Positions 1-64,000 of a stretch of DNA of 64,000 nucleotides are shown here, piece after piece. The notes beneath the pieces were generated by a model. It ran no database searches. It was not told where the DNA came from and saw nothing but the letters and a program-made list of their open reading frames with translations. Position numbers and translations under genes: made by a program. Source of the DNA: Klebsiella phage phiKp_32; the sequence record LC768500.1; one strand, given 5' to 3'. How positions within the stretch are numbered: position 1 is the first letter of the stretch; each line of letters begins with the position of its first letter.

Positions 1-6
1 TTTTTT

Positions 7-72
7 CAAGCAGAAGACGGCATACGAGATAGGCTCCGGTGACTGGAGTTCAGACGTGTGCTCTTCCGATCT
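7..72. other. Illumina P7 / indexed adapter (technical artefact at contig end)
   Basis: Exact CAAGCAGAAGACGGCATACGAGAT, then 8-nt index AGGCTCCG, then GTGACTGGAGTTCAGACGTGTGCTCTTCCGATCT. Confidence 0.9.
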
Positions 73-116
73 GGCGCGCGCCAGCGTGCGTGTGTGTGCG
101 TATGTGCGCGCACGCG
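73..116. repeat. GC-rich low-complexity tract next to adapter, probably read-end artefact
   Basis: ggcgcgcgccagcgtgcgtgtgtgtgcgtatgtgcgcgcacgcg, unlike the AT-rich phage sequence that follows. Confidence 0.5.
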
Positions 117-525
117 TAATAGAGAAGGGGTTATAAAAAACACAAGATTAAACCTGAGTAATTACCCAGAAAAAATCATACGGAGTAAAAATTATTAACC
201 AGAACGATTCTGAAAAGATTTAACATCCAACCTATGAATTCGTATCAGTCGGATGAAAAAACGTTTTAGAAATCGATACAGGAATTTTTAGAGGGTGTTC
301 TGATCGAGTTCTCAGGAAGGATTATTCACTGAATAAAAATATTTTAATCAAGATAATTAATTTTTACCGCAAGTTAGATTTATCGAGACAAGAAGATTTA
401 ACCGCAAAGTAATATCTTACGGAGAGCATAATCTTCTGAGCAGGACAGAGATCTCGAATTGTCAGATGGCAAATACCCCATCCGTTCGAAAGTTAACCCG
501 AAACATCCCTAAGAGGTGATATCCT

Positions 526-1260
526 ATGCAACCAGCTAACCCATGGAAAAACAACAAGCACGTTAAATCACAAGACTCAGCAAGTGTTGATCGTTACGAA
601 TCCCTGTTACAAGAATTACCTGATGCGTTGAACGCAACCCCTCGAGATCCCGGATATCTTATAGCGACTAAAAAGATTTTATTAGTCCTGGAAATGTCTG
701 AAGGAACCCGACTGACCGTTCGCAACGTGATGGAAAATCCAGACATGATTCGTAAGGTCCACGAGTTGCTGGTGGAGTTAGGCTGGAAGCAAGCGATTAG
801 CCGAGGGACTCAGGTTTTCGTCACTCACCAGGATTTAATTAAACCGAGTATCTACCGCTTAATCGACCTCGACGCTAATGGGATCGGTTACGCTAACGAA
901 CTGCTGAATAATATTTTATTAGAGCGTCGGTTCAGTGCTCGGGTAGACAATAACGATATTCGAATCCTCCCAGGAGACCGTAGCGCAAGTAACCCCTTTA
1001 GCCTGCTGTCGTCTAACGTCGTCAGTGGTTGGCGTAAAGCCATACGGGATTACGACAAAAGCGTGACGGGTAATCTTATTGGACACATGACGGTTGTCGG
1101 CGAAGACAATACGAATATCCCGCTTGATTTAAAACTGGTTTTCGCTCTGCTGGATTACATCGGGTGGCCAGAAATGTATTTTACTGGCGAACAGATTTTA
1201 TTGAGTAACCCCATTGGGGATTATCAAACCCTTGAGGTGAATTTCATCGACCCTGAGTAA
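526..1260 (+). CDS. hypothetical protein (244 aa)
   Basis: Long ORF with ATG and an upstream purine-rich stretch (taagaggtgatatcct) as possible SD. Confidence 0.55.
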   Translation: MQPANPWKNNKHVKSQDSASVDRYESLLQELPDALNATPRDPGYLIATKKILLVLEMSEGTRLTVRNVMENPDMIRKVHELLVELGWKQAISRGTQVFVTHQDLIKPSIYRLIDLDANGIGYANELLNNILLERRFSARVDNNDIRILPGDRSASNPFSLLSSNVVSGWRKAIRDYDKSVTGNLIGHMTVVGEDNTNIPLDLKLVFALLDYIGWPEMYFTGEQILLSNPIGDYQTLEVNFIDPE

Positions 1261-1510
1261 TTCCTAACGACAGAGTGATGTTATTAGTAAAGATCTTTGG
1301 ACTCCCTGTTGATTAACTAGCGACCCAACCTCATCTCTTTGAACCTCCTTACCACGAGCGAGATAGCCAAAGTAGCTAGAGATTTTCAGGGGGTTCAATC
1401 CCCATTATTCGTTAATCTTATTAGACCCATTGTCCTTAGCCATGTAGCGACGGCCATTCTCCTGTGACAGACAAGTTTTTGTTCAATGGGATAGATTAAC
1501 GTTTTTCTTC

Positions 1511-1592
1511 ACGTCGTATTATCTGATGAGTCTTCGACGCTAAACAAGACGAAACCTAATGAATCTATTTTATTAGGTCATAATTCAACCTA
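1511..1592 (+). ncRNA. type I hammerhead self-cleaving ribozyme (predicted cleavage after C1579)
   Basis: CUGAUGA at 1523-1529; stem II GUCUU/AAGAC at 1530-1550; GAAA at 1551-1554; stem III A-U plus CCUAAU/AUUAGG at 1554-1578; cleavage triplet GUC at 1577-1579; stem I UAUUAU/AUAAU. Confidence 0.6.
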
Positions 1593-2249
1593 AGCGTTGA
1601 ACGGGCAGTTAGGGGCAATGGTCCCCGAGGTCTTCAGCTTCTTCGCCTGCCCGCACTAAAAAGTTCTTTCATGATTAGGAGTGCCGCACTCTACGAGCGG
1701 ACAATAAGCAACCGAAAGTGGGAGAGAAAGAAGCGTGTCTGGTCGCTTGCCGGAAAGTTGGTTCAGGCGGGTTTCTTCCCAACCCAAACGACGCTGCCCA
1801 AGATAGGGCTGCAAGTCGTATTAGCGAATTATACCGGTATGCGGGGTTTCCGCGATAAACCGGGTTAGCTACGGGTAAGAAACCGGCCGGAGTAATCAGC
1901 CTTTCGTATTCGGGTAACGTGAGTTATTGTAGAGATATCTCTGAGGGTTAGGCCAACCCCCGACGTTCTCCGAGTCCGAAGGGAAGCTTGCTCAGCTTCG
2001 TAGGAACTCCAAAATCTCAGACGGTCACACCTCGCAATCTTACGGCAGTATGATTGCCTATTCGTCCTTTGTCGCTCACCAAGGGGCGAGTAGGAAACCT
2101 CTGCCACGGCGTTTCGTTTGCCTTTTACCATTGCTTTTGTTATAACCTCTCTGTTTGAGTTGAGTGTTAACTTCCCCAAGAGTGTAACCTGTTATCTCTC
2201 TCTTCGTGAGGAGTCGGAGATAATGGGGTAAATTCTTAGGAGGTTCGTT

Positions 2250-2438
2250 ATGTACACATACCAGTATACCGTGCGATACCGAATACCTAATTCTGTGTTT
2301 ACGACTTACAGCGGAGAAATTACTTCCGACTGTTTGCTCACTAACGCTAATCGCATCTTTGACGTTTTGCGCACTGAGGTTCATAAAGCTACTAACGTTA
2401 ACTCGTTTAGCATTACGAACTTTAAGCTGAAAGAATAA
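2250..2438 (+). CDS. small hypothetical protein (62 aa)
   Basis: Strong SD AGGAGG 6 nt upstream of ATG; the other ORFs in 1671-2384 overlap each other and look spurious. Confidence 0.45.
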   Translation: MYTYQYTVRYRIPNSVFTTYSGEITSDCLLTNANRIFDVLRTEVHKATNVNSFSITNFKLKE

Positions 2439-2607
2439 GTCGAGCTACGCGCTCAACCTACCTTAGGGCCGGAAGTAGTTACGACTTAGGGGGAAAGAAG
2501 AGTCGTGCCTTTAAGTACCCCAACCCAATTCGTGTGGTGATCTCTCACATCATCTCATGAATATCGCCACATCATCATTAAAGTTCTACCATGAATTTTT
2601 ATTCCTT

Positions 2608-2656
2608 CCAGTAGGGTTCGGCCCTACTGGACTTTTTTCGCGTTTTTTAAATCGGC
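2608..2656 (+). terminator. rho-independent terminator
   Basis: ccagtaggg-ttcg-gccctactgg hairpin followed by two T-runs. Confidence 0.5.
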
Positions 2657-2769
2657 AGTTGTTTAATTATGTCAGAACTAGATTTTTTCAGTTCTAAATT
2701 ATGGTAATGTAAAGCAAAAGATAATGCTTTCCATTCCAACTATCATAATTTCTTTTAGGAGCTAGATCA

Positions 2770-3732
2770 ATGAGTACATTACGTGTTTACGCGTGCGGCG
2801 GTACTGGTATTAATATCGCGTCTAAATGGATTGCCACCGGTGCGAATACGCTTATTCGTAAAGCCCAGTTCATTGGACTGGACAGCAGTGAAAACAACAA
2901 ACCGCATAACGACGCCTTTAAGGTCGAACGTCCTGAAGGAACTCGTGGCGGCGGTAAGGAACGTAAGCTGATCGGTAAAATTGCCGCCGGGTTTATTGAC
3001 AGTATTTTGACCAAACATAAACCGGGCGATTTCAACCTGATCATCATGAACGCGGCAGGCGCTACCGGGAGTACGTTCGGCCCGACTCTGATCAACCGTC
3101 TCCTCTCTCAAGGTGTTCCGGTTATCGCCCTGGTCGTAGGCGACCTGACCTCTGAACTGGAAAACTACAACACGGTTAAAACGTTTGAAAGCCTGGACAA
3201 CCAGCGCATCAATCTGAACGTGCCGGTTATCATCGACTACGTGGACAACGCCAAATATCCCAGCCGCGGATTGGCCGACAAATACGCCATCGGCCGTCTT
3301 GATATCCTGAGCCTGTTCTTAACCGACGAACATGAAGAAAGCGATTTCCAAGACATCCGGAACCTGTTCTATTACAACCAGGTTACCAAGGCGGCGCCTA
3401 CTCTTGCTCGTATCGACTTCTTGACCGATACTCAGTTAGACAACGTTACTCCAGGGCTGGTTGCTGAATTTGGTTTGTATCGTAAAGCGGACGATATCGG
3501 CAGTCATATTAAAAATCTGGCATACCGTTCGACCGGCGTTATTCAGGAAGGTAGCACTAACTTCCCGGCTGGAATAGAACATCTCCACATGGTCTTTGAT
3601 CATGATGCGACGATCAAAGATATCCTGGTTCTGGTTCAGGATCTTAAAGATATTGAGATCCAAAATAACGAACGTTTTAAATCCGCTCAGCAGGTTGGAA
3701 ACGGCGGCGATGATTCTGGAATGTCCTACTAA
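2770..3732 (+). CDS. phuZ: PhuZ-like phage tubulin/FtsZ-family GTPase (320 aa)
   Basis: N-terminal VYACGGTGINIASKW glycine loop (tubulin T1-like). NAAGATGSTFGPTL resembles the T4 loop. Size and codon-optimised use match jumbo-phage PhuZ. Confidence 0.55.
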   Translation: MSTLRVYACGGTGINIASKWIATGANTLIRKAQFIGLDSSENNKPHNDAFKVERPEGTRGGGKERKLIGKIAAGFIDSILTKHKPGDFNLIIMNAAGATGSTFGPTLINRLLSQGVPVIALVVGDLTSELENYNTVKTFESLDNQRINLNVPVIIDYVDNAKYPSRGLADKYAIGRLDILSLFLTDEHEESDFQDIRNLFYYNQVTKAAPTLARIDFLTDTQLDNVTPGLVAEFGLYRKADDIGSHIKNLAYRSTGVIQEGSTNFPAGIEHLHMVFDHDATIKDILVLVQDLKDIEIQNNERFKSAQQVGNGGDDSGMSY

Positions 3733-3741
3733 GTAAAACAA

Positions 3742-3791
3742 TACTGCTACAGCCCTTCTATGGGGCTGTAGCAGTAGTTCTTTATTTTTTG
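3742..3791 (+). terminator. rho-independent terminator after phuZ
   Basis: Perfect 14-bp stem tactgctacagccc/gggctgtagcagta followed by a T-run. Confidence 0.6.
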
Positions 3792-3846
3792 CATCTATCT
3801 ATAGGTCTAATTAAAAAGTCGCTTATAAACCTTTACAGGAAGCTTT

Positions 3847-4152
3847 ATGATAAAAACAACCAGAGTGGTTAAAACGTTGAGTTTTCGCGAATATCATTCT
3901 GTGATACTTAATGTCGATAGTAACGTTGCTACAGCAGAAAGGTTGCTCCTCAAGGAGGCTTTAATCGAACACGGTTATCAGATCGACGACGGGTTACCTG
4001 AGAGCTATCCTCTTTATCCAGAATCACTAAGGGAATTCAGAGATATGTTGAAGACCAGTATCGAACACATGACTTTGGGAATTCCCACAAACGCCAAGGT
4101 CGAATACATCAGTCCTACACTTGGACTCTTCAATATCATTTTTACTTACTAA
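3847..4152 (+). CDS. hypothetical protein (101 aa)
   Basis: ORF with upstream acaggaag SD-like sequence. Confidence 0.5.
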   Translation: MIKTTRVVKTLSFREYHSVILNVDSNVATAERLLLKEALIEHGYQIDDGLPESYPLYPESLREFRDMLKTSIEHMTLGIPTNAKVEYISPTLGLFNIIFTY

Positions 4153-4168
4153 CAGCAGGTGAGCTAAT

Positions 4169-4738
4169 ATGTACTCAGTGGGATCAGAATGGCTTAAGGA
4201 CCAAATTTTAACATTTGGTTATTCGGTAGGAGAAACTTCTGACGGGGACCCTAAACAGTTAACAAGTTTTATCCGGCCTATTGTAGATGGCGTGGTCGAG
4301 GCATTGAATGCTGACGACCCTGACGACATCTGGGATATCATCAGACGTTTTGAACAAGCAATGGCCGGTAATCACGCCATCGAGCATATCTTCAGTTACC
4401 TTACTACTAACGTAAGAAAGATGGCTAAACAATCTGGTTACGACCCCAGGGTGAAGTTTAGAGTCAGAGAAGTCAGAGTCGGGCACCGGATAAATTTTGT
4501 TTTTGAAATGGACCTCGACGCAACAATAGCCGCGGTTAATTCCCTCAATCAAGAAATGCTGGAAGAAGATCTCGATGAAATTGTTTCCGATCACCCAGGA
4601 GTTGACGTACTTCAAAAACTTGAAAACGTTAGGAAAAGGGAACTACAAGAAAAACTTAATTCCTTTACACGAAATGTACTCGGAGTTCGTGTCGTACCAG
4701 CGGGAGCTAGCAGACGTTACCTTAATAAAGGAGTCTGA
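4169..4738 (+). CDS. hypothetical protein (189 aa)
   Basis: ORF with upstream ggtgag SD. Confidence 0.5.
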   Translation: MYSVGSEWLKDQILTFGYSVGETSDGDPKQLTSFIRPIVDGVVEALNADDPDDIWDIIRRFEQAMAGNHAIEHIFSYLTTNVRKMAKQSGYDPRVKFRVREVRVGHRINFVFEMDLDATIAAVNSLNQEMLEEDLDEIVSDHPGVDVLQKLENVRKRELQEKLNSFTRNVLGVRVVPAGASRRYLNKGV

Positions 4739-5111
4739 TCTAGAAATCGTTTTTGGTGGATTGATACAGTACGTTATGGATGAGTTCCCCTTGTCTACTC
4801 AGTGTATAACTTTTGATCAAACCTCTTTCGATAAAAGGATAGCGAGAAAACATTATTCCTCGGAAGTACTTGAGGAAATATTGGACGCAATGAAATGTGT
4901 AATAGCTAAACATATTTATGCGCTCACTCCTAACACTTTAATTAGAAAGCCAGTGTTCTATCATCTGATTAATACTCGCGTATTGGTGATCCATATAAGT
5001 GATTACGATCTAAGAGAGCCTGACAATGCATCGTATCCTCGTTCCAGTAAAACCCATCGCGGACGCAATGACGACCTTCCAACTCCCCGAGATTGGCGCG
5101 ATGACACATAA
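4575..5111 (+). CDS. hypothetical protein; start uncertain (possibly ATG near 4776)
   Basis: ORF overlaps the 3' end of the previous gene in another frame. Confidence 0.35.
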   Translation: MKLFPITQELTYFKNLKTLGKGNYKKNLIPLHEMYSEFVSYQRELADVTLIKESDLEIVFGGLIQYVMDEFPLSTQCITFDQTSFDKRIARKHYSSEVLEEILDAMKCVIAKHIYALTPNTLIRKPVFYHLINTRVLVIHISDYDLREPDNASYPRSSKTHRGRNDDLPTPRDWRDDT

Positions 5112-5394
5112 CCAGTTATTAGAAATGATTGTGAAATTGAGCTTAGAAGCTCGTTTTAAATCTTACGGACTTTCTGGTGCGATTGATATCATCAAGGATT
5201 TAATCTACGCGTTTAAACCAAAGGATTCAGTCCCGGACATCCTATTGGGTTTTTATCTCCTCCCGGGAATGGTCGCATTAACGGAAGAAATGACTGCGAT
5301 TGAGAAAGCCAGGGATGTTTTCGGATGGGACCTTTATTGTCCTAACATGAAGTCACAACATATTGTCGTCTATGCGGGAGAACCACGTGCCTAA
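5026..5394 (+). CDS. hypothetical protein (start uncertain)
   Basis: ORF overlaps its upstream neighbour; compact phage-style packing. Confidence 0.35.
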   Translation: MHRILVPVKPIADAMTTFQLPEIGAMTHNQLLEMIVKLSLEARFKSYGLSGAIDIIKDLIYAFKPKDSVPDILLGFYLLPGMVALTEEMTAIEKARDVFGWDLYCPNMKSQHIVVYAGEPRA

Positions 5395-5719
5395 GATAAC
5401 TATCCAACTTTCAATACCGCCGGGAACCGATGTGGAAGGATTTGTTTCTGCATATGGCAGTCTCTTAAGAGCACATCGGGTTAAATGTAACATCCCTAGT
5501 CAGGATGTTCAACTTAACCATCCGTTAGAAGAAGCCCGGGAGCAGATTCTGGGAGACTTCCAACGTACCAATTCCCAGCTTCAGTCGATCAGTGCTAAGT
5601 ACGCCGATGTCTCTGTGTCCAACGTTCTTTCAGATGGGCGCGGGCTGACTATCATCTTAGCATGCGACAAACCTAATAGTGAGTTCATCAATGCGGATTT
5701 CTCACACCAGTCTCAATGA
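5363..5719 (+). CDS. hypothetical protein (possible GTG start at 5387 with gggaga SD)
   Basis: ORF with an alternative in-frame start. Confidence 0.4.
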   Translation: MSSMRENHVPKITIQLSIPPGTDVEGFVSAYGSLLRAHRVKCNIPSQDVQLNHPLEEAREQILGDFQRTNSQLQSISAKYADVSVSNVLSDGRGLTIILACDKPNSEFINADFSHQSQ

Positions 5720-6008
5720 AGAAGCTTTCCTGGATGCGATTAAACAGATATATCTGAAAGACGATCCCCTACCTTCTGATCAGACAATTTACGAAGTCGT
5801 TTCCGATTGGGTGGATGATCTATTTCAAAATGGTCATGTGGAAGAATATATAGTCGATCTCTTTCTAGACGGTCTTCCCCCTACCGAACTGTTGAGGGGT
5901 GTAACCGTTCACCCTATCTTTAGAAAACGCGTACCGTACGCGGTCAATCCCATTGATGGTATGGTAGAAACCGTAGGGTTCCCTTTAATCATTTTGGAGT
6001 ACAGTTGA
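5691..6008 (+). CDS. hypothetical protein
   Basis: ATG at 5691 within ORF 5679-6008. Confidence 0.4.
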   Translation: MRISHTSLNEEAFLDAIKQIYLKDDPLPSDQTIYEVVSDWVDDLFQNGHVEEYIVDLFLDGLPPTELLRGVTVHPIFRKRVPYAVNPIDGMVETVGFPLIILEYS

Positions 6009-6009
6009 A

Positions 6010-6423
6010 ATGAGCATCAGTGTGAAGAACGGGGATATTGTTAGTTTTTCCCTAGTCCAAGCAAATATCATCAATAACGATTACACCAACGTAACCGTTT
6101 TAGGCCAAGGAATGTTCGACGTTGCTCGGGGAATTGACCCGGAGCTTCGCAATAAACATTACAACCTTTATCCGTATTTCAAGGATAAAGTTAACAATGT
6201 GGACGATCCTAACTACGCCGATGGCTATCTGATCTTGAAGCTATCCAATGGTGAGCTCAGCGCTATTGGTGTTCCCTGGATCAACGAAGATACCTTTGAG
6301 GTTATCAGCGGAGAAACCCGTGTTTACACATTCCCTACCTGGAAAAGTAAATATGAGTCAAGTCTGCATGAACTCTTGGCTAACCTCGGCGCCGAATATT
6401 CTTATACCAGCACTAAAAAATAA
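6010..6423 (+). CDS. hypothetical protein (137 aa)
   Basis: GGAG SD upstream of ATG. Confidence 0.55.
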   Translation: MSISVKNGDIVSFSLVQANIINNDYTNVTVLGQGMFDVARGIDPELRNKHYNLYPYFKDKVNNVDDPNYADGYLILKLSNGELSAIGVPWINEDTFEVISGETRVYTFPTWKSKYESSLHELLANLGAEYSYTSTKK

Positions 6424-6426
6424 ACT

Positions 6427-6480
6427 GTTACCCTCATCCCATTAGGGATGAGGGTAACATCTTTTATTATTATTTTTTTA
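6427..6480 (+). terminator. rho-independent terminator
   Basis: Perfect 14-bp stem gttaccctcatccc/gggatgagggtaac followed by a long T-run. Confidence 0.6.
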
Positions 6481-6524
6481 TTGTCATTCCTTTTTATTAG
6501 ACGAAAACAATTTTAAATTTTAAA

Positions 6525-8627
6525 GTGAAACGGAGCTTAAAGATGACTGAGACTTTTTTAAGTCCGTTTGTTGATGACGATTACAGTGCCGATAGGAATA
6601 TCGTTAAACACTATCATGAACAAATGGCTTTGTATCTTGGTAAAAAGCGCAATGAAGATCCTAAAGCTATTTACGAGGTACTTTCCAAACACATCCAGCC
6701 CAATCAAAACGGTTATAAAGATCGTCGTATGCAGGTTTTAGTAAAAAACAAGTACGGCGATAGAGAAGTTAAAGTCATGACAGCGTCTAATTTCTTTAAT
6801 GAAGTTAGACGTCAGAACTGCCATCTTAGTCCCAGTATGGTTGCTTACAAGAACACTGAAGAAGAGCAATCTGTTAATGCAATCGGGACAGAAAAATTTC
6901 TTAGTCTTCGGTCCCACTATAAAGGGTTAAAACAAAAGGCCAGTGACGAAGGTGATGAATGGGGTAAGAAGGCTTTCCACGAAATTCAAAACGCCTTGAA
7001 AATATTCAACAACGCCCAATCAGGCGCAATGTCATCCCGTGGGACCCCTCTTGTTAATAAGTCAGGTCATACTGCTCTGACTAGTGCTTGCCGTGCTTTG
7101 ACCAGTACCGCTAACATGTGTAATGAAAAGTTATTGGTCGGTAACCGATTCTTTAACTCGTACGAGCGAACGATGGAGAACTTACTGTCGTTGCTCTCAG
7201 TTACTGACATTAAGCGAATGGACGAAGTCATCAAGAAACTGAAGATGAACTACGCGACCATAGACCAGGTTATGGAAATGGTCAAACGTTGTTCTCGTCG
7301 GTATTGGAGAGACGTTAAACAACTCGGCTACATTAAAGAGTTTTTGGAGCAACTTCGTCCGGTTGAATTAACGGCTTTGCTTTGCAATATGGATATCGAG
7401 GGATTGAGGGTTACGAATAAAGAAATCCTTTATAAATTCTTTGATGACTTCTCTCATATACCGGAAGTTCCAGAAGGCGCTAAAGCTGAAGATTATACTC
7501 CACCTGATAACGGAGACCGATACATACTTTGTGTTTCTAAACTCTTAGCGAAACCAAGCAAAGTTCAGTTAAACTTTTTAAACCAGTATCATCTGGAAAT
7601 GGAACATAAATGGAAAGACTTTATTGAAGTCTTCTTTAAATGCTCCATTCCTCCATCGGGCATTTATGAAATCAGGGATATGATCCGAGAGGTAGTTCAA
7701 ACCTCAGATACCGATTCCTCGATTTACACCGTAGATAAAGTCGTAGAGGATTACACCGACGAAAAAGGACAATCGTTGAGATTGAATGGGGTTCTTACTT
7801 ACTTCATTCGAATGATAGCGGTTCATCAGCACGCTCAGTTAAGTGAAAACATGAACGTTGCTAAACGTTACCGTAATCGTCTGACGATGAAGAACGAGTA
7901 CTTGTTTGGAGGATATGTTACAACATTAATGTCAAAACACTATTTTGCCACACAGCTGATGGTAGAAGGGGTATTGAATAAAAATGTTGAAATGGAAATT
8001 AAGGGTGTACACTTAAGGAGTTCTAAAGTAGCTCATGAGATAAAGGATTTTGCACACAAACTCATGAGGGAGATATTGGATTGTATTTATGACAAACGTC
8101 AAATGGATGCAGCCGATATTCTCTTTAGAGCAGCAGAGTTAGAAAGGGCCATCATTAAGGATATCAACGAAGGCCAATGGGGTTGGTTAACACGCAACAC
8201 CATAAAAAGTGATGACGTGTACACATTGCCGGATCAATCTGTGTATCAATACCACTTACTCTGGGAAGAAGTGTTCTCTCCTAAATATGGACATGCACCA
8301 CCACCGCCCTATTCTGCTATGAAAGTTAACCTTTATTTAGGTAATAAAGGTAAGGTCGAAGAGTTTTGTAAGGATCTGGAAGACAGAGAACTTGCAAATC
8401 GTTTATTAGATTTCTTCGTTAAGAAAGAGAAAAAAGAAATCAGTACGTTCTTTGTTCCTGCTGACGTATTACCAAGATTAGGTAAATTGCCCGATGAAGT
8501 TATTAAAGCCGCCGACATACGACAGATCATTAAACAGAACTTGAAATCTGTTTACGCTGTTTTGGAAGCCTGCGGATTGTATATTGTAAACGACAAAATA
8601 ACACGATTAATCAGTGACGAGCATTAA
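6525..8627 (+). CDS. large hypothetical protein (700 aa)
   Basis: Long uninterrupted ORF; no motif recognised. Confidence 0.6.
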   Translation: MKRSLKMTETFLSPFVDDDYSADRNIVKHYHEQMALYLGKKRNEDPKAIYEVLSKHIQPNQNGYKDRRMQVLVKNKYGDREVKVMTASNFFNEVRRQNCHLSPSMVAYKNTEEEQSVNAIGTEKFLSLRSHYKGLKQKASDEGDEWGKKAFHEIQNALKIFNNAQSGAMSSRGTPLVNKSGHTALTSACRALTSTANMCNEKLLVGNRFFNSYERTMENLLSLLSVTDIKRMDEVIKKLKMNYATIDQVMEMVKRCSRRYWRDVKQLGYIKEFLEQLRPVELTALLCNMDIEGLRVTNKEILYKFFDDFSHIPEVPEGAKAEDYTPPDNGDRYILCVSKLLAKPSKVQLNFLNQYHLEMEHKWKDFIEVFFKCSIPPSGIYEIRDMIREVVQTSDTDSSIYTVDKVVEDYTDEKGQSLRLNGVLTYFIRMIAVHQHAQLSENMNVAKRYRNRLTMKNEYLFGGYVTTLMSKHYFATQLMVEGVLNKNVEMEIKGVHLRSSKVAHEIKDFAHKLMREILDCIYDKRQMDAADILFRAAELERAIIKDINEGQWGWLTRNTIKSDDVYTLPDQSVYQYHLLWEEVFSPKYGHAPPPPYSAMKVNLYLGNKGKVEEFCKDLEDRELANRLLDFFVKKEKKEISTFFVPADVLPRLGKLPDEVIKAADIRQIIKQNLKSVYAVLEACGLYIVNDKITRLISDEH

Positions 8628-8630
8628 ACT

Positions 8631-8663
8631 CTACTCCTACTCCCGATAAGGGAGTAGGAGTAG
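8631..8663. terminator. bidirectional terminator hairpin between convergent genes (TACTCCTAC family)
   Basis: ctactcctactccc-gataa-gggagtaggagtag, a perfect 14-bp stem. Confidence 0.5.
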
Positions 8664-8673
8664 ATAGTCTCGT

Positions 8674-9135
8674 TTACTCAGAAATCTGAATAAATCTAAA
8701 GATATTCAATATCTTTTTAACTATGAGGTAGTAGCTCGAATATGTTTCGATTATCTTATCTTCCGAATTAAGAAATTTCTTAAGAGATGCCAATGAGTCC
8801 TTCAGTTCTTTATCCGCCTCACCGGATTCAACTGTTTTAGAGACTTTATCATACTGTGATTTAACTTCAGGAAGACTTTTCAGTTTATTAATGGACACAA
8901 AAAACTCTTTCATGCCTTTATTGAGAGAATAGATCAACGAAGGAATTTCAGACATTGCTATGTAATCGTCGGTTCTTAAATGCAGTTTTAGCTCCCTCAA
9001 TGCCCCCAACATGGCGTGGACAGAATCACCAGAAGCTTTCATTCCAGGGATAATACGATCCCCCGAATCAAGATTTTGTAAAATAATCTTTAGGTCGTTT
9101 TCTAGGGCCTTTATTCTGGCGAAGTACCCGCTCAT
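8674..9135 (-). CDS. hypothetical protein (153 aa)
   Basis: ORF with ATGA stop/start overlap to the upstream gene. Confidence 0.55.
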   Translation of the reverse strand: MSGYFARIKALENDLKIILQNLDSGDRIIPGMKASGDSVHAMLGALRELKLHLRTDDYIAMSEIPSLIYSLNKGMKEFFVSINKLKSLPEVKSQYDKVSKTVESGEADKELKDSLASLKKFLNSEDKIIETYSSYYLIVKKILNIFRFIQISE

Positions 9136-9632
9136 TTTTTAGGGAAAGGAACGTCGTACTTTTTAAAAACTGTCAATCCTATTTCTCCTAAGCTTATTTT
9201 AGGTGAAATACTTTGGAGTCTCTCAACCTCTGCTAAAATAGCTGAACGATTAGGGAAGCCTTCATCTCGTTTAATCGCGTCTATCATTCTGGGATAGACC
9301 CTTTGAGCTATTTTTAGATCGGAACTACTTAAGAATCTTTCGATATCAGATTTTAATGAATTAGACTGTTTCTCTATTTCGGATTTTTTCTGTTCGGGTG
9401 ATTTAGAAGAAAACCATCCGAAGATCTTTTTAAATATCCCTTTAATATATTCCCAGGCTTTCTTTATTCCGTCCGAGACGGTATCTACAAATCCTTCGTT
9501 ACCCGAAACGAACATCCGGCTTGGTTCGTTAGCCCAGAGTACACCGCCTAAGTAACGTGAAGCATACGTTTCATTTCCGCTAACGCGGTCATACAACCCG
9601 TCGAAGACGAGTTCAATGTGATCGTTGTTCAT
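9132..9632 (-). CDS. hypothetical protein; its N-terminal ~72 aa are paralogous to 42341-43117
   Basis: MNNDHIELVFDGLYDRVSGNETYASRYL... is near-identical to the N-terminus of the 42341 protein; AGGAAA SD upstream. Confidence 0.6.
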   Translation of the reverse strand: MNNDHIELVFDGLYDRVSGNETYASRYLGGVLWANEPSRMFVSGNEGFVDTVSDGIKKAWEYIKGIFKKIFGWFSSKSPEQKKSEIEKQSNSLKSDIERFLSSSDLKIAQRVYPRMIDAIKRDEGFPNRSAILAEVERLQSISPKISLGEIGLTVFKKYDVPFPKK

Positions 9633-9641
9633 TTAATTTTC

Positions 9642-10754
9642 CTATTTAGAAAGTTTATTTTGTTTTAACATGGTGGTGACTTGTTCTAAGTATTGTACTT
9701 GTAACGGTCCAGGAACGAAATGCTTAATCATTCCTTTGATATCCTGTCTAGCCCAAACATCGATATGACCATTGACCGTCCCCATTGCGTTGAAGCTTTT
9801 ATTATTGAGTGCCAAACTAAGCGTTAATAACTTCATTATTGGGAATTGCCAAATGGCGTTTGTTTGACTATATCGATTGTATCTCTTCGCATCTACAATG
9901 AGAGGGTTGACATCCATCGTCATAAAGTCGCCTATTCTCTGTATGACGTGTTCCGGGGAATAGCTCGGTGTTAGCGTTAAGGTTTCGACCAAGAAGGTTA
10001 AGAATCCTTTGAGCAATTCACCCACTGGATTGATATTAAATTCTCCCTTGATTACGGTTAATTGGTCGTCGATATTCTCTCCGTTAACTACGACGTTATA
10101 GAGCGAATTGAATACGCTTAATTGATGTTGCAAACACCTTGCGTTGATTAGGGGAGTGCCGGCCAAATAACGATGAGGACCTAATCCAGTTTCCGATCCT
10201 TCGGCTAATCGTTCGTTAAGGTAACGCCAATATCCTATACCCAAAGCCGTGATATCCACCCCTATTACCGCAAACCCACCATAATTCATCGGATCGTTTT
10301 TGAGAGAAGTGGTGTTAGTGTATCGGATGTCCGTTTCAGTGCTAATCAATGGGATGATACTGCAAATGTCTCTTTCGTCTAAATCGAAATAATCGTTGAG
10401 GTTATCTTTAGCCGGGTAAGAAACCAACATTTCGGTCAGCCCATTCGCGTACATCACGTTTTGTTTTACGATACCTTTATTGTATATAGACGTGATTCCG
10501 ATAGCGGACGCCCAACTATCTACCTGCATCTCGATCATTGCTTTAAGGTAAGTAGGATCCCATTCTGGCTGAATGTTCATCAATGAAAGCAACTGAACTA
10601 AAGGATGTTGGTTCTGTAAAACGTAGGTGGTGTTGTCGTTCCGTGCTATCCACTGACGACGATTGAAATCCAAGATACGTATTATATTACTGAGCCTACC
10701 ATATTTATAGACGGCAGGACGATGATCAGTTGTTATTAATTTTAAAGGTTTCAT
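9642..10754 (-). CDS. hypothetical protein (370 aa)
   Basis: Long ORF with agga SD. Confidence 0.6.
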   Translation of the reverse strand: MKPLKLITTDHRPAVYKYGRLSNIIRILDFNRRQWIARNDNTTYVLQNQHPLVQLLSLMNIQPEWDPTYLKAMIEMQVDSWASAIGITSIYNKGIVKQNVMYANGLTEMLVSYPAKDNLNDYFDLDERDICSIIPLISTETDIRYTNTTSLKNDPMNYGGFAVIGVDITALGIGYWRYLNERLAEGSETGLGPHRYLAGTPLINARCLQHQLSVFNSLYNVVVNGENIDDQLTVIKGEFNINPVGELLKGFLTFLVETLTLTPSYSPEHVIQRIGDFMTMDVNPLIVDAKRYNRYSQTNAIWQFPIMKLLTLSLALNNKSFNAMGTVNGHIDVWARQDIKGMIKHFVPGPLQVQYLEQVTTMLKQNKLSK

Positions 10755-11013
10755 TGTAGTCCTGTTAGTAACTCAGTATTATGTTATTACACATATTAAT
10801 TATATGTAAACAAATACACCTCTCCGAAAGGAGGGGAGACCAATGCCGCGGAGTAGAAATCCGTTAAGCATAAAATCGATCAGTTTTTACTACCCCTAAA
10901 TAATTTCAGACCGATATTATTTAATCGGATAAACAACACAAATGTTTATCTGTTTTGATCAAACTTAATAACATCCCCCTTTATAAAAAGCTAATAGCTA
11001 TTAGGAGTTAAGA
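10755..11013. promoter_or_regulatory. divergent AT-rich promoter region; 14-bp perfect palindrome CTAATAGCTATTAG (10991-11004) abuts the SD of the downstream gene
   Basis: 259-nt intergenic region between divergent genes. Contains acatattaattatatgt near-palindrome, a cctctcc-gaaa-ggagggg hairpin and the perfect palindrome. Confidence 0.35.
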
Positions 11014-13026
11014 ATGTCCGACAATCAAAATGGCAACAACTGGGAACAAACCGTCCTGAACACCGCTGCTGGTAAAGGAGAGCCGATCGTCTCTGCTTCT
11101 GCCGAGAATTTCGGTTCTCAGCTGCTCGGTCTGCTCGGCCAGGCTTCTCTTCTGGGTTCTTCCAAGAACGTGCCGGAAGTAGAAGAAACCGCGGCTTTGA
11201 TCAAGAAACGCGTAACCGATCTGAAAAACGGTACGCCGGGCGAAACCCAGAAGAAGATCCTGCCGGAAGTGAACATCATCACCAAACCGATCATCTCTGC
11301 ACTGCCGGGCATCGTGCTCTCCCTGCACATGAACAACAACCCTGCGGTATACGTCATGCCGGTGCTGTTCTCTAACCGTCATCTGACCAATACCCTGGAA
11401 GAGATCCAGATCGACAACGGCGTTAACCAACAGCGCAAAATGTCCATGCCGTTTACCCCGGATTCCTACGCTCGTGCTGATCTGTTCGAACAGATCAAAA
11501 TGCACTACAAAGCGATGCTCCAGGATAAAGGTGTGAGCGAATGCGTGATCATCAACGTGATGGTTATCGACCTGGAACAGATCGTTGGTGACGATGTCCT
11601 GAATCAGGGCAAATCGCCGCTGCTGCGTGATGAAATCATGCGTAGCTGGGAACAGGGTCTGATGGTACAGATCGCAAAAATCGCAGCTAACCAGCCGAAA
11701 GCATCTCTGCCTTCTCCGTTCTCTGCGACCGGCGGCAAAGCGTATGGTCAGCACGGTAATGCGATTGCTCGCGTTGAACCGATCCGCGGTCAGTATGTTA
11801 ACGAAGGCCTGCTGTCTCCGGCTAACCTGACCATCCGCATGCAAACTGCTAACCATAACGGTTATCAGGGTAATGCTGAGCAGTCCCGCGAAATCGTCAA
11901 CACCTACGCGACCGTTAGCCTGATGGGTTCTCCGATCCAGCAGTTCAACCCGCAGCTGACCGGTAACATTCCGCAGCCGTACCTGCAGACCCCTAACGGT
12001 CGTCCTCAGGGTTACACCCCGCTGCAGCCGATCGTTATCATGAACCACGCTAAAGCTGGCGAGGTGCTGGGTGATGCAACTGGTCTGTCGACCTACTTCA
12101 TGGGCCTGTTCTCTCTGATGGCGACCAACAGCAACTACCTGTTTGCTGAAGCTCTGCGTTCTAAGAACGTAGGTTCTCGTGGCTCCCTGACTGATATGGA
12201 ACACCGCATCCGTCAGATGGAAAATGGATTACCTCCGCGCACTAAGGGTACTGAGATGACCGACGCTAAACTGTCGGATATCGATTTCACCACTAACTGG
12301 ATTCGCGCCAATATTGGACCTAAAGCAGTCTTTGCTGCTGACCTGATCCAGTTCGGCCCGGATGCGGCAATCTCCAACTTCCTGTTCAACCTCACCTCCG
12401 GTGCGAAAGACTACAGCAAATGCGTGAAAACCGTTATTGCTATCGTCGATTCCATCTCCGGTGATGCGAAAGCCATGTCTGCGGTTATCGCAGAAAACCA
12501 GGCCAACAACAATGGTAACGGCGGATGGATTCCGGGTAAACCGGTACTGCACGTTTCTAACGCGCTGATCCCTGTCGGTACTGCTGTACTGGATAACAAA
12601 CGCATTGCGCTCGGCGAAGTGGACGAGATGTTCCTGTCCAAGCACTACAAAGATCAGATCACCCCGATGAACCAGTACCTGGAAAACATGTACGGGTCTA
12701 ACCCGAACGTGCCGGAAAAACTGCGTCGCTATAACCTGCTCATCCAGCTGTCCACCATCTTCTCTGAAGGTGTAAACCTGTTCGGCTTCGCTCGTCGTTG
12801 CTACTGGGATCCGCTGTTCATGGATGCGTTCACTAAAGCGATGAACACCATCGGTTCTCTGCAGGTTACTGGCTCTATGGGTCAGTTCGCTGCTAACGTT
12901 CAGGTCTTCGCTCCTGGCCAGCAGTATATCTCTCAGGCAACTGCTGGTAACTCCGGTGGCGTCGTTCTGGGTAACGGTATGATGCTGGGTGCAGGTGGCG
13001 GTCTGGTGTTTGGCCCGTCCTACTAA
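11014..13026 (+). CDS. chmA: candidate chimallin (ChmA, phage-nucleus shell protein; 670 aa); alternative is another abundant structural protein
   Basis: Strongly host-optimised codon usage and size of about 73 kDa; sits downstream of phuZ. It directly precedes the nvRNAP beta' N-terminal gene, as phiKZ gp54 precedes gp55. No diagnostic motif is known to me. Confidence 0.45.
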   Translation: MSDNQNGNNWEQTVLNTAAGKGEPIVSASAENFGSQLLGLLGQASLLGSSKNVPEVEETAALIKKRVTDLKNGTPGETQKKILPEVNIITKPIISALPGIVLSLHMNNNPAVYVMPVLFSNRHLTNTLEEIQIDNGVNQQRKMSMPFTPDSYARADLFEQIKMHYKAMLQDKGVSECVIINVMVIDLEQIVGDDVLNQGKSPLLRDEIMRSWEQGLMVQIAKIAANQPKASLPSPFSATGGKAYGQHGNAIARVEPIRGQYVNEGLLSPANLTIRMQTANHNGYQGNAEQSREIVNTYATVSLMGSPIQQFNPQLTGNIPQPYLQTPNGRPQGYTPLQPIVIMNHAKAGEVLGDATGLSTYFMGLFSLMATNSNYLFAEALRSKNVGSRGSLTDMEHRIRQMENGLPPRTKGTEMTDAKLSDIDFTTNWIRANIGPKAVFAADLIQFGPDAAISNFLFNLTSGAKDYSKCVKTVIAIVDSISGDAKAMSAVIAENQANNNGNGGWIPGKPVLHVSNALIPVGTAVLDNKRIALGEVDEMFLSKHYKDQITPMNQYLENMYGSNPNVPEKLRRYNLLIQLSTIFSEGVNLFGFARRCYWDPLFMDAFTKAMNTIGSLQVTGSMGQFAANVQVFAPGQQYISQATAGNSGGVVLGNGMMLGAGGGLVFGPSY

Positions 13027-13050
13027 GAGTTCGGCTGTAAGCTCACTAAA

Positions 13051-13082
13051 GGAGGAGGCGGAAGCCTCCTCCCTTTTTTATG
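13051..13082 (+). terminator. rho-independent terminator
   Basis: ggaggaggc-ggaa-gcctcctcc hairpin followed by TTTTTT. Confidence 0.6.
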
Positions 13083-13097
13083 CATTTCATTTTTTGA

Positions 13098-16000
13098 GTG
13101 AACGGAGACGTTATGGATCAGTACGGTGATCGTATTATTGATGCATTAACAGCGCCTGAATTTTCATCATTGCAACCAGAGGCTCAGTTTAAAACTTATG
13201 CCGAACAATACGGTGGTGACCTTTCTGACGACAAACGTTTTTATGAACCCCTTTATCCCGACTTCACTGACTATAACCGTTTGCATGATACTGCTAAGGT
13301 CGATCCGGTTTACCTGAACGATTTCGATTTTTGTTTGGAAGAAGACCGAGAACGAATCGCATCTTTGATTCGTATGGACTTCAACACCGACACATTCGAA
13401 ACCGTCGCGAGATGTAGCTGTGGGCATCTGAAGGGCAACTATTTGTTGGGTCAGAAAAGATCATGTCCCATCTGCCAATCCCTTGTAGAGAAAGTCGTAG
13501 AGACTTCCTTAGATACTAAGGTATGGGTCAGGGTTCCAGAAGGCGTAGTTGGATTTATCAGTCCGGCTTATTACAAAACCTTCTTATCGAAGATCGCGAC
13601 TAATTCTCCAAAGATTGAGATCGTGACTTGGCTCATCGATCCGTCTTATCGTCGGGGAAGCCGAGCTCAGCATACTGAGTCTGGTCGTCGGATGTTGGCT
13701 GAACTCGATAAACTCGGAATAGTGCCCGGGCTTAACAGCTTTATATTGAACGCGGACAGATTCATGGAACACTTCCTTGTTGGTGAAGGAAGAGGTGCCG
13801 TGAGCATGAAGCCGGCTGATGGTAAAAAGCATTTGGATAAGTATTACGAATATCGTCATCTTATCTTCCCGCGGTACCTGTCCGTACCCAATAAACTCGC
13901 TACCATCATCGAGCAAGATGGTAAAGATAAGTACGTTTCTTCAACCCAATTGAAAACCTCGGCAATCTACCAATCTATTGCAGATACGAGAGATTCTACT
14001 GAGTTTTATAAATGTACGATTAAGGACCTTAAAGAGAACGCTGATATCGTCGGGAAGGCGATAGTTCGATTAGGTAAACAGAACTCTGATAACTATAAGA
14101 GTCAGCTGTTTGCTAAATCGAGCCTGATACGTAAACACGTAATCGCGGGATCATTATCTTTATCAGGTCGTGGTGTTATCACATCAACGACTGGATTACA
14201 TGATGCCGGTGTTGCTAAGATACCTTGGATCATGGCAGTGGCTATGCTGAAGAAACACATCCTGGGATATCTTTACCGTTTAGGGTACAGCCCCCTGAAA
14301 GCCGAAAGTGTAATCAGTACAGCAGCACACCAAGTCGTCCCGGTAATCGATCAATTCTTTACCAAGCACGAAAAGCAAAAAGACATTGTCTGCATTTTAG
14401 GAAGAAACCCATCAATTCAGTACCTGTCAGCAAAAGCCTTCTTCATGTCGATCAACCGAGATTTAGAAGACGAGTCGATAAACTTACCAATACTCTCAGT
14501 TAAAACCTTTAATGCTAAATCAAGAAGTGAGAGTTCCATACTTTTGTGAGAGAAAGCATGAGAACTATTGAGTTTGAAAGAACACCACGTGAAACAGTAC
14601 TTTTTGAAGAAGACGGTTGGGCTCATCACCCGACTATCAAAAACATCCTATTAAAGGAGAAAGGAAACACTTATCGTTTATTTACCGACGGTAAATGGAA
14701 CGAAGTTATTCCCGAACAAAAATCGAGATACATTTATGTATCCTTTGGCGGGATAGAAATACCCCTTCATCAATTAAAGCTGGAAACCTTTTTAGAAAGA
14801 CCAGCTTCTACCGAAGGACTTAAATTGTTAGGCAATCATATCGATGGTGATATCTTTAATAACGACATCGATAACCTTGAATGGGTGACCTACAGAGGAA
14901 ACATCATTCATGCCTATGAATCAGGATTAAGATCAGATAATAAGCCGTTGGTTTTGGTCGATTTACATTCAGGCGAGGAATTTCCGTTCTATAGCCTAAA
15001 TGAATGTGCTAGATATCTGAAACTTAACCCCTCTAAGATAACCCAGTTTTTGAGAAAGAAGAGAAGTTACCCATTCCAGTGGAAATACGATTTCAAACTA
15101 GATGGGTTGTCTCCTAATAATCTGACCTCTAAAGACGTTGGTAAGGCATCGCAAAATAAACCAAGACCTTTTATTATGCGAAACATAAATACCGGCGAAG
15201 AAAGAGAACTTGGGCTCTATCGTTCGATTAGAAGAATTTGGGGCGTGTCGGAAAGAACTCTCCAAAAAGTTTTAAGCGGTAAAATGAAGATAGATGATGT
15301 TTGGGAATTTGTGCCGATTACTGATCCCGACAGACTTATCCATCTTTCTAATACACTGCCAGACATAAAGGAGGCGTTTGATACAACTTCTAATAGAAAA
15401 AATATGGCGGCTAAAAAGTCTAAAGCGATTAAAGTAACGGGTCCTGATGAAACCACGTTCTATTCGTCTATTAAAGACTTTTCACAGAAAAACGGATTCA
15501 ACGCCGCAACCATACAAAAGTTTATTTATAAGAACCCGGGGAAACCCTGGAAGAATTATGTTATCACGTATGTTTAACTCTCACTTCTTTGGCCCAGTAG
15601 ACGCGAAAGCTCTGCTGCGTACTCTCTCTAATTGCTGGAAACTCCTAAAGCTCGTTCACCTCGTATAGAGGGGTCGAAAGACAGAAACAACGAACGAGAT
15701 ATCTCACGCTAACCAATAATGCTAAAAGATAAATAATGGGTTACCTAGCAGCGAACCCTACCTCGGTAGGAGACGTTCAACGACTAGAGCTGAAACGCTC
15801 GTAGGATCCTAGTGTGGATCCGAAATGGGAGAGGACCTAAGTTTGACAGTAGTCAAATATGGTTAAGATATAGTCTGTGCCCTCAGGAAATCTGAGGGAG
15901 GGTGTCTCAGCACACCTGCTCCATATGGAACGGAGTGGACAATCAGGATTTTGACGGTAAACGTATTGCCGCCTAGCTTAGTAATGAGTTAGTGAATAAG

Positions 16001-16458
16001 TGCGGAATGAAGCGTAGAAGCTGAAATGCCGATGCGAACCGAAGGTCTAAGAGTAACGTCTTGACCAGGGGCAGAGCGTAGGAGATGAAACCATTTATGG
16101 AATATAATTCTCCCAAGAGGCCGCACCACGATGAGTATTAATCTCATCCGCTCTTTTAGAGCGCCTATCGTGAACGAGGGTGAAAACGTACGCCACACAA
16201 TCCGAATAGAAAGGGTTGAGCTAAGAGATAAAAAACTCTTAGGCGAATAGATCTTTATTCGTAATGATGGATACCATGTACTGTTATGTATTGAGTGATT
16301 TAAAAGGTAAGGCCAAAGCGTATGGGTCGTTCGGTCATCAGTCCATGCTTGATGAAAACGAACCATTTACAATAAGTCGATTTGCTGATCAAACTTCAAC
16401 GAATTTGATGAACCTCAACAACATGATGAGAGGAACACCAATCAATGAATGCGGCTGA
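13098..16458 (+). CDS. multisubunit RNAP beta'-like N-terminal subunit (non-virion RNAP type), interrupted. Predicted exons 13098-14516, 15947-15958 (DFDG) and 16270-16458, about 539 aa
   Basis: Zn finger CSCGHx13CPIC; RGVITS and ILGRNPSIQ segments match beta' GRSVIT and LNRAPTLH. Exon 1 ends in NA, the micro-exon gives DFDG, and exon 3 DTMYCYVLSDL...NEPFTISRFADQ...LMNLNNMMR matches DQMAVHVPL...NGEPIIVPSQD...VLGLYYMTR. Confidence 0.5.
14517..15946 (+). mobile_element. group I intron carrying an HNH homing-endonuclease ORF
   Basis: Conserved core R-like gttcaacgactag (about 15775-15787) and S-like aagatatagtc (about 15865-15875) forming P7 GACUA/UAGUC. P9 hairpins follow; terminal G sits just before gattttgacggt; 5' exon ends in U. 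Confidence 0.55.
14558..15577 (+). CDS. HNH homing endonuclease with three NUMOD-like helix repeats (intron-encoded)
   Basis: LGNHIDGDIFNNDIDNLEWVT HNH motif; three repeats of the type LNECARYLKLNPSKITQFL. Confidence 0.7.
   Translation: MRTIEFERTPRETVLFEEDGWAHHPTIKNILLKEKGNTYRLFTDGKWNEVIPEQKSRYIYVSFGGIEIPLHQLKLETFLERPASTEGLKLLGNHIDGDIFNNDIDNLEWVTYRGNIIHAYESGLRSDNKPLVLVDLHSGEEFPFYSLNECARYLKLNPSKITQFLRKKRSYPFQWKYDFKLDGLSPNNLTSKDVGKASQNKPRPFIMRNINTGEERELGLYRSIRRIWGVSERTLQKVLSGKMKIDDVWEFVPITDPDRLIHLSNTLPDIKEAFDTTSNRKNMAAKKSKAIKVTGPDETTFYSSIKDFSQKNGFNAATIQKFIYKNPGKPWKNYVITYV
15959..16269 (+). mobile_element. putative second, ORF-less intervening sequence (small group I-like intron) separating the DFDG micro-exon from exon 3
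   Basis: Needed to join DFDG to D-TMYCY in frame. Plausible P1: exon CGGU pairs with intron GCCG (U-G wobble) after a 9-nt loop. Intron ends in G. Confidence 0.35.
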
Positions 16459-17080
16459 CGCGTTTAGCTTTAGTTGTGCCGGCGCTATTGACGAAGGTCG
16501 AATGCGTCAGTATGCCGGCTACGTTCAAATGAATTTTGATAACGTGAAAGGAATGGGAGGTTGGCTGGCGAAAGAAGCAGAAAAAACGTTAGACCGATTT
16601 TCTAACTTCATGAATTCCAGGGCGTGGGAGTTATCCAAAATCCTAACGGGGAATGGCGATGGTGAATACGTAGGACGATTTGACATCGGTTATTTAGGTT
16701 CCCTCAACGCTCAACAGCAAGCCCAGGGTTTCATGCGGGATTACATCATGGCTAACCCATTGGTTATGCAGATGTATCTGGATGGAGGATTGGAAGGCTA
16801 CGGTGGTGAGTTCTCCCCGTTCTGTAATGCCGTTGGTAAGAACAACGTTTTCTATCGTAACGCCACCCATGGTATAGTACAAACTGAAACTAAAGACGAC
16901 GTTCAGAAAACCTGGTTCAGTCACTTTGGTGATGTGCCCGGTACAGGAATGTCCTTTAGGGAACAAGCAGACATCATGAGAACTTGGAAAGCGACCAATC
17001 ACCTGATAGGTTCTCAGCTCTTTGATATGACCTCACCATCGAATAAAAAGATGAATGAGGATAACGAAGAGGAAACATAA
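16445..17080 (+). CDS. hypothetical protein, possibly the next beta'-like fragment (211 aa). Overlaps the previous stop by 14 nt in the +1 frame
   Basis: ATGAATGCGGCTGA start/stop overlap; weak similarity FSFSCAGAIDEG versus beta' FAYAARSGASVGIDD. Confidence 0.4.
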   Translation: MNAADAFSFSCAGAIDEGRMRQYAGYVQMNFDNVKGMGGWLAKEAEKTLDRFSNFMNSRAWELSKILTGNGDGEYVGRFDIGYLGSLNAQQQAQGFMRDYIMANPLVMQMYLDGGLEGYGGEFSPFCNAVGKNNVFYRNATHGIVQTETKDDVQKTWFSHFGDVPGTGMSFREQADIMRTWKATNHLIGSQLFDMTSPSNKKMNEDNEEET

Positions 17081-17083
17081 ACA

Positions 17084-17112
17084 TTTTTTGGGGGAGGAAA
17101 CTCCCCCATTTA
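17084..17112 (+). terminator. terminator-like hairpin
   Basis: ttttttGGGGGAG-gaaa-CTCCCCCattt. Confidence 0.35.
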
Positions 17113-17129
17113 ACATCGAGAGTAAACTT

Positions 17130-17492
17130 ATGAATAGCGAACAAACCAAACCCATGCATAGTGTTTTTATGCAAATCATCAGTTCCGAAGAAATCGGTAA
17201 TTTGAAGAATGCTGTTCGGAATACCGAATTCCTTTTAGCCGAGTTAGGCGAATCGGAAGACGGCAAACCACTGGATCCATCCAATCTGATCTTTATTGTA
17301 ACCGACATGTCTTTTGACGAACACGGAAACTTGATGGGAAGAGTAACTCCCACCGGCCCATACAAGGACAAGGGACGGGAATGGATTTCGACTAAAAAAT
17401 ATAAAACACCTATTTTTAAGTTTATTCCGAGAGTGGCCACGAATAACCGCAATTGGACCTTCATCAATAAACTCGACGTGGTGGTCAAATAA
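17130..17492 (+). CDS. hypothetical protein (start taken at internal ATG with gagag SD)
   Basis: ORF 17055-17492 overlaps the previous gene; ATG at 17130 has an SD. Confidence 0.45.
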   Translation: MNSEQTKPMHSVFMQIISSEEIGNLKNAVRNTEFLLAELGESEDGKPLDPSNLIFIVTDMSFDEHGNLMGRVTPTGPYKDKGREWISTKKYKTPIFKFIPRVATNNRNWTFINKLDVVVK

Positions 17493-17854
17493 TGGAAACC
17501 ACTCGGGATTATACGGCGAAGATCAAATGGCCTTTTGTTGTTGTGTTTAATCTCAATGATGGTCCGGAGGAAACTTCCTCCGTGATCATTAAAACCAGGA
17601 TCCCTTCTGGCGGATATAAGGAATTCCACATCTACTTAAAAGATTTAATCGACCGTGCTCGTTTAAACGTTCGAGGGTCAATCTCGGATAAAGATTTCTT
17701 AACCGATATTAGCGAGTATTTTATTTCGTCTGTTGCTTCTAAATCGGCGGATAAGAAAACCTTGGCTGAGGCCTGTCGGTCGGTTTTAGAAGGAAACGTG
17801 TTTAATCGTAAAATATTCGTTCCCTTTTACGGACTCGGGCCGAGAGAAGAATAA
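17492..17854 (+). CDS. hypothetical protein (120 aa)
   Basis: ORF with taATGg start overlapping the previous stop. Confidence 0.5.
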   Translation: METTRDYTAKIKWPFVVVFNLNDGPEETSSVIIKTRIPSGGYKEFHIYLKDLIDRARLNVRGSISDKDFLTDISEYFISSVASKSADKKTLAEACRSVLEGNVFNRKIFVPFYGLGPREE

Positions 17855-17931
17855 TTGACATGCAGATAATTATACATCGATATCATCAGGGTGTATAAAC
17901 AAATGAATATTTTATTTATAAGGAATCTATT

Positions 17932-18057
17932 ATGTCGATCATCGCCTCTATCGCTATCGTTGTTATTATCACCGCAGTAGTTTACACTCTCACCAAAGAT
18001 GCCGTGGAAGAAATCTTCCCGGCTCGTAAAGAAATGGCTGTTCGTAACAAACGTTAA
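17932..18057 (+). CDS. small hydrophobic (single-TM) peptide, 41 aa; absent from the ORF table (<60 aa)
   Basis: MSIIASIAIVVIITAVVYTLTKDAVEEIFPARKEMAVRNKR with optimal codons. AAGGA SD and TTGACA upstream; hairpin plus T-run terminator downstream. Confidence 0.45.
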   Translation: MSIIASIAIVVIITAVVYTLTKDAVEEIFPARKEMAVRNKR

Positions 18058-18067
18058 TTTATTGTTA

Positions 18068-18113
18068 CTCCCCTCCTTTCGGAGGGGAGCCTAACCATGA
18101 TTATTTTTTTTTC
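18068..18113 (+). terminator. terminator hairpin with distal T-run
   Basis: ctcccctcc-tttc-ggaggggag followed by ttattttttttt. Confidence 0.4.
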
Positions 18114-18521
18114 ATGAGGTTCATGATGACCGGATTTTGCGTTGCAACAATGTCGACGTTGGGCTTTATAGCCGATGACGTTAAACTCGCTATGGACAGA
18201 CATCTCACTTATTGGTTTGCATCCAGACGCGATCAAAATAAGTTAATAGGTGAAGTCGATTCCTTTGAATATCTTTTGATGACCTATCAAGGTAATCGGA
18301 GCGCTTTGGTCAGTAATGTCGAAAGCTCACTCAGGACTTACTTCCAGCAGATTTTCAGTACTGTAGAAGTTCAAGTGTCAGATTCCGATATGCCGGGTGA
18401 AACAGAAAACTTTACACTGGTCATGGCGCTTAGGGTGACACACGAAGGTGTCCCTTATGACCTTCAAAATGCCGTTATCGTATCCGGCGCTTCTTATACT
18501 CTTCTTCCGAGAGGTAACTAA
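18114..18521 (+). CDS. hypothetical protein (135 aa)
   Basis: ORF; start ambiguous among three nearby ATGs. Confidence 0.5.
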   Translation: MRFMMTGFCVATMSTLGFIADDVKLAMDRHLTYWFASRRDQNKLIGEVDSFEYLLMTYQGNRSALVSNVESSLRTYFQQIFSTVEVQVSDSDMPGETENFTLVMALRVTHEGVPYDLQNAVIVSGASYTLLPRGN

Positions 18522-18523
18522 CA

Positions 18524-19285
18524 ATGTCCGACAAAATGCCATCCGAACACTACGCGCTTAAATTCTTAGAGGGCGGTGTCCCTAAAGTTATCAATGGTAA
18601 ACGCTACCTGGAAATGAACGGCGAACTGGTGAACGTCGCCACTTCTATTTCAGAGGCGACCTTCGTCAGAGATTGGCTTCTCGGATTCTCGTTAGGTTAT
18701 GTCGGCGAGAAGTCTTATTTTGATTTTGCACGGTGGATGGAAATTAGTAACGAAGGACGTTCGGCTGTTATCGTCCATGATAACGAAGACGAAAATAAAC
18801 CTATCTTTGTTGTTCCTCCTCTGACCGATACGAAAATGACGGCTCAGGAAATGGAAGTTCTTCAGGTAGCCGCTGGCGTGATGAGCAATGCTTATGGCGC
18901 GCAATTCGGCGGATCGACCAGCAGAAGTACCGAAATACTTTTACAGGGTCTGTCCATTATCCAAAAAGGTCTGCAGTCTGGCGAATACACCATAACTGAT
19001 CTCGTCCCACCCTTCATCTATGAAAAATACTCGATCAATCCTCGAGTATTTAAAAAGATGATGCATTGTAAAAATACCTTTGGGTTGGATACCAATGATG
19101 AGAGCTGGAAAGTTCTAGAAGCTTGTTTCAGAGTTATTGACGAAGGCAAAGTGTTAAAACAACAGCAGTACGACTTCTTAATGGCGATCACGCAAAATAC
19201 AGCAATCGTCCCTGATCAATGTAAACCTGACAGTAAAAATAAACAGGAAGATCAATTTACAGAGATCAACCCATTTGAGTGTTAA
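18524..19285 (+). CDS. hypothetical protein (253 aa)
   Basis: gagagg SD upstream of ATG. Confidence 0.55.
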   Translation: MSDKMPSEHYALKFLEGGVPKVINGKRYLEMNGELVNVATSISEATFVRDWLLGFSLGYVGEKSYFDFARWMEISNEGRSAVIVHDNEDENKPIFVVPPLTDTKMTAQEMEVLQVAAGVMSNAYGAQFGGSTSRSTEILLQGLSIIQKGLQSGEYTITDLVPPFIYEKYSINPRVFKKMMHCKNTFGLDTNDESWKVLEACFRVIDEGKVLKQQQYDFLMAITQNTAIVPDQCKPDSKNKQEDQFTEINPFEC

Positions 19286-20418
19286 GCATGATTAATTCCC
19301 CCAAGAAAATTAGGATGTTGTGGTCAAGTGATCATCACACACTTCATGAAGGAACCCCCACAGTTCACATCTTAAGTAACCTGGGGGAATTCTTTTATAA
19401 GTACAACTCCCTGGCAGAAACAGACATCGTTGTTTTTGGCGGTGATTTTTTTCATAAGTTAGTCGATGCTTCTAACAGCTCGATGCGTTTATGTGAATAT
19501 TGGATTAATAAATTTTTAATCCGGTGTGCTGAAAATAACGTTGTGGTGAGGGTACTGGAAGGGACGAGTTCCCACGATTGGGAACAGCCGGAAATATTTC
19601 AGATACTGAGCCCGGATAACCTTGATTTAAAGTGGGTTAAAGAGCTAAGCATCGAACGTATTGAAAAACTGGACATGACCGTTCTTTACGTTCCGGATAA
19701 CATGGGAGGTAAGAAGCCCGAGGTTATTTGGGATGAGGTCATCGATCTTCTAACTAAGCATAACCTGGAGAAGGTAGATTTTATCTTTTTCCACGGATCG
19801 TTTAAATACCAATTAGACGAACGTTTCAGTAAACACAGTCACGATGAAAAATTGTGGTCGACGATTGTTAACTATTATATCTTTGCCGGACATATCCACA
19901 AACCCTCGGAATGTGGGCCGATCAGATGTTCAGGATCCTTCGATAGAACAGGTCATTCGGAGGAGCATCCTAAAGGCGGATATATTGTTGATTACTTCCC
20001 AGAAGATAAGAAGTGCACCGCCACCTTTTATGAGAATAAAAAGGCGCTGCCTTATATCACCCTGAGAATTACACCGGAAACAACAACAGAAGAACTAAAT
20101 GATAAGCTTGGGTTCCTAATGGATAAGCGATACCCCAAAGCCAGTCATTTTTGGATCAGAGGAGGGAATCCTCTCGTCGTTAATCCGATCATTCAGTTCT
20201 TCAAACAACAATATCCTCAGTATGACTTTAAGAAAGAAAACGTTGTTACTCATGAAGCAGTAATTGACGATGAGCTTTATACTGAAGATCTTTATTCTGG
20301 TATAACGTTAACGAAAGATAACATCATCCCTTCTCTAATGGGCTATTTGAATAAGAAGATTTTGTTAGTGGATGAAGAGTTAGATTCCCTAACAAAAACA
20401 ATGGAGGAGTTTATCTAA
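19279..20418 (+). CDS. calcineurin-like metallophosphoesterase, SbcD/Mre11-like nuclease
   Basis: Motifs SDHH (D-x-H), GGDFFH (GDxxD-like), GTSSHD (GNHD-like), FFHGS and AGHIHKP (GHxH). Confidence 0.6.
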   Translation: MLSMINSPKKIRMLWSSDHHTLHEGTPTVHILSNLGEFFYKYNSLAETDIVVFGGDFFHKLVDASNSSMRLCEYWINKFLIRCAENNVVVRVLEGTSSHDWEQPEIFQILSPDNLDLKWVKELSIERIEKLDMTVLYVPDNMGGKKPEVIWDEVIDLLTKHNLEKVDFIFFHGSFKYQLDERFSKHSHDEKLWSTIVNYYIFAGHIHKPSECGPIRCSGSFDRTGHSEEHPKGGYIVDYFPEDKKCTATFYENKKALPYITLRITPETTTEELNDKLGFLMDKRYPKASHFWIRGGNPLVVNPIIQFFKQQYPQYDFKKENVVTHEAVIDDELYTEDLYSGITLTKDNIIPSLMGYLNKKILLVDEELDSLTKTMEEFI

Positions 20419-21218
20419 TGAGGGCGTTAGGGGCGTTAAATATCTCGGTAGGGACGTCTTTAGCATTCGAAGGGGCGGCTAAAATACAGTTGCTCCAATC
20501 GGACTCCTTACTTATCAATCTACGGACGATAGCACGTAATGCCAGGGAGGCTTACGATAAAGATGATTCCGACGGAAAGGATGTCGATCTTCTTACAGCA
20601 GCGGCAAGCGATGATTTGATAGGTCTTATTAAAACCGTTCAGGGATGGATGGGGCAAAAAACGATCAATCTTATCGTTTATCTTCCTTCTTACAGATCGC
20701 TCCCTAAGATTTTTAAAAGGGCGAATCTCTGGGAACCGACAACGGATATCCAGAAAGAAAAAGATAGACTTGATACCGCCATACTGAACAATTTAAAAAA
20801 ACGGTTCGGGGCTAACATTAAAGAGACGGATGTCAACCTTCCTGAATTTATAGGGAATGGTTTGATTTTAACGCATCACCCCATCGATCTTGTTATGACA
20901 GGAAGCGGGACAAGGTTGCGTTTAATCGAATCCTATACTGGGACTTTGAAAGGACATTCTCAGTGGTACACGAAATTTTCCGGTGGGGAAAAATTGTTCA
21001 ATATTCCCCTAAACAAATTAACCATTCAGATATTCGGGGATGGTCCGGTTAATTTTAAATCGGAAAAAAGTCATAAACTTAAAGACCTAATAAAAGATAT
21101 CGCTATTAAAGGTAAATGGACTTCAGTGACCACCCTGGATGGTGTGAGATCAAGTATTAACGCTCACGCCAAAGGATTTGATCGAGATGGATTATTAATA
21201 CTTTTAAACGGCGGGTAG
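20418..21218 (+). CDS. hypothetical protein (266 aa)
   Basis: ggagga SD; start overlaps the stop of the upstream gene. Confidence 0.55.
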   Translation: MRALGALNISVGTSLAFEGAAKIQLLQSDSLLINLRTIARNAREAYDKDDSDGKDVDLLTAAASDDLIGLIKTVQGWMGQKTINLIVYLPSYRSLPKIFKRANLWEPTTDIQKEKDRLDTAILNNLKKRFGANIKETDVNLPEFIGNGLILTHHPIDLVMTGSGTRLRLIESYTGTLKGHSQWYTKFSGGEKLFNIPLNKLTIQIFGDGPVNFKSEKSHKLKDLIKDIAIKGKWTSVTTLDGVRSSINAHAKGFDRDGLLILLNGG

Positions 21219-21258
21219 CTTTATATTAGCACAAACCCAATTTCAAAGGATTTACGTC

Positions 21259-22008
21259 ATGAGTGATTTCAACAACGGTAACAACGGTAACTCCCGTCCC
21301 AAAACTCCACTGAACGATTATCGCTACCCACATCCTAAAACCAAAGAGCCTCTTCCTGGTGGTAAATACCCGGCGCAAATGTACTGGGAGCTGACTGCCG
21401 CCGGCAAGATCGTTTTCAAAGTGCAGGATGGTGTGTTCGGCGGTGGCGATAACGCGTACAAGAAAAAAGAAATTGAAATGATCGCGTTCGAACGCAATGC
21501 CATTTTCCAGCTTCTCAGAGAAGCGGCGACCGATCCTAATTTCACCAAATCCCAATACACGGTTCGTGATCGTCAATTCATTCGTGAAGGTGGTCAGTCT
21601 AAGATGTCTGACAACCCGATGACCATCGGTGTGTTCACAGTCATCCGCGATTCGAACGGTGTTGTTCAGCTCGGATTCAGCAAGTCTGATTTCAAAGCTC
21701 TGTTCGTTTTCGACAATGCCCGCGAATCCACTCTGGTCGATTTTGTCGATGGCGAATTCAAACCGGCTCACGGTCGCATGAGTCGTCTGTACGTTCTCGG
21801 GTATCTTTCGGCCGTGGAAGGTTGGCTTAACGCTGCTGAGTTCTCTCGCTATCAGCCACCTAAACCTAAAAATGGTGGTAATGGTAACGGTGGCGGCGGT
21901 GGCTGGAACAACAATAACGGCGGCAACCGTGGTAACGGCGGTGGTAACAGTTGGGGCGGCGGCGGTAATGCGCCGGTCGATGACTTCGCGGAAGACATTC
22001 CGTTCTAA
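21259..22008 (+). CDS. putative ssDNA-binding-type protein with G/N-rich linker and an SSB C-terminal-tip mimic (…DDFAEDIPF)
   Basis: The C-terminus PKPKNGGNGNGGGGGWNNNNGGNRGNGGGNSWGGGGNAPVDDFAEDIPF resembles the E. coli SSB linker and DDDIPF tip. Host-optimised codons. Confidence 0.5.
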   Translation: MSDFNNGNNGNSRPKTPLNDYRYPHPKTKEPLPGGKYPAQMYWELTAAGKIVFKVQDGVFGGGDNAYKKKEIEMIAFERNAIFQLLREAATDPNFTKSQYTVRDRQFIREGGQSKMSDNPMTIGVFTVIRDSNGVVQLGFSKSDFKALFVFDNARESTLVDFVDGEFKPAHGRMSRLYVLGYLSAVEGWLNAAEFSRYQPPKPKNGGNGNGGGGGWNNNNGGNRGNGGGNSWGGGGNAPVDDFAEDIPF

Positions 22009-22022
22009 ACACAAAGATACTC

Positions 22023-22060
22023 TCTCCTACTCCCTAGGGAGTAGGAGATTACTTTTCGTT
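22023..22060 (+). terminator. terminator hairpin (TCTCCTACTCCC family)
   Basis: tctcctactccc-ta-gggagtaggaga followed by a T-rich tail. Confidence 0.5.
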
Positions 22061-22126
22061 ATAATTTTTTAGCACTATATTATTTTACAGTAAACCCCGG
22101 CTAAAAAAATTATTGGGAGTAACAAC

Positions 22127-23713
22127 GTGGAATTTAAACTCAGTTTAAAACAGAGCGGGAAAAGTCCATTTGCTGGAGTTATTGCGCAATATGGCGAAAG
22201 TGTTATCGAGTTCAAAGGCAGTGGCAGATTAAATTGTGGTACGATTTACGATGATCTTTTCTTTTCTTTTAACGAATACGTCGGGCATTTAGAAGAAAAG
22301 AATAAAGCCCGTTTATGGGAACTGATGGTTGCGGGTAAGACCATTTTGGATCCTTCTTATTTCGACATTGATAACGTCGACGAAGAACTGATGTTGAACA
22401 ACCGGGATTATAATTTCCTCGTTAAGAAACTCAAGCCCATCGTCGCTGAAATCTTCGATGTGTTGAAAATGAAGAACTATGAGTACTTCATGGAACAGTC
22501 CGGGTATATCGATCCGCCTAAAGATCTTACCTCGATGTCTGGTCTTGGGGAGTATCCCGCTGAGACAACTATCACCGCCGAAGATTATCGTAATCTGGCA
22601 GCGTTGGTTTTAGGTTTACGCGGCCCACTGCCCATCATCACCGAGATGATTTATAAAGTCGAGAGTATCGCCGGTAAAGCATATAAGGAAGTCGTAGCTG
22701 GGGATCTGATAAACGATATCGAGTGGGTCAAGCAACACGTCGGCTGGAATCGTTTAAACGAGTATATCTCTTTTACTTATAGCGCGAAGGGAAGGGGTCC
22801 TAATGGACTGAGAATCGATATTGTCAGTGACGATCGGTTCACTACTCATGTCGTCTATAAGGCGTTGTTCGGGCGTTTATGTTTAAGTCACGTACCCAGC
22901 AAAGATCCACGAAAGAATTTGGTTAAATCGCTTTATTCCATCGTCAACCAATCCGACAAAGTCCCGAGTAGTGTAAGGGAGAAGAAAGGGGGAGGGAAAG
23001 ATGAGAGTAACGATAGAAGGAGTTCTTACGAGATCTATCAGTTACGAGAAGAAGTGAACGCAACCGATGAAGCGGCTGTGGCCGAGTTCTTTACGTTCGG
23101 TATGTTTGATGAAGATGACAATCCGATTTATAAAGATCGATTCGTACATCAGTGTAACGGTTTGAACATAGCTGATCCTAACAAAGCAGAAATTCTACAT
23201 GATCTTCTGCCGGATAACTGGGATTATGAACCGAGACAGCATATCGTTAAATTATGTCAGATGGCTTTCTCTGACGACATTCCCTTTAACATTTATTATG
23301 CGTTGGATTATCATCAATTGATGTCGGCCATTGTTTTGGCTCAGTTAAAGTTGCATCAAATGGGATATCCTCACCTCGCGGTATTGTTAACGTCGGTTGA
23401 GGATCCTGAAGGTGAGCGAATTAACGCAGACGTAATCTTCTCTTTAAACCAAACAGAACGTCAACGTATCGAATCGTTATGTGATGTAGTTAAAGGAGAC
23501 GGCGCCACATCAACTAATAACGAAGCAGTATCAGCGGCACTTGAGTTCTTTAAGGAACTCGGTAACAGTGCATGGCAGTCAACCATAGAGCTTGGTCTTA
23601 TCGATGACGATAAAGCTTTAGAAAGTGCACCACGTGGTTTTTTATACGAAGTCAATTTGGATATTCAGATTAAAGAAGAGTTCATTCGTCTTTATGAAGA
23701 AATCAACAGCTAA
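22127..23713 (+). CDS. hypothetical protein (528 aa, GTG start)
   Basis: gggag SD upstream of GTG; AT-rich ctatattattttac promoter-like motif upstream. Confidence 0.6.
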   Translation: MEFKLSLKQSGKSPFAGVIAQYGESVIEFKGSGRLNCGTIYDDLFFSFNEYVGHLEEKNKARLWELMVAGKTILDPSYFDIDNVDEELMLNNRDYNFLVKKLKPIVAEIFDVLKMKNYEYFMEQSGYIDPPKDLTSMSGLGEYPAETTITAEDYRNLAALVLGLRGPLPIITEMIYKVESIAGKAYKEVVAGDLINDIEWVKQHVGWNRLNEYISFTYSAKGRGPNGLRIDIVSDDRFTTHVVYKALFGRLCLSHVPSKDPRKNLVKSLYSIVNQSDKVPSSVREKKGGGKDESNDRRSSYEIYQLREEVNATDEAAVAEFFTFGMFDEDDNPIYKDRFVHQCNGLNIADPNKAEILHDLLPDNWDYEPRQHIVKLCQMAFSDDIPFNIYYALDYHQLMSAIVLAQLKLHQMGYPHLAVLLTSVEDPEGERINADVIFSLNQTERQRIESLCDVVKGDGATSTNNEAVSAALEFFKELGNSAWQSTIELGLIDDDKALESAPRGFLYEVNLDIQIKEEFIRLYEEINS

Positions 23714-23746
23714 CATCCCCCATTAATCTTTTTAGGAATAATCATC

Positions 23747-25219
23747 ATGTCTACTGAAGGCAAAATCTATCTGGTCCGTGCGCGTTTTGGTTTGGCGAAC
23801 ATCTATCAAAATCAGGTGAATAGAACACAGAGCATGAGTATCAACTCCCAAGATGTCGATCTGCTCAACGTTTCAAAAATTAATGGTCGGGTTAGCCAGA
23901 ACACATTGCACGAAATCGGCGTGCGGACAGGTGGAGTGTCCACTCAAGCCGACGGTTACGCGTTTATCGAAGATGGCTGGGATGCACCCCGTCGTGGTCT
24001 GGCGATGCTTGAATTCGAAATTGAATCAGCAATGAACGTCGAAGAAAAACTTCATATCCTCGGTTATTTAGCTGGCGGTAGTGCGTCTGTTGATGAAGGT
24101 GTTCCGGAAGACGTTATGTTTGTCCCGGTGCGTAATTGGGTGGTTAACAAAACCATGCAAATGTTACACACCGGCATGATGAAATCCACAAGTAATTTGA
24201 CAAGTGCGTCTCAGGTCCTTTTAAACAACCCGATGTCTTCAGGTGGCTCGTTCGCTATTCGTCCTCTGGATATTGTTGACGGCGCCTCAGGTATGGTCGC
24301 TGATGACGTCCAGGACCAATCGATGAATGGCGGGATGGAATCCCAGTATGTCGGAACCAGTAACTCCATCCTTCAGCATACTGGCGCTGCTTACTCTAAA
24401 GCCAAAAACCAATCTCCGGGGGAATATGCGAAACAATTGCTCAAGTCGAGTTTACGAGCCGGGTCCTCTATGGAGACTTCTCGTGATCCGTATGGATCCA
24501 TGGGTGATGCATGCATGGACCCTGGTCTGAGCGAGACGGCCCTGCATCGAGACCCGTTCTTTAAAACCATGCGTCATGCGTTAGGCATGGGTCAGATGCA
24601 AGGATTCCAAGGTTTCTCCGTGGGTCAGATCGCATACGTCTTTGAGAATCTTCCTGACGTTATGGACCTCAGTACGTGTGACGACAATCGTTTCCAGATA
24701 GAGGACCATCGACTGACGACGAATGAACTGGGGTCGTCTAACTATAACGAAATCATCGGCAATGAGTTGAGTAGCCTGGCGCAGTATATCCTCGTTGAAT
24801 CAGAGTTGGGTTATCTGGACATCGTAGCAACTAACAATGTCCAGAATTCCGTCGATAGCATCAATGGAATGCCGGTAGGTTTCATTGTGGGGGAATCCGG
24901 GCTATTGGTTGATGGACTGGAAGGTTCTTTGGAGGAACGTGTAGAGAAAGCAAAAGAGCTCTTCTTGAGCCATTTCTTCTTGAAGTACGCTACTCCGTAT
25001 CTGCACGACCGCACTTTGATCAGCTTCCGTATGACGATGCGTCTCTTCGGCGAAACCGTTATCGAGATCTTCACTAATGGTGATGAAAGCAACAAACGCC
25101 GTATCGCTTTCCCGACCTTCTCGACTAACCGAACCGACCTGACTCTGGCGTCTATGGAATCCGCGGTTAATACCGGGACGACTTTCTTCCGTAACCTGAA
25201 AGACTATTTTAACTTTTAA
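23747..25219 (+). CDS. hypothetical protein (490 aa)
   Basis: agga SD upstream of ATG. Confidence 0.6.
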   Translation: MSTEGKIYLVRARFGLANIYQNQVNRTQSMSINSQDVDLLNVSKINGRVSQNTLHEIGVRTGGVSTQADGYAFIEDGWDAPRRGLAMLEFEIESAMNVEEKLHILGYLAGGSASVDEGVPEDVMFVPVRNWVVNKTMQMLHTGMMKSTSNLTSASQVLLNNPMSSGGSFAIRPLDIVDGASGMVADDVQDQSMNGGMESQYVGTSNSILQHTGAAYSKAKNQSPGEYAKQLLKSSLRAGSSMETSRDPYGSMGDACMDPGLSETALHRDPFFKTMRHALGMGQMQGFQGFSVGQIAYVFENLPDVMDLSTCDDNRFQIEDHRLTTNELGSSNYNEIIGNELSSLAQYILVESELGYLDIVATNNVQNSVDSINGMPVGFIVGESGLLVDGLEGSLEERVEKAKELFLSHFFLKYATPYLHDRTLISFRMTMRLFGETVIEIFTNGDESNKRRIAFPTFSTNRTDLTLASMESAVNTGTTFFRNLKDYFNF

Positions 25220-25234
25220 TAGGAACGTTTAATA

Positions 25235-26623
25235 ATGAATAACCTGAACAAACTTTATCTGTCCATGCTGGAAGCTTGGGGTGCTAAAATGGAACCCGAT
25301 TACAGCCTGGTTATGGTTCTGGATGGAGAGAAGTACCCTATTAAGGTTGATGGAATGAATGTCTATCTTCCGGTAGACGCCGTTCTGGACGGTAACACCA
25401 TGGATAAAGTTTTCTTCCATCCGGCTTGCGAAAGTATTATCAGCCGTGAAACCGAGATCTTTAAAGTCATTCGTAAACTGACCGGGATGAAACTTCTTGA
25501 TACCTTTAAGAAGCTTCCCCTGGTTCTGTTCAATATTGCATCAAAACGTTCCAACAAAAACCTGCGCAGTGATCTGGTCGATATCATCGATCCGTTACGC
25601 GATGTCAAAGAAGCAACGCGTAAAGAAGTGATCAATCTGTTTGAACAAATGCGCGTCGATCTCGAAGAGAACGCAACTGTCGATAATCGTTTCATTCATT
25701 TCCAAACGACCCGTGGCGGCCGTAGTAAAGTAGGTGGGGAAAAGATTTGTTATAAAGCTAAACCCATTTTCCCTTTCTATTCGGAAATGTCTAAAAAGCT
25801 GAATCGCAGCGAAGGTCTTCCGGACAATCAATCCGTTGATGTTAACGGATGTCAGATTAGTGTGGGTGGGCTCCGAATCGCCGTGGGTATCTTTAAAGCG
25901 GTGTTCCCGGAAATCGATACACCGGACTTCTACGAGTTCGAATATCATCATCCGGATGCCGCTCGTCTCTGCGCGTTCTCTGGGGCGTATGTCAACGTGG
26001 CTGAATCCATCAACTCTCTGCAGAACTCGTTCCGTACTGAGTTCGATAAGGTTGGGGTGTATGGGTTGGAAGTGGGCTTCTTTGAGAAGATGGATAATAT
26101 CTCCGAATTCTACAAACAAGTTCCTGCCATGAACTATAACTCCCAGAATACGGTGGCGGATAGTTCATCAGGTAAATCACATTTGATCGACCAGGTGATC
26201 AACACTCAGTCGGTGATTAACCAGAATCAGCCGCAGCAGAACCCCCAACAACATATCGGTGGCGACAGCAACAACGGGTTCCGTTCTGTTGTAGAAGCCA
26301 GTATGCAGCCTGGTGAAGTTTATCAGGGTTGGTATTACGACCAGAACACATCGTTCTATATCCACACCACGATGTCTACTGCCGGTCAGGTAAGCTATCG
26401 GATAACTCGCGCCGGTAACTTACTCAGCCGAGAATATAACGGAGTGCCTCAGCAGCAAGGGATGTATCCGGGATACGGTCAGTATTATCAGCAGCAGTAT
26501 ATGCAACCTATCGCTTACGCTAACGTAGGTGCGCCTCAGCAACAATATGTGGTGGCGACTCCTCAGATGCAGCCGTCGGTTGTGAACACTGGTTATCAGC
26601 AGCCGTCCATTGTGACTTTCTAA
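25235..26623 (+). CDS. hypothetical protein with a C-terminal Q/Y/G/P-rich low-complexity (prion-like) domain
   Basis: The C-terminal ~135 aa are NQNQPQQNPQQ…QQQGMYPGYGQYYQQQYMQP…QQQYVVATPQMQP…GYQQPSIV. Confidence 0.6.
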   Translation: MNNLNKLYLSMLEAWGAKMEPDYSLVMVLDGEKYPIKVDGMNVYLPVDAVLDGNTMDKVFFHPACESIISRETEIFKVIRKLTGMKLLDTFKKLPLVLFNIASKRSNKNLRSDLVDIIDPLRDVKEATRKEVINLFEQMRVDLEENATVDNRFIHFQTTRGGRSKVGGEKICYKAKPIFPFYSEMSKKLNRSEGLPDNQSVDVNGCQISVGGLRIAVGIFKAVFPEIDTPDFYEFEYHHPDAARLCAFSGAYVNVAESINSLQNSFRTEFDKVGVYGLEVGFFEKMDNISEFYKQVPAMNYNSQNTVADSSSGKSHLIDQVINTQSVINQNQPQQNPQQHIGGDSNNGFRSVVEASMQPGEVYQGWYYDQNTSFYIHTTMSTAGQVSYRITRAGNLLSREYNGVPQQQGMYPGYGQYYQQQYMQPIAYANVGAPQQQYVVATPQMQPSVVNTGYQQPSIVTF

Positions 26624-26636
26624 CTTAACCTGTGTA

Positions 26637-26669
26637 GTGAATGGGGATTTCCCCATTCACTATTTTTTT
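26637..26669 (+). terminator. rho-independent terminator
   Basis: gtgaatgggg-attt-ccccattcac followed by TATTTTTTT. Confidence 0.6.
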
Positions 26670-26679
26670 GGGATAAAAT

Positions 26680-27030
26680 ATGCGATCTGTCGTTTTAACT
26701 AAAGATTATTTGCTTTACTGGGAAAAACAAAACCGCATTACGGTCAGAAATATTGTAAAACTCCTCAACGTTAAACCAGTTTACGGGGAGCTTTTATCTG
26801 ATCTTCATGCCAGAGTGGATTCAGAAAGACTCACCGTTGAATTTCGTAACGTCGTGGCGAAGTTTGAAAGATTTAAACTAACCCCCCAATTGAATATTGA
26901 AGCGGACGTTTCTTTCATGGGAAGCTTAAAAGAAAACACGCCTCCCTCCTCCGACGTGGTTTACCACGCCAGAGGATTTTTAATGGGAGACCGTTTAAAT
27001 GTTGTTGCTATTGACGTTTCGTTGAAATAA
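26680..27030 (+). CDS. hypothetical protein (116 aa)
   Basis: ORF downstream of the terminator. Confidence 0.5.
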   Translation: MRSVVLTKDYLLYWEKQNRITVRNIVKLLNVKPVYGELLSDLHARVDSERLTVEFRNVVAKFERFKLTPQLNIEADVSFMGSLKENTPPSSDVVYHARGFLMGDRLNVVAIDVSLK

Positions 27031-27064
27031 ATTAAAACTACACATTGTATCTTAAGCGACTATG

Positions 27065-27388
27065 CTAACTTAACCTCTGAGTGTTGGCTTTGGAAATTAA
27101 GTTATCGACGATTTGCTGGTCGACATAAAGAAACGTGGTCATTCCACTAACATCTTGACTCGGATCCGTGATTTTATTTAAAAAACAAGTTATCCATCTC
27201 ATTTCAATGGGTATATTGTGTGCTCTCAAAACACGACTAAAATCGTACTTGTGTGCATTAAGAAAACTTCTATCGGAGATAACCTGGGTCTTAGCCATGG
27301 AAGTTAAATAATCAATGTTGCTGCGTAATAAGACCTTGGTATCCTCGGAGAAGTAAACGTCATCAACGGTGACAAAATTACTGAACAT
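27065..27388 (-). CDS. hypothetical protein (107 aa); lone minus-strand gene inside a plus-strand block
   Basis: AAAGGAG SD upstream on the minus strand. Confidence 0.5.
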   Translation of the reverse strand: MFSNFVTVDDVYFSEDTKVLLRSNIDYLTSMAKTQVISDRSFLNAHKYDFSRVLRAHNIPIEMRWITCFLNKITDPSQDVSGMTTFLYVDQQIVDNLISKANTQRLS

Positions 27389-27463
27389 AAGCTAACTCCT
27401 TTAAGACCTATATCATCGCGATGTACCACAACTTTAGGAATAACAACGATAGAGGCACATTTC

Positions 27464-30400
27464 ATGGCAGAAAAATTTGTCTATAAGAAACCCATAAACC
27501 AGCTTAAACCAGAGTTGATGTCTATCAATATTAACTTGAACTCATTTCCCTGGTCGGTTTCATCGTCACGTCAATATATGTTGGGTGGTAACGTAGCTAA
27601 AGCAGTTTCCATACAAGGGGCGTCGACAAGACGCAATCCTACCGGCTTCGAACCAGAATATGCTAAGTACGCTCGTAAAGTCGTAGCCCCGTCAAACATG
27701 ACTGTAGAGAGAACATTTTATCAGCGATCTCTACAACCCGGTAGCAATCTTGCAGATGATTGGGCGGAGATCCACGTTATCTTCTTTAATGAAGAACACC
27801 AGCTTTATGATCTCTTAACTATTCCACGATTTAATACGCAGAATACTTACGTTGGGTTTGAGTACAAACTTAACAAGGATAACCTTCGTAAACTCAGTAC
27901 AGAATCACCGACCTTTAAGAAAGGCGATGTGTTTGCGTATTCTCCAAATATCAGCGATACTGGAGAGTGGATGTTTGGTACTGAGGCGATGGTTTGTGGG
28001 ATGACCGCACCTTATACCGAAGAAGACGGCATTGCTATTACTGAGAGCTTTGCTCGTAAGCTGACCAGCATCTTCCAGCATTCTCGTAAGTTCTCCTGGA
28101 ACGAAGCAGAGTACGTCCCCCTGAATCTTTATGGAACATTAGATTCCCCACGACCGTTCCCTGAGAACGGAGAAAGTATTCGTAGTGACGGCATCGTCAT
28201 GGGATTCCGTAGACGTGACACTTCGAGCGCTCTGGTGGGCTTAACCAAAAAAGCACTCATGCGTCCTGATCAAACTTATGATATTCTTTTCTACGCACCT
28301 AAAGATTGTGTTGTTAAAAATATCTCCGTCAAGTCAGATCGTTATAAGAACGTTTCCAATAACAAACGTCAGGAGAAGATTACTCAGCCTCACACTCAGT
28401 TGCTGGAACGTTATGAACAGCGCTCTAACCAAATGGCGTTTGAGGTCCAGGAGTGGTATTACCGGATGGATGCGAAGTTTAAAGATTCCGATCTTCCTTT
28501 CACCCATGCGCTCCAAGAGTTCATCTCTAAACAGTTAGGCGACGTCACTAAAAACTTCGCTACCGGCAAGTATAACCAGGTCAAGCGAACTCACCGCAAT
28601 AAGGCGCTTTTGGATTGGAACGTCGAGATTACTTTAAAGGAAAGAGTCACTGCGCGTAAACGTTTTAAAATTACCGACACTCAAGGTGCTTCGCCCCACA
28701 AGTATCCGTTATCTTAAAATGATGTTGGGGTTGTAAAGACTTTTTGAAGGAGGTCTTTATGACGGTGAAATTGATAGGAAATCCCGATATAGAAGTAGAC
28801 TTACTCGAAAAGTCTTTATTTATAAAGGGAGAAGAAATTATTGAAGGGAACGCCTTCCGAGTAGATTTATTCGGTGGAAGTTTCCAAGTGACACGGGAAT
28901 GGCTAATCTCGTTCGCTCGTTATAACTTGGATATCCCAAAAGAGCATGTCGATAAAATAACCTTTATTCGATTTGCTAAAACATGGTCTCCGTTTCGTAA
29001 AACCAATAAGCGATACGAAATACCCGTCTTTGACGAACCTATGGTTTCTGAAGACGGATACGCGATCATACCAACCGATTTTGAATATGAAATTAGTCGG
29101 GAAGGAGTTATTAGAAATCGTAAGACCAAACGAATCGCTCCATTGTACGAGAAAGACTACCTTTTTTGTTCGCTAAAGGGAGAGGAAAGGTTACATCGTA
29201 CTGTGGCTCTTGTTTGGTGCTATAACGAGAACTTCGAAACACGACCGATTGTTAATCATAAAGATGGAAATAAGCTTAATCCTCACGCAGATAACTTGGA
29301 ATGGTCATCGTTTTCTTTAAACGCAATTCATGCGTTTAAAGAAGGGCTTAGGGATGATAATAAGCCTTGTGTGATGAGGAACATCTTTACCGGAGAGGTT
29401 ACTGAGTTTTATTCGGTAAGTGCCGTTGCTTATGAATTCGGACTAGGATTTGAGTCAGCCTTCGCGTACCTTAAACGTAAAATGCGGCAATCCCCTTTCA
29501 TGAAAGAATATGAGTTTGTGTTGAAAGGAGATCCTTGGGAAATTCCGTTGGGCGGTATAAAGGGAGTAAGAGGGCGGTATCTCTTCACTATAGAAAAACC
29601 AAATGGTGAAGTGGTATACCGGACCAATATCCCTAAAATCATATCCGAATTCAAGTTATGGAATCTCCCGAGTTGGTCGAAGGATTGCGTTGTAGAAAGG
29701 ATGAAGGAAGAACATCCCGATTGGTCGATTTCTGTTATTGATTACTTTAGGGCGGGCGAGTATCAGGTCAAAAACCTACAAACCGGAGAAGTGATCGATT
29801 TCGTAAAACCCGCCGAAGTATCCGGGTTGATAGGCGTCCCTCGTCAAACCATTAATAAGTGGTTAACCGAAAAACAATTTAACGTCAATCACAACGGTTG
29901 GGTATTCAGGGAGAAATCATCTTCTGAATGGGATGAGGTTTTCCCGAAACCCAATTCTAAGAAAGCGGTATTGGTGACCGACATCAATACAGGTAAAGTG
30001 TCTGAGTTTGAATCCGTAATAGCCGCGGCTTCTCACTTTGGTATTAACAAACGTTCAGTGGGTAGAAGGATACTATCCGGAAGTCTTTTCGAGAGCAAGA
30101 AGTTTAGTTACAAGCCCCAACATCCTTCATAAGACATTTGATATTTGTGAGACAGGGCCGGCTAGGCACGAAAGTCCTAGACCGTTATCTCTTTGAATTG
30201 CTGGAAAAACCACAAAAGTCTGATGCCTGCTTAGCAGGAGGGGATAACCCGGAAATAAGTTCAGACCTGACCTATGCTAACCAATAACGCTAAGGGTCGT
30301 TAAAAAGGGTGGATCAGCAGCGAACCCTACTTCGGTAGGAGGCGTTCAACGACTAAGGCCTAACCAGCCTGTACTGGAGACATGATGTTTCTGGGAAGTG

Positions 30401-31400
30401 GAGAGAGACCTAAGTTCGGCTCTAGCCGAATATGGTTAAGATATAGTCTGTTCCCTAATAACACTAGGGCGGGTGTCTTCGCACACCGGGTTCCACGATG
30501 GAACTGGACAAAAAGAAAGGTGTAATCGTTCACATTATACCCGATGCTAACGCACCGCGATACGCCGATGGACGTCGATCAGAAGTCATTATTAACAATA
30601 CTCCTGCTTTTAGACGCCAGATCTTTTCGGCGTTAATAGAAGCTGGGGTTAACTTAATAGGCTTGGAGATCGAAAACAGGATCAGAGTTCTCGTTGCTCA
30701 AAATGGAGGGTATAAGAAAGCTTATCAGGAGCTCATTAAGTTTTATCGTTCTACCGCTCCGGAGTTCGCTGATATCGTTGATACCGCTCTCCCCACGGAA
30801 GAAGAACAATTCGATCACGTTGACTTTGTGTTGAGTGATAAGATCTCTGTTCAGCGTCGAAGCGACACTCAGCTGTATGGCGCGGATATTCTGAGATTGA
30901 TGCGGGAAACCTATCCGGATATCAAACCTCAAAAGGCAATTTACGTTAACGAGCTCGGTCAGGAAATCACCACCATGTTCCCTGTCAGTATCAGCAGCAT
31001 GTATTACATCCTGCTTGATAAGTTCGGTAACGATATGAGTTGCCAGTCATTCCCTAAGCGTAACGTGTACGGTCTGCCGTCTAAGTTGAATCATGGCGAT
31101 CGTTATAGGGATTGGCACCGCGCTCAACCAGGTCGTAATATGGGTGAGGCAGAATCACGTCAGAAAAATACTCAAATGGGGGGAGAGGAAGTTGTAAGGC
31201 AGTTGGCGGCAGCTAACTCCCCTTACGTTTGTATCATGATGACGAAACGTATTATTCGGGCTGATAATCCGTTCCGAATTAAAACCATTATTAAACCTGA
31301 AGAGTATGCGATGAGCCGATCTTTGGGAATGACGATGAATTTACTCAACGACGCGGGTTATACTTTACGTAAGGAAAAAGACAGTGATCTTACTTCGTGA
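27464..31400 (+). CDS. multisubunit RNAP beta-like C-terminal subunit, interrupted by a group I intron. Predicted exons 27464-28690 and 30516-31400, about 703 aa
   Basis: MTAPYTEEDGIAITE matches beta MPWNGYNFEDSILVSE. The junction TQGA|KGVIVHIIPDANAPRYADGRRSEVIINNTPAFRRQ matches [20 protein letters not shown]…VLNPLGVPSRMNIGQ. MYYILLDK…DMSCQSF and LGMTMNLL match the beta C-terminus. Confidence 0.55.
28691..30515 (+). mobile_element. group I intron with HNH homing-endonuclease ORF; paralogous to the 14517-15946 intron
   Basis: Core at 30270-30515 is about 75% identical to 15700-15946: aaccaataaYgctaa, cagcgaaccctacYtcggtagga, gttcaacgactaRg, gacctaagtt, aatatggttaagatatagtctgt. The 3' end uggacaaaaaG parallels uggacaaucaG. 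Confidence 0.55.
28744..30132 (+). CDS. HNH homing endonuclease with NUMOD-like repeats (intron-encoded)
   Basis: VNHKDGNKLNPHADNLEWSS HNH motif; three repeats NIFTGEVTEF…, NLQTGEVIDF…, DINTGKVSEF…. Confidence 0.7.
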   Translation: MKEVFMTVKLIGNPDIEVDLLEKSLFIKGEEIIEGNAFRVDLFGGSFQVTREWLISFARYNLDIPKEHVDKITFIRFAKTWSPFRKTNKRYEIPVFDEPMVSEDGYAIIPTDFEYEISREGVIRNRKTKRIAPLYEKDYLFCSLKGEERLHRTVALVWCYNENFETRPIVNHKDGNKLNPHADNLEWSSFSLNAIHAFKEGLRDDNKPCVMRNIFTGEVTEFYSVSAVAYEFGLGFESAFAYLKRKMRQSPFMKEYEFVLKGDPWEIPLGGIKGVRGRYLFTIEKPNGEVVYRTNIPKIISEFKLWNLPSWSKDCVVERMKEEHPDWSISVIDYFRAGEYQVKNLQTGEVIDFVKPAEVSGLIGVPRQTINKWLTEKQFNVNHNGWVFREKSSSEWDEVFPKPNSKKAVLVTDINTGKVSEFESVIAAASHFGINKRSVGRRILSGSLFESKKFSYKPQHPS

Positions 31401-33363
31401 TTATGCGAATCTGACCGAACGAGAGCTCCTGACCAAATGGTGGAAGAATCGTGTTAAAGTTGTGGTTAAGGATGACCACGGTGAAACACTAGAAACCGAT
31501 TCTTACGTGTTGATGGTGAATTGGTATGGATTATCGATTCACCGAGCCTATAACAAAATCCCTTATTCCATACAAGAGATATTCCAAGCCAAAGTCTGGA
31601 ATGATAAAACAATACAGCGACCTATTAACTGGTTCCTCCAAAATCAGTTGATGCCGTTAATTGACGATCCGGTTGAAACCGATCGGATTAAGCAAATGAT
31701 TTACGAGTGGCAGATTAAACTTAATAACTTCCTGCACTTCTTTGGTCAAGGAGCGGAGATATCGGCGCTGGGGTACGATATACTCGACGTCATGGATCAT
31801 CCTTTGATGAGGAGTATCAAAGAACGCATCCATTCTCTCGAAATAACCATCGATGAAGGGGAGGCGGAATTTAAATCGCTTATCCTTGAGCATGAAGATT
31901 TCGATAGCAACACCTTTGCTTTACTCGCTAGGACCGGATCGGTTTCGGTCAATCAGGGCTTCCAAACCGTTATTATCAGGGGATCGGTATTTGACCTAAA
32001 CAACCAGATACTCCCCAATCCTGTAGAAGCATCATTTGCAGATGGTTTGGTTAATTTGGCGGATGCTTTGGGTGAGAGTAAAGCGGCGGGTAAGAGTCTC
32101 ATCAGTAACGGCCGCGCATTGGAAGATTCAGAGTGGTTCCATAGGAAATTGCATATTGTGACTTCCGTGGTGACAGATCTGCATCATCAGACTGATTGCG
32201 GGACAACCTTCACAGTACCGATTAAAATTCTTTCCAGGGATATGCTTTCTGCTATGAAGGGCAAGTATATCGTGGAAGAAGGCAAGTTGGTCTTATTAAC
32301 CGATCAAACCATTAAACGTTACCATAAAGGCGATGTTCTTAATATGAGGTCGGTTAAAGGATGCCTCACTCACACTCCTGGATCTCCCTGTGGGGTGTGT
32401 TACGGCAAGATGAAGGCCTCGATACCGTATAACGTCATCATGATGAAATCTGCGAATCCTGGCATGTATTCCGCCACGGCAATTGCAGAACGTATTGGCC
32501 AGGCTCTTCTTTCGACCAAACACTTCATGAGACACACTCAAACTATTCCGTTCTTTGTTAAGCCAACAGATGCGGATGTGATCTCCTCTGATACGAATTA
32601 CATTTTCTTGAATAAAGAAATGTGTCGTAAAGGAACTAAGGTCATATTGGATGGGTTGATCGGAAGCGAGCTTTCTGACTTCCGAAATCTGGAATCTCTG
32701 GATGAGATCAATTTCGATCAATTGCGGACATTCCCTTCTGTTGCGTTTGAATATGAAACGGAAGACCCGATGACCGAAGGTATTGCGATCACACAACGTA
32801 ATATCACCACGTCTGTATCCTCTCGTAGTGCAAGGATGTCAAGAGAGTTTATCGAGTACGCCATCTCTAAAGGGTGGGAGAAAGATAAAAAGTTGATTAC
32901 GGTCGATCTGTCTGATTATCGTAGTGAGGATCCGTTGTTCTTCCTCCCTTATGTACATGAGGACCTGGATCAGTATCGTCGTCAAATCGAAGGATTTGTC
33001 TCTTTCTCCAATCGTAACAACGCTTGGAAGCAAAGGGAGATAACTCCTGAGATCTTCGGGGAAGTATTAGGCGAAATGTGGAGCTTAGTAAACCGTAAGT
33101 TTGCCGGGATCAACATTATTCACTCCGAAATTATCCTTTACTCCCTGTTAACGAGGGATCCGTTTAACGGATTGTATAGGATACCTAGAGGTGACGAGCC
33201 CCAGTATTTCTCCGCTTTCACGCATTGCATTAACAATCGAGGAATAGGGACCCTGGCGATTTACCAGAAGCAAAATCAGATACTCGAATCCCCTGAGACG
33301 TATGATATTAAAGAACGTCAAGGAGGCGCCTTTGAGTGTTATCTGGCTCCAGCCGTCCTATAG
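31384..33363 (+). CDS. multisubunit RNAP beta'-like C-terminal subunit (659 aa)
   Basis: ARTGSVSVNQGFQTVIIRG…DGLVNLADAL…VTSVVTDLHHQTDCGT matches ADSGARGS…EGLNVLQYF…[17 protein letters not shown]…CGVCYG…ATAIAERIGQALLSTKHFMRH matches RSVVSC…CAHCYG…AAQSIGEPGTQLTMRTFH. GTG start with AAGGA SD. Confidence 0.6.
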   Translation: MILLRDYANLTERELLTKWWKNRVKVVVKDDHGETLETDSYVLMVNWYGLSIHRAYNKIPYSIQEIFQAKVWNDKTIQRPINWFLQNQLMPLIDDPVETDRIKQMIYEWQIKLNNFLHFFGQGAEISALGYDILDVMDHPLMRSIKERIHSLEITIDEGEAEFKSLILEHEDFDSNTFALLARTGSVSVNQGFQTVIIRGSVFDLNNQILPNPVEASFADGLVNLADALGESKAAGKSLISNGRALEDSEWFHRKLHIVTSVVTDLHHQTDCGTTFTVPIKILSRDMLSAMKGKYIVEEGKLVLLTDQTIKRYHKGDVLNMRSVKGCLTHTPGSPCGVCYGKMKASIPYNVIMMKSANPGMYSATAIAERIGQALLSTKHFMRHTQTIPFFVKPTDADVISSDTNYIFLNKEMCRKGTKVILDGLIGSELSDFRNLESLDEINFDQLRTFPSVAFEYETEDPMTEGIAITQRNITTSVSSRSARMSREFIEYAISKGWEKDKKLITVDLSDYRSEDPLFFLPYVHEDLDQYRRQIEGFVSFSNRNNAWKQREITPEIFGEVLGEMWSLVNRKFAGINIIHSEIILYSLLTRDPFNGLYRIPRGDEPQYFSAFTHCINNRGIGTLAIYQKQNQILESPETYDIKERQGGAFECYLAPAVL

Positions 33364-33379
33364 ACAATAGGAGTTAACC

Positions 33380-34918
33380 GTGCGTAAGACGGTGGTCATT
33401 AACAAAGCGCACAATTACCTCAGAATAACGGATTATTCTGAGGAGTTTGTGAACAGAGTGATAATGCCGTTCTGTCGACGGTATCTTTATAAGTACGCCA
33501 AAAAACCTATCCCCGGAACAAGAAAAACTCAGAGTTACGTGAGTCATGTGTTCGCTCGTATGAATAATGACAAAACGGAATTCCGTATATCCGCGGGTCT
33601 TCTAAAAGAATTCCTGAGTTTTATGGAATATTGCGGGTACGCCCCCAACAGGGCGGAAATCCGAGATGTCCCTGAAATTATTCCGGCCAAGGTTGACTTT
33701 AAATGGAAGCCGCCTTTTGGTGAACTGAGGGAACACCAGGTGGATTGGTGTGAGTATCAGTTAGCGCCGGGTGGGTTAAAGGTCAATTCGGCTTTAATGG
33801 GTCAGGGTAAGAGTATTATGGCCACGCACACCATGCTTAATATGGGGGTGAGGACGCTGATAACTGCTCTTCCTAGATACATTCCGGTCTGGAGCAAATG
33901 TCTTTTCGAATACCTTGATCTGAAAATAGAAGATGTGATTTATGTCGAATCAGGTCAGATAGAGGAGATTGCTGAAAATATTCAGAATGGGATTATTAAC
34001 CCTAAAATCATTATCCTTCCGTTGACTAGGATCGACACGCACTACAAACGGATGAGGGAGGATGATGCTGTTCCTGACTTAGATGAACTCTATGCTAAGA
34101 TGGGAATCGGGCTGAGGATCATGGATGAAGGACATGAATCTGTTTATCAGGTTTATATGTCCATGCTCTACGGCAATTTCTCGAAGACCCTGGCACTGTC
34201 AGCAACCCTGAAAGCAGACGATGCTTTACAGAACCGTATCTATTCGTACATCTATCCTCAAAGCATTCGGTTAAAAGATGGCGTGGCGAAGAAATACATC
34301 GATGTTTACGCCTACCATCACTGGATTGACATTAGGAAGTTCAGAATTAACCCCAGAGGATTTGGGGGGTATAACCACGTGAAGTTCGAACAAGGGATTA
34401 TGAAGTCCCCTTACCTGCTCGGTAGGTATTACGAACTCTGTAAACAGGCGTTTGAAGAGTTTTATGTCAAAGACTTGTTACCCGAGCAAAAAGCCCTCTG
34501 GTTCTTTGCTACAGTAGAAATGTGTGTCAACATGTTGGAGTTCTTTAAAAGGGACTACCCGGAAATGGATTTCGGGAAATACACCAACGAGGAATCGTCT
34601 AAGGCAGATACCAAGGATAATTACCTCAAGCACCAAGTCTTGATTACCACTCCTCAGAGTTGCAGCACCGGTAAAGATATTGAGAAACTCTACGTGGCGT
34701 TTAGTCCCTATGCGGTTTCTTCTAAACAGCGTAACGCTCAGTCATTAGGGCGTTTAAGGGAAATAACAAAATGGTGGCCTGACCTTTCTCCTAAGTACGT
34801 TTACTTCGTTTGTCAGAACGTCGACAAGCAAGTTGACTACCACCGTAAACGAATGGAAGAGTTTGCGGATAAAGCGAAGAGCATCACCAATATCAATAGC
34901 GGGCATTCTATTCCTTAG
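33380..34918 (+). CDS. SF2 (DExH-type) helicase
   Basis: Walker A MGQGKS and motif II MDEGHE; GTG start with AGGAG SD. Confidence 0.6.
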   Translation: MRKTVVINKAHNYLRITDYSEEFVNRVIMPFCRRYLYKYAKKPIPGTRKTQSYVSHVFARMNNDKTEFRISAGLLKEFLSFMEYCGYAPNRAEIRDVPEIIPAKVDFKWKPPFGELREHQVDWCEYQLAPGGLKVNSALMGQGKSIMATHTMLNMGVRTLITALPRYIPVWSKCLFEYLDLKIEDVIYVESGQIEEIAENIQNGIINPKIIILPLTRIDTHYKRMREDDAVPDLDELYAKMGIGLRIMDEGHESVYQVYMSMLYGNFSKTLALSATLKADDALQNRIYSYIYPQSIRLKDGVAKKYIDVYAYHHWIDIRKFRINPRGFGGYNHVKFEQGIMKSPYLLGRYYELCKQAFEEFYVKDLLPEQKALWFFATVEMCVNMLEFFKRDYPEMDFGKYTNEESSKADTKDNYLKHQVLITTPQSCSTGKDIEKLYVAFSPYAVSSKQRNAQSLGRLREITKWWPDLSPKYVYFVCQNVDKQVDYHRKRMEEFADKAKSITNINSGHSIP

Positions 34919-35010
34919 AATTTTTCAGTACTAAATTATTATTAGGTCAAGAGCTGGGGGTTTCCTCAGCTCCCACCTATTACGCGTTTACAAATTTAGG
35001 AGGAACGACT

Positions 35011-35460
35011 ATGCGTTCCGTCATGATCATAAGAGCAGGAAAGGAGATCGAACCCTTTGCATTGGAAGCCTTGATCGCGGGCATTTTGGACTACTCAGCA
35101 CATCAGAAACTCGAAGATGCGTACGAGATTATGGATTCTTTGTTATCCAATATTGTTACGGATAGTTTGGATGAACTTAATGACAAAATGCTCGAACCCA
35201 CCACTCGACCTCTTTCCTTATACGAGAAGGAAAAATACCAGCATTATTTGAACGAAAAGAAGAACGAACGTTATATTCGTTTCTTCCAATTACGTCAGCG
35301 TACTCTGAGCGCTTTCTCGACGTTTCTTGAAAACTTTAACGACCCCATCCTATCTATGTCTAAAGGTAATAATCTTTTACCCAAGTTGGAAGCCGAACGA
35401 AATAATATTTTGTTCGTCTCATTAGAGCAGAAGAAGAATGGAACCAAAACAAAACAATAG
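35011..35460 (+). CDS. hypothetical protein (149 aa)
   Basis: Strong aggagga SD. Confidence 0.55.
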   Translation: MRSVMIIRAGKEIEPFALEALIAGILDYSAHQKLEDAYEIMDSLLSNIVTDSLDELNDKMLEPTTRPLSLYEKEKYQHYLNEKKNERYIRFFQLRQRTLSAFSTFLENFNDPILSMSKGNNLLPKLEAERNNILFVSLEQKKNGTKTKQ

Positions 35461-35836
35461 CCTGATTTCGGTATTGCGATCTCGCTCCAATTATTCTGAG
35501 GAAGGAGGCTTGGTAGCTGGAGAATATCTGGCGGATTATTTTGAAAACGCCATTATTCAAGAGCATATGGATTTGGGTTATTTAAGAAACATGTGTTATG
35601 AACAGGCGTTAATGGGCAGTCGGTCATTAACAAAACCTGGGTGGATGCATCCAGCCCTCTCTTACGACGCAAGTGACGTCTGCGACGATTTATTTACAGA
35701 AGCGATGGAAATACTCGCTGAAGTTAATAATGACGTCACAGAGGCTCTGAATTGCATTAATTCCATTTCCTTTAAACGTACTTCCCGGCTCCTCTTTAGT
35801 ACCGGAAGTGTAATTATGATAAAAACCCAATGGTAA
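35438..35836 (+). CDS. hypothetical protein (132 aa)
   Basis: ORF overlapping the previous gene's 3' end. Confidence 0.45.
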   Translation: MEPKQNNSLISVLRSRSNYSEEGGLVAGEYLADYFENAIIQEHMDLGYLRNMCYEQALMGSRSLTKPGWMHPALSYDASDVCDDLFTEAMEILAEVNNDVTEALNCINSISFKRTSRLLFSTGSVIMIKTQW

Positions 35837-36201
35837 ACAGAATAAGAAGTTTGGTTAGGGTCAGTGTCCCAGCAGACATCCCCTGGGCTTCTGATTCGAG
35901 GTTGTACCACGCCAGCGCACTTTTCTTTGAACGCTGGATTTACTATGGTGATTTCTCTCCTGAAGCTTACGACGAACTCTTTATCGATGTCGAATCTTTA
36001 TTTGAGAAACCACCGAAATTAGATGTCAATGAGATGTTTGATGAATGTTTACTCTTAGTGGAAAATATTCGTAATGACGAACTTAACAGTGAAGTGAAAC
36101 ATCTTATTGAGAGCAGTCGTTTTAAGGTATCGGTTGAGGGCACGAAGCTCATCAATTGGGATCATCAACGCTTTTTAATCTTAGTGGAAACTTTAACATG
36201 A
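35830..36201 (+). CDS. hypothetical protein (123 aa)
   Basis: ORF with weak SD. Confidence 0.4.
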   Translation: MVNRIRSLVRVSVPADIPWASDSRLYHASALFFERWIYYGDFSPEAYDELFIDVESLFEKPPKLDVNEMFDECLLLVENIRNDELNSEVKHLIESSRFKVSVEGTKLINWDHQRFLILVETLT

Positions 36202-36647
36202 GTAGAAAATCTATTGTATTACGTCTTCCGGCTTCAACTGTTGCCGACCTCAAGGAGTTTGACGAAGAAGCGCAACTTCTTATTCTCACAGCCTGCCTCT
36301 CACTCGCCAAACGACCCACTCAGGAACTCGTTAAGGAAGACGAAGACACCGATCCTCGCTCCATCATCTCCAAAGAGGTCGATGATATTCTCGACACCAT
36401 CGACGATAACTTCGAAGAGGTTGACGACGACGAGGATGATGAATCGGCAGAAGCCCGTAAGGATGAACAACGTACGGTGATTCATCAGCAAATGGCTGAC
36501 TTCATCGAAGAGTTTGTTGGGTTGCTGACCGACCCTCAAAGTGAAAACTGCGGCGTATTGGCGGCCATCGCGCTGGAAGAACTCGACACCCCTATCAGCT
36601 GGGCTGCTGATGACAAAACCGGCCTGACCACCATTGTATACGGCTGA
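36198..36647 (+). CDS. highly acidic small protein (D/E-rich; DNA-mimic-like composition)
   Basis: …KEDEDTDPRS…EVDDILDTIDDNFEEVDDDEDDESAEARKDEQ…; the table ORF starts at TTG 36156 and the ATG is at 36198. Confidence 0.5.
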   Translation: MSRKSIVLRLPASTVADLKEFDEEAQLLILTACLSLAKRPTQELVKEDEDTDPRSIISKEVDDILDTIDDNFEEVDDDEDDESAEARKDEQRTVIHQQMADFIEEFVGLLTDPQSENCGVLAAIALEELDTPISWAADDKTGLTTIVYG

Positions 36648-36650
36648 CAG

Positions 36651-36701
36651 TAATCCTCCTACCCCAATGGGGTAGGAGGATTAGCTTATTTATTTTTTTT
36701 T
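36651..36701. terminator. bidirectional rho-independent terminator (CCTCCTACCCC family)
   Basis: Perfect 15-bp stem taatcctcctacccc-aat-ggggtaggaggatta followed by a long T-run; abuts the stop of minus gene 36702. Confidence 0.6.
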
Positions 36702-37994
36702 CTAGAAAAGTGAATCGTAAAGATTGAGCACCGTTGTTTCTACTTTAGAAACGTGGGCGTTTTTCATCTTAGTTAACATAAACCGAGTTGGTATGTTAAC
36801 GACCTCACTACTTAAACGGTTGGCCGATTTACCCAAAGAAACCCCACAACAAACCTTGCAATGGTTATCTTCTTTTGTCTGACACAGATAAGGAACACGC
36901 ATCTTAACCGTACTACCTATCATTTCGGTCTCAGTGCCCTCCAGAACGGTCGGTTTCCCATTCTTAAGGTAATAACCGCCCTTCCAGTTCTTGAGACTGT
37001 AAGGGTCGATATAGACGTCTTCCGTATAGGCCGTCCCACAATCATCTTCGGCCACGATAATTCGTGAGGTTAAGCGCATCAGTTCTTTAACCCCTGCACC
37101 ACCTTCACCTGTCGCTTTACCACGGTCATAAGACGCGGAAACTGCGGTATTGATGTAGTGGGTGATTTGATCGTAATTCCAAATCTCATTAAGAGGTTGT
37201 TTTATCAGAATAAACTCACCCGTGTTAAAGTCCCTTTCCAGACCAAAGACCAGGAACATTTTCTTACGGGCGTTATCGATAAATTTCTTATCGATGAAGA
37301 AGTCAGAAGAAGCGCCGTTCAATTGCTCTTCCATGTCGAGGTCTACGATCTGTTTGATGATGTTCGCTGCGACAATGGGGTCGTTTAACTCATGGGCGTG
37401 TTCTTTAAACAATCTCTCCCTTAATGCGATGACCGCTTTACTTACGGTAACCGCCTGAATACTCCCGGCTTTAGTAAAGATATCATTTAAGCCCATCAGA
37501 TAGTTGGCTTGTTTAGTAAGCTTAAGACATTCGGTCACGCTTGCTTTACCAGCTGGTATCTCTTCACCCGGCTGAGGGTCGTCTACCATTAATTCGGCGA
37601 TGACGTCTTCCACTAATCTACCGGTTATGAGTTTATTGTGATACGGAGTCCGGTTTTGGAATACTTCCCAGAAAAGACATCTGTTAAGCAACAAGATCCC
37701 CATTGTGGTGGTAATGCTCCCCTCAATACTCGGATGCCATTTATTATCTATCACCAACTTTTCGTGTTTATAGAAAAGAGGGTACGCGAGATCCCCTTCT
37801 ATTTCTATCGTGTCCCCATCGTCGTTATAACACCAAAGTCCGTTGGGACTGCGATGAAGGAACCAGGGAGTTTTACCTAACAGAGTCTCGTTTTTTTCAT
37901 TATCAGTAAGAACGGAGAAGGTGCTCAGTATCCAGAGTTTCTTTTGATACATACGCCTTTCAAAACACTGGAAGAGGTAATCGATCTTATTCAT
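36702..37994 (-). CDS. second RNAP beta'-like C-terminal fragment (430 aa), ending at the bridge-helix / trigger-loop start
   Basis: [21 protein letters not shown] matches [36 protein letters not shown] matches SCDTDFGVCAHCYG. The C-terminal [10 protein letters not shown] approximates QLTMRTFH. Confidence 0.55.
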   Translation of the reverse strand: [430 protein letters not shown]

Positions 37995-38871
37995 TGGTTA
38001 ACCCCAGTTTTTTCACTAATCCGTCAGCGTAGTACAGGCTTTCCACATCAGAGAAATCTTCTCCTAAGCGAGCAGAGAGTTTATCGAGGAAACTCTCGTT
38101 GGTAATCCCGCTGCACAGCATCAAACAAATGATCTCTTTAATGTATTTTTTAGGCTCGTTTTCTTTCATCTCGTTGAGGCGGTCAAGATAATATTTATAA
38201 ATGACCAACCACCCGATTCCTAATTTGCCTGCGCTAACTACGTGTTCCCACGCCAACGTTCCGCGTAAGAATTCTTTATTGCCCCTGACTCGGTCGCTGA
38301 CGTATTGAGGGACTTCAACGTCAGCATCAGGGTTAATCAACGACGTCCTTAAAACTTCTAACAGATGTTCAGAGACGTCAGAGATAATCATTTCGTACAG
38401 GCTGGTGTTCTCCAGATCAAGGAGCTTTTCGATCACCACTATAAAACGATCTTTTGTTTCTAAGTCGGTCGCTTCCAAAATAACACTCAGGGACAGAAGG
38501 TCCTCGTAACCATCAAGAATATAGGCGACGTCGATAATATTAGTAAGCAAGGGAAGATGATCTATGGTGATCTGATCTTTATCAATCTCAACGCCAAGTT
38601 CTGTGATGATTTGAATACTATTAGCGATGAGGATATCCCTTATAGCGTTAGTCTGTTCAATGACAGTCATTCCTTCATCAATGAGTATTTCCAGGATTTG
38701 ACTTTGTACGGTTGTTTCTTCCTGACTAATCGCAATTAAATTATACGCTTTATCGAATGTATTGAAATTAAATTCGGTAATAGATTTAGCAAAGGCCAAC
38801 CAGGTTTCTCCTAACTCAGATGTCAGGATACTGGCTTCAGTGAGGTCTATTGCTCGTTTTTCAAAAATCAT
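37987..38871 (-). CDS. hypothetical protein (294 aa)
   Basis: ORF with ATGnnnnTGA-type overlap to the downstream gene. Confidence 0.55.
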   Translation of the reverse strand: MIFEKRAIDLTEASILTSELGETWLAFAKSITEFNFNTFDKAYNLIAISQEETTVQSQILEILIDEGMTVIEQTNAIRDILIANSIQIITELGVEIDKDQITIDHLPLLTNIIDVAYILDGYEDLLSLSVILEATDLETKDRFIVVIEKLLDLENTSLYEMIISDVSEHLLEVLRTSLINPDADVEVPQYVSDRVRGNKEFLRGTLAWEHVVSAGKLGIGWLVIYKYYLDRLNEMKENEPKKYIKEIICLMLCSGITNESFLDKLSARLGEDFSDVESLYYADGLVKKLGLTNE

Positions 38872-38914
38872 GGTTTAACCCCTGCTAAAGGTCGTGGGTA
38901 ATAGGAGACATAAA

Positions 38915-39622
38915 ATGCGTAGTAGCCAGCAGAAAGCCAAGGCTAGTCAAAAGAAAGCGATCAAAAATACTCACCGCAAGAAAAACTGCAGCGGAAAGAA
39001 GATCGTTTTAACTAAGAAACAGAAAGAAAGAAAAATGATTGAAACAGTCACTGCTATGGCGAAAGCCGGGGATGTCTCCAGCGTTCAATTACTGGCTGCC
39101 GCCAGCGCCAAAGATAAGAGCGTTAAATCGGGAGAGCTTAAGACCAAGCAGCTTATCGAGTTGGTGGATGAAAATATTCAACAACTCATTATTTCCCACG
39201 CCCTTGTGGAAGGTGTTGCTGAATGTTTACACGAAGGGCTTATCGAAGATCCTGATAACGCCATCTCTGATAAAGTCAAAGAATGCGACGAATTGACTGT
39301 GCGTTGGATGGAAGACGCTAATGCTGTTATTGCGCTCAGCCACACCGAACTCATTCCGGAAGATTACGTCGATATGGCCATTAGCTTTATGGCCAGCACT
39401 ATCGGTATCATGTCCGATAGCTACCCTCGACTCATCGAATTAACCGAAGACATGAAATCGGTCATTAATAAGAAAATGGCTGAGATCATCGATGCGGTGA
39501 AAGCCGACTATCCGGAATCTACTGAATTCGAACAGGTCTCCAAAATTCACCAGAAACGGATGATGGAAATCATGCCGCTTTACGGGACCCCAGCGCCTGT
39601 AGAAGAAACTGAAACCGTTTAA
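38915..39622 (+). CDS. hypothetical protein with basic N-terminus (start at ATG with AGGAGA SD)
   Basis: MRSSQQKAKASQKKAIKNTHRKKN…; partly optimised codons. Confidence 0.5.
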   Translation: MRSSQQKAKASQKKAIKNTHRKKNCSGKKIVLTKKQKERKMIETVTAMAKAGDVSSVQLLAAASAKDKSVKSGELKTKQLIELVDENIQQLIISHALVEGVAECLHEGLIEDPDNAISDKVKECDELTVRWMEDANAVIALSHTELIPEDYVDMAISFMASTIGIMSDSYPRLIELTEDMKSVINKKMAEIIDAVKADYPESTEFEQVSKIHQKRMMEIMPLYGTPAPVEETETV

Positions 39623-39639
39623 TCATAGGACCGATATTT

Positions 39640-41256
39640 ATGTCTGAAGAAAACAACATTCCGGCCCAAGGGACGGCGCACGACAAGAACAACCACACGA
39701 TGAGTCAGTTCCAGGAACCCAAAGATCTCAAGTTGGGGGTGTTCGATCCAAAAGAAGATAATAATTTCATTAAGGTCTTCTTAGGCGTTGACTCAGAAGA
39801 GTACAAGAAACTCTCCGGCCTTATCTCAAGGTGGTTGGAGTACAACTTTACTCTGAACGAACCCAACGCCAAACCGGCCCAGATCAACGCGGTTAAAGAC
39901 AAATACTTCGGGTATCTCAAGGAACAGTACCCGAACAAAACAGAAGAAGAGGTTAACGAGCTGGCGCAGTCGTACTACAGCTTCGCAACCAACTTCACTG
40001 AAAATCTGTACCGCCGGAATGAAACCGTTAATGGGGCGAAAACGACTAACGTCTCTTTAAAAGCCCAGGGTATCGTCGAGGGAGACATCGTTGGCCGTGC
40101 GCCAGGGTTGGGTAAAAAGCTCCCTATGCGCGATATGATGCGCCGCCATTTCCGTCGCACCACTAACGAAGCAGAAAACTTCGACGTTCTCCTGCGTAAC
40201 TCATTTATTCAGTTACGTATTTCTCGCCCAACCATTCTGGAACTGGGGCGTCTGCTGGAAGACATTCAGCTCGAAGTGAAAAACTACGTTCGTCAGGTTA
40301 ACGGTAACTCATTGACTCTCGCTCGTGTTTCTATTGCGCGGGTTATTTGGAAATTCGTTTCTGATCGTATCGTATCCTGCTCCGTCAAAGATACCGACGA
40401 TTATTACGATCTCGCTAACAACATCCTTTGGAGTGACTTCGGCGCGCTCTGTATCTCGTTACTTTCCGCTTCGTCTTCTAAGGGTGTGAATCTTCAACTC
40501 GAGTGTCTCGCAAACAACTGCGACTGGGAAGAGTATCAAGTCGTAGATCCTTCTCTCTTGCTTCGTCCTATTCCTGAGAATCTTTCAGAAGAGCAGTCTA
40601 TCGCTCTGGGTAATATCGTTAACGGGGTTCAGCGTTATTCCCGTGAAGAGATTACTAAGCTTCAGAATAAGACCAAGTACGATTTCGATACCAAATTGAT
40701 GTTCGACGAAGGCCGGCAGTATTTCGAAATCGCTCCTCCAACGCTGTCTGTTGCGTTTGAAACCTTCGACATGTTCGTCGATAAAGTCATCCCTTCGATT
40801 CAGCAATTGCGCGCTAACACCATCAACGATCAGGAGTATGCCGTTGCTCTGGCTAACCTTATCCAGAGTATCGCCGGTAGCGAATACGCCCATTGGGTTA
40901 AATCCTACGTGATTAACCCGGAGAGCGGCACAGACGGCGCGCCTACTAAGTATGATCGTTTAGGCGAAGGTGGGTCTCGTGAGTTTAATGAAGGTCTCTT
41001 TGATATCCTCGATAGCGATGTTGAACTTTCCCAAGAACTCATCAAAAAGATCAACCGTATCGGTCCATCGATGACACTCACCATCATCGGGGTGCCGAAC
41101 TATCATTGCCCTCGTTGCGCGAAATCAAGTTCTGAAAGCGGTATCACTTATAAAGGTATCACCCCTATTGACCCGCTTATGGCTTTTTTTACCCTAACCC
41201 AGTTGATGTTTATGGATCGGGTGGTGAATCTAAGCGGTCTCGACGCAACCCCTTAG
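39640..41256 (+). CDS. hypothetical abundant protein (538 aa) with C-terminal CxxC…CxxC zinc ribbon
   Basis: Host-optimised codon usage; …NYHCPRCAKSS… and an upstream CxxC motif. Confidence 0.6.
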   Translation: MSEENNIPAQGTAHDKNNHTMSQFQEPKDLKLGVFDPKEDNNFIKVFLGVDSEEYKKLSGLISRWLEYNFTLNEPNAKPAQINAVKDKYFGYLKEQYPNKTEEEVNELAQSYYSFATNFTENLYRRNETVNGAKTTNVSLKAQGIVEGDIVGRAPGLGKKLPMRDMMRRHFRRTTNEAENFDVLLRNSFIQLRISRPTILELGRLLEDIQLEVKNYVRQVNGNSLTLARVSIARVIWKFVSDRIVSCSVKDTDDYYDLANNILWSDFGALCISLLSASSSKGVNLQLECLANNCDWEEYQVVDPSLLLRPIPENLSEEQSIALGNIVNGVQRYSREEITKLQNKTKYDFDTKLMFDEGRQYFEIAPPTLSVAFETFDMFVDKVIPSIQQLRANTINDQEYAVALANLIQSIAGSEYAHWVKSYVINPESGTDGAPTKYDRLGEGGSREFNEGLFDILDSDVELSQELIKKINRIGPSMTLTIIGVPNYHCPRCAKSSSESGITYKGITPIDPLMAFFTLTQLMFMDRVVNLSGLDATP

Positions 41257-41303
41257 AGCTAACTACCTTTACTAACTCGCCTGATTATCTGCAGGCGAGT
41301 AAA

Positions 41304-41693
41304 ATGTTCTTAGGGAAGTCTATTAAAACGATCACCCGCACAGAACTCAACGTCATCGATAGCAAATTAAATCGTATCGGCATGGGGTATGTGGGGCTGA
41401 GTAAAATGACTCCCTTCGATCCTATCAGTTGGGTAGAGGAAGAGCATGAGTATACTCACCCGTTCAGTCTTCAACGTCGCTTTTACGACTACGGTTATTT
41501 CCGCCTAAAAGAAATCTTTACGTTAAACGAATACTTAAACATGGAAGCTTACCTTTTGGATAAGGCGATGAAGTACATTCGTTTAGGGGCCGATTCCAGA
41601 TTAAAAGATGAAATCAGGCTCAATAAAGATAAAGCTGAGCCGGAAGCCAGTGAGGTCGAAAAAGTCATGAAAAACCTATTAGGTAAAGGATAG
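41304..41693 (+). CDS. hypothetical protein (129 aa)
   Basis: ORF with a hairpin in the leader. Confidence 0.5.
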   Translation: MFLGKSIKTITRTELNVIDSKLNRIGMGYVGLSKMTPFDPISWVEEEHEYTHPFSLQRRFYDYGYFRLKEIFTLNEYLNMEAYLLDKAMKYIRLGADSRLKDEIRLNKDKAEPEASEVEKVMKNLLGKG

Positions 41694-41698
41694 CGATT

Positions 41699-42280
41699 AT
41701 GTCTTATTCCAAACCTTCAAGTACTTCTATCACGCCAACCAATAAGGTGATCGAAGAAACCGAAGAAGCCGTTCAGCAACAAATCACCTTAGAAAAAGAA
41801 AATGTTCCTACCGTCGTCCTTGCCAGTGAGATGGTGGGTTCTAAAAGTAACGCAGTGACTGACGTTTTCGTAGAGGCCCTGACGCGCTATAAAAACGTAT
41901 TAGCCGGTAACCTTGTTCTTAACAAATCCCAGCTCAAAGAAGAGCAGGCTGCGTTTATGAACACAGTGAGTAACACGATGAATCTTGAGTTTAAAGATTA
42001 CGTGTTAACCACCGATGCGTTGGTTCTTTTAATGCGTGATAACAAAGAAGCCTTCAACGAAAAGCGTCTGTACGAACTGTTTTATTATGTTCAAGGCGAC
42101 TATTCTAAGAAGGCGGCTGAACGTTACATGCGTTACATGTCGGCTCTGTACACCCTGTCTCAAAACCTCCGTAATCGTTCTCGAATCGGTAAGATGGTGG
42201 ATATTGTTAGCCTATCTTCTGGCTATACAACTAAAGCCGCTACAAATATTCAGAATTACTTTAACCGTAATTACGGGTAA
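41699..42280 (+). CDS. hypothetical protein (193 aa)
   Basis: aaagga SD upstream. Confidence 0.55.
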   Translation: MSYSKPSSTSITPTNKVIEETEEAVQQQITLEKENVPTVVLASEMVGSKSNAVTDVFVEALTRYKNVLAGNLVLNKSQLKEEQAAFMNTVSNTMNLEFKDYVLTTDALVLLMRDNKEAFNEKRLYELFYYVQGDYSKKAAERYMRYMSALYTLSQNLRNRSRIGKMVDIVSLSSGYTTKAATNIQNYFNRNYG

Positions 42281-42340
42281 CGCATTATCCTCCAGTCCAA
42301 TCGGGCTGGAGGATAATATGGATTAATTAAAGGACATCGT

Positions 42341-43117
42341 ATGAATACTGAACACATTGAACTCGTCTTCGACGGGTTGTATGACCGCGTTAGCGGAAAT
42401 GAAACGTACGCTTCGCGTTATTTGGACGGCGTGATCTGGGCCAATGAACCCAGTAATATGTTTGTTTCTGGTAACGAAGGGTTTCTCGACAACGTCTCTG
42501 ACGCTATTAAGAAGGCTTGGGAATATATCAAGAAATTCCTTGCTTCCATTAAGGAAAAACTTTCTTCCTTTTTTAAGAGTAAACGAATCGAAGAATCCGC
42601 TAAGAAAGTTGACGAAGCTTTGAAAAGCAACGACTTCGAAACATCTCCGGAAGTCAAAGAAAAAATCGACAAAACATCTAAGAAAATAAAACAGATTATC
42701 AGCGTTTTAAATTCTGTATCTGAAGATGTTGATACGATGAAAAGTTACGTCAAGACGGATGATTTACTTTCTAAACTTATTCATCCTTATGTTGACGTGC
42801 TGGTTTCAGAGAAAGATCGTTTAGCTAAATCTCTTGAGATTATCGACGAAAAACTTAAAGATAAAGTAACGAAAGAACTGTTGATGAAATGTCGCAGCGC
42901 ACTTGATGGAATGAAGGGGTTCTCTTCCAAATACGTCATCGCTACTAATGCTTTAGATTTCATCATTTCAAATGTCGAGAAAGCTCCTGAAGCGAATAAA
43001 GAACTCACGGCAGCAAGAATCAAGGCTATTAAATGGACTCTTAGAGGATTGGATATTCTAGGAGAACAGATTGTTGTTGCTGCCAAGTTGATAGAACAAA
43101 TTCCAAAAATAAAATAA
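42341..43117 (+). CDS. hypothetical protein; N-terminal module paralogous to 9132-9632
   Basis: MNTEHIELVFDGLYDRVSGNETYASRYLDGVIWANEPSNMFVSGNEGF…; aaagga SD. Confidence 0.6.
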   Translation: MNTEHIELVFDGLYDRVSGNETYASRYLDGVIWANEPSNMFVSGNEGFLDNVSDAIKKAWEYIKKFLASIKEKLSSFFKSKRIEESAKKVDEALKSNDFETSPEVKEKIDKTSKKIKQIISVLNSVSEDVDTMKSYVKTDDLLSKLIHPYVDVLVSEKDRLAKSLEIIDEKLKDKVTKELLMKCRSALDGMKGFSSKYVIATNALDFIISNVEKAPEANKELTAARIKAIKWTLRGLDILGEQIVVAAKLIEQIPKIK

Positions 43118-43125
43118 CCCACGAC

Positions 43126-43163
43126 ATTACTACTCCTACCGCTAAGGCGGTAGGAGTAGTAAT
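43126..43163. terminator. bidirectional terminator hairpin (TACTCCTACC family) between convergent genes
   Basis: Perfect 17-bp stem attactactcctaccgc-taag-gcggtaggagtagtaat. Confidence 0.5.
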
Positions 43164-44884
43164 TATGCTGCAAGTTTTTCGTATACTTGTTCTATTTCAG
43201 TAATGGTTGGGAATCTATGAAGTGTAGTGCAGAGACTCAACGCATTTGCTTTAGGGCTGCTGGCGTAGTTGACTCCGACTTCCCTGAATTGGAATCTGTT
43301 CAATCCTTCAATTTTACACGCTTCCATACGTGTTGTTTTATTTGATACGTTCAGCGCCACTGTAGCTGTAGGATACGCCCCTCTAACGTCGATATCATCA
43401 GTCAAACCACGACCACGACTTCTGATACCCGGCATGCCGATAAAGAGCGCTTTACCCATGTCCTCATTCTTTTCAGTCTCCAACAACGCAATCCAATCTT
43501 TAAGATCTGGTTTAAGATCATCAAGTTCATCTTTGCTTGTCGTTCCGCGAGTACCCCAAACGTAACCGTTATCTTTAGCAACAAAAGACAGTTCATCGGA
43601 AATACATTTCGGCTGACTAGGGTAGTTAAAGAATTCAGACGATTTCAAAAGCATAGGTAGCGAGAGACTTAAGTCGTCCGTCTTTTCGTTAAGTTCTTCT
43701 ATCGTGATGTTATCTTTGATGTTGTATATGCAATATTCAAAGATATGATTCTTTTGCATGTAACGGTGCCAGTCGGGAGAACCTGCTGGTAAGTGACTAC
43801 CCGATTCGGTATAGAGTTTACCTTCTATCCCATTATCTTGAGCAGTGAATTCCAATCCGTAAGAATCCTTCTTACCCTGAGGAGCGCGTTTAATCGCATA
43901 GAAGGATGCGGCGTCCAACCATTGCCACGATGACATAGCCTGAACAGTAGGGAAGCTTTCTTGCCACTCCAAAGGCTGTTTATCGCCATTCTCCTTGACC
44001 TTATGAGTTCTCCCTTTATTAAACCAATAATTTTGGAATTCTTCAGGAACATTTGGGTCGCTATAAACCGCAGCCGGATCAATGTTGTAAGCGAGTAACG
44101 CTTCCTCGTTCTTCTCCATATCGAACTTGGCGTTCCAAGACGCTATCCAATCTGGATGCCAGTCATGCCAACGTGCGACGTTACTTTCCACTACTTGAGC
44201 TTGGTTGTCGAAGAGCTCCCAAATCACAGTCGCGTTACGTCGTTTTAAAACATCTCCTAATAATCGCTCAGCTTCAGATTCTAAAGTCTCGATAATCTTC
44301 TTATCAGACATTCCATTAAAAATCCAACGAACTGCTGAGAAGTAAATCTTTTCTTTAAACGTGGTCGACGCCATAATGATAGAGTCATCATTATTGTTGA
44401 TCATGTTTGTTTCTACGTCATATGCCGCCGTAGTGTAAGATTCAGTTTCTTGGTATTTCGCCTGTGTTCTAAAATAGTAGTTCTTTATGAGCACCGGAGT
44501 GGTTTGCTCACAACCGTAGACATATGGAGAGTTCTTCATAGTCAGCAGGTCGGCTTTTTTATCAGGTACCCCGTAGAGGATTCGGCTGATATTCATCGCC
44601 ATACGAGCACGTGTGCTTTTAAAACTATCGCATAATCGTTTGTCGATGTAGTCTTTCTTATCTTTAAACTTACGGAATTTTTCTTTCGTGATATAAAAGT
44701 CGACAACGAGATCAGGAATACCTATCAGCGAGTCAGATCGAGATCCGTCTTCATGGACATTGGTTATTTTAACCAGGTTATAGTCTTTTAATTTGTCGTA
44801 CCGCGATGTGCTGTAAGCAACTTTTTTACATACTTTTCCAATGATAGGAGAATCATTTTTTTCTCCTGATCCTAGTGTAATCAT
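43163..44884 (-). CDS. family-B-like DNA polymerase / 3'-5' exonuclease (573 aa), tentative
   Basis: Exo I AAYDVETN, Exo II WNAKFDME, Exo III-like YCIYNIKD. Possible motif A DDLSLSLPMLL and motif C-like LTDDIDV. Confidence 0.45.
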   Translation of the reverse strand: MITLGSGEKNDSPIIGKVCKKVAYSTSRYDKLKDYNLVKITNVHEDGSRSDSLIGIPDLVVDFYITKEKFRKFKDKKDYIDKRLCDSFKSTRARMAMNISRILYGVPDKKADLLTMKNSPYVYGCEQTTPVLIKNYYFRTQAKYQETESYTTAAYDVETNMINNNDDSIIMASTTFKEKIYFSAVRWIFNGMSDKKIIETLESEAERLLGDVLKRRNATVIWELFDNQAQVVESNVARWHDWHPDWIASWNAKFDMEKNEEALLAYNIDPAAVYSDPNVPEEFQNYWFNKGRTHKVKENGDKQPLEWQESFPTVQAMSSWQWLDAASFYAIKRAPQGKKDSYGLEFTAQDNGIEGKLYTESGSHLPAGSPDWHRYMQKNHIFEYCIYNIKDNITIEELNEKTDDLSLSLPMLLKSSEFFNYPSQPKCISDELSFVAKDNGYVWGTRGTTSKDELDDLKPDLKDWIALLETEKNEDMGKALFIGMPGIRSRGRGLTDDIDVRGAYPTATVALNVSNKTTRMEACKIEGLNRFQFREVGVNYASSPKANALSLCTTLHRFPTITEIEQVYEKLAA

Positions 44885-44962
44885 GGGCTCACCACATTTT
44901 ATGAATGTTGAAGTTCTCTAAACAATTACGCTTATAGTTATTTTTAACAGAGGCTCTATTAA

Positions 44963-46288
44963 ATGATTGACATCAGTTTTCTTCGTCCCGCTAAGGTGGG
45001 TGGGATGGAGTTTATGGATTTCCAATACACCAATTTCTTCGACGAACTCAGCAGGGCCTTTGATGACGTAATTGTCGAGGGTGAATTAAAGGAAATTCCT
45101 GATGAGGTTCTTGGGCTTGTGCGCAAGTATACCGGATTTAGCAATATCGAGATCCACTTGGTCGATGCGGGCAATCTCGCTATTGAAGTCGGATATTTAA
45201 ATCCAAATAACGTGTTCAATATTCAGGATATTGAAAAATATCTTCCTCGGTCTGAGTCTACTTTGTACCGTTGGTTTACCGGAAATAAACAAACGTTCTT
45301 TAAAGGTACAATAGATTATCAAACAGGATCTGTTGGCGGGACTTACGCCGAACTACCTTTCCGCTTATTTGTTAACTCTCGCCTTAACTCGTTTTTATCT
45401 AAATCCTTCCTGGACAAGCATAATGTCAGTTACGGTCAGGCATTAGCCGCGGTATTCATTCATGAGTTAGGTCACGCGTTTGGTGCGGTCATGATGATAC
45501 ACCAATCCGTTTACGACGCCATCACCGTGAGAACAGCGGTAGATTTCTTTACTCGGGCTAAAACCCCTAAAGATCGTGTTACCGTAATAAAGGATGCTTA
45601 CCGTTTACTCGACCCGGATACTAAATCCGATCAGAAAATCGAAAGCGAAATCGCGAACAGCGAAGACAGTAACGAATTTGTTGTTTTTCTGACCAAGGTG
45701 GCGTCGCAGCGTAATCTCAAACGCAGTTTAAGCTTGGGCGTTACTAAGATGAACTCCGAGGTTGTTGCCGACGCTTATTCGGTTAGAATGGGGTGTGGGC
45801 GATCTCTTGCTGTGGGGATAGGTTCAATGACTAGGTCCCTTCATATGAGTCAGGTCGTGTTTACTTTAATGCTATCTCTTATGAGTGCGTTAAACGGCGC
45901 GACGACCTCTCTTATTTTCGGCGGGATAGCGGGTGCCGTAGTCCTGGCAGTCTTCTCCTTGCTTTTCTACATGGGGAACAATACGCCAGGCGGCTATAAC
46001 TCAGAATACCGCAGAATGACCGACATTCTTACCCAGATGATCGGTAAGCTGAAAGACAATAAATTTATCTCGGCGCAAGATAAACAAAGGTACTTGGGTC
46101 AGATTATCAAAACCCAGAAACTCATCGATGATAACAAACCTTTTATTGAAGGTTCGGCTTTCCAATCGATGTGGATGTGGTTGAACAATGGATCTGATGC
46201 TAAGTTAATCAATATCGAGCATTACACTTCGCTTATTGCTAACAGCAAAACGAATGTATTGTCAGAACAATTTAATTCCCTTTCCTAG
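44963..46288 (+). CDS. putative zinc metallopeptidase (HExxH) with C-terminal transmembrane segments
   Basis: AAVFIHELGHAFGAV motif; hydrophobic stretches …LMLSLMSALNGATTSLIFGGIAGAVVLAVFSLLFYMG. Confidence 0.5.
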   Translation: MIDISFLRPAKVGGMEFMDFQYTNFFDELSRAFDDVIVEGELKEIPDEVLGLVRKYTGFSNIEIHLVDAGNLAIEVGYLNPNNVFNIQDIEKYLPRSESTLYRWFTGNKQTFFKGTIDYQTGSVGGTYAELPFRLFVNSRLNSFLSKSFLDKHNVSYGQALAAVFIHELGHAFGAVMMIHQSVYDAITVRTAVDFFTRAKTPKDRVTVIKDAYRLLDPDTKSDQKIESEIANSEDSNEFVVFLTKVASQRNLKRSLSLGVTKMNSEVVADAYSVRMGCGRSLAVGIGSMTRSLHMSQVVFTLMLSLMSALNGATTSLIFGGIAGAVVLAVFSLLFYMGNNTPGGYNSEYRRMTDILTQMIGKLKDNKFISAQDKQRYLGQIIKTQKLIDDNKPFIEGSAFQSMWMWLNNGSDAKLINIEHYTSLIANSKTNVLSEQFNSLS

Positions 46289-46297
46289 AGGTATGAC

Positions 46298-46696
46298 ATG
46301 TCACATTTAGCCCACACCATCACCCTGAAGAGCAAACTCTTAGAGTTGGGGGTTACCGACCCTGCGGATCAAAAACGTATTGTTGAGAACGCTTATGTTC
46401 GTGCGCTGGTAAAATACCTGTTTACCTACAAATATGTTTTCTCCGGATACACCGAAGAAGTCGAATCCAATATTTACCGCCGTCTGGCCAAGTGGAATGA
46501 GATCTCGCCTATTAACGGCCCTTTCATTGTCGAGAAACTCAAAGCGATCGTTCGCAATCTGAAAAACGAAGCGCTGGCTGGCGGTCAGTTCACCCCAATT
46601 AAAAATGCGAACGAAACTTTCGATGAACTGAGTTCGGAAGAGTTTATCAAATTGATGGACTGGTTGTTCGGAGAGATGGTGACCGGTAATGACTGA
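46298..46696 (+). CDS. hypothetical protein (132 aa)
   Basis: agaggta SD upstream. Confidence 0.5.
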   Translation: MSHLAHTITLKSKLLELGVTDPADQKRIVENAYVRALVKYLFTYKYVFSGYTEEVESNIYRRLAKWNEISPINGPFIVEKLKAIVRNLKNEALAGGQFTPIKNANETFDELSSEEFIKLMDWLFGEMVTGND

Positions 46697-48194
46697 TAAA
46701 AAAGATCCTGTTGTTACCACCTATCCTTTAATTGGAGAAGGTGGTAAAGTGGTCCCGGGAGACCAAGAAGAACAATTGATCGATCTCGACGCCGCCTACA
46801 AGAAGACAGGTGAAACGAAAACCAATGAGCTTGTAGAAGGCCTGGAGCGTTACATCAACCAAAAAATTCTCGGTAAACGGGAAATGGAATTAGCTGGAGT
46901 TAAAGGAGGGGAGAATTTCGATCCCCTCCCATCCAGACGTAATGCCGTGTTGGGAGGAGAATCTTTCCTCACCGCTGTAAAAGACGGTTTTTTGAAGATC
47001 ATTGATTTCATTATCAAGTTTATCAAAGGCGCCGTTAACTGGGTTATCGAACGCATTAAAGTCTTACTGGGCTTTAGTAAGACAAAGGCCGAGATTAAAG
47101 CCTGCGAAGACGCCAGATCTGATATGGAGAAAGAGGTCAAATCCACCCTGTCTGGATTCGGAATCAACCCTTCTTTCTACAGCCTGGATCAGCTGGTTGA
47201 ATCAGCGCCTCGTGGTATCGATCGGGTCGAAATGATTAAATACCTTTCAGCCAAATCTAAAAACGAAACCGAGATGGCGAAAGCACTCACTGGCGTTATT
47301 CCTGACCTGACAACACTGACCCGTAAGTTAAGAGATTCTTCCGATAGCTTGACTAAACGGTACAAGCGATTCAAAGTTGTTCTGGAAGACACCCGTAAGA
47401 AATTGGCCGCTAATAGAGTTGGAGATGCTGACGCTTACGAGCTGTCTAAAGCCATCAAAGACGTCATGGTCATTTCCGAAGACTATGGAGATGTGGTCGC
47501 TTCTTTGTCTGCGGTTGTATCTAAACTGTATGGGGTTAATCTCGATGACTCTAAAATCCTTAAAGAGGGATTTGGGGTTTTACGAGAAAATATTGCCCGA
47601 AATCGTGCGGTTGCAACCAGTAAGCTCAATCCGGAAAAACTGACTGGTCTTTACGCGGAAATCGGAACGTTAAATAACCGGATTATTTCTGAATCGGGTA
47701 ATACGTTCGATTTATCTCACGTCGACACTAAAGTTCTAAAAGAAGTGGTCTCTTTGGATGACGCCAGTTTCATCAATAATTTATCTGATGTGGTCGGTAA
47801 TCGTCAACTCATTGCAGACTATCAGGCTATGGCTGTTTCCGTCAGGGACTTTACTGCGATTCTGGAATCGTCTTCTGCTATTTGTGCTGATATCTCCCGT
47901 GAAATCGCTAATTTCACTAAGTGGAAAAACAACGTAGATATGTATCTCGCCGTAGCGGTTACGGAAGATCTTAAACTGATCGCTTCTACACTGATCGCTT
48001 CTGCGGGAGCCGGGGAATATGATCTCGACAAGTTAGGTAAGAGCAAACCTGTTGTTCTACCTGAACCCGGCCTGGTCAAGAAGACCGGTTTGATCACCCA
48101 GGAAATTCTCGACGCCGATCTCCATGGTGTTACTACCGCTGTTAACAATTTTGCGAAAACTGCGGGACTCAACGTGAGGGTTAAACCACGATGA
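46689..48194 (+). CDS. hypothetical protein (501 aa)
   Basis: Long ORF; start overlaps the stop of the previous gene. Confidence 0.55.
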   Translation: MTDKKDPVVTTYPLIGEGGKVVPGDQEEQLIDLDAAYKKTGETKTNELVEGLERYINQKILGKREMELAGVKGGENFDPLPSRRNAVLGGESFLTAVKDGFLKIIDFIIKFIKGAVNWVIERIKVLLGFSKTKAEIKACEDARSDMEKEVKSTLSGFGINPSFYSLDQLVESAPRGIDRVEMIKYLSAKSKNETEMAKALTGVIPDLTTLTRKLRDSSDSLTKRYKRFKVVLEDTRKKLAANRVGDADAYELSKAIKDVMVISEDYGDVVASLSAVVSKLYGVNLDDSKILKEGFGVLRENIARNRAVATSKLNPEKLTGLYAEIGTLNNRIISESGNTFDLSHVDTKVLKEVVSLDDASFINNLSDVVGNRQLIADYQAMAVSVRDFTAILESSSAICADISREIANFTKWKNNVDMYLAVAVTEDLKLIASTLIASAGAGEYDLDKLGKSKPVVLPEPGLVKKTGLITQEILDADLHGVTTAVNNFAKTAGLNVRVKPR

Positions 48195-48871
48195 ACGAAA
48201 CCCTAGAAAAATTGCTGAGTAACGCGCTGACTCACGATAGTGATTGGGAAGGCGACGCTCAACAATTTAAAGAAGGCATAAAGGAGATTCATCAGCTCCT
48301 GGAACGTCGACTGGATGCCAAGCTTCTGATGGAAGCTCTCGCTTTCTTCGACGCGTGTGAAGAAACCATCATCGACGTAAGAGCCAGGATGGTGACTGGT
48401 CCTTCTAAAGTCAATAACGATTTATTCTATAATTTCTGTAAATTTAAATATACACAGAAAATCATGGGAATCTCGGTATTGGCGGATGGCGTTTTAGTCG
48501 CTAAGGATTTCGATACTGCTATTGGTGCGGTGGTTGATGATTTGTTTAAATCATTTAATCAATCTACTGATAACGATCGTTTCCATAAAGCGATTTGTCT
48601 TCGTCGTGATGTGAAACGACTTAAGATCGCGTTGGAAGATCCTTATACCTTTAACCTGGGTGTGGATTGGACAGCCATTGAACCGAAAGAAGATTACATC
48701 GAAGACTCTACCGATCTTGATTTCTTGAAAGCATCGAGAGAACGTCTTGCTGTTAACGAAACGTCTTACGAGTTCTGGGCGATCGAAAATCGTATCCGTC
48801 AAATTACGTCGGAGAACTACATCCGTCGTTCGTTCTTAGAGCGTCTTGGTCTTTACTACAAAAAAGATTAA
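48191..48871 (+). CDS. hypothetical protein (226 aa)
   Basis: ATGA overlap with the upstream gene; gaggg SD. Confidence 0.55.
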   Translation: MNETLEKLLSNALTHDSDWEGDAQQFKEGIKEIHQLLERRLDAKLLMEALAFFDACEETIIDVRARMVTGPSKVNNDLFYNFCKFKYTQKIMGISVLADGVLVAKDFDTAIGAVVDDLFKSFNQSTDNDRFHKAICLRRDVKRLKIALEDPYTFNLGVDWTAIEPKEDYIEDSTDLDFLKASRERLAVNETSYEFWAIENRIRQITSENYIRRSFLERLGLYYKKD

Positions 48872-48877
48872 TGTTAA

Positions 48878-48910
48878 ATACTCCTCCTACCCTAGGGTAG
48901 GAGGAGTATA
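48878..48910. terminator. bidirectional terminator hairpin (CTCCTCCTACCC family)
   Basis: Perfect 15-bp stem atactcctcctaccc-tag-gggtaggaggagtat. Confidence 0.5.
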
Positions 48911-48912
48911 GT

Positions 48913-51828
48913 TTAGGATTTATGCAATTTAAAGTTTAAAGTAATATCTTCAGCAATTGTCAACAACGTGTTATTGTTGTTGTTCAACACTTTACGAATA
49001 CTGAACCCAGTTGTAGCGTCTTTGTTACTAATGACATCGATGCTAGTAGACCCTGCAAACGATTCCAGTTTTATATCAACCACATCGTCACCAGAAATAT
49101 CTTTAAGTGCGGAGATAAGACTGGAGTTAGAAATGGTTGAGTTGGCCAGCATGTTGTTGATAGTCTCAGGATATGTGTTAGCGAGACTGGTCTGCAGCGC
49201 GTCCGACTCATACCCATTTTTGGTTAAGTAAACCGTAATGGAGAAACTGAGATCGCTCCTAATCGTCGTTTCGATATCAGCGTTGATGATGACATCGATA
49301 TTCCCGATCTTAGCTTTAGGAAGAAACTTGACTTTGGTTTCGTCCAGGCTTCGATTGTTAATCGCTGTCATATCTTGCTTGATATTATCAGTCAGATAGG
49401 TTTTGGTCGACTCATCGAAATCTTTATCGTACGTATCGGTCGTGAAGAAGTAAGAGCCGTCAAACCCTAAGAAGTCGAAGCTGTACTGCAGCTTCCTAGG
49501 TTCAACTTCTACGTTGTTACCGTCGGCGTCTTTAACAAAATCGCCGATGAGATATTTGTACGTCGGATTACCTTGAGCATCCAGAATAGGGTCGCCTTTC
49601 TTATGCAAGAAGATCGGAAGACCATCATTGCCTAAAACCAGTTTCCCTTCGTCATCACGCTGAGGATAATCTTTATCATAAGTATCCGGAACGTTGTAAG
49701 TGTACTTCTGATAACGCGCGTCGCCAGTGATCGGTCGGATACGAGTGTACATGTAATCGAGGCTCTGCCCCAGAGTAATGTTCCACTGCGTTTCGATAAT
49801 CGCTTGCATATCAGCAGAGAAAAGACTAGAGGCGATTTTGTTGTCGCTATCTGATCTGTTCGTTGCATCATCAGTAGTTTTAAGTAGAAGGAAACTGAAT
49901 GCGTTAGTCAGACTACTTGGGATATTATTTGCGTCCGCGTCGTACTGAGTCAGGTTGTTAAGATAAAGCAAATCGTTGTTATCGATGTCAAAGTTGCTCG
50001 ATAATACAAACTGCCAAATCCTTTCACCGGAACTGTTGACCCCTACCAATTCACCCTTAACAGATGCGAGCGCTGCTGCGTTAGCTGGGGTGAAACAGAG
50101 TTGTGCTCCGACCTCACTATCCTCCAAAGCCTTGTACTCTTTACCAGACTTACAAACAAGAGTAAAGACGTAGCCCGTTTTCGTTACGGAGACGTTAATA
50201 CTTGATACACCGAGCTCTATCCCCAGGTTGGTGTTCTCGTATAAGAATCTCTGGTAGTTGCCGGTAGGAGAATCCATCCGGTACATTCTTAACGACGCTT
50301 GATTGTCGGTAAGATCCATGACGTAATGGAACGGAGTGTAAACCAACGCATTCCCATTGACATAGTTGGAAATAGCCTCAAACCCGGAATTCTGGATAGC
50401 GGTTAATTCCGTTAAGGGAACTATCCTGGTCGTCGTTTTCGAAATATCGAATACCGTCCTGCTCGGTATAGTGATCCGTTCGCCATTGTCAAACACCATT
50501 CCTGTCGCTACCAGATCTTCGGCACTTTGCAGAATCGATCCGATGTAGGTGTTCATGCTAGAAACCATCCCGTCTTTATTAGACTGAGCGGGAAGATCTC
50601 TGGACGCCTTGTACAGACGATTGGTGATGTAATCGATAGACAGCACTTCGTCGTAACCACGATCCTCAATATTGTAAGAATATTGATTAGGGGTGATCGG
50701 CAAACTGTCTCGGCGATTACCGTAGATGGCCGCCCGACGAACACTTTCAAAACTACGAGGATTCGCCCCACCCGTTACGGCGTTCACGGTAATCCAGGCT
50801 TGGTTATTCGCTTCCAACAACGGCGAGGAGTATACGCCCAATTGGTTGTTGTCGTAATTATAGTCGAGATATTCCGGTGTGTGATCCGCAACACTAATCG
50901 TTTTAAGATCCTGTTCGTAATAACCGACTGTCGTATAAACGTACAACGCGATCTTACCTACGCCCAACCCACTCGTTATGTAAGCAACCGGAACTTCATA
51001 GGTAAACGAACCGTTATCATTATCCAGGGAGATGACCAAAGTCGGTACAGTCGTATCGAAGTTGGCTTTGTTGTAGCTAATAGCCATCTCGGCAGTACTG
51101 CCGTCTGAATAAGTGATAAAGGCACGGATGGCGTAAAGATAGTTACTGAAATAAAAGGTGTCTTTAGCCAAGCCGGAGGCTGCCGTTGTCGCGATATTGA
51201 ACTTAGGTGTGTTGTTCAATTGACGAACAGGAACGAGGATGCGGAGGAACTTAACGTTGCTGATAACAACGTAGTCGGTATCCAGTACGTTCTCTGAAAT
51301 TGGATTGAGCGGATTGTTGACAGTTGAATCATAAACAACGCTATGGCCGCCATGTTCCATTAAACGAATTTCGAAACCGTTTTCAATACTGAAGTAAGTG
51401 GAGTTAACCAGAATTCGAGTATCTTTAGGAACCAGTAGTTTCCGATATTTGTTTACTACCGCGCCATCTTCTTCCTGGTATTCGACAGCCAGACGTTTTA
51501 TCTCACTCACTGGAATAAGATAAGCCATCGTTGTACTGCTAGGAACACCGAGCAAACCGTACCATTCTTCGTCAGATAGATTACGGCTGAGATCAGACAT
51601 GTTCCTCGCCTGGTTTTTATACATCTGAGCGGCTGCGTCACTATGTCGGCTCAGCAGTGTATACGCCTCACCCACGATCATATCCATAGCCGTGATAAAT
51701 GGATGTGTGGGGCTGTTAAAGGCGATGTTTTTACCTGACCATGCTTCTTCGATCATGGAGAGTACGTTAGGAATAACTCGAGTGGGGTTATTCGATATTT
51801 TTTCTAAGTCGGAGTAGGAATAACTCAT
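48913..51828 (-). CDS. large hypothetical protein (971 aa), possibly virion structural
   Basis: Long ORF; no motif recognised. Confidence 0.6.
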   Translation of the reverse strand: MSYSYSDLEKISNNPTRVIPNVLSMIEEAWSGKNIAFNSPTHPFITAMDMIVGEAYTLLSRHSDAAAQMYKNQARNMSDLSRNLSDEEWYGLLGVPSSTTMAYLIPVSEIKRLAVEYQEEDGAVVNKYRKLLVPKDTRILVNSTYFSIENGFEIRLMEHGGHSVVYDSTVNNPLNPISENVLDTDYVVISNVKFLRILVPVRQLNNTPKFNIATTAASGLAKDTFYFSNYLYAIRAFITYSDGSTAEMAISYNKANFDTTVPTLVISLDNDNGSFTYEVPVAYITSGLGVGKIALYVYTTVGYYEQDLKTISVADHTPEYLDYNYDNNQLGVYSSPLLEANNQAWITVNAVTGGANPRSFESVRRAAIYGNRRDSLPITPNQYSYNIEDRGYDEVLSIDYITNRLYKASRDLPAQSNKDGMVSSMNTYIGSILQSAEDLVATGMVFDNGERITIPSRTVFDISKTTTRIVPLTELTAIQNSGFEAISNYVNGNALVYTPFHYVMDLTDNQASLRMYRMDSPTGNYQRFLYENTNLGIELGVSSINVSVTKTGYVFTLVCKSGKEYKALEDSEVGAQLCFTPANAAALASVKGELVGVNSSGERIWQFVLSSNFDIDNNDLLYLNNLTQYDADANNIPSSLTNAFSFLLLKTTDDATNRSDSDNKIASSLFSADMQAIIETQWNITLGQSLDYMYTRIRPITGDARYQKYTYNVPDTYDKDYPQRDDEGKLVLGNDGLPIFLHKKGDPILDAQGNPTYKYLIGDFVKDADGNNVEVEPRKLQYSFDFLGFDGSYFFTTDTYDKDFDESTKTYLTDNIKQDMTAINNRSLDETKVKFLPKAKIGNIDVIINADIETTIRSDLSFSITVYLTKNGYESDALQTSLANTYPETINNMLANSTISNSSLISALKDISGDDVVDIKLESFAGSTSIDVISNKDATTGFSIRKVLNNNNNTLLTIAEDITLNFKLHKS

Positions 51829-52859
51829 TTAGCAGTCCACCATTCTAATTCCATGGTACTTAGGTTTATCCAAGGATAAACGTTGTATTGTTTTTCTAAG
51901 AATTCACTGGGTTGTATTTGACGATAGTAAGAGGAACGCTGATCATCGCCCATGTTAGGATTAAAGAATACGGTAGCGCCATTAAATCCGTCCACTACCT
52001 CAAACGTGTCAAACCTCGCCCCAACACTACTGAACTGAATTGTCAGTTCATCTTGTCCTTGACCGCGTCTGACAGTACTCTCGTTATCAATCGCCGACAT
52101 AGCACCCATGGGGTAAGTCACGGGGATGGATTGAACTGTCATGTACATGCTCTCTATATTTCGTAAGTTTTTGTTCATAATGAAATGATAGATGCGACAG
52201 TCGAAATCCCAGTAGTTACCAGCCAGCGCCTCAAGAGAAGGCTCCATCTCATTATCACCTAATCTCACTTCGGGAATATAACTTTCCCAAGTTTGGAAGA
52301 TGTAGGGAATGATACCCGGCTTTGGGTTATAGAACGTCGTGTTGATCGTCAGCGGCCCGTTCTCATCCAAAATCCCAACCGGGGCCTGATGAACCTCGTT
52401 ACGAATTCCCGGATTGCTTTTCCTGACTTCTAAATCTAAATCGGGGAACCCGTTACTGGCTTTACACAAGTTAGTCAGCGGCGCTATCCAGGCCAATTTA
52501 TTGTCGAGATCTGGATGCGGATAAAGGTTAGCTGAGCGATAATCCAATAACCCCCTGACATAAGCAGGAAGGCTATCAGTTTGTGCTTTATAGAAAGGGG
52601 CGAATCGAGGAGATTTTACAACGTTATCGTCTTCGAGATTTAAAACAGGGCGGGTGACGAAAAATAATCCTATGACGTTGTCTGCAATAGGCGTCATCTG
52701 TACGCCTGGTCCCAGAATACGGATTCCCTTTAAAGTATTTGCGAGGGGTGATGTATAGGAGGAACCTCCATTTGCTGTAAACACATCATCAAAGATGCTC
52801 AACCTGTCCGTTAGGGCTTCTCCAGTGAAGTTCTCGGAACTATTGAATTTGATATCCAT
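51825..52859 (-). CDS. hypothetical protein (344 aa)
   Basis: ATGA overlap with the downstream gene. Confidence 0.55.
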   Translation of the reverse strand: MDIKFNSSENFTGEALTDRLSIFDDVFTANGGSSYTSPLANTLKGIRILGPGVQMTPIADNVIGLFFVTRPVLNLEDDNVVKSPRFAPFYKAQTDSLPAYVRGLLDYRSANLYPHPDLDNKLAWIAPLTNLCKASNGFPDLDLEVRKSNPGIRNEVHQAPVGILDENGPLTINTTFYNPKPGIIPYIFQTWESYIPEVRLGDNEMEPSLEALAGNYWDFDCRIYHFIMNKNLRNIESMYMTVQSIPVTYPMGAMSAIDNESTVRRGQGQDELTIQFSSVGARFDTFEVVDGFNGATVFFNPNMGDDQRSSYYRQIQPSEFLEKQYNVYPWINLSTMELEWWTAK

Positions 52860-52887
52860 TATTTATTTCCAAAAAAGAGGAACGACT

Positions 52888-54003
52888 ATGATCACCGCTG
52901 TGCTGTCCTGGGCATCCGCTATTATTAGCTTAGCTAAGATGCTTAATCCTGACAACAAAAACTACGATGAGAGCAAAAAGGTCATTGATAAATTGGGTAG
53001 TGTGGCCGGAATCGTCAGCACGAGTTCCGCAGCTAAGTCAGCGCAACGCGCCATTATCAACCCGATGGTTGTGGTGGAGCGGCCGCTCCTCCACCAAGAA
53101 TATATGAATGAACTTTTAACGATCATACAATTACGCGACATCATGAACGTCCTGACCCACCTGAGTTTGCAGGGTGAAGTTGGCGGCGTTAAGATCGCTA
53201 AACTGATCGAAGGCATTAACCCGTCCCGTTCTGGTTTCCTTTCGCTGATGGGCGCCGAGTCTTTTGGTGGAACCAACATTCTTCCACCAGTGGCTGGGAC
53301 AGAAGCCGATCTGGTTACCGTTAAAGATAAAGACGGTGTGATGATCGACACTAAACTTCAAAATACCCTCAACGAATATTCCCCGCTCGCTCTGGGTAAA
53401 GTCGTTGGCGCCGAAGTTATCATCGATGGTAAACGCAACACGTTTCCACTGGTATTCCGCCAGGTACCGGTTCCTGCGGATACCAAACAGCTTGAGAACG
53501 TATTCCAGGTAGCCAAGCCTGAAGACGGCCTGCGCATGCGTATCATGATGCTCAAAACAGGCGAAATCACACCTGCCGAGTTCCTTACCGGTAGCGATCT
53601 GGTTAAGAAAGAATTCGCCGTTCGTAAGAACGATTTGACCGGGTACTACGAAGAAGCGCAAAAACGTGCGACTCGTAATCGTGCTGAGGCTATTCGCACT
53701 GGCGAAGCTTCCATGAACACAATGGCGAACGTCTTCGTTATGTCTTCCGATACCGCTCGTCAGATCGAACTCGAGATCGGCTTACGTTTTGCCAACGCCT
53801 CTTCTCGTGACCGCATTTTCAGCAAAACCGTTGCTAACACCATTGTGGTGGTCAACGAAGGCCGCGGTATATTTACGTTCTACACTCATGGCCAGGATAT
53901 GCCGGAAGTGTACACGCGTTCAGAAATCAAAGTGAAGGCTGCTAAAGATACCTCTTCTAACAGTCTGCAAGATTTGCTTAAACTCTTTAACGGTGGTGTA
54001 TAA
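52888..54003 (+). CDS. hypothetical protein; start placed at ATG with AAGAGGAA SD; C-terminal half codon-optimised
   Basis: The table ORF 52795 would overlap the divergent minus gene. ATG 52888 is preceded by aaaaaagaggaacgact. Confidence 0.5.
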   Translation: MITAVLSWASAIISLAKMLNPDNKNYDESKKVIDKLGSVAGIVSTSSAAKSAQRAIINPMVVVERPLLHQEYMNELLTIIQLRDIMNVLTHLSLQGEVGGVKIAKLIEGINPSRSGFLSLMGAESFGGTNILPPVAGTEADLVTVKDKDGVMIDTKLQNTLNEYSPLALGKVVGAEVIIDGKRNTFPLVFRQVPVPADTKQLENVFQVAKPEDGLRMRIMMLKTGEITPAEFLTGSDLVKKEFAVRKNDLTGYYEEAQKRATRNRAEAIRTGEASMNTMANVFVMSSDTARQIELEIGLRFANASSRDRIFSKTVANTIVVVNEGRGIFTFYTHGQDMPEVYTRSEIKVKAAKDTSSNSLQDLLKLFNGGV

Positions 54004-54878
54004 TGGATCTGGTGAAATACGCTAAAGGCGTAAAGTCGCTTAAAAAGAAAGACGTCTACGATACAATCGCGTTACAGAAAGGCATGGTAAGCACGATCAA
54101 AAACATGCTCGCCCTCAACGCCAGTAACGACGTCGGATACGACCAGTACGCTCAGCGCTGGGCACTGACCAAAGGGATCCTCAAAGACGTTGGTCGTCGG
54201 GTAACTAATCCGACCATGACCGACATTTTTGTCGATTCGATTAAAGGGATCGAATTCATCCTGTCTCGTCTGGAACAACAGGCTAAAGGTATCGACGACA
54301 CCATTGACGGAGCAACCCTGACTATCAAAGAAACCAATATCCTGATCATCCTGGATAACATTGGTTATTGGACGGGTTACACTCTGGACCTGGTGGAAGT
54401 CCTTTCTTCTTTTGCGCTGGAAGGCAAAGAAGATGAGCGCGGTATTAATAAAGCCGACCTGACTTTCCTTAATAAGACTTGGTCTTATTATTCCGATCTC
54501 TCGGTTCAGTTCATGGCTGAGCCCGACCAGATCGTTCGTCGTTTAGAGAAACTCTCTGACGTGCCGGCGGATCAGGATAGTGTGGATATTGTTCAGAACG
54601 CCAAAGGTCGTGACGCTGTTAACGCGATGAGAGGGTTCGGGATTCATACCGTTCTGCCGGCCTACTGGATTCTCGATATTAAGAAAAATATCGATCTCGG
54701 TCGTATCAAAGCTAATCAGAAGCGCATCGAAATTCACTCGATGAAACTTGAGCAGCTGATGAACAAACGTAATGGTAGCAACGATCCTCACTTGGATCGC
54801 CAGATTGAAATCTACCAAAACGACATCATCAAGGCTAAGGCTAAAATCGAAGATATCGTTGAAAGCTATCAGGTGTAA
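54003..54878 (+). CDS. hypothetical protein (291 aa)
   Basis: taATGg start overlapping the stop of the previous gene. Confidence 0.55.
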   Translation: MDLVKYAKGVKSLKKKDVYDTIALQKGMVSTIKNMLALNASNDVGYDQYAQRWALTKGILKDVGRRVTNPTMTDIFVDSIKGIEFILSRLEQQAKGIDDTIDGATLTIKETNILIILDNIGYWTGYTLDLVEVLSSFALEGKEDERGINKADLTFLNKTWSYYSDLSVQFMAEPDQIVRRLEKLSDVPADQDSVDIVQNAKGRDAVNAMRGFGIHTVLPAYWILDIKKNIDLGRIKANQKRIEIHSMKLEQLMNKRNGSNDPHLDRQIEIYQNDIIKAKAKIEDIVESYQV

Positions 54879-54889
54879 GGGAGTTCATT

Positions 54890-55405
54890 ATGCCGAATTA
54901 CCGTTCGAGCAAATACGGTATGGTGAGCGCGGATCTTTTGGATCCCTCCCTTACCGCTGTTAACGATCTATTAAAACTCTATCTCAGAAATGCGGGCCAA
55001 GATTTCGAATTCGGCATTGCGCCTAAGAACATTCAGGAAGTGTTCCGGAACGTCAACACTCTGATGGCTAACGATTTCCGTGCTTGGCTGGCGGCTAACT
55101 ACAACGATGGCGTCGGGCTGCGATCAGATATGGTCCGTCGGGTGCTGGGTTTTCTTTCTGGTGAGCTGACGGGTCAGCTGGTCGTAGAAGGTATCCGGAT
55201 GGACCAGATCAAGGTCAGACATCTGAAACGCATCGGTGGGGAGGCTAAACCTTATCTCCCCACCCCTACCAAAAGAAATGAAAAATGGCATGATGCTCTG
55301 AACAATGTCTTACCTAACGATTTCTACAGTTTGGTAGAGGGTATCGGCTTACAGGCATTAGTTTGTTTAATGCTGACGTTAAGTGGGGAAACAGGCGATG
55401 TCTGA
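54890..55405 (+). CDS. hypothetical protein (171 aa)
   Basis: aagggag SD upstream. Confidence 0.5.
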   Translation: MPNYRSSKYGMVSADLLDPSLTAVNDLLKLYLRNAGQDFEFGIAPKNIQEVFRNVNTLMANDFRAWLAANYNDGVGLRSDMVRRVLGFLSGELTGQLVVEGIRMDQIKVRHLKRIGGEAKPYLPTPTKRNEKWHDALNNVLPNDFYSLVEGIGLQALVCLMLTLSGETGDV

Positions 55406-56693
55406 TGTCGATAAGATTTCAAAAGAACTTTCGGAGATTTCCATTACTCACTCTTCCGAGTTAATCGAAGCCGCCGAAGAATCCAACCAGATGGCTGAAT
55501 TTGCTGATCGACTCTCCGAGTCGGCTGACAGGGCTTTGGTTATAAAAGAAATGCTTCAGAACGTTAACCCCACCGCGGTAACCGTTTCTTTTGGTTCAGC
55601 CATTGATAAACAGTTAAACCGTATTGGGGTGATGGACGTCATTAATAAGACGTCAGCTGACGTTTTAGGTGCGGAAGCATTGGGAAGAACCCTGATGCCT
55701 TCGGCCTATCTCCAAAGCCGTATAGCCGGCTGTGAGTCTTTTATTGGCGATGCCTTATCCAAGGCTAAGAAAATGCTGATAGCGGCGTCTGAGAGCATTA
55801 GGGACCGCTATATCCTCATTAAGGAATCTAATCGTTCTTTGGCGAGAAGAATTCTCTTAGTAGAAGAGAAGTTGAGTAAAGCCCCAGGTCCTTTAGTTCA
55901 CGGTCAGTTTAAAATTAAACTTGATCGTAATCCTCGGCTTTTCCTGGTTGATGGCGTGGTTAAAGAGCAGTGGGGAGCACAACTTGAGCGAGTGGATAAA
56001 TCCATTTCTGCGCTCATGTCGAACTACTACAAAAATAACCGCAGTTCTATCAACGAACTTCTTTCTTATTTCGGCGGGTTCTCCCATCTCGAAGAAGACC
56101 GTGCTATCGAACGTCTTTTGTCTATGCCGAGTATGATCAGCCATTACACCTTTAAGGAATGCTTATATCCCAACCGGGAACTTTCTAAGGACGGTGTGAA
56201 GGTAATGCAGTCGGTGGAACTTATGGGCGGCCGTCGTTTCCTTAACGCGGTGTATGAGAAGAAACCAAAGCAGCTTGAGTCTCTGGAAGAACTCTCCCGG
56301 TACTTCACCCAGATCCTTGAAAACGAATACGTTAAGTTCGTTGCCACCGAAAAAGTTGAATTGAATAAAGATATTGAGATCTCCAGTCTCTCTACTTTAG
56401 AAATCAAGGTTATTCTTAAACTCTGTTCAGGTATCCTTGATAAAACAGAAAGCCTGTTCAGCGAAGGCGATCAGTATTCGGTGGAAGGAAAGGATTATTT
56501 GGAAATGATTAATGTCATTTCTGATAACAACTGGGATGACAAACTCAAGTCTACCGTCGTCAGGTATTTCGAACAGCTCGCTTTGAAATATAATAAAGAG
56601 ATGCTGAACAACCGTGTGGCGGTGGTGGAATATCTGACCCTGCTTATCAATGGACTGTTAAACATCGCTGAACGCAGCATAGACGGCGAATAG
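55398..56693 (+). CDS. hypothetical protein (ATG start inside table ORF 55383)
   Basis: ggggaaacagg SD-like sequence then ATG. Confidence 0.5.
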   Translation: MSDVDKISKELSEISITHSSELIEAAEESNQMAEFADRLSESADRALVIKEMLQNVNPTAVTVSFGSAIDKQLNRIGVMDVINKTSADVLGAEALGRTLMPSAYLQSRIAGCESFIGDALSKAKKMLIAASESIRDRYILIKESNRSLARRILLVEEKLSKAPGPLVHGQFKIKLDRNPRLFLVDGVVKEQWGAQLERVDKSISALMSNYYKNNRSSINELLSYFGGFSHLEEDRAIERLLSMPSMISHYTFKECLYPNRELSKDGVKVMQSVELMGGRRFLNAVYEKKPKQLESLEELSRYFTQILENEYVKFVATEKVELNKDIEISSLSTLEIKVILKLCSGILDKTESLFSEGDQYSVEGKDYLEMINVISDNNWDDKLKSTVVRYFEQLALKYNKEMLNNRVAVVEYLTLLINGLLNIAERSIDGE

Positions 56694-56701
56694 GAGGTAT
56701 C

Positions 56702-57676
56702 ATGTCGCTAGAGCGCATTATGCTTTCTAAAAAGGCACAGGGCCAACATCAGGATTTGATGGATGCGTTGAATCAGTTTAACGTCGTTACGGGAAACGAA
56801 ACCTTATTTGACGACGTTAAGCTTATCGGTACAAACGTTTTATCCCGGACCGCTGTGTTGGCTGGAAAAGGTATAACTGAGTTGAATAATCTCTTTACCG
56901 TTGGTACTCGTAAGGCCATGGTGAAGTTTGGGACTAATCGTCAGGCTATCTCTGTTTTATCCAGGGATGTCCCTAAACGAGAGCTCAAAGAAGAGGTTGT
57001 TCTTCCAGCGTCCTTTGTCAACAACGTGACCTCAGAGGGTGACCTGGGTACGGTTATCGATGATACTCGGACCCTCAGTCAAACACTGGATCTGTTGGTT
57101 CGTCATCTCAATGATATCGACGCATACCTGAAACAGCAACTGGGTTACGTAAAGGACATTGGGAACGTTCGTACTAATGATCAGGGCGTGGCTTTGATTC
57201 AGAAATACGACAAACTATCCTATCCGGCATTACAACTACCTATTCACGCTAATTTTATAGCCTCTTCGCACCCCTTGCCCGGAGGGAAGATTTTAACTTA
57301 CGATGATAAACGTCATGTTTATTCTATGTCTGGTAAAAAGCCCCACGGCGAAGCCCAACCTTATCCTGCTCAATTAGATACGGTTGGATGGTTACGAGCG
57401 GTTAATGGCGTCAACGATCATTTACAGCGCTTAATCAAGTATATGTACGAGTACAATACTTTTGTTAAGAACTGGGCTAGTGCGGTGAAATCAGCGTACC
57501 CTCATCTCGAAAGAGAAGATAACCTGAGTGAGTCCGTTTCTAAGCAGCTCGAAAGAATGCTTGATGGTAACGTCAACATTATGCAATTGTATAGCGGATT
57601 ACTCCCTCGTCTTATTGGATACACGGATAAGTATATCCAGGATGTGTTAGGGTCCGTCAACAAACTTCTTAATTAA
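56702..57676 (+). CDS. hypothetical protein (324 aa)
   Basis: taggaggt SD upstream. Confidence 0.55.
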   Translation: MSLERIMLSKKAQGQHQDLMDALNQFNVVTGNETLFDDVKLIGTNVLSRTAVLAGKGITELNNLFTVGTRKAMVKFGTNRQAISVLSRDVPKRELKEEVVLPASFVNNVTSEGDLGTVIDDTRTLSQTLDLLVRHLNDIDAYLKQQLGYVKDIGNVRTNDQGVALIQKYDKLSYPALQLPIHANFIASSHPLPGGKILTYDDKRHVYSMSGKKPHGEAQPYPAQLDTVGWLRAVNGVNDHLQRLIKYMYEYNTFVKNWASAVKSAYPHLEREDNLSESVSKQLERMLDGNVNIMQLYSGLLPRLIGYTDKYIQDVLGSVNKLLN

Positions 57677-57713
57677 TAAGTTTTACATCAAATCTCTCTA
57701 GAGGATTTAAATA

Positions 57714-58979
57714 ATGAGTAAATTGTTTCTGGATCTGCTGGCTCGTCAGGGCAACGAAAACCTGGAAATCGAACTGGGTAATGGCGATACCGCTGTAATC
57801 GTTCCTGAGTCGGCCGAAGAAATCGCTGAAATGGCTGCTGAAAACGTTGTTGCCGAAACTTCCGAAGCGCTGGAAGAACACGCCGGCGACGTTGAAGACC
57901 TGTGCGACAAAGTTGAAGAACTGGAAGAGCAGGTTGAAGAACTGCAAGAAGTCGTTGAAGGCGCCGAAGCCCTCCTGCAACCGGGTACCCAGTGGAACCC
58001 TGCTGCGTTCGCTCTGCTGTATGCTCGCGGTGAAAAACTGAACGCCAAAATGAGCGATGCTGTCGTTCCGGTTATGGGCGCGGAATCTCTGGCTGACGCG
58101 ACTACTGCCGAACTGTCTGCTCGTGAAGGCCTGGAAGCTATGGGCGCAACCGTGAAAAAATGGGGTTCTCAGGCGATCGCGTTCATCAAGAAAATCTGGG
58201 ATAGCCTGATCTCCTTCATCAAAGGCCTGTTCTCCAAAGCCACCGCGGTTAAGAACAAAGCGAAAGCGGTTGCCGCTCGCCTGGAAAAAACCAAAAAACT
58301 GAAAGAAACCATCAAGCTGGGCAAATGGAACGCGTTTGTCGGTGTTGGCGAAGGTCAGCCTAAATCTGCAACCGGTCTGTCCACTCTGATCGGCGCTGCC
58401 GGTAAAGTGGTAGCGGGTTCTGAAGCTCTGCTGTCTTCTCCGGGTAACGCCGCTGCGCTGGCAGGTCCGGTTAAAGAACTGAGCTCCGCTGCAGCTGGCC
58501 TGGACTCTGTTTTCGGCCCGGCTAAGAAAGCTGGCGGCGACAAAGCCGTTGCTGCTCACCAGTGGCGTGGTCTGACCATCGCGGTCGGTTATTACGCTGG
58601 TAAAGTCGAAACCTTCGAAGATGTTGCGAAAGCCGCTAAAGCCATCCGCATCTCCTGGAAAGTTTCCGGCGGTAAAACCTCTGGCGAACACAAAGTCACC
58701 GACGGCAAAGACGCGCTGAAAAAATACATCAGCGACGCCAACGCTCTGGTTGACTCCATCGCTTCTTCCAAAGTTGAAGCGCAGTATGGCGCGGCTAAAC
58801 GCGATCGCATCATCGGCCTGCTGAAAGCAGCTGATACCAAAGACGGCGAAGACGTGGGTAAAGCAGTTAACGCAGTGAAAGCTGCTCAGACCGCTCTGTC
58901 CTCTGTAACGACTTCCGCGACCCGTCTGGGCCTGGCTATCGCTAACGGCGAACTCGACTACGTACGTGCTTGCCTGTAA
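57714..58979 (+). CDS. abundant Ala/Lys/Glu-rich protein (421 aa) with acidic coiled-coil N-terminus; strongly codon-optimised
   Basis: Uniform CTG/CGT/GGT/GAA/AAA optimal-codon usage; EELEEQVEELQEVVEG coiled-coil segment. Confidence 0.6.
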   Translation: MSKLFLDLLARQGNENLEIELGNGDTAVIVPESAEEIAEMAAENVVAETSEALEEHAGDVEDLCDKVEELEEQVEELQEVVEGAEALLQPGTQWNPAAFALLYARGEKLNAKMSDAVVPVMGAESLADATTAELSAREGLEAMGATVKKWGSQAIAFIKKIWDSLISFIKGLFSKATAVKNKAKAVAARLEKTKKLKETIKLGKWNAFVGVGEGQPKSATGLSTLIGAAGKVVAGSEALLSSPGNAAALAGPVKELSSAAAGLDSVFGPAKKAGGDKAVAAHQWRGLTIAVGYYAGKVETFEDVAKAAKAIRISWKVSGGKTSGEHKVTDGKDALKKYISDANALVDSIASSKVEAQYGAAKRDRIIGLLKAADTKDGEDVGKAVNAVKAAQTALSSVTTSATRLGLAIANGELDYVRACL

Positions 58980-59007
58980 TCCCTCGGGATGGTTGTTTAA
59001 ATCAAGA

Positions 59008-59040
59008 GAGGGGAGTCCTTAGGGGCTCCCCTCCCTATTT
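59008..59040 (+). terminator. rho-independent terminator
   Basis: gaggggagtcc-ttag-gggctcccctc followed by cctatttt. Confidence 0.5.
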
Positions 59041-59057
59041 TGCATTTGAGAGGATTT

Positions 59058-60131
59058 ATGTCTACCCCTTACACTCAAAAAGGCATGTCCATGTCTCTCG
59101 CAGAAGAATACGAGGGAGATAAAAAGAAATTAGATCGTTACATTGAAGGTACTCCTGATAACGTAGGGCGGTATAAAAAAGTAGCGTCAGTTATTGGTAA
59201 AGAGCCCGGCCATCTTACTGTCGATAAAGATACGGGAGACAATACCGCCGGCACAGAAGAATTTGATATCGACGAAGCCGTTCTTAATTTCCCAGAAGAT
59301 GAGAATGTTGCTGGGATGGAAGACTTCGTAGAGTTTGCCAAGAAGGCAATAGTTCGATTAATGCGAATGATCAAGAATGCAGCTATCTTCATCTACGAGC
59401 TCGTCTTTAACAAGATTAGCCGCATTAAACACATTGCTCGTAAAGCAGAATATCAATTAAGAACACAGAGCCTAATACCCACTACCGTGCCTTACCCCAA
59501 AGGGACGCGTAAGATATTCATAGGACCGGCTTTACAGCTCAATGCTAACTGGACCCTTAAAAGCATTCAACAGGTCCAACTGTTTTACACCAGACTGATG
59601 AAAGCGCACGGTAATTTATTGGATGCGGCTAAATCGGGTAATTGGAGAAACAACCCTAATTTCATTTTTGAAACAGCGGCGACGTTCGCCAATGAAATTT
59701 GCCAGAATCATCACAGTGATTATTCTGAAACCCAAGTTCTCCCAGGCGGGAAAATCTACAGAGTGAATTATTCCAAAGGCAGTGGAAAAAATCGTCCTGG
59801 CGTTTCCCTTAGCCAGAAACTCTCCGTTCAACTTAATGATAAATCCTTTAAGCCGGATAGAGCGATTGCTGACGACCTCATGACGGCCCTGCAAGGATTC
59901 GCAGATAAGATCGGTAACGATCATCGCAGTCAAACCAGCACTTCCAGAAAAATGGAAGCGGCGATAAGAGACCTGGAACGTTATTATATCGATCCTGAGG
60001 CAAAACGCCATGCGGCGGCTTACTTCACTTGGTTGATTGATTTCCAACGTACGGTTCTGAGCACCGGTCTTCAGTATGTTTTCGGAACCCTGTTCGGTTA
60101 TGCTGAATTCATTTCGGCTAATGTTAAGTAG
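59058..60131 (+). CDS. hypothetical protein (ATG with gagagga SD; the table ORF starts at upstream TTG 59040)
   Basis: MSTPYTQKGMS… preceded by gagaggattt. Confidence 0.5.
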   Translation: MSTPYTQKGMSMSLAEEYEGDKKKLDRYIEGTPDNVGRYKKVASVIGKEPGHLTVDKDTGDNTAGTEEFDIDEAVLNFPEDENVAGMEDFVEFAKKAIVRLMRMIKNAAIFIYELVFNKISRIKHIARKAEYQLRTQSLIPTTVPYPKGTRKIFIGPALQLNANWTLKSIQQVQLFYTRLMKAHGNLLDAAKSGNWRNNPNFIFETAATFANEICQNHHSDYSETQVLPGGKIYRVNYSKGSGKNRPGVSLSQKLSVQLNDKSFKPDRAIADDLMTALQGFADKIGNDHRSQTSTSRKMEAAIRDLERYYIDPEAKRHAAAYFTWLIDFQRTVLSTGLQYVFGTLFGYAEFISANVK

Positions 60132-60139
60132 AGGTAGTT

Positions 60140-60550
60140 ATGTCAGCTGGTGTTATTAGCAAGAACATGTGGGTGAGTCTACTCTCTAAAGCCCTCAACG
60201 CCGATGCAAGTGTATTAGAATCTCAGACGTTTGTTTTTTCGCCGAGTAGCTCTGACGACCTAGTTAGAATTAGCGACGTTAGAGGTCCCGATTCCCCCGT
60301 TGTAATGAAGAAGTTTGATTTCGGCAAACTCACCTACGGGAGAAAGTTCGACGTTCGGCACATTCTTCAGGATTCTGAAAACAAAACAGCCGATGAGATT
60401 TTTGACTATTGGAAGAAATTGGTGCGACTCGATGACCTTGATCGCGGCGAGGTTGATTTGGTTAAAGACGAGTCGATCCTTTATATCTATTTCAAATCTT
60501 CATCTATCTGTTTCAAAGGAAGCGTTGAGGTGACGTATGCGGATCGGTAA
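60140..60550 (+). CDS. hypothetical protein (136 aa)
   Basis: agaggta SD upstream. Confidence 0.5.
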   Translation: MSAGVISKNMWVSLLSKALNADASVLESQTFVFSPSSSDDLVRISDVRGPDSPVVMKKFDFGKLTYGRKFDVRHILQDSENKTADEIFDYWKKLVRLDDLDRGEVDLVKDESILYIYFKSSSICFKGSVEVTYADR

Positions 60551-61877
60551 TTATTTATTTCAAAACATACGTACCGCTTTGACCCTATTAGGTATTGTGT
60601 TTCAGATTCAAACGAGGAAACCTACTCAAGAAGAGTCAGATATTCTCGTTAACGGATTCAGGGAACTTGACGTTTCGCCTGCAGTTTATCAAGAAAACGC
60701 ATTACTGGCCTTACAGCTAGTGATTAAACGTTATATAGAGGATCTGGAAGCGTCCTTCTATGAACTTAGTCAATTGCACGGATTAGTCCCAAAATCTCTT
60801 CATAACGTGTTAGGGGAGCTTATAGAGGGAATTAGGAAAACAAACAGCGACGACCTTGTGGAATATTTCGATGAGGGGTTGTTAAAAGAACAATCCATTC
60901 GTAGTTTGTTTACACCTATCCCTGAAGACGAACTGGTCGAATCGGAACATTACGAGACGCTCAAAAGCATTTATAACGAAACCGTTACCAATCTCCTCAA
61001 CGAATTGGAAGAGGACATTGATCCTTCGATTCTTCCGGTAATAGAAGATGGAGTACGCGATCTTAATTTGATCGAATTTATTTTACAGTATTTCGAATTG
61101 TCTAATTACGACAATGTCTCGGAGGAAGAGATGAAATATAGTCAGGTTAAAGCCAAGCTTGATGAAATTGAAACTGCGGTCATTAGCGGGGCGGAAGAAT
61201 TCAAAACGCTCATTAATGATTCTCCAGTATCGGGAATGGAAGCGGGGTTCGTCGATACCGTTAAAGCCGGGATTGCCAAAGTCGTTGACACCATCAAAAC
61301 CGCACTGAAAACCCTTCTCGATTTCTTTGCTGGACGTAAGAAAGATGCTGCTAGTCAGATCGCAGATATCAAAGAGAAGTTCAATAAACAAATCGAAGAT
61401 CTAAAGGCCGCTGGTAACGATAAGCTTGAGATCGATCAAGAGAATATCAAGAAAACCATTGATATGTTGGAGAAGGCTGATCTTAGCGAAGTCGCCAATC
61501 ATTTCAAAGGGGTGAACGATGCAACAGGTGCTATCTCAGCGTACACCGCGGCATTGTCTGATCTGGAAAAACTCTGCAAGCCGGATGACGCCGATAAACA
61601 ATTGGGGGATACGCAAAGTAAACTCAATGAACTTTCCGGGACTCAGGTCAACGTGAACAACGACGCGCCAGCAGAAGAGAAGTCAACCCTGAAAGAGGTC
61701 GTTGGTGAGCGCACCAAAGCTCTACAAGAGAAGTTCGCAGAAGCCAAAGAGAGTGTGAAGAATTTTATCAAACCTCTGTCCGCTATGGAGCGTCTCAATA
61801 GTACTCTGGGTAAAGTCATCAAAAAGAAATCAGAGAAGGAAGAAAAAGTCTCTGGTAACGAAGCCTGGATGGAGTAA
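60537..61877 (+). CDS. hypothetical acidic/coiled-coil protein (446 aa)
   Basis: gaggtga SD upstream; E/D/K-rich. Confidence 0.55.
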   Translation: MRIGNYLFQNIRTALTLLGIVFQIQTRKPTQEESDILVNGFRELDVSPAVYQENALLALQLVIKRYIEDLEASFYELSQLHGLVPKSLHNVLGELIEGIRKTNSDDLVEYFDEGLLKEQSIRSLFTPIPEDELVESEHYETLKSIYNETVTNLLNELEEDIDPSILPVIEDGVRDLNLIEFILQYFELSNYDNVSEEEMKYSQVKAKLDEIETAVISGAEEFKTLINDSPVSGMEAGFVDTVKAGIAKVVDTIKTALKTLLDFFAGRKKDAASQIADIKEKFNKQIEDLKAAGNDKLEIDQENIKKTIDMLEKADLSEVANHFKGVNDATGAISAYTAALSDLEKLCKPDDADKQLGDTQSKLNELSGTQVNVNNDAPAEEKSTLKEVVGERTKALQEKFAEAKESVKNFIKPLSAMERLNSTLGKVIKKKSEKEEKVSGNEAWME

Positions 61878-61883
61878 AGAGAA

Positions 61884-62672
61884 ATGATTAATTCTGCTTT
61901 CACTCCCGGATTTTTAGCAGTGTTGGGTTCGCAATACACTCTTACTGATATCCAATCTGTAGACGACACCACGAGTGAACTCAAAGCAACTTTAGGGGAA
62001 ACTCCAAAAACCTTTAGATTCCCAAAAATGGATATTGGGGATATGTTTGTCGGCGCTCCCCTTATCAGCTTTGGCACTCCCGGTGAGCTCATTAACGACG
62101 TGATCGCCAGAGCCATGAACCATCATGAAGCTGGATTAGTTAGCGGCGTGGATTTCGATTTAGGTGAAGAGCAATTAGATTTCCAAGAAGGTACAAGCGT
62201 TTACCTTAATGTTAAGATACTCTCTTCATCTTTGATGTACAAAGGGAGCTTCGGACTAACCATTTATCGTGCTGACCTGTCGCCGCTCACCCAACCCATT
62301 GAACGTGATCTGACATCAACGATTCCTGATTACTCTTCACTGGACTGGATGGTGTATCTCAGTACTCGGATTTTTAATGTCGAGTACGATATTGAAATCG
62401 GCGATGTCATTCCTGAGTCTTGGAAAACCCCACTGTGGCCATTGCTTTACACCATGGATCAGGCTTTCAATATCGACGATGTGTTGGACGCGATTACGGG
62501 TTCCGAAGTGCTGGAAAAATACACGGATGAAATTTCCAACCTGTCGGTGATCAAGTTAGAGAGCGGAGAACTCACCCTTCGGTACACCTTTGACAAGACC
62601 CAGACCGTAACCTACATTACCGATTTTGAACTCCCCGGCGACCCAGCTATCACTGACGCGTTACTCCCTTAA
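61884..62672 (+). CDS. hypothetical protein (262 aa)
   Basis: ggagtaaagag SD upstream. Confidence 0.55.
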   Translation: MINSAFTPGFLAVLGSQYTLTDIQSVDDTTSELKATLGETPKTFRFPKMDIGDMFVGAPLISFGTPGELINDVIARAMNHHEAGLVSGVDFDLGEEQLDFQEGTSVYLNVKILSSSLMYKGSFGLTIYRADLSPLTQPIERDLTSTIPDYSSLDWMVYLSTRIFNVEYDIEIGDVIPESWKTPLWPLLYTMDQAFNIDDVLDAITGSEVLEKYTDEISNLSVIKLESGELTLRYTFDKTQTVTYITDFELPGDPAITDALLP

Positions 62673-62678
62673 CAACGA

Positions 62679-62725
62679 GAATCTGGCCCCAGAAAGGCCA
62701 GATTCTATGACCTTATATTTTTAAT
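62679..62725 (+). terminator. terminator-like hairpin
   Basis: gaatctggcc-ccagaaa-ggccagattc followed by a T-rich tract. Confidence 0.4.
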
Positions 62726-62742
62726 AGAAGAGGACGTTATTG

Positions 62743-64000
62743 TGCTCAGAACGTTTGTAAAGGCAGGGGAAACGTACCGTAACGCTCTTTATCCTGCAAT
62801 CATCGAATCCCTTCGTCGGGTTTTAGAATTCTACTCGCTGACAGGGATTGACAAAGTGTATTTCAACGGCGATGCAGAAGTCTCTAAGCAACTTTTTTCT
62901 GACATCGATAGTGGAGTAAGGGCGGACAGACAAACCGATTTCAAATTAATCAATAAACTTTATATCGTCACCGAAGAGCAACCTTCCGTCTTTAACAATG
63001 GTTACGGTAATGCCCAGAGAACGATTACCAACAGACCGGTGTGGAAGACGGACGACGATAAAGTTATGATCATCCCTACCTACGATGGAAGAGAGATCAC
63101 GGTTGATGTTAACGCCCACTTCAGGACAAGGCAAGAAGCCCGTAATTTCCGTAACAGTTTAGAGCAGGCTAGAAATCGTCAGGCTAACGACCTTAATTTC
63201 AACGCCCACGTCCATTACCCGCTGAACCTGGAAATTATCTACTTCCTTACCACCATTCACAAACGGTTAGTGAACGCAGGCCAGGTTACCGATGAGTTTG
63301 CCCCATGGTTCTTTAAGAATGCGTGCATGCCATTCACCACGATAACTAACCCGGCCGGGAATAACACTCAGGTCGTTTTACAACAAAGACGTGATGAGAT
63401 TGGGATATTCTTTGAAGAACCCACTATTGCGTTGACCCGTAAATCCAACGAATATCTGGGCCGGTACGAAGTTTCTTTCCGTTATAAGTTCTACTGGAAC
63501 GAACAGACCGATTGGGACTTGCGTTACCCTCTAATGATCTATCAACAGCCGTTAGATCAAATGTACATGCCTAAACCTCAGTTGGGTTACCGGAATGGGT
63601 TTAACCCCCATGCTTTTGTAGAGTTGGGTATGATTAACTTGTTGCTGAAAAGCAGGACAAAACATTCACCTTACTATCAGCGAATTCCGGAATACGACAT
63701 GTGGGTTCCACCAGGACAACGTTGGTTAGACACGCAGTTAACAATCGCGATTACGGTTCGAGACGAGGCGAACGTCCCTCTTATTAATATCGTTAATGAT
63801 ATTCCTAATTGGACCTGGGATGACGACTTCTTGGAACACATGTTAAAGTATCGCGAAAACCTCTTCACCCGCCATGAAGACATTTTCCATATTCAGGTTT
63901 ATTCTGATGACATTTTAGTGCTTCCAGAACAACTCAGTATGGATGAGGAAGGGAACATACTTCTTAATCGTAAACCGACGATGGGTAATGTATATCGGGT
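62743..64000 (+). CDS. hypothetical protein, 3'-partial (runs off window); GTG start; not in ORF table
   Basis: gaagagga SD then GTG; no stop in this frame to position 64000. Confidence 0.45.

Follow-up and report, generated by a model that had tools for sequence, protein, structure and literature searches.

In Klebsiella phage phiKp_32, a Miamivirus-like, nucleus-forming jumbo phage, the gene encoding the beta-subunit C-terminal half of the nonvirion multisubunit RNA polymerase (nvRNAP) is interrupted by 1825 nt (28691-30515) that very probably constitute a mobile group I intron, homing by means of an HNH endonuclease and splicing via a split P1. Positions refer to the window, the whole 64,000-nucleotide stretch of record LC768500.1 that was analysed, and the features are collected in Table 1.

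Excision of the insert joins 27464-28690 to 30516-31400 in one in-frame open reading frame (ORF) of 2112 nt. Its product reads ...TDTQGA^KGVIV... across the junction (a caret marks the insertion point throughout) and is residue-for-residue colinear with orthologues that have no intron. The uninterrupted CPT_Miami_299 of Klebsiella phage Miami agrees with the joined exons in length and junction sequence, and the exon and intron coordinates proposed in a preliminary description of this DNA are thus exact. That description also held that absence of the insert from close relatives would support recent mobility; exactly 1825 nt are missing from the gene in all six close relatives (94-98% identical), among them Miami, YC1, KPN8, BUCTxx100 and VB_ZK_P1. 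Base 28690 is a T (U at -1) and base 30515 a G (omega-G). An intein is ruled out, since in-frame stop codons come directly after the junction.

The host gene is the homologue of phiKZ gp71-73, and the insertion point falls inside a conserved active-centre motif, G-x^KGV. The E. coli counterpart of this motif is GRHGNKGV. Alignments to phiKZ gp71-73 and AR9 bear out the earlier placement of the interruption at the G-N-K-G-V motif of the beta C-terminal gene.

Table 1. Features of the interrupted beta gene, its intron and the sister intron in the beta' gene (window positions)
Feature	Position	Strand	Basis or remark
Exon 1, nvRNAP beta C-half gene	27464-28690	+	409 codons up to ...TDTQGA, with U as last base; colinear with CPT_Miami_299; PDB 7OGP_C, E 7e-48
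Group I intron, 1825 nt	28691-30515	+	Absent to the base in six relatives; Rfam RF00028; family nhmmer match at 30155-30515, E 1e-85
P1 5' strand, exon G-C-U and intron U(+1)	28688-28691	+	Pairs with 30155-30158; covariation in 12 related introns
P1 extension, 5' strands (28697-28706, 28712-28716, 28718/28721-28732)	28697-28732	+	Inverted-repeat scan; minimum free energy (MFE) fold of ORF-deleted construct
Shine-Dalgarno AAGGAGG	28747-28753	+	5 nt before ATG 28759
HNH/NUMOD homing-endonuclease gene, 457 aa and stop	28759-30132	+	I-HmuI match, NUMOD1, phiKZ gp72 match; in terminal loop of extended P1
P1 extension, 3' strands	30113-30149	+	Overlap last codons and stop codon of endonuclease ORF
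Internal guide sequence (IGS) GGGC	30155-30158	+	G30156:U-1, G30157:C-2, C30158:G-3; directly 5' of extended P2 in 12 introns
P2 hairpin, GAAA tetraloop	30159-30184	+	Compensatory changes (RNAalifold, 8 members); MFE
Catalytic core	30187-30448	+	Rfam alignment, MFE, RNAalifold (50/84 pairs compensatory)
P3	30188-30194/30402-30408	+	Rfam, MFE
P4	30198-30204/30314-30320	+	Core mapping
P5 and P5a-c	30208-30311	+	Core mapping
P6	30326-30340	+	Core mapping
P7	30351-30355/30444-30448	+	Core mapping
P7.1	30356-30370	+	Core mapping
P8	30407-30437	+	Core mapping
3' end of intron	30453-30515	+	P9 domains, then conserved tail UGGACAAAAAG, omega-G 30515
P9	30453-30469	+	Alignment with beta' intron, MFE, RNAalifold
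P9.1	30472-30487	+	Alignment with beta' intron, MFE, RNAalifold
P9.2	30489-30505	+	Holds spurious ATG 30498
Exon 2, KGVIVHIIPD... to stop codon	30516-31400	+	Colinear with uninterrupted orthologues; 7OGP_C alignment
Sister intron, beta'-N gene (gp55 homologue), at NA^DFDG	14517-15946	+	Rfam 58.6 bits; exon 1 matches PDB 7OGP_A (gp55)
HNH ORF of sister intron	14558-15577	+	P1-extension stem 14522-14535/15576-15589
IGS of sister intron, UGGC	15590-15593	+	Same GGC guide as beta intron

The insert was rightly assigned to group I, as its Rfam score, the U at -1, the omega-G and a core backed by covariation attest. The RF00028 model is matched in full (1-253) by 30118-30469 with 51.3 bits (E 4e-10), a small margin over the gathering score of 50, while 15572-15898 in the beta' intron scores 58.6 bits. 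RNAalifold with eight members of the family, which was searched for with nhmmer, recovers P2, P4, P5, P6, P7 (GACUA/UAGUC), P8 and P9; compensatory changes occur in 50 of its 84 pairs, including P2, P5a, P8 and P9, and P3, modelled apart from P7, was placed from the Rfam alignment and the MFE fold. The architecture is IA-like, P7.1 being present and the P5 and P9 domains extended, and the ribozyme part measures 383 nt rather than the 250 nt first given for the core behind the ORF. The tail GGACAAnnnG^ is found throughout the intron family, ending here in omega-G30515, and the same-site intron of PhiPA3 has the identical stretch CUGGACAAAAAG^AAAGG. The ATG at 30498 does lie inside an intron hairpin (30489-30495/30499-30505), as had been observed. 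A search for a convincing P10 pairing found none. Rfam searches returned no further introns in the whole window at E<=1, with only chance-level hammerhead and snoRNA matches, and nothing relevant in the second beta' insert at E<=10.

The preliminary description could identify no convincing P1 or IGS, which was missed because the endonuclease ORF in the P1 loop splits the pairing partners. A P1 exists: its guide triplet GGC (30156-30158) lies 1.46 kb downstream of the 5' splice site and makes just three exon base pairs, with U28690 forming the splice-site U.G wobble with G30156. Across 12 related introns, exon and IGS covary (exon/IGS combinations GCU/GGC, GAU/GUC, GGU/GCC and AAU/GUU), the U.G pair being present in all 12 and the pairs at exon positions -2 and -3 distributed as AU 7, CG 3 and GC 2. 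In this table 91.7% of cells are paired and none of 500 shuffles reached the covariation score, a statistic that is somewhat optimistic because the IGS positions were picked by eye, guided by their constant place beside P2. The helices extending P1 (28697-28706/30140-30149, 28712-28716/30130-30134 and 28718-28732/30113-30127) were found by the MFE fold and by the repeat scan. The beta' intron has an analogous 14-bp stem, and its natural variant without an ORF, in VB_ZK_P1, has lost the loop alone. In the MFE fold the guide GGGC pairs instead with GCCC at 28693-28696, and this competing pairing would have to give way. Two other placements were rejected. The candidate AGGCAC (30164-30169), which could pair with GUGCU^u, lies inside the covariation-supported P2 stem and tetraloop; a register using GGC at 30160-30162 with an internal loop conflicts with the IGS abutting the extended P2 in 12 of 12 family members, and CGG (30159-30161) already pairs with CCG (30182-30184).

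Splicing can be outlined from these pairings. In the folded pre-mRNA, the three long-range helices would bring the 5' splice site to the guide, where P1 would form from G-C, C-G and U.G pairs (with a further U.G). Exogenous G would attack after U28690, omega-G30515 would then direct exon ligation, and the ...Gly-Ala^Lys-Gly-Val... codons of a 703-aa subunit would be restored. It is extremely improbable that the gene is instead simply split, with 27464-28717 and a 3' part from ATG 30498 translated apart and assembling, and the ribozyme a dead relic. Both 27464-28717 and 30498-31400 are stand-alone reading frames, and the beta and beta' subunits of jumbo-phage RNAPs in this phage family exist as halves in any case (PMC4666361). 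However, this break would fall inside the conserved active-centre motif, ATG 30498 has no Shine-Dalgarno and sits in a conserved hairpin, and the product of the phiKZ orthologue is one polypeptide, purified at 74 kDa (PMC4666361, Yakunina 2015) and seen as a single 700-aa chain in PDB 7OGP_C. A relic also sits poorly with a core that is intact, scores as group I and keeps its helices by compensatory changes, and with an IGS that matches its exon. Excision of a functional intron is the reading to which the sequence points.

The intron does contain an HNH homing-endonuclease gene, as first reported: phmmer aligns the product with I-HmuI (PDB 1U3E) across the HNH motif at E 1.6e-5, and Pfam NUMOD1 is matched at residues 407-440 (28.8 bits, cutoff 22.8). 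The ORF, previously given as 28744-30132, and its end are borne out; for its start, ATG 28759 is the better choice, given the Shine-Dalgarno and the 457-aa length of a database protein (P0001) that is 99% identical. An alternative pairing from the inverted-repeat scan, 28742-28754 with 30120-30132, could mask this Shine-Dalgarno. The segments ..IVNHKDGNKLN..NLEW..SLN align with ..VVDHKDGNKDN..NLRW..KIN of I-HmuI, conserving the catalytic His (H167) and the distal Asn. Residues 356-382 resemble weakly a YfeC-like HTH, whereas Pfam HNH_3 reaches 17.2 bits, under its cutoff of 24.8. A pattern scan of IMG/VR with the back-translated endonuclease found nothing. The endonuclease lineage of the beta site includes phiKZ gp72 and P0002-P0005.

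The insertion site G-x^KGV is common to the window, phiKZ, PhiPA3 gp065 and the metagenomic contigs L016, L017 and L019. An intron at this site, claimed from the letters in ignorance of the documented phiKZ one, is real and a well-supported but ordinary addition, phiKZ having a known intron at exactly the same spot. The phiKZ intron (gp71/gp72/gp73, with gp72 the HNH protein) is spliced in vivo, according to a passage of PMC11512511 citing Ceyssens et al. 2014. It occupies the same point of the same gene (GGTGGT^AAGGGC vs GGTGCT^AAAGGT in the window) and has the same layout: the HNH ORF lies in the 5' part, within an extended P1, and is followed by the IGS just before P2 and then by the core. 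The endonucleases are homologous (28% identity over 300 aa, E 6e-31), but gp72 has 316 aa against 457. With 265 nt against 361, the phiKZ core is the shorter and has no large P5 extension, its IGS is GCC with exon GGU where the window has GGC with GCU, and phiKZ differs from the window phage in genus and host. The window core is not closely akin to those of same-site introns (~49% identity to phiKZ, 52% to PhiPA3, 51% to L017); to introns in virion-RNAP beta' genes it is 65-71% identical. Judged by these comparisons, the window and phiKZ introns share their site and endonuclease lineage and belong to different ribozyme sub-lineages. In sister phages the virion-RNAP beta' sub-lineage is represented by VB_ZK_P1 site 2, FishSpeaker and VP4B.

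The claim that two related introns sit in two subunits of one polymerase holds, both host genes matching chains of PDB 7OGP (phiKZ nvRNAP). All the conserved blocks listed earlier are present in an alignment of the beta and beta' introns, and both 5' exons end, as stated, in RRTGCT (GGTGCT and AATGCT). The identity put at about 75% is overall 61-63% for the ribozyme parts, and the label 'paralogous' applies in a loose sense only, the beta core being nearer the VB_ZK_P1 virion-RNAP beta' intron. True intragenomic paralogy, with one intron derived from the other by transposition in this genome, is very unlikely. The common blocks and tail motif, the identical GGC guide, the similar exon ends and the HNH cores (33% identical) would fit it, but the closer relatives of the beta core are VB_ZK_P1 site 2 (71%), PDCC-1 (68%) and FishSpeaker (67%), all in virion-RNAP beta' genes. 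Moreover, full-length alignments of the beta endonuclease are obtained with same-site enzymes alone (P0002-P0005, gp72), the catalytic core being the sole part shared with the beta' enzyme, and the beta' intron is orthologous to ORF025 of Pseudomonas phage EL at the same NA^DFDG site. In EL, ORF024/025/026 and ORF184/185/186 belong to the same ribozyme family with the same ORF-in-P1 layout, and the 2005 annotation of their endonucleases reads 'putative intron-encoded HNH endonuclease'. The gp71 homologue of EL, its beta gene, carries no interruption, and EL is thus without the beta intron.

By analogy with I-HmuI and PhiPA3 gp210, the endonuclease most likely nicks alleles without the intron close to where it inserts, and in co-infected cells recombinational repair would then copy the intron together with flanking silent changes. 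Among 97%-identical Klebsiella/Raoultella phage genomes one lineage has the intron, and the alleles without it show clustered silent differences at -1 (A for U), +6 and, in Miami, -4. This pattern fits a gain by homing with co-conversion. It is rather unlikely that the intron splices but is no longer mobile, its endonuclease inactive or retargeted (e.g. as a maturase or anti-competitor nuclease) and the distribution a product of loss, not recent gain. Pointing that way are the Asn in place of Asp before the catalytic His (NHKDG vs DHKDG in I-HmuI), an identity of just ~30% to the closest endonuclease relatives and the persistence of ORF-less family introns (VB_ZK_P1 beta', PhiPA3 gp065, VP4B). 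Yet phiKZ gp72 and gp56 have NHKDG as well, the catalytic His and distal Asn are kept, and the ORF is intact over 457 codons behind a strong Shine-Dalgarno and 99% conserved in two independent metagenome samples.

Similar elements are known elsewhere. I-HmuI of SPO1 (also I-BasI and I-PfoP3I) is likewise an HNH nicking enzyme with NUMOD-type domains, encoded in a phage group I intron within an essential polymerase gene, although that gene is the DNA polymerase of Bacillus phages and I-HmuI, with 174 aa, is much smaller. PhiPA3 gp210, also an HNH protein in a putative group I intron at a conserved catalytic RNAP motif of a chimallivirus, nicks the allele that has no intron, to the disadvantage of a co-infecting phage (Birkholz et al., Science 2024, PMC11620839). 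Its intron interrupts another subunit region, after two conserved Asp, of the virion RNAP (beta, gp211/209), whereas the window element lies in the nonvirion RNAP. For the possible behaviour of the window element, gp210 is the functional model.

These findings leave current concepts unchanged. For annotation, they replace two hypothetical proteins and an HNH gene with one 703-aa essential polymerase subunit, and ATG 30498 is not a genuine start. The intron provides a clear natural case in which an extended P1 accommodates an endonuclease ORF in its loop and more than 1.4 kb separate guide and splice site. At this one homing site exon triplets (GCU, GGU, GAU) and guide triplets (GGC, GCC, GUC) have co-evolved. 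A tentative and somewhat doubtful proposal is that the element is a chimera, combining an endonuclease of the beta G-x^KGV-site lineage with a ribozyme of the virion-RNAP beta' sub-lineage, and possibly a weapon in co-infection. If so, ribozyme cores and endonuclease genes have been exchanged between introns of different chimallivirus RNAP genes, and a 3-bp guide, retuned by single substitutions, would ease such exchange. Because Klebsiella/Raoultella phages that are 97% identical vary in whether they carry the intron, it could be a co-infection weapon comparable to PhiPA3 gp210. To our knowledge, intron-mediated interference competition has so far been demonstrated for PhiPA3 against phiKZ only. 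The near-identical Klebsiella/Raoultella jumbo phages with and without the intron are a ready-made pair for studying both homing and interference competition.

The preliminary description placed a group I intron carrying an HNH gene at 28691-30515 (the beta intron), breaking the C-terminal RNA polymerase beta gene at its GRHGNKGV region, and a related intron in a second subunit of the same polymerase (the beta' intron). Each of these proposals is upheld. The 1825-nt insert is confirmed to the base by relatives that do not have it and by the open reading frame restored on its removal. A megablast search of the phage collection with 27400-31500 finds six genomes at 94-97.6% identity; intron-less relatives include Klebsiella phages YC1, KPN8 and Miami, Stenotrophomonas phage BUCTxx100 and Raoultella phage VB_ZK_P1. 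All six match over 2276 nt, compared with 4101 in the window, so exactly 1825 nt are absent from each. Joining 27464-28690 to 30516-31400 gives 2112 nt in frame. The Miami counterpart is a single annotated CDS of 2112 nt, "DNA-directed RNA polymerase", and the two proteins are colinear over the junction (...KITDTQGA/KGVIVHIIP...; here and below, a slash marks the insertion point). The group I identity is borne out by the U that ends exon 1 (28690), the G that ends the intron (30515) and an Rfam match. At the gathering threshold, Rfam recognizes group I introns at two places in the window, 30118-30469 (51.3 bits) and 15572-15898 (58.6 bits), and a permissive scan of the window returns no further credible match. 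A type III hammerhead match at 1508-1560 is weak (24.2 bits vs a gathering score of 48.5, E = 1) and probably due to chance.

Splicing would give a 703-aa protein that matches chain C of PDB 7OGP (E 7e-48), which is gp71-73 of the phiKZ non-virion RNA polymerase (nvRNAP), and also the AR9 nvRNAP beta chain. Its junction, TDTQGA/KGVIV, aligns with phiKZ TDFHGGKGVI and AR9 GRYGNKGVI, the motif at which the break had been proposed. Exon 1 of the beta' gene (13098-14516) matches 7OGP chain A (gp55, beta'-N; E 3e-30), and thus both introns lie in subunits of one enzyme. The window also encodes a nuclear-shell protein at 11014-13026, so named in the Miami RefSeq annotation, which identifies the phage as a chimallivirus.

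RNAalifold on eight family cores yields a consensus of 84 pairs, 50 of which show compensatory changes, distributed over P2 (with a GAAA tetraloop), P4, P5 (with a large P5abc-like extension), P6, P7 (GACUA/UAGUC), P7.1, P8, P9, P9.1 and P9.2; P3 was taken from Rfam and the minimum free energy (MFE) fold. A hairpin insertion between P7 and P3', which we take to be a mark of group I subgroup IA, suggests that the modeled beta intron has an IA-type architecture. The ATG at 30498, previously assigned to the last hairpin of the intron, falls in P9.2.

No convincing P1 helix or internal guide sequence (IGS) had been recognized in either HNH-containing intron. Both can now be located from closing helices, an ORF-less copy and covariation. 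VB_ZK_P1 (7556-7930 of its record) carries a natural ORF-less form of the beta' intron (14517-15946), in which 4 nt replace window 14520-15588 (1069 nt; the HNH gene and closing stem) and the remaining ribozyme is ~99% identical. When ORF gain or loss is studied, this natural copy can serve as a useful control. In both window introns the ORF is closed off by long-range helices, and directly 5' of the extended P2 hairpin lies a triplet that can pair with the exon's three final bases, a U.G wobble included. The U.G wobble at the 5' splice site is obligatory, and U at -1 is required for P1.

Closing helices and exon/IGS pairings of the family introns
Feature	Coordinates or sequence	Introns or remarks
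beta' intron closing stem	14522-14535/15576-15589	14 bp, perfect
beta intron closing helices	28697-28706/30140-30149; 28712-28716/30130-30134; 28718-28732/30113-30127	
Exon/IGS pairing	GCU/GGC	beta, beta', EL ORF024
Exon/IGS pairing	GAU/GUC	FishSpeaker, VB_ZK_P1 site 2, VP4B, EL ORF184, metagenomic contigs L016 and L017
Exon/IGS pairing	GGU/GCC	phiKZ gp71, PhiPA3 gp065
Exon/IGS pairing	AAU/GUU	phiKZ gp55

Covariation in 12 family introns, for each of which the coding sequence defines the exon ends, establishes this P1 architecture. In a two-segment exon/IGS alignment constructed with IGS columns chosen by eye and three exon pairs only, 91.7% of cells are paired. The U.G pair is invariant, and position -2 is AU in seven introns, CG in three and GC in two, with no mismatches. 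None of 500 shuffles and no slid register approached the observed covariation across the 12 introns, and a thirteenth, in metagenomic contig L019, also fits (GGU/GCC). At the single beta site, exons ending in GCU, GGU and GAU are matched by IGS GGC, GCC and GUC. This triplet matching places the putative IGS of the beta intron at 30155-30158 and the endonuclease ORF in the predicted terminal loop of an extended P1. The MFE fold favours GCCC at 28693-28696 as the partner of IGS GGGC. The specific P1 model is probable.

The endonuclease ORF of the beta intron is intact and likely starts at ATG 28759, 5 nt 3' of AAGGAGG. A JGI metagenome and a Logan assembly each contain a protein that is exactly 457 aa long and 99% identical, on contigs with the same intron at 98.9-99.7% identity. 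The enzyme matches I-HmuI (1U3E) across the HNH motif (E 1.6e-5) and contains a NUMOD1 domain above the Pfam cutoff, with HNH_3 under it. It shares 33% identity over 175 aa with the beta'-intron ORF (14558-15577) and 28% over 300 aa with phiKZ gp72 (E 6e-31). We consider it very likely that the insert functions as a group I intron and carries a homing-endonuclease gene. The Shine-Dalgarno (SD) region of the endonuclease (28742-28754) is complementary to the 3'-terminal codons of the gene itself (30120-30132) over 13 nt, 85% matched, a pairing that competes with the P1-extension helix 28718-28730/30115-30127. The SD is possibly masked by 30120-30132, and this pairing could tie translation of the endonuclease to folding of the intron.

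Further inserts surround the catalytic NADFDGD motif of the beta' gene. The beta' intron is followed by a 12-nt micro-exon (15947-15958, GATTTTGACGGT) encoding DFDG, a second insert of 311 nt (15959-16269) and exon 3 from 16270 (DTMYCYVL...). The second insert is preceded by U, ends in G and is structured (fold z = -3.45); Rfam does not recognize it, even with the threshold relaxed to E<=10. VB_ZK_P1 conserves the insert at 98%, partial matches occur in Aeromonas phages, and its opening 15 nt are similar to those of the same-site Miami intron. In Miami (~7558-8977, equivalent to window 14517-16269) the NA/DFDG site is empty and DFDG/D holds a group I intron of ~1.4 kb that lacks annotation (family core match 7579-7811, E 1e-23) and has a 3'-located 331-aa HNH ORF (7951-8934). 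Five adjacent intron positions occur in or next to NADFDGD across chimalliviruses: N/A, NA/D, G/D, D/Q and D/GD. Elsewhere, Miami (10595-11863) has ~1.27 kb more than window 17883-17905, with a gene annotated "transposase" (10617-11753). By blastn, window 8664-9418 matches nothing in Miami or VB_ZK_P1, although its flanks are 94-97% identical on both sides; in place of the window's two shorter minus-strand ORFs, Miami has a 996-nt gene (gp279, EL gp165-like), which suggests local gene replacement.

Core and endonuclease of the beta intron show opposite affinities. The core is nearest to virion-RNAP beta' introns (VB_ZK_P1 site 2, 71%; PDCC-1, 68%; FishSpeaker, 67%), shares 61% identity with the window's beta' intron, and falls to 49-52% with the introns that phiKZ, PhiPA3 and L017 carry at its own site. 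The endonuclease has full-length relatives only among same-site enzymes, sharing the HNH core alone with others. Intron cores and their ORFs evolve independently, a pattern with which these affinities agree; they suggest that introns residing in different RNAP genes have undergone exchange. Alleles without the intron carry silent differences at -1 (A vs U) and +6, and in Miami, whose allele reads GGCGCA/AAAGGC, also at -4. Three differences in 10 nt, against a 2.9% background, would fit either co-conversion on homing or target-site divergence.

Several precedents exist for such an intron. In phiKZ, gp71 ends ...CATGGTGGT and gp73 resumes AAGGGCGTC; spliced gp71-73 forms a 700-aa chain in 7OGP, so that an intron with HNH gp72 occupies exactly the inter-codon position of the beta intron. 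Yakunina et al. purified gp71-73 as a single 74-kDa subunit, the C-terminal half of beta (PMC4666361), and a later paper, referring to Ceyssens 2014 and Mesyanzhinov 2002, lists gp56, gp72 and gp179 as endonucleases of phiKZ introns (PMC11512511). PhiPA3 has a 450-nt ORF-less intron at this site (3134-3583), with a 3' tail, CUGGACAAAAAG/AAAGG, identical to that of the beta intron. In the PhiPA3 record the gp71 homologue has no annotation beyond a 4.6-kb misc_feature (1940-6549), "RNA polymerase beta subunit (fragment)"; homologous exons stop near 4474, and they do not account for the other ~2 kb. All phiKZ-like phages among the sampled tblastn hits have the gene in two pieces, with or without an HNH gene, and three metagenomic contigs encode same-site endonucleases ~30% identical to the beta enzyme. 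EL has two RNAP introns, annotated as HNH-containing in 2005. An intron in a virion-RNAP gene of PhiPA3 encodes gp210, an HNH nickase that harms co-infecting phiKZ (PMC11620839) and by analogy would be the functional precedent for the beta endonuclease. Given these precedents, the beta intron belongs to an already known type. It would splice itself in phiKp_32 and home, its endonuclease would nick rather than cut both strands, and it may have a competitive role.
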